A stretch of DNA of 27,885 nt from positions 62,001-89,885 of the forward strand of contig JBDREC010000029.1 of NCBI GenBank assembly GCA_043820105.1, in the 5' to 3' direction. The notes under the pieces are model-generated. The model made no database searches. It was not told where the DNA came from and worked only from the letters and a program-made list of their open reading frames with translations. Shown one piece after another: positions 1-27,885 of the stretch. The stretch comes from Pseudomonadota bacterium (lineage in GTDB: Bacteria > Bdellovibrionota_F > JAHFAK01 > JBDREC01). The first letter of the stretch is position 1; each line of letters starts with the position of its first letter. A program made the position numbers and the translations under genes.

Positions 1-1449
1 TGTTTCCATGTTATAGCTAAGAGCACTATGCTTTTTAAGAAAATTATATTTTATTAAACTTGCCTTAGCATAGGGATCGTTTATTCCCCATCTGACAGAT
101 CTGAAAAATCCCGCTAAGGCTGTTGGCCATAGACTGGCAATTAAGGATTCATCAAGAATACCCAGCTTTGTTAGATATTCAATAATATAGTATCCTATTA
201 CATCTGCTTTGCATTCTTCAAGATTATTATTCATATCCTTTAAAGCTTTTCCGATATCCTGTTCTGTCCCATCTTCCTTTACAATAACACCAGGCCCCAT
301 GGTATGCCCAACTTCATGAAACAGATTGAAATAGAAAAAAACATCATCTGAAACGTTCACTGCTTGCTCCTTATCAAGAACATTTTTAGCGATTGGTATT
401 AAAATAGAATCTGCCTTTGCCTGAATAACGTTTCTTATCATTGTTTTTTTTGCACCATATTTTGTACGAACAAGTTCATTGTTGGGAAGAACAAAGGCCA
501 TCATTTTAGCTCCAATGCTTGCATCTGCCGTTGAATAGAAAAGGTTCACAACAATAATCGGGGCATCTTGTTTTCTCTTCAAATATTTAATCTTCTTAGA
601 GATGGGAAGGCTTTCTTCTATTGCAACAAAATGTGTGTTTAAAAAATCCAGTTTTTGAGACGCTTCTGTGTCTTTTATGGCAAGGAAGGTCATGAAAGAG
701 GCTTTATATTCGAGCAGCCGATCTGAATAAGGCTCATATGGTCCAAAAGTTACTTCAACTTTATTGTTTTTCAAATTCAGCCAGGAAACATCGCTGTCAA
801 AATAGTCATTATCCAGAAAATCAATAGCCCTGGCTTTAAGATAGGTTTTTAAGGTTTCATCTTGGGTAAGCCCTGCTGCTTCATTAAACAAGACAGCGAT
901 TCTTTCAAGATCTTCTTTATATTCAATGCTGTATGGAACAGCAATAAGTTTATCTGTTTGCCTTCTGATAACCGTAAAATCTGATTCAAAGGCCTTTTTA
1001 TCCTCAGGGTGCTCGCTTATCCATTTTTCGAATTCTTCTTTAGTAAATCCTTTGGGGTAAAAATTTCCTCCCAAATCATTATCAGGAATTCCTGGAATAA
1101 AGGACTTAAAATCATTTAAATAATCAAACGGTGATTGATTTATTAAAAAATACTCCAGCATCTTTTTATTACCAAGTGTTCCTGCTTCAAGTTTGTTTAA
1201 CCATTCTTCATTATCAGCGTGTATCTGCCTCAGATAAATTAAATTAGCTATATCAGCAGCTTCAATCAGTTTTTTTAAAACAAGTTTGTCTGATTTACTA
1301 AGCAAAGAAATATCAGGATCAATATCGACTATCTTATATTGAGCAAGCAACTTATCCATCTTTGTATCATCTGAAGTTTTAAAATGTTTGATAGAACAGG
1401 AAATAAAAAGTAATAAAACAAATAAAACTGACAGGATTTTGATTTTCAT
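1..1449 (-). CDS. Peptidase family M49 (dipeptidyl peptidase III-like) lipoprotein; 3' end runs off the window
   Basis: Not in the ORF track; translated by hand from ATG at 1449 (GGAG SD upstream). Starts MKIKILSVLFVLLLFISC (lipobox-like). Contains NFYP, FGPYEPYSDRL, zinc motif HEVGH (304-318) and EECKAD (202-219). Confidence 0.85.
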   Translation of the reverse strand, partial: MKIKILSVLFVLLLFISCSIKHFKTSDDTKMDKLLAQYKIVDIDPDISLLSKSDKLVLKKLIEAADIANLIYLRQIHADNEEWLNKLEAGTLGNKKMLEYFLINQSPFDYLNDFKSFIPGIPDNDLGGNFYPKGFTKEEFEKWISEHPEDKKAFESDFTVIRRQTDKLIAVPYSIEYKEDLERIAVLFNEAAGLTQDETLKTYLKARAIDFLDNDYFDSDVSWLNLKNNKVEVTFGPYEPYSDRLLEYKASFMTFLAIKDTEASQKLDFLNTHFVAIEESLPISKKIKYLKRKQDAPIIVVNLFYSTADASIGAKMMAFVLPNNELVRTKYGAKKTMIRNVIQAKADSILIPIAKNVLDKEQAVNVSDDVFFYFNLFHEVGHTMGPGVIVKEDGTEQDIGKALKDMNNNLEECKADVIGYYIIEYLTKLGILDESLIASLWPTALAGFFRSVRWGINDPYAKASLIKYNFLKKHSALSYNMET

Positions 1450-1557
1450 TATTTCTCCAAATTTACTAAATTATAAGATTTGTATAAAATAAATTATTAA
1501 AGAAATAATGATATTGCAATGATGAAAATATTTATAGAAAATAGGCAGCGATTTTAT

Positions 1558-2118
1558 TTAAAAAATACCCATAACAGCGGTGTCCTGTATTTCATCTTCA
1601 ATTGGTTCAACATATTTTATTATTCTGCACTCTGTATTTACAAAATAATCAGGATTTTCTGTTTTTGGATCTGTATCAAATGGAAAAATAATTTCTTCTG
1701 CAAGTCTACTCTCAACAACTACTGGGCCGGACAACGTTTTTCCAGATAAGGATATTATGATTGCTTCATCAGAAAAATACTCAAGCTCAAGATTATAAAT
1801 TAAAGGAAATAAATTTAAAAGGTTCCCAGGATTTTCCAAATCTTCATTATGTGGCAATATTATTTCTGCCTCAGTTGTCCCAAGCAAACCTTCTTCAAAA
1901 TCATTAGGAATTATAAAAAGTCTATAAGATTGACTATATAAAACAGCTGTGTTTACAAAAATAAATTCACAAAATAACACATTTTTTTCTGCCTCAGATA
2001 TCTCTTTTTGATCTGTTTCAAAATAATACTTAAACATATTTTCATTATTTTTTTGTCCATATAAAGGAAGGATAAGCAATATACTTATAAAAATAATTTT
2101 GATGCTTTTTTTTACCAT
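1558..2118 (-). CDS. Hypothetical exported protein (~186 aa)
   Basis: Likely start ATG 2118 (GAGG SD) giving MVKKSIKIIFISILLILPLYG, a signal-peptide-like N-terminus. No recognisable family motif. Confidence 0.6.
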   Translation of the reverse strand: MVKKSIKIIFISILLILPLYGQKNNENMFKYYFETDQKEISEAEKNVLFCEFIFVNTAVLYSQSYRLFIIPNDFEEGLLGTTEAEIILPHNEDLENPGNLLNLFPLIYNLELEYFSDEAIIISLSGKTLSGPVVVESRLAEEIIFPFDTDPKTENPDYFVNTECRIIKYVEPIEDEIQDTAVMGIF

Positions 2119-2296
2119 CTTAACCTCAATCTCTACATTTAATATTACAAAAAAACAGAGCAAATAAAGAGCCAGAACGCCGAACAAATAAAACAATTTG
2201 ATTTTAACATGTTATGAGGCAGAATATGAAATTTTTATGTTTAAGAGTTAATTTTTTTAACTTCAAGAAAAGAAAATGGGACATCTTTTAGATAAA

Positions 2297-3589
2297 TTAG
2301 GGTTTGAGCCGTTCAAGCATCCTTGGAAAAGCAGTTGTTTCCCGAACATGATGTATACCACAAATCCAAGCAACTGTCCTTTCAAGTCCTAAGCCAAAAC
2401 CTGAATGTGGAACAGAGCCATATTTTCTAAGATCCAAATACCAGTCAAAAGCTTCCATTGGTAAGTTATGCTCTTTAATTTTTTGAACTAGTTTATCAAG
2501 ATCATCTTCTCTTTGACTTGCTCCAATCAATTCACCATAACCTTCTGGACCAATCATATCAAAACATTTTACTTTTCTTGAATCTTTGGGATCTTCTTTC
2601 ATATAAAATGCCTTCACTTCTTTTGGCCAATCATAAACCATAATAGGTTTATCAAAATGTTCACCCAGGACTGTTTCATCTTCAGCTCCAAAGTCGCCAC
2701 CCCATTTAAAATCAATGCCTTTATCATTCAATATTTTTACAGCTTCATCATAAGAAATCCTTGGAAAAGGTTTTTTTACCTTTTCTAATTTAGAGAAATC
2801 TCTTTCCAATGTTTCAAGTTCTTTTTTCCTTGTTTCTAAAGTCGTTTGAACAACATATTCAACAAAATCTTCCGCTACATCCATATTCTCTTCATTTTCC
2901 ACAAAAGCCATTTCAGGCTCAACCATCCAAAATTCCATCAAATGCCTTCGTGTCTTAGATTTTTCAGCTCTAAAGGTTGGACCAAAACAATATACTTTAC
3001 CATGAGCCATTGCATTTGCTTCATTATAAAGCTGACCTGATTGAGTTAAATAAGCCTTTTCGCCAAAATAATCCGTTTCAAACAAAGTGGTTGTTCCTTC
3101 GCAAGCTGCTGGCGTGAAAATCGGTGTATCAACAAGCGTAAAACCATTATTATCAAAATAGTCTCTGATTGCTTTAACTATTGTTGCCCTAACCTTTATA
3201 ATAGCATGCTGCTTGGCAGAGCGCAGCCATAGGTGTCTTTTATCAAGCAAGTATGCAACACCGTGTTCTTTTGGAGTGATAGGATAATCAGTTGCCATTT
3301 GAAGAATAGAAAAATCCGAAACACCAATTTCAAAGCCAATTTTTGATCGTTTGTCTTCTTTTACAACACCTTTTACAATAACAGATGATTCTTGTGTAAC
3401 CTTATCGCCTGCTTCAAAAACTTCTTCTAAAACATCACCTTTAAAAATTACACATTGAATAGTTTCAGATCCATCTCTAACTTGTAAAAAGTGCAGCTTT
3501 CCAGAAGACCTTTTTCCATAAAGCCATCCGGATATTTCAACTTCTTTGCCAACATGTTTGTGTATATCTGATATATATATTTTACCCAT
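2297..3589 (-). CDS. asnS: Asparagine--tRNA ligase
   Basis: OB-fold N-terminus, [52 protein letters not shown]. Confidence 0.96.
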
Positions 3590-3615
3590 TATTTCTCCAT
3601 CAATTGTTTTTCATC

Positions 3616-3686
3616 ATGCTCGTGCACGTGCACGTGCACGCGTAAGAGCACGAGCACGAGCACGGAAACATAAACAACATAAACAA
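3616..3686. repeat. Inverted hexamer arrays (GTGCTC/GTGCAC)n...(GAGCAC)3, followed by AACATAAAC x2
   Basis: Read directly: tgctcgtgcacgtgcacgtgcacg-cgtaa-gagcacgagcacgagcacg. GC-rich island in an AT-rich spacer. Confidence 0.85.
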
Positions 3687-3753
3687 AATTAAATATTATG
3701 CAATTTAAAAATAAACGAAAAAATCATTTAAAAAATTAGGATAAGGATTATGA

Positions 3754-4728
3754 TTAAAATTCCGAACCGTGTAACTTGTTTAATTTTTCTAAAACATGTT
3801 TCATATCTTCCGGCAACTCAGATCTAAACTCTAAGTATTCACCGCTCCCAGGATGCTCAAATCCCAATACATAGGCATGCAGAGCCTGCCTTTTTAACTT
3901 TGAAAAGATTGGGTAATATTTTGGATGATTTATTCTAAAAAAGTTTGTGCCTTTTCCATATGTTGAATCTGATACAATCGGATGACCAAGGGATGCCATG
4001 TGCACTCTAATTTGATGAGTCCTTCCTGTTCCCAAAACAAATGAACAAAAACTAGCTGCTTTGGCATATCTATATATTACTTTGTATGTTGTAAGGGCAG
4101 ATTTGCCTGACCTTGTTTTAATTGAATATTTTTTCCTATCATTAATCGCCCGCCCAATTTCCTTTTCTATTCTTCCTTCATCTTCTTTTGGACTGCCATA
4201 AACAAAACCTCTGTATTCTCTTTTAATTGTATGGTCTTTAAATTGCTTGGCTAAATGATTGTGAGCTTTATCATTTTTGGCTACCACCATTACACCTGAG
4301 GTGTCTTTATCAAGCCTGTGAACAATGCCGGGTCTAAAAACGCCACCAATTCCTGACAAATCTTTAATGTGAAATAAAAGTGCATTAACTAAAGTACCCG
4401 TATAATTACCACATCCCGGGTGCACAACCATACCTGCAGCTTTATCAATAACAACGAGGTCCTTGTCTTGATAAAGAATATTAATTGGAATATTTTCAGG
4501 AATTGTATCAAGTTCAACAGGATCAGGAATATCAATTTCTAAAATATCCTTTTCACGAATCTTATATGAATATTTTACAGCTTTTCCATTTACTAAAACA
4601 TTAGAATTACCAATAAGCTTCTGAACAAAATTTCGTGTTTGATTTATATGAGATGAGATAAAGGAATCAATGCGCTGATTTACTTGCTCTTCATTTACAG
4701 TAATTTTATAGGAATTTTTTTTATCCAT
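3754..4728 (-). CDS. rluD: RluA-family 23S rRNA pseudouridine synthase with S4 domain
   Basis: S4-like N-terminus, KAAGMVVHP, GIVHRLDKDTSG, GRTHQIRVH, RQALHA. Start moved to ATG 4728 (MDKKN). Confidence 0.92.
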   Translation of the reverse strand: MDKKNSYKITVNEEQVNQRIDSFISSHINQTRNFVQKLIGNSNVLVNGKAVKYSYKIREKDILEIDIPDPVELDTIPENIPINILYQDKDLVVIDKAAGMVVHPGCGNYTGTLVNALLFHIKDLSGIGGVFRPGIVHRLDKDTSGVMVVAKNDKAHNHLAKQFKDHTIKREYRGFVYGSPKEDEGRIEKEIGRAINDRKKYSIKTRSGKSALTTYKVIYRYAKAASFCSFVLGTGRTHQIRVHMASLGHPIVSDSTYGKGTNFFRINHPKYYPIFSKLKRQALHAYVLGFEHPGSGEYLEFRSELPEDMKHVLEKLNKLHGSEF

Positions 4729-4737
4729 CTTGGTTTG

Positions 4738-4764
4738 GGGATCCTGAAACAAGCTCAGGATGAC
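4738..4764 (-). repeat. REP/RPE-like palindrome GTCATCCTGAGCTTGTTTCAGGATCCC
   Basis: Perfect 7-bp stem ATCCTGA/TCAGGAT (4741-4761) with a 7-nt loop and a GTC leader on the minus strand. Confidence 0.6.
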
Positions 4765-4775
4765 GTCCTCTTACA

Positions 4776-4836
4776 AGCAACTAGCAACCAGCAACCAGCA
4801 ACTCTCTTACCACTTACCACTTACCACTTACCACTT
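4776..4836. repeat. Heptamer arrays (AGCAACY)4 and (CTTACCA)4
   Basis: Units at 4776-4803 and 4806-4836, ending 2 nt from the stop codon at 4839. Confidence 0.9.
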
Positions 4837-4838
4837 TT

Positions 4839-5108
4839 TCACCATATTGCCGAATCTATCTCTTTTCCCTTATCATTAACAATAACGTCAACAATTGCGC
4901 GATCATAAAAATTATAATTTTTTTTAATTTCATTAGACACACGGCTATTATATAATTGTTCGCCTTCCCTGATTTTGTCTTTAAGCCTGTGAAAGAGATC
5001 ATCATTAGTTAATCCAAGAATAACCTCATCTTCATTATAAAGCAAAATATCAGAAGCAATCGCTCTTGCCAGCCTTATAGCTGATTCATTGGAATTAATG
5101 GGCTTCAC
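4839..5108 (-). CDS. Small hypothetical protein with A-x-RLARAIASDILLYN motif
   Basis: 89 aa helical protein overlapping the rsmI stop. The motif resembles, from recall, a small uncharacterised domain of deltaproteobacterial-type genomes. Confidence 0.75.
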   Translation of the reverse strand: MKPINSNESAIRLARAIASDILLYNEDEVILGLTNDDLFHRLKDKIREGEQLYNSRVSNEIKKNYNFYDRAIVDVIVNDKGKEIDSAIW

Positions 5109-5958
5109 TTGCTAACTCCCAGTTTTGTTTAATTTTTAAAATATGATTATAAACATCTTTTTTGGGGATATCATACCTTTTTGCAATAATTTCTACAATA
5201 CTTTTTTGTGTTTTTCCTTGTTTAATAAGCATTACTGCATCAGACTCAACTTCTTTTGTAAAAAGTTTCTTTTCCTTCTTTTTACCATCAACGATTATTA
5301 CAATCTCACCCTTTAATTCTTTTCTAAATATTTTTTCAAGAATTTCCGTTATCTGGCCATGCATAACTTCTTCAAATGATTTTGTAATTTCTCTGGCTAT
5401 TGTGCAGTTTCTGTTTCCCCAAATATCCAAAATAATTTCTAAACTTTTAGACAATCTTTTTGGTGATTCAAAAAATCCAATTGGAACTTCCATGTCCTTA
5501 TAATGTTCAAGTCTGTTTTCAGCGTCGCCTTTTTTCCTTGGGAAAAATCCCAAGAATAAGAATCCTGATAAATCAAAACCTGAAAGGTTATAAGCTGATA
5601 CAATTGAACATGGTCCAGGGATATCGATGACTGAGAGTTGTTGCTTATATGCTTCTTTAACTAAAACAGAACCAGGATCTGAAATGCAAGGAGTTCCAGC
5701 ATTTGTAACGATCGCAACATCTGAACCTCTTTTCAAAAGTTCAATAAGGCGTGATACTCGAGACTTTTCATTAAACTTATGATAACTTATAAGTTCATTT
5801 TTGATTTCATATTTTGCAAGCAATTTTTTTGTAACCCTGGTATCTTCACAAGCAATATAATCAACTTCCTTAAGGGTCCTGATTGCTCTTAAAGTAATAT
5901 CTTCAAGATTACCAATTGGTGTTCCAACTAAATATAATGTACCTTTTGATGTAGCCAT
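5095..5958 (-). CDS. rsmI: 16S rRNA (cytidine1402-2'-O)-methyltransferase
   Basis: LYLVGTPIGNLEDITLRA, ACEDTR, AGTPCISDPG, FESPKR, AREITKSFEE, KGEIV. Confidence 0.95.
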   Translation of the reverse strand: MATSKGTLYLVGTPIGNLEDITLRAIRTLKEVDYIACEDTRVTKKLLAKYEIKNELISYHKFNEKSRVSRLIELLKRGSDVAIVTNAGTPCISDPGSVLVKEAYKQQLSVIDIPGPCSIVSAYNLSGFDLSGFLFLGFFPRKKGDAENRLEHYKDMEVPIGFFESPKRLSKSLEIILDIWGNRNCTIAREITKSFEEVMHGQITEILEKIFRKELKGEIVIIVDGKKKEKKLFTKEVESDAVMLIKQGKTQKSIVEIIAKRYDIPKKDVYNHILKIKQNWELASEAH

Positions 5959-5959
5959 A

Positions 5960-6448
5960 TTAACTTCCTTTAAAAATTTTAATATTTCCTGCAGATTTTT
6001 TTTCTAAATCCGCTATTTTAACACCCAATCTAGGATGAACTAAATTAGGTTTTAATTCCAATAATAATGCTAATACAAATCTTCTTTCATGCATTCTTGG
6101 ATGTGGAACCAAAAGGCCTGGTTCCTCAACAATTCTTTCATCAAACAAAAGGATATCAATATCAATTGTCCTGGGAGCATAGGGAAACGACCTTTTTCGA
6201 CCCAGTAAATTTTCGATTCCCTGAATAAAGGACAAAAGTTTTTTTGGTTCAAGATCTGTCTGCACATGTAAAACCTGATTCAAAAATTCTGCTTGTGCAA
6301 CAGGACCTACAGGCTCAGTTTCATAAATATTAGATTTTGATTCAATTTTACATTTTTCACTAATCTTTTCAGCGGCTAGTTCCAGGTAGTCACCTCTTTT
6401 GCCTACATTAGAACCTAAACATAAATATGCACTAAAAAGATTACCCAT
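5960..6448 (-). CDS. folK: 2-amino-4-hydroxy-6-hydroxymethyldihydropteridine pyrophosphokinase
   Basis: YLCLGSNVG, YETEPVG, FLNQV, PRTIDIDIL, PHPRMHERRFVL. Confidence 0.95.
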   Translation of the reverse strand: MGNLFSAYLCLGSNVGKRGDYLELAAEKISEKCKIESKSNIYETEPVGPVAQAEFLNQVLHVQTDLEPKKLLSFIQGIENLLGRKRSFPYAPRTIDIDILLFDERIVEEPGLLVPHPRMHERRFVLALLLELKPNLVHPRLGVKIADLEKKSAGNIKIFKGS

Positions 6449-6451
6449 TTA

Positions 6452-6811
6452 TTATACATCCTCTTTGTAACATTTTACATAAGAAGTTTCGTTTTCAAAT
6501 AAAGTAACTTTCTTTAAAGTTATCGCTTCTGGTAAAACTTCACTAATTTTTAAAAAAATCCATTTTGAAATATTTTCAGCTGTTGGATTACTAACTACAT
6601 CATTTAAATAATTATGATCTAGTTTTGAAATAACGGCCTCATTTACAATACTTGAAAGTTCGTTAAAATCCATAATCATACCAGAATCCAGGACTTTACC
6701 TGTTACAGTAACCTTTAACTTGTAAGTATGACCATGAAGGTTTTCACACTTCCCTTTATAATTTATCAACTTGTGAGCTGAGTCAAATTTAAAAATTTTA
6801 TTTAAGTTCAT
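6452..6811 (-). CDS. queD: 6-pyruvoyl/6-carboxy-tetrahydropterin synthase family (COG0720), PTPS-I/III-type motif
   Basis: FDSAH, CENLHGHTY, MDF, LDHNYLN, NPTAENI. Lies between folP and folK. Confidence 0.88.
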   Translation of the reverse strand: MNLNKIFKFDSAHKLINYKGKCENLHGHTYKLKVTVTGKVLDSGMIMDFNELSSIVNEAVISKLDHNYLNDVVSNPTAENISKWIFLKISEVLPEAITLKKVTLFENETSYVKCYKEDV

Positions 6812-7626
6812 TTTCTATCCATAATTTTATCAATTAGTTCCAGGCTCAGCTTGGCTTCTTTAACATCATGTACTCGAAAAATTGATACTCCATTTAAAAA
6901 ACCAAAGACATTTACAGCGATAGTGCCTGGCAATCTGTTTTCAACTGAAACATCGCTAATATTTCCAATAAAAGCTTTTCTTGAAGTGCCCAATAAAACT
7001 GGCAAACCAAGGGCCGAAAAATTTTTAATTTCCCTTAAAATAGTAAGATTATGTTCAAGAGTTTTTCCAAAACCAATTCCTGGATCAATTGCAATATCTT
7101 TTACTCCAGCAGAGAGTAATTTTTCTGATTGTTTTTTTAAAAAAGCAAAAACTTCCTCGCTAACATTTTTTTCATATTTAGGATTTGCTTGCATATCTTG
7201 AGGATTTCCAAGCATGTGCATAATAATACAAGAAGCTTTATATTCAGAGACAATCTTAATCATTTGCTCATTAATAAAGCCTGTAATGTCATTAATAATT
7301 TTAACTCCATTATCAAGGCCCCATTTCGTTACTTCTGGCTTGTAAGTATCAAGAGAAATAGGTATTGATAAATTCTTTAAAAGCAAAGGCAATATTTTTT
7401 CAAGGCGCTCTATCTCTTCTTTTGCTGAGATTGCTAAAGATCCTGGTCTTGAACTTTCTGCACCAATATCAATAAAGGCAGCACCAAATTTTTCCATTTG
7501 CAAGGCATCTTCAAGGCATTTTTCTTCATTATTAAAATACTTTCCACCATCTGCAAAAGAATCAGGGGTAATATTTAAAATTCCCATGACAAGTGGTTTT
7601 GATTTATTTAATAACATTGTTGCCAT
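6808..7626 (-). CDS. folP: Dihydropteroate synthase
   Basis: MGILNITPDSFADGG, DIGAESSRPG, DPGIGFGK, GTSRKAF, FRVHDV. Confidence 0.96.
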   Translation of the reverse strand: MATMLLNKSKPLVMGILNITPDSFADGGKYFNNEEKCLEDALQMEKFGAAFIDIGAESSRPGSLAISAKEEIERLEKILPLLLKNLSIPISLDTYKPEVTKWGLDNGVKIINDITGFINEQMIKIVSEYKASCIIMHMLGNPQDMQANPKYEKNVSEEVFAFLKKQSEKLLSAGVKDIAIDPGIGFGKTLEHNLTILREIKNFSALGLPVLLGTSRKAFIGNISDVSVENRLPGTIAVNVFGFLNGVSIFRVHDVKEAKLSLELIDKIMDRK

Positions 7627-7696
7627 ATTTTATGTTAAATACCTTATTTTATTTAACTTTTGCCCTAAGTTTTATCCCATTCTAAAATGGCGGGTG

Positions 7697-7725
7697 TATA
7701 TAGCAGATTTTTTTGACAATTTCAA
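7697..7725 (-). promoter_or_regulatory. Putative sigma70 promoter for the folP operon
   Basis: Minus strand TTGAAA-17 nt-TATATA with TG at the extended -10 position. Confidence 0.3.
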
Positions 7726-7767
7726 GTTTTTATTGCAATTTTTTGTTTTTATTGAGGTTTTGGTGTT

Positions 7768-8043
7768 TTAAGTGAGACTTTCAAAAAAGCTTTTTACACG
7801 AACGGCCACATAAAAGACTGAAGATAGTAAGAAAATATAAAAATAAACTTTTTGTTTATTTCTTAGAATAATAACTATTAATATTATAAGTAAGGACAAA
7901 AATATAATAGCATTTGATGCTACAAAATCAGCCATTCTAATAAACTCATTTGCAGTACGAATATTTGCAAAGAAGCTAGTATGTTCAAGTATTGCATAAG
8001 AAACATTAATCAAGGAAAGAAATATGTAGAAAAAAGCTTTCAT
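7768..8043 (-). CDS. Small hypothetical membrane protein
   Basis: 91 aa with about three hydrophobic segments; AAGGA SD just after the ALDH stop. Confidence 0.55.
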   Translation of the reverse strand: MKAFFYIFLSLINVSYAILEHTSFFANIRTANEFIRMADFVASNAIIFLSLLIILIVIILRNKQKVYFYIFLLSSVFYVAVRVKSFFESLT

Positions 8044-8052
8044 AAATCCTTG

Positions 8053-9576
8053 CTAGCTAATATTAAAATCAATTCCTTGCGCAAGAGGAAGCTCCTTGCC
8101 AAAATTAACAGAACAGGTTTGTCTTCTCATGTAAAATTTCCATGCATCAGAGCCTGACTCTCTTCCACCACCAGTTTCTTTTTCTCCACCAAAGGCTCCA
8201 CCGATTTCAGCACCGCTTGTTCCTGTATTTATATTTGCAATTCCACAATCAGACCCAGCATATGAAACAAATTTTTCAGCTTCACAAAAGTTAGTTGTAA
8301 ACATTGAAGAAGATAGACCTTGAACAACATCATTTTGGATATTGATGGCTTCATCCATGTCTGCTGCTTCAATTAGGTAGAGTATAGGAGCAAAGGTTTC
8401 TTCCTGTACAATTTCCATATCATTTTTAGCCTTAACAATGGTTGGCTCTACATAACATCCAGAAGAAAATTTATCTGATTCTAATATCCTGCCACCACAA
8501 AGAATTTCTCCGCCTTGTTTTTTTACAAGCTCCAGGGCATTCATCATGTCATTAACAGCAGACTTATCCACCAAAGGTCCCATCAAGGTTGAAGGATCAA
8601 GAGGCGAACCAATTTTGACTTGTTCATATGCTGCTAATAAGCTTTTTGAAAATTTATCATAAACTGATTTATGCAATATTAATCTTCTAGTTGTGGTGCA
8701 TCGTTGTCCTGCTGTTCCCACTGAACCAAAAACTGTAGCCCTAAGAGCCATGTCCAGGTTTGCACTGTCTGAAACTAATAAAGCATTGTTTCCGCCGAGT
8801 TCTAAAATAGTCTTTCCAAGTCTTGCTCCAACTACTGCTCCAATTCTTTTTCCCATTTTACAGGAACCTGTTGCTGAGATCAAAGGAATGTTTTTATCAG
8901 CAATCATTTTTTCACCAATCGTACTGCCTCTACCAATAACCATGCCCATGATTGGTGGAACATTATTTTTCTCTAAAACATCTGTTATAATATTTTGAAC
9001 TGCAATAGCTGTTAGTGGAGTTTTTGAGGAAGGTTTCCAAATAACTGGATCGCCGCAAACTGCTGCAATAAAAGCATTCCATGCCCAAACCGCGACTGGA
9101 AAATTAAATGCAGTTATAACACCGACAACTCCTAAAGGATGCCACATTTCTCTTATCACATGCTCTTGTCTCTCACTGCTCATAGTAAGGCCGTAAAGTT
9201 GCCTTGAAAGACCAACTGCAAAATCAGCCATATCGATCATTTCCTGAACTTCACCTTCACCTTCAGCTATAATTTTCCCCATTTCATAAGAAACAAGTTG
9301 CCCCAGTGCTTTCTTTTTTTCTCTTAGCACCATCCCCATTTGTCTTACAATTTCTCCCCTTTTAGGAGCTGGTATTTTTCTGAATTCTTTAAAGCCATTA
9401 TTAAGATTGGCCATAACTTTATCATAGTCTGCTTCTGTAGCCATTTTAACTTTTGCTATTTCTTTTCCATCAACAGGAGAAACCGAAACAAGCATATCAC
9501 CATTTGTTTCATGCCATCCGTCAGAATATGCACCACTATTTATTTCTTTGATGCCTAGTTCTTTTAAAAAATCCAT
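8053..9576 (-). CDS. Aldehyde dehydrogenase, ALDH7 / piperideine-6-carboxylate dehydrogenase type
   Basis: ITAFNFPVAVWAWN, LELGGNNA, GTAGQRCTT (catalytic Cys), ETFAPIL, GAEIGGAFGGEKETGGGRESGSDAWK. Confidence 0.92.
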   Translation of the reverse strand: MDFLKELGIKEINSGAYSDGWHETNGDMLVSVSPVDGKEIAKVKMATEADYDKVMANLNNGFKEFRKIPAPKRGEIVRQMGMVLREKKKALGQLVSYEMGKIIAEGEGEVQEMIDMADFAVGLSRQLYGLTMSSERQEHVIREMWHPLGVVGVITAFNFPVAVWAWNAFIAAVCGDPVIWKPSSKTPLTAIAVQNIITDVLEKNNVPPIMGMVIGRGSTIGEKMIADKNIPLISATGSCKMGKRIGAVVGARLGKTILELGGNNALLVSDSANLDMALRATVFGSVGTAGQRCTTTRRLILHKSVYDKFSKSLLAAYEQVKIGSPLDPSTLMGPLVDKSAVNDMMNALELVKKQGGEILCGGRILESDKFSSGCYVEPTIVKAKNDMEIVQEETFAPILYLIEAADMDEAINIQNDVVQGLSSSMFTTNFCEAEKFVSYAGSDCGIANINTGTSGAEIGGAFGGEKETGGGRESGSDAWKFYMRRQTCSVNFGKELPLAQGIDFNIS

Positions 9577-9593
9577 TGAACACTCCTTGGTTT

Positions 9594-9705
9594 AAGTGGT
9601 AAGTGGTAAGTGATAAGTGGTAAGTGGTAAGTGGTAAGTGGTGTAAAAAGTACCGTGTACAGAGAGAAAAGGTTCTTACGACTTACGACATACGACTTAC
9701 GACTT
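9594..9705. repeat. Inverted heptamer cassette (AAGTGGT)7 - spacer - (CTTACGA)4
   Basis: Units at 9594-9642 and 9675-9705. The arms are complementary at 6 of 7 positions. Fills the trxA-ALDH spacer. Confidence 0.92.
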
Positions 9706-10032
9706 TTAAAGGTTTTTATTTATCATCGAAATAATATTTTCCTTAGGAGCGGCTCCAACCAGCTGGTCTGTAACCTGTCCATCTTTAAAAAGCATAAGTG
9801 TGGGAATTCCCTTAATACCATATTTGCTTGGTGTAAGATTATTGTCATCTACATTTACTTTGCAAAATTTAACATTTCCACCCATTTCTTCTGCTATTTC
9901 ATCAATTGTAGGTGCTATAGCTTTACAAGGAGCACACCAAACAGCCCAAAAATCAACCAGAACAGGCTTATCAGAGTTTATAACCTCTTCATCAAATTGA
10001 TTATCATTTATTTCCTTAACGTAATCGGACAT
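9706..10032 (-). CDS. trxA: Thioredoxin
   Basis: VLVDFWAVWCAPCK, GIKGIPTLMLFKDG; GGAGG SD. Confidence 0.95.
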   Translation of the reverse strand: MSDYVKEINDNQFDEEVINSDKPVLVDFWAVWCAPCKAIAPTIDEIAEEMGGNVKFCKVNVDDNNLTPSKYGIKGIPTLMLFKDGQVTDQLVGAAPKENIISMINKNL

Positions 10033-10062
10033 AATTCCTCCAAAAAGTAATAAGTTGTTTTA

Positions 10063-10178
10063 CAGTGGTAAGTGGTAGGTGGTAAGTGGTAAGTGGTAAA
10101 TAAAATTAAATACATTTATTGAAATGTAAATAATTTTAAATTTTACAACTTACAACTTAAAACTTACGACTTAAAACT
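10063..10178. repeat. Inverted heptamer cassette (AAGTGGT)5 - palindromic spacer - (CTTAMRA)5
   Basis: Units at 10063-10097 and 10142-10178. The spacer is itself palindromic (TAAAATTA..TACATTT attg AAATGTA..TAATTTTA). Confidence 0.9.
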
Positions 10179-10228
10179 GACCTAAAAGGTACCAAAATCA
10201 AAATTTCAGATCAATAAAAAATGTAACT

Positions 10229-10729
10229 TTATTTGATTAAAATTTCAACGGACCGAATTTTTGAAATTTTCCATATCCCCTCGTTTTTATTGAATTCAAT
10301 AAACATTTCTTCAACATGACTAAAGGTATCTTGCCCTTTTGATTTTCCCTTTGCTTTAAGTGTTAAATCAATATGAGCTCTTGATTGATTTAAAATTTCC
10401 ATTTTCACATCCATAAATTTAACATTAAGCTTCTCAACTTTTGATCTTAAAGCCATGTAATAATTTTTTATGACTTTATTATCATAGTCACCATCTAAAT
10501 TTATTTCCCTTACAGACACCTTACATGGGTTGCTAAAAAGATTTGCAAATTGTCCTGAATTTTGTGCAAGCCCAATTATCGAATCATTAGAGTCCTTTGA
10601 CATTAGATTTGAAAGCTTAAAAAGTTGTTTGTTTATTCTCGTTTTTTCATTTGGAAAAATAACTTTATACGCTAAATAAGCAAATCCTATAAGTAAAATT
10701 CCAATAAAAATTCTTTTTAAAATTACCAT
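10229..10729 (-). CDS. Membrane-anchored hypothetical protein, possibly NTF2-like fold
   Basis: N-terminal TM helix; C-terminal beta pattern ending FNKNEGIWKISKI, typical of NTF2-like proteins. Overlaps the lepB stop. Confidence 0.65.
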   Translation of the reverse strand: MVILKRIFIGILLIGFAYLAYKVIFPNEKTRINKQLFKLSNLMSKDSNDSIIGLAQNSGQFANLFSNPCKVSVREINLDGDYDNKVIKNYYMALRSKVEKLNVKFMDVKMEILNQSRAHIDLTLKAKGKSKGQDTFSHVEEMFIEFNKNEGIWKISKIRSVEILIK

Positions 10730-11223
10730 GACACTGATCCTACAATCCTTGTTAAAGGCGTTTGCCCAAAAACATGTTGCTCAATAGGTGTTGATCTATT
10801 GTCACCAATTACATATATATTTCCTTCTTCCACTTTCCTTGCTTCTAGGTTCCAATTCAAATTATAAAAAAGATAAGGCTCCTTTAATCTTTTTCCATTA
10901 ATAAGTAAGTTGCCGTTTTTAAACTCAACTGTTTCACCTGAAAAGGCAACAATTCTCTTCATAAGCATTACTTTTTTTCCAGCATATTTTATTAATACAA
11001 CATCATATCTTTTGGGTTTTGAATAGATATACTTCACTTTATTACAAAAATTCCACTCTCCATTTTCATAAGTGGGTTCCATGCTAAAGCCATCAATATA
11101 TATGGGTGTAAATACATATCCAAAAAATAAATATGTAAACAGAACTAAAGCAAAGACTCTTAACAAAAAAAACAGTGTTATTTTTGGAAACAAAAATTGC
11201 TTTAGCCTTTTATTTTTAAACAT
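10723..11223 (-). CDS. lepB: Signal peptidase I (S26), short single-TM type
   Basis: GFSMEPT (Ser), MKRIVA (Lys), YVIGDNRS. ATG at 11223 with TAAGGTG SD. Confidence 0.9.
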   Translation of the reverse strand: MFKNKRLKQFLFPKITLFFLLRVFALVLFTYLFFGYVFTPIYIDGFSMEPTYENGEWNFCNKVKYIYSKPKRYDVVLIKYAGKKVMLMKRIVAFSGETVEFKNGNLLINGKRLKEPYLFYNLNWNLEARKVEEGNIYVIGDNRSTPIEQHVFGQTPLTRIVGSVSW

Positions 11224-11229
11224 CAATCA

Positions 11230-11306
11230 CCTTATTCCCTTATTCCCTTGTTCCCTTGTTCCCTTGTTCCCTTGTTCCCTTGTTCCCTTGTTCCCTTGTT
11301 CCCTTA
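11230..11306. repeat. Octamer tandem repeat (TTCCCTTR)9
   Basis: Nine units at 11235-11306, seven TTCCCTTG and two TTCCCTTA, directly upstream of the lepB SD. Confidence 0.95.
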
Positions 11307-11419
11307 TACATATTATTTTCATATTTATCAAAACAAAAATTAATTCTTGAAATTTTTCAAAAAATATAAGAATGATGTGTCGCATTGAATTTTATTGCTT
11401 ACACTAAAGAGGAGATTCT

Positions 11420-12877
11420 ATGGAAATTAATAATTCTAAAACAAAAGATGTTTTGCATTGGTTTAAAGAAATAAGCAAAATCCCAAGATGCTCAAAAAAT
11501 GAGGCTGCGATATCCAAATGGCTAGAAAACTGGGCTCAAACTCACAATCTAGAATCCAAATTTGATGATTTTGGAAATATCCTTATAAAAGTCCCAGCAA
11601 GCCCTGGCTGTGAAAATGCTCCAGCCATTGTTCTTCAGGGTCACATGGATATGGTTTGCGAAAAAAACAATGATTCAAATCATGATTTTACTAAAGACCC
11701 AATCGAATTTATTTTTGACGGTGAATGGCTTAAGGCAAACAAAACAAGCCTTGGCGCTGATAATGGAATTGCAATTGCGATGGCATTAACAGCTGCCCTT
11801 GATAAAGAAATAAAGCATCCAAAACTTGAATTGCTTTTTACCCTTGATGAAGAAACTGGCTTAAATGGTGCTACTAACCTTGGCACAGATTTGCTTGAAG
11901 GTAAAATTTTATTAAACATTGATTCTGATGAAGTGGGCATATTTACTATAGGTTGCGCTGGTGGAAAAGATACAGACATTAGTATTCCTTTAGAATTTGA
12001 AGATATAAATAAAGACAAAAAACCTTATTTAATAAAAGCTTTTGGCATGAAGGGTGGTCATTCCGGAACAGATATTATTTTGGATAGAGCAAATGCAATT
12101 GTGGTCCTTGCTCGCACATTAAATGACTTAAGAAAAAATTCTTGCTTTAACATATTAAGCATTAATGGAGGAACAGCTCATAATGCTATTCCTAGAGACG
12201 CTCAAGCTCTTATATTATTAAATCAGGATGATTATGCTAAAACACAGGAAAAACTTCATGCCTTTGAAGACATATTAAAAACAGAATATAAATTAATGGA
12301 TCCTGGTCTAAGTCTTTCAATTGAAGAAGCAACATTCAATGCAGGAGATACTAAAGCCTGTACTTGCTTGTCTTCAAAAAAACTTATCAACACTATTCTT
12401 GGCTTTCCACATGGGGTTGCTCATATGGATAAGGGAGCTGAAAATCTTGTTCAGACTTCAAGCAATTTGGCGATTGTAAAGATAGTAAATGATAATCTTG
12501 AAGTTCTTTCAAGCCAGAGAAGTTCTTTAACATCCAGACTTCTAGGTTTATCACATAAAATTGAATCAATCGCTGCTGTTGCTGGCGGTACCAGCACCAC
12601 TGGAAATGGCTATCCGCCATGGGAAGCAAACTGGGATTCAAATCTATTAACCGTTTGTAATTCTGTTTATAAAGAAATATTTAATAAAGATGCAGTAGTT
12701 GATGTAATTCACGCTGGTTTAGAATGTGGAATTATTGGAAACAAATACCCTGGCATGGAAATGGTTTCTTTTGGACCAACAATTAAAAACGCTCACTCTC
12801 CGGATGAGAAATTAAAGATTTCAGACATTGAGAAAGTCTATGACCTTGTTGTTGGAATAATGAAAGCCTATCTATAA
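11420..12877 (+). CDS. pepD: Aminoacyl-histidine dipeptidase (M20C)
   Basis: IPRCSKNE, LQGHMDMVCEK, LGADNGI, DEETGL, GGHSG, IHAGLECG, HSPDE; GAGGAG SD. Confidence 0.94.
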   Translation: MEINNSKTKDVLHWFKEISKIPRCSKNEAAISKWLENWAQTHNLESKFDDFGNILIKVPASPGCENAPAIVLQGHMDMVCEKNNDSNHDFTKDPIEFIFDGEWLKANKTSLGADNGIAIAMALTAALDKEIKHPKLELLFTLDEETGLNGATNLGTDLLEGKILLNIDSDEVGIFTIGCAGGKDTDISIPLEFEDINKDKKPYLIKAFGMKGGHSGTDIILDRANAIVVLARTLNDLRKNSCFNILSINGGTAHNAIPRDAQALILLNQDDYAKTQEKLHAFEDILKTEYKLMDPGLSLSIEEATFNAGDTKACTCLSSKKLINTILGFPHGVAHMDKGAENLVQTSSNLAIVKIVNDNLEVLSSQRSSLTSRLLGLSHKIESIAAVAGGTSTTGNGYPPWEANWDSNLLTVCNSVYKEIFNKDAVVDVIHAGLECGIIGNKYPGMEMVSFGPTIKNAHSPDEKLKISDIEKVYDLVVGIMKAYL

Positions 12878-12897
12878 ATTCAAAGCCCTTTGTTTCC

Positions 12898-12925
12898 TTG
12901 ACTTTTACCATATTAATTTTATATT
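12898..12925 (+). promoter_or_regulatory. Putative sigma70 promoter for khpA
   Basis: TTGACT-16 nt-TATATT upstream of an AAGGGA SD and ATG 12961. Confidence 0.3.
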
Positions 12926-12960
12926 TAATTACCCATAATTATCTTTAGCAAGGGAAAAAT

Positions 12961-13191
12961 ATGGAAAATCTTCTTCGAAAAATAGTGGAAAAGATTGTCG
13001 TTGATCCAGATCAAATCGAAATAGAAGCTATCCATGGTGAACAAGCCTATATTCTTAAATTAAAAGTTGCAAAAGAAGATACTGGCAGAATTATTGGAAA
13101 AAGCGGTAGAAATGCCGAAGCAATCAGAACTATACTCCAGGCAGTGGGAGCAAAAAAAGGTCATAAAGTAATAGTTGAAATCCTTGATTAA
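12961..13191 (+). CDS. khpA: KH-domain RNA-binding protein (KhpA/UPF0109)
   Basis: 76 aa; LKVAKEDTGRIIGKSGRNAEAIRTIL with GxxG loop. Confidence 0.9.
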   Translation: MENLLRKIVEKIVVDPDQIEIEAIHGEQAYILKLKVAKEDTGRIIGKSGRNAEAIRTILQAVGAKKGHKVIVEILD

Positions 13192-14222
13192 TTTTCTTTT
13201 GGATTAAATCTTTTCCTTAAGCCTTCACCAAGCAAGTTATACCCATAAACTATAATAAATATTGCAAACCCTGGACTTAATACCCATGGAAAGTCTGTTA
13301 TGTTCCTGATATTTTGTGCTTCTTTTAGCATTGTCCCAAGACTTGCTACAGGCTCAGCTATGCCAATACCAAGAAAGGATAAAGTAATTTCACCAATAAT
13401 ATAAAATGGAATTATCAGAACAGAGTTTACAATAATAAACCCCAGCAAATTCGGTAAAATGTGTTTAATAATAATTTTGCTATCTTTAAGACCAATTACT
13501 TTTGCAGCAATAATATATTCAGAAGTCTTTAAAGACTTAACCATATTTCGAATAACCCGCGAAAATCCTGCCCATGAAATAAAGGATAAAAGAATTATTA
13601 AAATAAGATAAATATAGGTTGATGATAAGTGAATTGGAAAAAGATTCCTCAAACTTAAAAGCAAGTAAAAAGCAGGAATTGACATTAGCACTTCAATTAA
13701 ACGCATGATTAGAAAATCTAATTTTTTACCATAATAACCAGAGATCATGCCTATAATCAAACTTAATATAACGGTTATTAAAGTTCCAATTAAACTTATT
13801 AAAATTGAAATTTGAATTCCATATAATAGTCTTGAAAAAATATCTCTGCCAAAACCATCAGATCCAAGCAAAAATAATCGCACGCTTTTATGCACAAGAA
13901 AAAGATGTCTTTTACATTTGAAAAGCCCCAAAAGTGTGTATTCGTCGCCTGAGGCAAAAAAAGCAATTGGATAAATTTTATTTTTATCTTCTAAATATTC
14001 AAACCTTCCTGTTTCTGTTGTAAGCCTTTTGCTCGCGTAAACAAAGGGTTTGCGAAGTTTATTGTTATAATCGAAAATATGAATTTTTAAAAACATTGGG
14101 CCATGAAAGCTTTGATCTCTAAATTGATTATTAAAATGATAGGGCGCTAAAAAGCCAGAGAATATACAAATTATGTACAAGGGAATTAGGATAACAAGTG
14201 CCTTTGCGATGATCCTGTTCAT
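13188..14222 (-). CDS. Peptide/nickel ABC transporter permease, OppC/DppC type
   Basis: LLGSDGFGRDIFSRLLYG, EAA loop EYIIAAKVIG, KHILPN, LSFLGIG, NLLGEGLR. Confidence 0.92.
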   Translation of the reverse strand: MNRIIAKALVILIPLYIICIFSGFLAPYHFNNQFRDQSFHGPMFLKIHIFDYNNKLRKPFVYASKRLTTETGRFEYLEDKNKIYPIAFFASGDEYTLLGLFKCKRHLFLVHKSVRLFLLGSDGFGRDIFSRLLYGIQISILISLIGTLITVILSLIIGMISGYYGKKLDFLIMRLIEVLMSIPAFYLLLSLRNLFPIHLSSTYIYLILIILLSFISWAGFSRVIRNMVKSLKTSEYIIAAKVIGLKDSKIIIKHILPNLLGFIIVNSVLIIPFYIIGEITLSFLGIGIAEPVASLGTMLKEAQNIRNITDFPWVLSPGFAIFIIVYGYNLLGEGLRKRFNPKEN

Positions 14223-15193
14223 AGCACCTCGCTTGCTTTTACTTTAGGATCATTAAGCACTAGAAGTAAGTCCGCTAATAAATTTCCCAAAATTAAAACT
14301 ATAGCAGAAAACAAAACAACTCCTGTTAAAAGAGGTGTATCCTGATTCAAAAGGGCATCCAACCCAAGACGAGCCATACCAGGCCAGGCCAAAACGATTT
14401 CAACAATTAATGAGCCATTAATTATGCTCACCAAAGAATAAGAAAAAAGCACAATCATTGGATTTAAAGCAGCCCTTAAAGCATGGTTTGTAATTATGGC
14501 TTTTTCTGTTAAGCCTTTTGATTTTGCAGTTAAAATATAATTATTATCTAGTACATCTATCATTGATGCTCGCATCTGCCTTATATATAAAGCAGCTGTT
14601 GAAAAAGTAAGAACAAACACTGGCAAGAAAAGATGATTAGCTCGATCCATAATCTTGCTTATAAAAGAAAGATCTTCATAATTATAACTCTTCATTCCCC
14701 CAACTGGAAACCATCCTGTTTTTATGGCAATAAAAAGAACAATTAGGGCTAAGAAAATTTTTGGCATTGATATTCCAAAATTTGATATCATTGATATTGC
14801 TTTATCAAACCATGAATCCTGCTTAAACGCGCAAATCGACCCAAACAAAATTATTATCACCCATGAAATAAAGAGCGAAATTATGGCAAGACTTAAAGTG
14901 TTTGATACTCTATCAAAGATAAGAGAAGATACTGAGGCTTTATTTGAAAAAGAATAGCCAAAATTACCAAGCACCGCATTCTTTAACCAAAGCAAATATC
15001 GTATAACAAATGGCTTATTAAGCCCAAAATCATTTTCATATGTTTCAATTAACTCCGTTGAAATGGCAGGATTTTGCTTTAAACTGCTTAAGTAGTTTCC
15101 TGGTGACAATTCTTCAAAAAAGAAAGTTAGAAAAGATACAATAATTATTACTGGAATTGTAGCTAAAAATCTTTTTATTAAACTAATAAGCAT
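14219..15193 (-). CDS. Peptide/nickel ABC transporter permease, OppB/DppB type
   Basis: FGLNKP, GNFGYS, YILTAKSKGL, HALRAA, IVEIVLAWPGMARL, GNLLADL, DPKV. Confidence 0.92.
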   Translation of the reverse strand: MLISLIKRFLATIPVIIIVSFLTFFFEELSPGNYLSSLKQNPAISTELIETYENDFGLNKPFVIRYLLWLKNAVLGNFGYSFSNKASVSSLIFDRVSNTLSLAIISLFISWVIIILFGSICAFKQDSWFDKAISMISNFGISMPKIFLALIVLFIAIKTGWFPVGGMKSYNYEDLSFISKIMDRANHLFLPVFVLTFSTAALYIRQMRASMIDVLDNNYILTAKSKGLTEKAIITNHALRAALNPMIVLFSYSLVSIINGSLIVEIVLAWPGMARLGLDALLNQDTPLLTGVVLFSAIVLILGNLLADLLLVLNDPKVKASEVL

Positions 15194-15343
15194 AAAATAA
15201 TTTTGATAAATAATTTAGACAAAGTCAAAGATCAAATTTAATAAATTTGACAAAATCCTTTAAATAAACAAAAAGAACGTAGTTAGGCTAAAAAATAGTT
15301 TATTAACATAAAGTAAAGTAAAGTAACAAGATCAACATTAATA

Positions 15344-16180
15344 ATGAACAAAAAGTTTTACTATTATAAAATTTTCAATTTAGATATAAAGTCACAAACT
15401 CCCATCAAGGCTTTGGATGAAGTAAAGCAACCATCCTCTATGCCAGATATTTTGATTACAATTGGAAAAACTCCTAATACTTTGCTCAAACCATTAAGAA
15501 ACAAAAATCTCTACTATCAAATGGCTGAAAATGAATTCTTGTTTTTTAATGAAAGTCTTGGATTAAAATTTTACGCAAAAAATGGAACAGAAATTATTAT
15601 AGACAAAGATTGTATGGGTGATACAGACAATGTGTCTCTTTTCTTGCTTGGCAGTGTAATGGGAGCCACCCTTTATATGCGCAATTATCTTCCATTGCAT
15701 GCTTCAACCATCTTAAGCTCAAGAGGGGCTGTTATGTTTACGGGCATTTCAGGAGTCGGAAAATCTACCATAGCTTATGCATTATATAAAAGAGGATATA
15801 AAGTAATAAGTGATGACATTGCTCCTTTAAAACTAGAAAATAATAAGCTTTTTCTTTACTCCTCATATCCAAAGATGAAACTTTGGGAAAATGCACTTGA
15901 TCTAAATAAAGTCTCTGGAAATTTTCCTCAAATCAAAGTTTCCTTTAACAAATATTATGTTTCTTATGATCCGCTTGATCAAAATCAAGCTCTTCCAATT
16001 TACAAAATATATAATCTTGAAATACATAATGACCATGCTGTTTCAACTCTCGATAAAACTATAGAAAAAGACAGATTTAAAATTATTTATGCAAACTCTT
16101 ATAGAAATAATTATATAAATGGTCTTAACAAGCAGAGCACTTTTTTTGAAATTGCTACAAAACTAGCAAGATATCCCTGA
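15344..16180 (+). CDS. HPr kinase-related kinase of the lasso-peptide (PadeK-like) type, possibly C-terminally truncated
   Basis: YKIFNLDIKS N-terminus, FLLGSVMG, PLHAS, Walker A GISGVGKST, ISDD, YPKMKLW. Confidence 0.82.
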   Translation: MNKKFYYYKIFNLDIKSQTPIKALDEVKQPSSMPDILITIGKTPNTLLKPLRNKNLYYQMAENEFLFFNESLGLKFYAKNGTEIIIDKDCMGDTDNVSLFLLGSVMGATLYMRNYLPLHASTILSSRGAVMFTGISGVGKSTIAYALYKRGYKVISDDIAPLKLENNKLFLYSSYPKMKLWENALDLNKVSGNFPQIKVSFNKYYVSYDPLDQNQALPIYKIYNLEIHNDHAVSTLDKTIEKDRFKIIYANSYRNNYINGLNKQSTFFEIATKLARYP

Positions 16181-16181
16181 T

Positions 16182-17834
16182 TTGCCTTTAATATTAAATC
16201 TTATTAGAAATTTTTATGATAATAAAAATCTTTTATCTGGCTTTGAGAACTACTTTCATGAATATTTAGAAGACAGGCCATTAAATTACTTTCAACTGCT
16301 CAACTCCGTTAAAAAAATTGAAAAAATGGTGGAGAACTTGTCTTCATCTTTTCTCAAAGCCAATATGATTGGTTTTACCTGCTATCAAACAAACCTTTTT
16401 GCTTCTTTTTTATGCGCTTTATATTTAAGACAAAAAGGCTACAATAAACCAATTATTTTTGGAGGTCCTCAGGCTAGCCAGAGCAAAAACACTCAAAAAC
16501 TTTTATTAAAAACAAAAGCTGCTGATGTTATTGTTATTGGTGAAGGCGAAATAGCTTGGCCTGAGATAATTAAAACGTATAAAAAAGAAAAAAAGTTTAC
16601 TATTCCCAATACAATATACTTTGACCATGAAGCTGAAATGTTCATTGAAAACCCTAAAATTCCTGCGATTCTTAATAATTTACCTGATCCTGATTTTTCT
16701 TGTCTTGAGCTATCAAAATATCCTTATAAAGAAAGCACTTTACCCTTATACGCTTCTCGAGGATGCCCTCATTCCTGTGCTTTTTGTAATGAAACAACCA
16801 TGTGGCGACCATATCGTCAACTTAGCCCTGAACAGGTTATAAAAAGAATGATAAGCCTAAACAAAAAACATGGAGCCTTTAGGTTTTATTTTACAGACAG
16901 CCTATTAAACGGCTCCATTAAATGGTTAAATGAATTTTGCGATTTGCTTATAAATAAATCCCTGGATTTTCAGTGGTATGGTTATTTTAGCACTAACCTG
17001 AATTTTGAATTAGCAAGCAAGCTGCAAAAAGCAGGACTTGTCAGGGCCTTTATTGGCATGGAATCTGTAAGTTCTAAATTACTAAAGAATATGCAAAAGA
17101 AAAAAACCTCAAGCCAAAATATAAGCGCAATTAAAGAAATGCTAAAAGCGAAAATACCACTGGAAATAAGTCACCTGATTGGATTTCCAGGAGAATCTGA
17201 AAAAGATTTTAAAATTAATTATAAATATCTTTTGAATCTTAAAAAAGATTATCCAAACCAGTTTTGTTTAAATTTTGAGCCTTTTCAATTGGTCCCTGGA
17301 AGCAAAGTCTTTGAATCTCCTGATAACTATGGCATTTTAGTAAAAGGTTGGAGTGCAAAAATAATCAATATTGTTCCTGAGCTTTCTGAAATTGTTCAAA
17401 ACATTCCAATGAAAATCATCGCATCTCCTTCTGTTGATACCATAAGAAAAAGACAAATGTTTTTAAAAACTTTTTTTGAAAACAAAAAATCAGAAAAAAA
17501 CATCTTTTTATCAAAAACCATGGTGCCCCTCTTAATAAAAAACCATAAACAACTAGAAGGAAAAAATCGTTTAAAGTTAGTCGATATAGGTCAAAAATAT
17601 TTCCATTTTAAAGATAAGGATGATTTATTAATTCAGATTCCTCCAAATAAAGTTATTAAAATAACTACCCGTGAAAAATGGATGATTGATAGATTAGCTG
17701 GAAAAACATCTATTGATGAAATGATTTTGGATTATTCTGCAAGATGGAAAGAAAAAGAAAATATTAGTAGAAATTTATTGTCTTCTTTATTAGACAAGTT
17801 ATTAAAAAATGGAATATGGTATAAAATTACATGA
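16182..17834 (+). CDS. Cobalamin-binding radical SAM enzyme with C-terminal PqqD/RRE-like domain; start uncertain
   Basis: B12-domain motifs IGFTCY, IIFGGPQ, VIGEGE; LPDPDF; SRGCPHSCAFC (CxxxCxxC at 16764-16787); FTDS, IGMES, IGFPGESE. The last ~85 aa show a winged-helix RRE pattern. Confidence 0.88.
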   Translation: MPLILNLIRNFYDNKNLLSGFENYFHEYLEDRPLNYFQLLNSVKKIEKMVENLSSSFLKANMIGFTCYQTNLFASFLCALYLRQKGYNKPIIFGGPQASQSKNTQKLLLKTKAADVIVIGEGEIAWPEIIKTYKKEKKFTIPNTIYFDHEAEMFIENPKIPAILNNLPDPDFSCLELSKYPYKESTLPLYASRGCPHSCAFCNETTMWRPYRQLSPEQVIKRMISLNKKHGAFRFYFTDSLLNGSIKWLNEFCDLLINKSLDFQWYGYFSTNLNFELASKLQKAGLVRAFIGMESVSSKLLKNMQKKKTSSQNISAIKEMLKAKIPLEISHLIGFPGESEKDFKINYKYLLNLKKDYPNQFCLNFEPFQLVPGSKVFESPDNYGILVKGWSAKIINIVPELSEIVQNIPMKIIASPSVDTIRKRQMFLKTFFENKKSEKNIFLSKTMVPLLIKNHKQLEGKNRLKLVDIGQKYFHFKDKDDLLIQIPPNKVIKITTREKWMIDRLAGKTSIDEMILDYSARWKEKENISRNLLSSLLDKLLKNGIWYKIT

Positions 17835-18262
17835 GGTTTTTACTAAAATTTTTAAAATTAAAAAACAAAAACAAATTACTAGCAATTGAAGTCGCCTTTT
17901 TTTTATTTATAGCGAGGTTATCCATTTTATTTTTGCCTTATAGATTTTTAAAACCAGTGCTTGGAAAATACAAAAAAAGTAATGATTCTCAAAATGTTGA
18001 CCCGAAAGAATTAAGAAGAATTTCAAATTATATACATAAAATTTCTAAATATATGCCTGTAAAATCTAATTGTTTACCCCAGGCAATTACAGCCAAATGT
18101 ATGCTTAAAGCCAGAAACATCAACAGCACTCTATACATTGGACTGGGAAAAGATAAAAAAAACCATCTTTTACAAGCTCATGCATGGTTGAAAGTAAATG
18201 AATTTTCCGTCACTGGAGGAATAAATAACACAGAGTATTCAGAGGTAGCTTATTTTGGCTAG
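17831..18262 (+). CDS. Lasso peptide biosynthesis B2 protein (transglutaminase-like leader peptidase)
   Basis: NCLPQAITA (catalytic Cys), LYIGLG, LQAHAWL (His), VTGG. ATGA overlap with the rSAM stop. Confidence 0.9.
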   Translation: MRFLLKFLKLKNKNKLLAIEVAFFLFIARLSILFLPYRFLKPVLGKYKKSNDSQNVDPKELRRISNYIHKISKYMPVKSNCLPQAITAKCMLKARNINSTLYIGLGKDKKNHLLQAHAWLKVNEFSVTGGINNTEYSEVAYFG

Positions 18263-20006
18263 CATTAAAGCAAATATTGATTTACTTTTAATTTATGTAA
18301 AAGATCTACTGCTTTTTACAAAGTTAAAGTTTTTACTTCTTTTTGTAATGTCCCTAATAAATGCCCTTGGACAGGGCTTGAATTTTTATATGCTTATTCC
18401 AATGTTTAGCATTTTAAACATAGAAAACACAAATGAAGCAGGCAAGCTCAATAAAGTCAGTCAATATATTTATGAATTTTACAATTACTTCAATGTTCCA
18501 GTAAGCATCGCCTCTATCATAATAGTTTTTTTGATTCTTAGTTCTATAGTTTTTTTCTTGAGATATAAGCAAACTATTTTAACCTCAGACATTCAACTAA
18601 CTTATACTAGCAGACTGCAAAAAAAGCTTTTTGAGTCCTTGATATTCGCTGAATGGACCTTTGTTTCAAAGCAAAAGTCCTCCAATATTAGCCAGATTCT
18701 AACATCTGATCTTCCCATTGTTTCAACAGGAACATATTTTGCGCTGAGGATGTTCACAAATTTCGCGTTAATTTTGGGCTATATTTTTTGGGCCATGAGT
18801 ATTTCAATAAAATTAACCCTTGCTACACTTTTAATATCAATATTAATTTTTTATGTTTTTAAATTCTATTTTTCATTAGCTCTTGAAACTGGCACCTTCA
18901 TGAGAGAATCAAGATCTAATCTTTTTTCAATTTTAATGGATCATTTAAGTGGAGTAAAGCTGGCCAAAAGTTATGGAAAAGAAGAAATAGAAAAACAAAG
19001 ATTTCAAGAAACAGTTGATAATATTTCATACAAATCTCTTGATGTAATAAGATACAATTCCAAAACACAATTAATTTATAATGTTCTAACAACAATTATT
19101 TTAGGCCTAATCCTTTATTATTCCTTAGAAATAATTGAATTGCCTTTGGTTAATATTGCAGTATTTCTCTTGATTTTTTCTAAGTTAATACCATGTCTTT
19201 CAACCTTGCAAAGCAATATTCAAAAACTAATTAGCATGCTTCCTTCTTTTTCTGCTACAGAAAACCTTTATAAAAATGCTATTAAACACAAAGAAGATAT
19301 CTTTAATAATAAAAATTATTCTACAGTAAATATAGATTTTAAAAATGAAATCAGATTAAAAGATATTTCATTTAAATATGAAAACGAGAAAAACTCCTTT
19401 TCCTTGAATAGAATAAATTTTCAAATACCCGTAAAAAAAATAACAGTAATAGAAGGTAAGTCTGGAAAAGGAAAAACAACTCTCCTTGATATTATCGCTG
19501 GAATATTAAAACCCGATATAGGTGAAATATTTATTGATGATACAAAACTTGATAAAAACAATTTATATTCATGGAGACAAAAAATATCATACTTGCCTCA
19601 GGAAGTATTTTTGTTTCACGACACGATAAAAAACAACCTTCTCTGGAGCAATGAAAATGCAAGTGAAGCAGAAATCATAGAAGCATTAAAGCTTTCCTCT
19701 GCTTATGATTTTGTTAATTCGCTTCCACAGGGAATAAATACTATTGTTAAAGATAGAGGGCAAAGATTATCAGGTGGAGAAAGACAAAGAATCGCTATTG
19801 CCAGGACCCTAATAAAAAAACCAGAAATAATTATCCTTGATGAAGCAACTAGTTCTCTTGACGAGAATAATGAAAAAATTATTTTTAATACAATTTTAAA
19901 ACTTCGAGGCAAATTCACAATTATTATTGCTAGTCATAGTAAAAATTTAGTAAATCTTGCAGATAATGTAATTAATCTTAATAAGAGTGTTTCCTCTTTA
20001 GAATAA
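18255..20006 (+). CDS. ABC exporter, permease plus ATPase, lasso-cluster D type
   Basis: Multi-TM N-terminal domain, Walker A GKSGKGKT, YLPQE, LSGGERQRIAIAR, ILDEATS. Overlaps B2. Confidence 0.92.
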   Translation: MASIKANIDLLLIYVKDLLLFTKLKFLLLFVMSLINALGQGLNFYMLIPMFSILNIENTNEAGKLNKVSQYIYEFYNYFNVPVSIASIIIVFLILSSIVFFLRYKQTILTSDIQLTYTSRLQKKLFESLIFAEWTFVSKQKSSNISQILTSDLPIVSTGTYFALRMFTNFALILGYIFWAMSISIKLTLATLLISILIFYVFKFYFSLALETGTFMRESRSNLFSILMDHLSGVKLAKSYGKEEIEKQRFQETVDNISYKSLDVIRYNSKTQLIYNVLTTIILGLILYYSLEIIELPLVNIAVFLLIFSKLIPCLSTLQSNIQKLISMLPSFSATENLYKNAIKHKEDIFNNKNYSTVNIDFKNEIRLKDISFKYENEKNSFSLNRINFQIPVKKITVIEGKSGKGKTTLLDIIAGILKPDIGEIFIDDTKLDKNNLYSWRQKISYLPQEVFLFHDTIKNNLLWSNENASEAEIIEALKLSSAYDFVNSLPQGINTIVKDRGQRLSGGERQRIAIARTLIKKPEIIILDEATSSLDENNEKIIFNTILKLRGKFTIIIASHSKNLVNLADNVINLNKSVSSLE

Positions 20007-20013
20007 AGAAACT

Positions 20014-21369
20014 CTATTTTTTCAATTTGTCTTTTACATAGCTCATAGCTTCTTCTTTGTCTTTAAATCTTCCTTCTAACTGCATATCATATACTTCCTT
20101 CAAAATCTCACCCATTATCGGTGATTCAGCGATTCCAAGCTCTAGTAAATCCTTGCCATCAACAAGTTTTTTGGGAAGCACATAGTTGTTTTCATTTTTT
20201 AATTCATTAATTTTTTCCATGACAAAATTGTAGTTATCCATTTTTCTATGACTTGATAGACAGTCCAGGCGGTGAAGCTCTAAGTGCAAATCAAAGCGCT
20301 CAAGGCTTATAAATTTTCTGAAGGTAGAAAGTTTCATTTTTTTTACGTTCATAAATCTCATATGATTTACAATTAGAGACAAAACTAAATCTGTCTCTTT
20401 ATTGGACAGCTTTAGCCTTTCACAGATTGGCTTTGAAAGCTGGTAAGACTCTTTATCATGATTGTTAAATCTTATTCTATCAGTAAGCTCCATTGTTGTT
20501 GCTTTGCCAATGTCATGCAATAAAACAGCCAAAAATAACGCAAACTCAGATCCAACTTTTGCTAGTCTAAGCATTTCATAGACATGATTAAACACATTTC
20601 CTTCAGGATGAAATTGTTTTGGTTGCTCGATTTCTCTTAAAACAAAGACCTCTGGAAGAATTTGTTTTAATAAACCAGTATCAAAAAGAAGTTCAAGACC
20701 AAGATGTGGATTGGGTCTTGTAAGCATCTTTTCCAGCTCTTCTCTTATTCTTTCACTTGATACCAGGTTGATTTGGTCAACCATTTCCTTAATAGCCGCT
20801 AGTGTTTCAGGCTCAATTTTAAAGTTAAGAGTTGAAGCAAACCTGACCGCCCTGAATAGCCGAAGCTTGTCTTCATTAAATCTTTGTCTTGGATCTCCAA
20901 TACATGCGAGAACTTTTTTATCAAGGTCCTGAACTCCACCAACACAGTCTGTTATTTCATGCGAATCTGGATCAAACAAAAGACCATTGATTCTAAAATC
21001 TCTTCTTTTTACATCCTGAACTTCATCTGTAAACTCTACAGCGCTTGGCCTTCTGCCATCTTGATAATCAATATCTTTTCTAAAAGTAGATACTTGAAAT
21101 TGATCTTTTCCCATTAATACAATTACAACTCCAAAAGATATGCCAACAGGAATAGTATTATTAAATATTTTTTGCACCTCGCTGGCTTTTGCATCTGTAG
21201 CAATATCAATATCAGAAGAATCCAGACCTAAAAGCAAGTCTCTTGCAAAACCGCCAACAAAAAAGGATTTAAAGCCATTTTTTGCAAGAAGTGCATGCAC
21301 TTTTAGAGCATTATTATATAAACTAGTTTGAAATTGTTTTAATTCTTTTTTGATTTTAACTTTATTCAT
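20014..21369 (-). CDS. cca: CCA tRNA nucleotidyltransferase with HD domain
   Basis: FVGGFARD, DIDIATD, RRDFRING, EDKLRLFRAVRF, SSERIREEL, HPEGNVFNH, LLHDIGK. Confidence 0.9.
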   Translation of the reverse strand: MNKVKIKKELKQFQTSLYNNALKVHALLAKNGFKSFFVGGFARDLLLGLDSSDIDIATDAKASEVQKIFNNTIPVGISFGVVIVLMGKDQFQVSTFRKDIDYQDGRRPSAVEFTDEVQDVKRRDFRINGLLFDPDSHEITDCVGGVQDLDKKVLACIGDPRQRFNEDKLRLFRAVRFASTLNFKIEPETLAAIKEMVDQINLVSSERIREELEKMLTRPNPHLGLELLFDTGLLKQILPEVFVLREIEQPKQFHPEGNVFNHVYEMLRLAKVGSEFALFLAVLLHDIGKATTMELTDRIRFNNHDKESYQLSKPICERLKLSNKETDLVLSLIVNHMRFMNVKKMKLSTFRKFISLERFDLHLELHRLDCLSSHRKMDNYNFVMEKINELKNENNYVLPKKLVDGKDLLELGIAESPIMGEILKEVYDMQLEGRFKDKEEAMSYVKDKLKK

Positions 21370-21389
21370 AATACAAGAAACTACAGTTA

Positions 21390-22901
21390 TTAATTTAAAA
21401 CTCCTCCAACACCTTGATGTGCATTTATGTAATCATCTAAAACATCAGGAATATCAGATGAAACTATTCCCCATTTTTCACCCAATATTTCAAAAAGAAC
21501 TTCTTTATCAATCTTTTTAAGTTTATCTGCTTTTGTCTTTTCAAAACATATTGCTTTAAGTTTTGAAAGAGTCTTTTTCTCATTCAATAAAATATTTGTT
21601 ACCTTACAATTGCTAATAAATTTTTCTTCATACACTTGTTTTAATTTATCTACAAACTGAAACTGATTTTTACGCTCTTTTAAAAATTTGGAATGCAGAT
21701 CATATATTGATTTAAAATCTCTTTTATATAAAAATTGAAAATACTTCTGACATAAGTTAATTATTTTTAATTTAGAATTAAGTTCTTGCTTTAATTCATG
21801 AAGAATTTTCAAGTCCTCTTTGGACATTTCTACAATTTCAAGGGTCTGATTTAGAATTTCAATAGCCTCTGAAAATTCCAGCTTCCCTTGTAAGAATAAA
21901 ACATAATCTGTTCTGACTCTCAATGAGGCAAAATTTTTATCAACAAGATCCTTCAAAATCTTTTTTGCTTCAGAATCAGCCCCTTCATTAGCTAATATTT
22001 TTGCATATCTTAAACATGCATGCAGAAAATTTTTATTAATTGAGCAGGCTTTTTTTAGATATATTTTTTGAGAAACCTTATTTTCATCACTTGTTTCAAT
22101 TGCAATTAAATAGTTTTCAAAACCGTTTTTATCGATATCCCCAAAAATAAAATGTTTAGAAATTTCAATCAATTCTTCAAGCTCATAAGATACACCCTTT
22201 TGATATTCTAATGCTTTTTTAAAAAAGGAAAAGCCTTCATTGCCATTGCCTTTTAATAATTCTAAATAACCTCTTTCTTTATAATATTGCTCCATTTTAG
22301 CAGCAGTATTTGAAAATATTTTTGCTTTTTCGAGCCATTTTTCCATTTCCGAATAATTAGCTATTCTTCTGTTTAGCTGTGCAAGTCTCATTGAAACAGT
22401 AAAATCAAAGCTAGCTTCACTTAAAGATAGTTTATAAATCTTATGAATAAGCCAATATTCTAAATAACTTTCATTAATAACAGTAAAATTTTTAGATTCT
22501 TCACTAGAATAAATTTTTTGCATTAGCTCATAGGCAGCAGAAATCGTATCAATGGCCTGGAAGTTTTTGCCTTTTTTTGCCTGGATTTCTGCCAATTCCC
22601 ACAAAGGAATATAGTGATTTATCTTTAATCTAAGTGCTTTATTATAAAGCAATTCTGCCATTTCGCTGTTTCCAAGAACATTGTAACACCTAGCTGATAA
22701 TAAAGGGAAAAGATAGTATTTAGGATATAAATTTTCTGCTTTTTTAAATTGCAAAAGGGCTTTATTATAATTCCCGGCCTCATAAAAATCCACCCCTCGC
22801 TGAACATAATCCATACAGAAATTAATTTCTGTCTTTTTTTCACAGGCAAGGGGAAATAATATTGAAATTAAGAATATTGTGAGGATTATGGGGCTTTTCA
22901 C
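21390..22901 (-). CDS. Tetratricopeptide-repeat lipoprotein
   Basis: Lipobox-like LFPLAC; TPR-like helices (RGVDFYEAGNYNKALLQFKKAENLYP; ARCYNVLGNSEMAELLYNKALRL). GTG start. Confidence 0.72.
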   Translation of the reverse strand: MKSPIILTIFLISILFPLACEKKTEINFCMDYVQRGVDFYEAGNYNKALLQFKKAENLYPKYYLFPLLSARCYNVLGNSEMAELLYNKALRLKINHYIPLWELAEIQAKKGKNFQAIDTISAAYELMQKIYSSEESKNFTVINESYLEYWLIHKIYKLSLSEASFDFTVSMRLAQLNRRIANYSEMEKWLEKAKIFSNTAAKMEQYYKERGYLELLKGNGNEGFSFFKKALEYQKGVSYELEELIEISKHFIFGDIDKNGFENYLIAIETSDENKVSQKIYLKKACSINKNFLHACLRYAKILANEGADSEAKKILKDLVDKNFASLRVRTDYVLFLQGKLEFSEAIEILNQTLEIVEMSKEDLKILHELKQELNSKLKIINLCQKYFQFLYKRDFKSIYDLHSKFLKERKNQFQFVDKLKQVYEEKFISNCKVTNILLNEKKTLSKLKAICFEKTKADKLKKIDKEVLFEILGEKWGIVSSDIPDVLDDYINAHQGVGGVLN

Positions 22902-22946
22902 TTTTTGCTTTTCCTATATAGTATTGATGAATGGTTATTTGTTTTA

Positions 22947-22988
22947 AATAATCAATAATTAATAATCAATAATTAATAATTAATAATT
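22947..22988. repeat. Heptamer array (AATAATY)6
   Basis: Six consecutive 7-nt units upstream of the TPR gene. Confidence 0.8.
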
Positions 22989-23030
22989 AATTTTAGAGGG
23001 AAAAGGCTCTTAAAAAAAATATGCCCATAT

Positions 23031-23123
23031 AAATATCAAAATCCCTGCAGATAACGGAGGGGGGGTTTACCTGCAGGGATCTTATACTCAAGCTCTATTG
23101 AGCTATCATATGTAATTTTGTGA
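23031..23123 (-). ncRNA. Candidate small RNA with C-rich (anti-SD) loop hairpin
   Basis: Lies downstream of a TTGACT-17-TATAAA promoter. Ends in stem ATCCCTGCAGGTAA/TTATCTGCAGGGAT with loop ACCCCCCCTCCG, then TTTGATATTT. No ORF. Confidence 0.5.
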
Positions 23124-23128
23124 TAGTG

Positions 23129-23157
23129 TTTATACAGAAATTGACCACTTAAGTCAA
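23129..23157 (-). promoter_or_regulatory. Near-consensus sigma70 promoter overlapped by a TTGAC-N7-GTCAA palindrome
   Basis: -35 TTGACT (23152-23157), 17-nt spacer, -10 TATAAA (23129-23134); palindrome at 23141-23157. Confidence 0.55.
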
Positions 23158-23164
23158 GGGTATA

Positions 23165-23200
23165 ATAGTGTCCCTCTGCAATTCAGACACTATATTTTTA
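23165..23200. terminator. Hairpin, possible terminator
   Basis: ATAGTGTC-13 nt-GACACTAT followed by ATTTTTA on the + strand. Weak, AT-rich stem. Confidence 0.3.
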
Positions 23201-23316
23201 ATAATTTAGGCCTGTACCCAATTGATGGTATTATAAACGTGATCAATGGAGGATCTTTGCTGCAAGTAATTTTTAGTACATTATTTTCTTGTTGAATTAA
23301 ACTATAATTTCTTCAC

Positions 23317-23544
23317 TCATTTGTATTCCTCTAAAAATGTTTTTTTTATTTCTTCAAAAATATGATCTATTTCTTTATTAATTTTTCTGACTTTCGCTAA
23401 ACCTTTTTGATATTTTTTATAGGAATCAACTTTTTCTTTTACTGAAGGATAATCATCTTTTCTAACCATTTTGGTGGATTTTTTATCAATTACAAAATAA
23501 AGCCTTTTAAAGCCTGAGTGTAGCGAACGGGGCGCATGCCCTTT
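23317..23544 (-). pseudogene. Remnant resembling the C-terminal half of an IS-associated small protein (DUF6788-like)
   Basis: Open frame ...LYFVIDKKSTKMVRKDDYPSVKEKVDSYKKYQKGLAKVRKINKEIDHIFEEIKKTFLEEYK*. In-frame TAA upstream; the following coupled ATG reading stops after 7 codons. Confidence 0.35.
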
Positions 23545-23600
23545 TTAAAATAACTTCCCTGAGATTTTCATAAAAAATAAAATATGTAGTTTGTTGTTGC

Positions 23601-24050
23601 CTAGAAAGGAATATCTGAATCTGGATCTGGGTTTAAACCTAGGTTTTTTGTGTCTGTTGGTTCATTGCCTTGATTTGATGCAAAAGAATTATTGTTTTTT
23701 GATTGAAAATTATCAGATGTTTGTGAACCTAGAAATTGAACTGTTGAGGCAATAATTTCTGTTGTATATCTTTTATTGCCATCTTTATCATCCCATTGAT
23801 TTGTTCTTACTTTGCCTTCGATGAATACTGGACGACCTTTTGATAAATATTCAGCACAATTTTCACCTTGTTTTCCCCAGACTTTAATTTTGAACCATTC
23901 TGTATGTTCTTCTTTTTTGCCTTCTTTATTTATCCAGGTTTCATTTGCTGCAACACTAAAACTTGCAACAGCTTTTCCATCGCTTAAATATCTAATTTCC
24001 GGATCTTGTCCTAAATTACCCATTATTAATATTTTATTAAGACTTGCCAT
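23601..24050 (-). CDS. ssb: Single-stranded DNA-binding protein
   Basis: LNKILIMGNLGQDPEIRY, EHTEWF, YLSKGRPVFIEG, C-terminal DSDIPF; AAGGAG SD. Confidence 0.97.
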   Translation of the reverse strand: MASLNKILIMGNLGQDPEIRYLSDGKAVASFSVAANETWINKEGKKEEHTEWFKIKVWGKQGENCAEYLSKGRPVFIEGKVRTNQWDDKDGNKRYTTEIIASTVQFLGSQTSDNFQSKNNNSFASNQGNEPTDTKNLGLNPDPDSDIPF

Positions 24051-24067
24051 TGTTGAATCTCCTTGTT

Positions 24068-24133
24068 TAAGTGGTAAGCTGTAAGTGGTAAGCTGTAAGT
24101 GTTTTGTTTTATCAGCTTAAAGCTTAAAGCATA
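24068..24133. repeat. Inverted heptamer cassette (TAAGTGG/TAAGCTG)5 ... (MAGCTTA)3
   Basis: Units at 24068-24102 and 24113-24133; CAGCTTA is the reverse complement of TAAGCTG. Confidence 0.82.
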
Positions 24134-24190
24134 GCCCTTGATGTCTCTCTTTCTAACGACACTTTGCTTAATTGGTCAAGGAAAATATGC

Positions 24191-25072
24191 TTAATCTTCT
24201 GCTACAAGCGGTCTAAAGCCAGCACCTAATATCTCCCTTGAGTCTATGACTATTATAAAGGCATCAGGATCTACCTGTTTTACAAAATCTTCTACATATA
24301 CTACTTCTCTTCTATTTAAGGCAGTGAAAATTATTTGTTTTTCGGCTTTTTCGTACATTCCAAAGCCTGCGAGGATGGTGCCACCACGATTGATTTTCTT
24401 AAGAATAAATTCCCGAATTTCTTCATGTTTATCTGAAACTATAAAAAGGCATTTTTTATAATTTAGACCTGTCATTACCACATCAATAACTTTTCCTGTT
24501 ACAAAAATTGTGATAATTGAATAAAGAGCCAAGGTAAAGTCTTTAAAGGCTACTACGCCTATGCAAACAATTATTGTATCAACAATTATTAGGTTTTGTC
24601 CAACTGGGATGTTAAAATATTTTGTCATTATTTGGGCAACAATATCACTTCCCCCAGTAGTCGCTTTTGCTCTGAAAACCAAGGCTAACCCGCTGCCAAT
24701 GAAGACACCGCCAAAGATTGAAGACAGCATTATATCTTGTGTAAGAGGCTCATTTCCCCAAAAAAAGGTAATGAAATCGATTAGGAAACTTGTTAAGATT
24801 AAGCCAATAATTGTTTTTGTGCCAAATTTTGGGCCTAATTCTTTGATTCCCCAAATAATTAAAGGTATGTTTATAACTAAACCGACTGTACCTGTTGGGA
24901 GCTTGAAGATGTGATGTATAATAATTGCAATGCCATAGGCTCCACCTGGAACAATTTTATGTGGAATAATAAATAGCACATATCCCACTGCCATGATTAG
25001 GCAGCCAAAAATAAGTTTAATGTAATTTCTTGTTTTTTTATTTATTATAATATTGTCATGTAACCAGTTCAT
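24191..25072 (-). CDS. YitT family membrane protein
   Basis: IVPGGAYGIA, NIPL, ATTGGSDIVA, INRGGT, VDPDAF, GAGF. GGAG spacing favours ATG 25072 over 25078. Confidence 0.9.
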   Translation of the reverse strand: MNWLHDNIIINKKTRNYIKLIFGCLIMAVGYVLFIIPHKIVPGGAYGIAIIIHHIFKLPTGTVGLVINIPLIIWGIKELGPKFGTKTIIGLILTSFLIDFITFFWGNEPLTQDIMLSSIFGGVFIGSGLALVFRAKATTGGSDIVAQIMTKYFNIPVGQNLIIVDTIIVCIGVVAFKDFTLALYSIITIFVTGKVIDVVMTGLNYKKCLFIVSDKHEEIREFILKKINRGGTILAGFGMYEKAEKQIIFTALNRREVVYVEDFVKQVDPDAFIIVIDSREILGAGFRPLVAED

Positions 25073-25261
25073 AGGCATCTCCAGGTAGTTTGTTCTCCTC
25101 CATATGAGCGGGCTAATAGCACTTTAAAAATAAAATACAACTAAAATCGGATGTTTTTCTTGTTTTTTGTTGGAAAAAGTGGAGAGTATATTAAAAGATG
25201 GCATTAATAAATTTGTTGATTAGTGTCGTACTTACTATAATTTTGAATATTAAATCTTAAT

Positions 25262-26560
25262 CTAAGCTTTTATAACTAGAGCTTTTCCCTTAATATCCTT
25301 CATGGCGTTTCTAGTATCAACAACAAGTTTTGCGTGTTCACCTATTAAATTATAATCCATTGAGGAATGATTTGTTGAGATAAGGACACAGTCTTGATTT
25401 TTTAAATTTGCTTCATTCAATTCAACGGATTTCATATTAATTGAATATTCTCTTGTTTCTGTAATTTCTGGTAAATATGGATCATGATAAGAAACACAGG
25501 CTCCTTTTTCTCTTAATATTTCGATTAATTTAAGAGTTGGAGACTCTCTTATATCATCAACGTCTTTTTTATAAGCAGCACCTAAAATGAGGATTTTGGA
25601 ATTTTTTATTGCTTTTGACTCTTCATTTAAAGCATTTGAAATTCTATCAACTACGTAATAAGGCATTTTTGTGTTAATTTCGCCCGCGAGTTCTATGAAT
25701 CTTGCTGGAATATCATATTCTTTTGCTTTCCAGGATAAATAAAATGGGTCTATTGGAATACAATGCCCGCCCAAACCAGGACCAGGATAGAAAGGATAAA
25801 AACCAAATGGTTTTGTTTTCGCGGCTTCAATTACTTCCCAGACATCAATATCCATTTCAGTAAAAATGGTTTTCATTTCATTGACCATGGCTATATTTAC
25901 ACTTCTAAAGATATTTTCTAGAAGTTTTGTTGCTTCAGCTACCCTTGTTGTTGAAACAGGGATAGGTTTTACAATTTGCTCATAAAGGGCAATTGAATAT
26001 TCTTTGCATTTTTCAGTTATACCAGAAACGATTTTTGGGATATCAGCGGTTTTGAAATTAGGATTATTCGGATCTTCTCTTTCTGGTGAAAAGCAAAGAT
26101 AAAAGTCTTTGCCAACTTCTTTTCCACCTTCTGAGAGGATAGGCAGTAGCACTTCATCTGTTGTACCTGGCCAGGTGGTGCTTTCAAGTGCTACAAGCGC
26201 TCCTTTTTTCATATGTTTAGCGGCAACTTTTGTTGAATCTATTACATAAGTAAGATCAGGTTCTTTTTGTTTTGTAAGGGGGGTTGGAACACAAAGAATA
26301 ATGGCATCCATTTCATTTAATTTGTCAAAGTTTGCATAAGCTGCAAAGTTGCCTTTTTCTAAAACCTCTTTGATTCCAGAAGCTGGAATATGTTTTAAAT
26401 AGCTTTCTCCCTGCATGAGCATTAAGGACTTTTTTTCATCTATATCAAAGCCAAAGACTTTGAAATCTTTTTTGCCAAATTCTAATAAAAGCGGAAGGCC
26501 AACATATCCAAGGCCTATTATACCAATATTAATATCTTTATTTTTTATTATATCTAACAT
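25262..26560 (-). CDS. Nucleotide-sugar dehydrogenase (UDP-GlcNAc 6-dehydrogenase, WbpA-like)
   Basis: IGLGYVGLP, CVPTP, LESTTWPGTT, SPEREDP, KLLENIFR, GPGLGGHCIPIDP, YKKDVDDIRESP. Confidence 0.92.
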   Translation of the reverse strand: MLDIIKNKDINIGIIGLGYVGLPLLLEFGKKDFKVFGFDIDEKKSLMLMQGESYLKHIPASGIKEVLEKGNFAAYANFDKLNEMDAIILCVPTPLTKQKEPDLTYVIDSTKVAAKHMKKGALVALESTTWPGTTDEVLLPILSEGGKEVGKDFYLCFSPEREDPNNPNFKTADIPKIVSGITEKCKEYSIALYEQIVKPIPVSTTRVAEATKLLENIFRSVNIAMVNEMKTIFTEMDIDVWEVIEAAKTKPFGFYPFYPGPGLGGHCIPIDPFYLSWKAKEYDIPARFIELAGEINTKMPYYVVDRISNALNEESKAIKNSKILILGAAYKKDVDDIRESPTLKLIEILREKGACVSYHDPYLPEITETREYSINMKSVELNEANLKNQDCVLISTNHSSMDYNLIGEHAKLVVDTRNAMKDIKGKALVIKA

Positions 26561-26640
26561 TTTTCTATAGATCCTTTAAATTATATTGTTAAAACGTTTA
26601 CTAAATTGGAAGTTAAAAGAAAAGTAAAATATTTTGGGTT

Positions 26641-27885
26641 TTATGGACTAATGTTAATCACATTATCTGCCACAGGTTCAGAATGGAGGGAGTCTAGTTT
26701 ATTTTGAATATTGTGTTTGCGTATCATTTTTTGAAGTGCATCTCCCGGGGTATAGGTAGGAACCATTTCCTTGATTTTTTCAAGCAGGGAGATCATGTTT
26801 CCTGATGAGACTATTGCCTCCATTTCCTTTATATTATTAAACATATTCTCAGTTGTTTCATTATTTGGTTCTAGTACCATAATTTTATCATGAGAGGTGT
26901 TTATTAAGACTTCATCATCTGTGAAAAGTTCTTCATACATTTTTTCTCCTGGGCGGAGACCTGTGTATACTATTTCAATATCTTTTCCAATTATTTTTCC
27001 TGAAAGTCTAATAACATCTTTTGCTAAATCATAGATTTTTATTTGTTGACCCATTTCCAATATAAAGATTTCTCCTCCTCTTCCTCTATAGCCAGCTTCT
27101 AAGACAAGCCCAGCGGCTTCAGGGATAGTCATGAAATATCTTTTAATCTCAGGGTGGGTAATTTCTACAGGACCACCCCTTTCAATTTGTTTTTTAAATG
27201 TTGGAACAACTGAGCCTTCACTGCCTAAAACATTTCCAAATCTAACGGCCATGAATTTTGTGCCATTTACCCTGGCTACAGCTTCAACGTACATTTCTGC
27301 GATTTTTTTAGAAACACCCATGAGACTAGTTGGGTTAACTGCCTTATCTGTTGAAAGCATTATAAAACGATCAACATGAAAGTTGATAGCTTCTTCTGAA
27401 ATTATTTTAGTTCCAAACACGTTGTTTTTAATGGCTTCCATGGAGTTGTTTTCCATTAGAGGGACGTGCTTATGAGCTGCAGCATGAAAAATGATGTCAG
27501 GTTGGTATTTGTTAAATACTTCCCGGACTCTTTTTCTATCGCAAATATCTCCAATAATAGGTATTTTATCAAATTTTTCTGTAAATTGACCAAGCTCATT
27601 ATCAATATAAAATAATGGGTTTTCTGCTTTTTCAAAAAGCACTAATTTTTTGGGACACAATTTCGCCACCTGCCTACAAAGCTCAGATCCAATTGAGCCT
27701 CCGGCACCGGTAACTAAGACGGTTTTTCCTGTGATGTAAGACCCAACTTTCTTTTTATCAATCTGTACCTCATCTCTTTTTAAAAGATCTTCGAGTCTTA
27801 CTTCTCGAAGTTCTTTTACTTTAACAATACCATCAACTAAATCTGAGATATTTGGAACTGTTCTATATTTTGCGCCACTTTTAAT
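26641..27885 (-). CDS. Nucleoside-diphosphate sugar 4,6-dehydratase, CapD/PglF/WbpM family; 5' end outside the window
   Basis: The frame is open to the window edge and includes VRLEDLLKR, VTGAGGSIGSELCRQ, FHAAAHKHVP, STDKAVNP, MGVSK, VRFGNVLGS, GLRPGEK. Confidence 0.94.
   Translation of the reverse strand: MKSGAKYRTVPNISDLVDGIVKVKELREVRLEDLLKRDEVQIDKKKVGSYITGKTVLVTGAGGSIGSELCRQVAKLCPKKLVLFEKAENPLFYIDNELGQFTEKFDKIPIIGDICDRKRVREVFNKYQPDIIFHAAAHKHVPLMENNSMEAIKNNVFGTKIISEEAINFHVDRFIMLSTDKAVNPTSLMGVSKKIAEMYVEAVARVNGTKFMAVRFGNVLGSEGSVVPTFKKQIERGGPVEITHPEIKRYFMTIPEAAGLVLEAGYRGRGGEIFILEMGQQIKIYDLAKDVIRLSGKIIGKDIEIVYTGLRPGEKMYEELFTDDEVLINTSHDKIMVLEPNNETTENMFNNIKEMEAIVSSGNMISLLEKIKEMVPTYTPGDALQKMIRKHNIQNKLDSLHSEPVADNVINISP

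Follow-up and report, generated by a model that had tools for sequence, protein, structure and literature searches.

Gene content of the cassette and its surroundings

The window, that is, the whole stretch of 27,885 nucleotides analysed here, contained a unit of four tightly coupled genes on the plus strand, which encoded a kinase (K'), a B12-type radical SAM enzyme, a lasso B2 peptidase (B2') and an ABC exporter (D). The unit was located between genes for OppC/OppB-type permeases (13188-15193) on the left and the gene for the CCA tRNA nucleotidyltransferase (20014-21369) on the right, both flanks consisting of housekeeping genes on the minus strand. The stretch that separates K' from the divergent OppB-like gene (15194-15343) was presumed to contain the promoter, and neither a precursor gene nor any plus-strand ORF of at least 20 aa was found in this 150-bp gap.

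K' (15344-16180, 278 aa) was a paralogue of an HPr-kinase-like lasso-peptide kinase, with matches to Hpr_kinase_C and TIGR04352. Its stop codon (TGA, 16178-16180) was separated by one base from the TTG start of the radical SAM gene (16182-17834, 550 aa), whose product was class-B-like (cobalamin-type) according to the Radical_SAM and B12-binding profiles and the fold. B2' (17831-18262, 143 aa), a lasso leader peptidase of the transglutaminase-like cysteine protease type (NF033537, Transglut_core3), overlapped the radical SAM gene by 4 nt, and D (18255-20006, 583 aa), a half-size exporter with TMD and NBD (ABC_membrane, ABC_tran), overlapped B2' by 8 nt. The junction between the radical SAM gene and B2' looked native, with its short overlap and with homology reaching the final residues on both sides. 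All four reading frames were open, with no internal stop, and the catalytic motifs were retained: the P-loop of the kinase, the CxxxCxxC of the radical SAM enzyme, the Cys and His of the peptidase, and the Walker and signature motifs of the exporter. The GC content of the cassette (0.27-0.32) fell inside the range of the window (0.26-0.39). No Asn-synthetase-like lasso cyclase was found in the window, and none of its ORFs matched the precursor pattern YxxP...[GASC]x6-8[DE]...S. The layout of four coupled plus-strand genes between minus-strand housekeeping genes, with the coordinates given in a preliminary description of this DNA, was confirmed throughout, and the profile matches agreed with its gene identities and its order of kinase, inserted gene, B2 and D.

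A lasso cluster on another contig of the same genome

A kinase-type lasso cluster with the gene order C-ATPgrasp-A-K-sulfotransferase-B1-B2-D' was found on contig C76 of the same genome. The cyclase (623 aa, Asn_synthase and GATase_7) was followed by an ATPgrasp_ST protein and by a 55-aa precursor ORF, which carried the YxxP leader motif and had Ser as its last residue, and then by a kinase of 300 aa, a sulfotransferase (Sulfotransfer_1, 1.1e-27), a B1 protein (PqqD, 5.5e-16) and B2. The ABC gene was a stump of 72 codons, 46% identical to residues 1-72 of D, and no further piece of an ABC exporter was found on C76. Apart from D, nothing is missing from the C76 cluster. The genome yielded a single cyclase and a single precursor of this kind, both on C76; a second of either could be unassembled, because the assembly is 92.9% complete.

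At the DNA level, the window and C76 matched in a stretch of 705 bp with 69.6% identity and in one of 567 bp with 70.9%. Protein identity to the C76 counterpart was 64% for K' and 66% for B2'. The two kinase copies were less similar to the nearest protein from elsewhere, P0224 (50% and 55%), than to each other (64%). The grouping of the genes in the cassette is not due to chance, since K' and B2' have paralogues in the kinase and the peptidase of a complete lasso cluster in the same genome. The kinship with kinase-type (paeninodin-like) lasso clusters proposed in the preliminary description was thus borne out.

The kinase, the peptidase and the exporter

K' matched TIGR04352 (HprK_rel_A) at 9.9e-9 and Hpr_kinase_C at 9.8e-7 (28.9 bits, under the cut-off of 33.3), and structures of HPr kinase/phosphorylase were matched at 1e-9 by a profile built from its homologues. 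Both the P-loop GISGVGKST and the DD motif were retained. A search for loci with a two-sequence kinase alignment gave no matches. Analysis of 80 homologue loci (8 kb) revealed PqqD in 67, a lasso cyclase in 60 and B2 in 51. The HprK-like P-loop core and the clustering of the homologues with lasso genes would place K' among the lasso kinases as far as its sequence goes. The full length and the conserved C-terminal tail of such kinases were missing. The nine aligned homologues were 295-317 aa long, and all nine carried a tail of about 22 aa, with a near-invariant Arg, that was absent from K'.

B2' scored 82.3 bits on NF033537 (lasso_biosyn_B2, cut-off 33) and matched Transglut_core3 at 1.6e-19. 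Residues Cys81 and His117 were invariant in all 20 aligned B2 proteins, as expected of a transglutaminase-like leader peptidase with a catalytic Cys and His. Among four genomes of the phylum, B2 was found in G000 only. D matched ABC_membrane at 6e-22 and ABC_tran at 9.6e-32 and had no peptidase domain; it was the sole full-length copy of this lasso-linked exporter found in the assembly.

The radical SAM enzyme and its C-terminal RRE

The radical SAM enzyme matched Radical_SAM at 5.6e-17, with the CxxxCxxC motif at C195, C199 and C202. Its match to B12-binding (2.4e-5, 24.6 bits) was under the cut-off of 32.1, and the coverage of this profile is uninformative on N-terminal loss, as the full-length orthologues also match only positions ~39-120. 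The best curated families were TIGR03975 (125.2 bits, cut-off 281.85) and PhpK (118 bits, cut-off 600); with a score so far under the curated cut-off, membership in the TIGR03975 RiPP maturation radical SAM C-methyltransferases was rejected. An AF2 model from a 24-sequence alignment reached a pLDDT of 90.6, and an earlier model from a 5-sequence alignment (pLDDT 57.5) was discarded as too poor. The best Foldseek matches of the model were MgmA, OxsB, TokK and TsrM, with alignments starting at target residues 40-53 (TsrM, TokK, MgmA) or 165 (OxsB). About 57-76 N-terminal residues (MPxF..PPLG..AYLK..TDFRL), seen in every full-length relative inspected, were absent from the enzyme; its N-terminal beta-alpha-beta and the N-terminal part of the putative B12 domain were missing. 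All columns invariant among the four closest full-length orthologues were kept in the ORF, decay being seen only at the N-terminus. No Shine-Dalgarno-like sequence preceded the TTG codon; the enzyme might still be translated from this codon, one base past the kinase stop.

Structural alignment revealed an RRE with the PqqD/lasso-B1 fold as the C-terminal domain of the enzyme (residues 463-548, 17568-17825, plus strand). With VIA-align, this domain was superposed on the lasso B1 protein 6jx3_B, which is bound to a leader, with Z 10.8 and an rmsd of 2.2 Å over 84/85 residues, on PqqD 5sxy with Z 10.0 and on TbiB1 5v1u with Z 9.7. The alignment of the RRE with PqqD proteins in hhalign had a probability of 48% (E 1.8e-4), and the Pfam PqqD model gave no match at E <= 1 on the last 111 residues of the enzyme. 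According to the predicted structure, the protein ends in a true RRE, and it is by its fold that this domain qualifies as leader-binding. The placement of the radical SAM enzyme in the B1 slot, suggested in the preliminary description, therefore acquires a structural basis, since the slot is filled by a domain of this enzyme. Among the profiles that the description had proposed as checks, Radical_SAM and Transglut_core3 matched, B12-binding stayed under its cut-off and PqqD did not match. A complex prediction of B2' with the RRE domain (residues 455-550; score 0.00, mark 0.32) argued neither for nor against binding.

The joint between K' and the radical SAM gene

The joint (16170-16181, plus strand) was identified as a putative deletion scar from the reading of the sequence, the comparison with orthologues and a metagenome contig. 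The eight nucleotides GATATCCC (16170-16177) encoded the end of K' (..R Y P) in one frame and the D-I-P of the radical SAM enzyme in the +1 frame. The DNA and protein of the orthologues read E-I-P-D-L-P-L-I-L at this place, which makes the TTG at 16182 a Leu codon from within the ancestral radical SAM gene. One independent metagenome contig (217 nt, depth 2) matched 15992-16177 with no difference and departed from the window at 16177/16178, where its 31 different letters encoded a normal kinase tail. At least one environmental variant, represented by this single contig, thus keeps the tail of K'. In the small shares of two metagenome runs, where stretches with no coverage are uninformative, no contig spanned the K/rSAM joint (16177/16178) or the rSAM/B2 junction, and the alternative 24-mer was absent from the assembly. 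The joint resembles the scar left by a deletion, with a microhomology of 8 nt, and K' and the radical SAM enzyme of the assembled haplotype would probably be impaired. A product carrying +80 and +14n Da, which the preliminary description had proposed to look for, is doubtful from these exact ORFs, given a kinase without its tail and a radical SAM enzyme without its N-terminal beta-alpha-beta.

Distribution of the gene combination

The true orthologues of the radical SAM enzyme (33-45% identity) adjoined SPASM radical SAM enzymes, a ScmD-like PqqD protein and a ScmC/HprK-like P-loop protein. A search for loci with the single radical SAM sequence gave distant relatives only, and no orthologue was found among 40 relatives (best 32% identity). 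Five orthologue loci were compared (L015, L016, L017, L018 and L104). Loci L015 and L017 carried SPASM radical SAM enzymes, PqqD, an HprK-like protein and a 73-aa Cys-rich peptide, and L104 was also non-lasso. B2 was found in none of the five, and a distant HprK-like gene in three. A B12 radical SAM gene was located within 8 kb in one of the 80 lasso-kinase loci (L079) and was linked to the cluster in none. The enzyme of L079 was rejected as a lasso partner: it adjoined a family-21 glycosyltransferase and an LPG_synthase_TM protein, surroundings that we take to resemble a hopanoid-type neighbourhood, and was unrelated to the lasso genes.

The arrangement K-rSAM-B2-D is a singleton, found in one metagenome-assembled genome, and the recurrence envisaged in the preliminary description was not seen among either the radical SAM orthologues or the kinase loci. 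That description had named a lack of B2 and kinase genes beside the radical SAM homologues as evidence against its proposal; such a lack was found for B2 at the five loci, three of which had the distant HprK-like gene. A full-text search of the literature, supplementary cluster tables being outside its scope, found no paper on a cobalamin radical SAM enzyme in a lasso cluster.

Discussion

Acetylation and citrullination are among the tailoring reactions of lasso peptides. Other reactions described include phosphorylation, glycosylation, hydroxylation, epimerisation and the formation of methyl esters (PMC8498205). The kinase-type (paeninodin-like) clusters covered there have the order C-A-K-B1-B2-D, some with a sulfotransferase, and in them the kinase phosphorylates the linear precursor at its C-terminal Ser (PMC8498205). 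The cassette resembles these clusters in its HPr-kinase-like K, its B2 Cys peptidase and its D-type ABC exporter, which follow one another as they do there, with an RRE directly upstream of B2; unlike them, it has no cyclase or precursor, its B1 is the C-terminal domain of the radical SAM enzyme, and the tail of its kinase is missing. ApyD of the aminopyruvatide pathway is an RRE-containing, cobalamin-dependent radical SAM peptide C-methyltransferase that makes beta-methyl-Tyr (PMC11117315). The cassette enzyme shares with ApyD the combination of a B12-type domain (putative in the cassette enzyme), a radical SAM core and an RRE in a RiPP context, and peptide C-methylation is therefore the default guess for its chemistry. 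It is not an orthologue of ApyD (NF050148, 90 bits, cut-off 750), its partners are the lasso K, B2 and D instead of P450 and MNIO enzymes, and the N-terminal part of its B12 domain is missing. TIGR03975 and the PhpK-type P-methyltransferases are likewise class B radical SAM enzymes, but the scores were far under their cut-offs and neither model covers a C-terminal RRE. The pairing of a B12 radical SAM-RRE enzyme with an HprK-like protein is shared with the SynChlorMet-type cassettes (ScmA-F, TIGR04248-04252) and with L015, L017 and L104, which differ in having no B2 peptidase; their P-loop protein is distant from K' (hhalign probability 96% over 71 core columns for L104). Membership of the cassette in the SynChlorMet type was rejected, as K' scored 13.2 bits on the ScmC model (cut-off 125) and no SPASM enzyme was present.

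The cassette may be best understood as a satellite of the lasso pathway on C76, a module that acts in trans and is damaged in the assembled haplotype, a tentative reading to which we give somewhat less than an even chance. The cassette would be a diverged partial duplicate (K'-x-B2'-D) of the C76 cluster, in which the sulfotransferase and B1 genes were replaced by a B12-type radical SAM gene carrying its own C-terminal RRE, and it would most likely work together with C76 from a distance. D would export the C76 lasso peptide, a role suggested by the reduction of the C76 exporter to a 72-codon stump. B2' would remove the leader, with the RRE standing in for B1. If undamaged, K' would phosphorylate the precursor at its C-terminal Ser, and the radical SAM enzyme would modify the linear precursor by radical chemistry, most likely by C-methylation. 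The assembled haplotype would then have suffered a deletion, with 8 nt of microhomology, that clipped K' at its 3' end and the radical SAM gene at its 5' end. Several observations argue against this satellite reading. K' and B2' are intact at about 65% identity to the C76 copies, which points to a separate substrate more than to a simple back-up. The orthologues of the RRE belong to enzymes of non-lasso clusters, so that it may prefer a leader other than the YxxP leader of lasso precursors. The incomplete assembly could lack a second precursor or cyclase, and the undeleted haplotype is represented by one contig of depth 2. As for the damage to the radical SAM enzyme, the TTG start may still be usable and the columns invariant in the closest orthologues are kept.

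The same orthology would also fit a cyclase-free RiPP pathway of its own, in which K', the radical SAM-RRE enzyme, B2' and D would handle a non-lasso precursor encoded elsewhere, e.g. one of the orphan Cys-rich leader peptides of the genome, to give a linear, radical-modified and perhaps phosphorylated peptide that is trimmed by B2' and exported by D. The retention of K' and B2' as distinct paralogues and the non-lasso surroundings of the orthologues in L015, L017 and L104 are consistent with such a pathway, as is a true ScmC on contig C111 (TIGR04249, 235 bits, cut-off 125) beside a 69-aa Cys-rich repeat peptide; C111 had no SPASM or B12-rSAM match in tblastn. We consider it unlikely, since no precursor-like ORF is present in or next to the cassette, tblastn of the 73-aa Omnitrophota peptide against the genome gave nothing (best E 0.17), the TIGR04252 ScmA model had no match in the genome at E <= 0.1, B2 in the 80 surveyed kinase loci accompanies a B1/PqqD gene and usually a cyclase, and both K' and the radical SAM enzyme are truncated here. 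These truncations could instead mark a decaying relic, whose function was lost after duplication and gene replacement, with the deletion as one step of the decay and at most the ABC transporter still in use. The loss of a kinase tail that all homologues carry with its near-invariant Arg, the loss of the N-terminal segment and native start codon of the radical SAM gene with no Shine-Dalgarno-like sequence at the TTG, the absence of a local precursor and cyclase and the singleton arrangement all point in this direction. The four open frames with no internal stop and the catalytic motifs in all four proteins do not, and about 35% protein divergence from the C76 copies, with the frames undamaged, implies that purifying selection acted for a long time before the deletion occurred. 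C76 also needs an exporter, and on balance a relic is rather unlikely.

An assembly artefact, in which the real K' is full-length and followed by something else and the rSAM-B2-D block comes from elsewhere, is highly improbable. In its favour, the metagenome contig is identical over 15992-16177 and departs from the window precisely at the joint, 16177/16178 is spanned by no independent contig, and the genome is in 113 contigs. Against it, assemblers usually use words far longer than 8 nt, and the sequence shared at the joint is only 8 nt; the truncated genes stop exactly at the ends of homology, as a real deletion would give; the composition is uniform and the alternative 24-mer is absent from the assembly. 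Moreover, B2' and D are paralogues of the genes that follow the C76 kinase, so K' and B2'-D belong together. The warning of a chimera in the preliminary description therefore keeps some ground in the diverging contig and loses it in the short shared joint and the even composition.

Within the satellite reading, a more specific proposal can be made for the undeleted haplotype: a B12 radical SAM-RRE enzyme drawn from a SPASM/ScmC-type RiPP system would have replaced B1 and the sulfotransferase, and B2' would receive the leader from the RRE of this enzyme, whose radical core would C-methylate the lasso precursor. We regard this hybrid as unlikely. If true, its product would be the first lasso peptide modified by a cobalamin-dependent radical reaction, and the pathway a natural hybrid of two RiPP systems run from two loci. 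The value of the finding is tempered by the singleton arrangement in one metagenome-assembled genome and by the clipped state of the assembled copy. The 55-aa precursor, the C76 enzymes and the radical SAM enzyme of the window form a candidate set for bench tests. For this organism, the cassette and C76 may represent a split pathway, with the exporter at one locus and the cyclase and precursor at the other, each locus lacking something that the other has. For the RiPP family, they would illustrate how pathways can be rebuilt from modules, when a leader-binding domain fused to a new enzyme lands in the old leader-binding slot.

Gene content of the cassette

The cassette consisted of four plus-strand genes encoding an HPr-kinase-like kinase (K', 15344-16180, 278 aa), a radical SAM enzyme (rSAM, 16182-17834, 550 aa, TTG start), a leader peptidase (B2', 17831-18262, 143 aa) and an ABC exporter (D, 18255-20006, 583 aa). 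All four lay where the preliminary description had placed them, and family searches upheld the identities it gave them. One base separated the stop codon of K' from the start of rSAM, and the overlaps were 4 nt for rSAM and B2' and 8 nt for B2' and D. K' matched Hpr_kinase_C (9.8e-7) and TIGR04352 (9.9e-9), both under the cut-off, and a profile of its homologues matched HPr kinase/phosphorylase structures at 1e-9. The rSAM protein matched Radical_SAM at 5.6e-17 and the B12-binding model below threshold (24.6 bits, cut-off 32.1), B2' scored 82 bits with the lasso model NF033537 (cut-off 33), and D contained ABC_membrane and ABC_tran without a peptidase domain. The catalytic motifs were intact, namely the P-loop of K', CxxxCxxC of rSAM, the Walker and signature motifs of D, and Cys81/His117 of B2', which were invariant in all 20 aligned B2 proteins. 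The cassette was flanked on the minus strand by genes for OppC/OppB-type permeases and a CCA-adding enzyme, and its base composition was not unusual. No plus-strand ORF of at least 20 aa was found in the 150-bp gap upstream of K'. Neither a cyclase nor a precursor, by which a self-standing lasso cluster is defined, was found within the cassette or the window; the cassette differs in this from such a cluster and behaves like a module that tailors, processes and exports a lasso peptide.

The paralogous lasso cluster

A tblastn search of the entire 3.81-Mb assembly (113 contigs, 92.9% complete) with the four cassette proteins as queries revealed paralogues on another contig, C76, with 64% identity for K, 66% for B2 and 46% for residues 1-72 of the ABC protein. 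ORF reading and family searches of this region (L021, G000:C76:78000-93000) located a lasso cluster, complete except for its exporter, on the minus strand at 5532-11694. It encoded a cyclase (Asn_synthase/GATase_7, 623 aa), an ATPgrasp_ST protein (407 aa), a 55-aa precursor with a Y-x-x-P leader motif and a C-terminal Ser, a kinase (300 aa), a Sulfotransfer_1 protein (286 aa, 1.1e-27), a PqqD-type B1 (93 aa, 5.5e-16) and a B2 (143 aa). Its ABC gene stopped after 72 codons and was followed by unrelated plus-strand fragments; the stump adjoined split HAD-phosphatase-like fragments on the plus strand (L021 4991-5107 and 5296-5535). This cyclase and this lasso-type precursor were the only ones in the assembly. 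At the DNA level the two loci were 69.6% identical across 705 bp of K and 70.9% identical across 567 bp spanning B2 and the ABC start, and the two K proteins were 64% identical to each other versus 50% and 55% to the nearest outside protein. The cassette is a partial paralogue of the C76 cluster.

The C76 layout is that of kinase-type lasso clusters, as for paeninodin and its relatives. In such clusters, according to PMC8498205, the kinase acts on the linear precursor by phosphorylating its C-terminal Ser, and some of the clusters include a putative sulfotransferase. Among 80 K-homologue loci from species-representative genomes, ORF-level phmmer and hmmsearch within ~8 kb of K found PqqD in 67, a cyclase in 60, B2 in 51, a sulfotransferase in 25 and ATP-grasp in eight; ABC matches numbered 55 before correction, 11 of them being cross-matches of the K ORF's own P-loop. 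By these counts, the C76 cluster represents a common type and is in no way exceptional. A B12 rSAM was present within 8 kb in one of the 80 loci (L079), where its neighbours were a family-21 glycosyltransferase and an LPG_synthase_TM protein rather than lasso genes.

The radical SAM enzyme and its RRE

The family of the window rSAM is small and unnamed, and its other members occur alongside SPASM/ScmC-type systems. Only four full-length relatives, at 36-39% identity, were found among 5.8 billion proteins. Searching 1.84 billion representatives with a profile gave 2,390 B12-rSAM matches at E <= 1e-30 as background and contributed about a dozen further full-length members. Assignment to ApyD, TIGR03975 or PhpK was ruled out by score. 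Four proteins of 1,820-2,331 aa (P0077, P0082, P0084 and P0085) had four to five separate B12 rSAM profile matches each and were tandem multi-rSAM fusions. The AlphaFold model of rSAM, built from a 24-sequence alignment, was confident (pLDDT 90.6, pTM 0.87), and its best Foldseek matches were the cobalamin-dependent radical SAM enzymes MgmA (5.6e-17), OxsB, TokK, TsrM and CysS.

In a structure search independent of Foldseek, the last 86 residues (463-548) resembled three RRE structures: the leader-bound lasso B1 6jx3_B (Z 10.8, rmsd 2.2 Å, 84 of 85 residues), PqqD 5sxy (Z 10.0) and leader-bound TbiB1 5v1u (Z 9.7). The gene that had been assigned to the "B1 slot" therefore does end in a B1-fold RRE, directly upstream of B2'. 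This domain was barely visible to sequence methods, as the Pfam PqqD model gave no match to it and hhalign against three PqqD proteins gave E 1.8e-4 with 48% probability. Capture of the RRE from the C76 lasso cluster was considered and rejected; the domain was conserved in rSAM orthologues, one of which gave a weak PqqD match. RRE-containing B12 radical SAM enzymes are already known. ApyD, as presented in the part of PMC11117315 concerned with it, is one that makes beta-methyl-tyrosine in a RiPP; it has an architecture like that of the window rSAM but belongs to a different family.

Five orthologue loci were compared. An Omnitrophota MAG (L015, 1963-10996) and a metagenome contig (L017, 107-8166) shared one conserved, apparently unnamed RiPP-like cluster encoding a 471-aa methyltransferase, a ScmD-like PqqD, a 73-aa Cys-rich peptide, three SPASM radical SAMs, a 306-aa ScmC/HprK-like P-loop protein and an ABC transporter, with the B12 rSAM-RRE gene divergently transcribed. 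The two 73-aa peptides aligned over 73 of 73 residues with 74% identity. In a third locus (L104, 3-5624) all genes had the same orientation; they encoded a SPASM rSAM, a 59-aa ORF, a 320-aa HprK-like protein (hhalign with the lasso-kinase profile, 96% probability over 71 core columns), a 252-aa protein, rSAM-RRE and a 271-aa protein that by eye appeared formyltransferase-like. L016 and L018 were of one locus type with rSAM alone. The preliminary description had named as a possible objection that rSAM homologues never co-occur with B2 or kinase genes; this held for B2, present in none of the five loci, and not for kinase-like genes, since a distant HprK-like gene occurred in three. Across these five and the 80 lasso-kinase loci, K-rSAM-B2-D was a singleton. 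On a Candidatus Scalindua rubra contig (L003, 8001-10947), a distant B12 rSAM (27% identity) was followed by an Asn-synthetase-like gene 22% identical to the C76 cyclase, and tblastn detected no B2 there.

Elsewhere in the genome, contig C111 carried a true ScmC gene on the minus strand (7785-8883; TIGR04249, 235 bits, cut-off 125), directly followed by that of a 69-aa peptide carrying repeats of a Gly/Ala-rich unit that contains Cys; tblastn gave no SPASM or B12 rSAM match on this 18-kb contig. Further weak tblastn matches to HprK-like, PqqD-like and SPASM proteins lay side by side on C89 (~27.6-29.4 kb), C4 (~45.7-46.4 kb), C102 (~9-12.9 kb) and C10 (~152.5-153.9 kb). Several additional RiPP-type loci with radical SAM enzymes may thus exist in this genome.

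The junction between K' and rSAM

K' ended in A-T-K-L-A-R-Y-P-stop, and the C76 kinase and all nine aligned homologues extended 22-28 residues further, including a near-invariant Arg. The rSAM protein began at profile position 58 of 607 and lacked the first 76 alignment columns (MPxF..PPLG..AYLK..TDFRL), which were present in every full-length relative inspected. By its sequence pattern, the missing segment would form the opening beta-alpha-beta unit of the Rossmann fold that binds cobalamin; in agreement with this, the structures of TsrM, TokK and MgmA aligned only from their residues 40-53 onward. The rSAM frame was open from 16167 and read Q-D-I-P-D-L(TTG)-P-L-I-L, where orthologues read E-I-P-D-L-P-L-I-L; the TTG "start" thus corresponds to a Leu codon inside the gene, with nothing resembling a Shine-Dalgarno motif ahead of it. 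The K homology ended and the rSAM homology started in the same 8-nt microhomology, GATATCCC (16170-16177). A 217-nt contig (depth 2) from one of two groundwater-metagenome runs matched 15992-16177 without difference and then continued with 31 other letters, translated in the K frame as M-T-T-I-A-R-P-E-K-V; the C76 kinase reads M-T-T-I-T-R-P-Q-R-T at this place. Counted by hand, 20 of the first 30 bases of this continuation agreed with C76 K, consistent with the ~70% identity between both K genes. A 24-mer from this continuation was absent from the assembly. Taken together, the lost K tail, the lost rSAM N-terminus, the TTG codon, the microhomology and the 217-nt contig indicate that the assembled haplotype carries a real deletion of at least ~240 bp, and that the K tail is kept in at least one environmental variant.

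The K' stop lay in the context CCC-TGA-T (16175-16184), with rSAM in the +1 frame, and a +1 slip on CCC would yield an 828-aa K-rSAM fusion. CCC-stop contexts are prone to frameshifting. The rSAM protein could be made by such a putative slip, fused to K', or by putative re-initiation at the TTG one base past the K' stop.

Discussion

We tentatively propose, short of holding it probable as a whole, that the cassette works in trans for the C76 lasso pathway. D would be the exporter of that pathway, since it is the only full-length exporter of its kind in the assembly and that of C76 has been lost. The RRE of rSAM could present the leader to B2'. Where the deletion is absent, K' would phosphorylate the C-terminal Ser and rSAM would modify the linear precursor; C-methylation, known from other RRE-bearing B12 rSAMs, is the most plausible modification. 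In the assembled copy K' and rSAM are probably impaired. Alternatively, the whole cassette could be a decaying relic, which we consider rather unlikely.

An autonomous cyclase-free pathway acting on an unlinked precursor is favoured by the origin of the RRE outside lasso systems and by the orphan Cys-rich peptides encoded in the same genome, and seems unlikely overall. An assembly artefact at the K'-rSAM junction, which no independent contig from the two groundwater-metagenome runs bridged, is less likely than a real deletion and highly improbable in itself: rSAM and B2' join precisely, with an overlap, B2' and D are paralogues of the genes 3' of K on C76, and 8 nt of common sequence would hardly be expected to mislead an assembler. 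Full-text literature searches found no description of a cobalamin radical SAM enzyme in a lasso cluster. The weight of the finding is reduced, as the arrangement is a singleton in one MAG and clipped as assembled. The cassette is of interest as a natural module swap and, read as a partner in trans of the C76 cluster, as part of a possible two-locus pathway.
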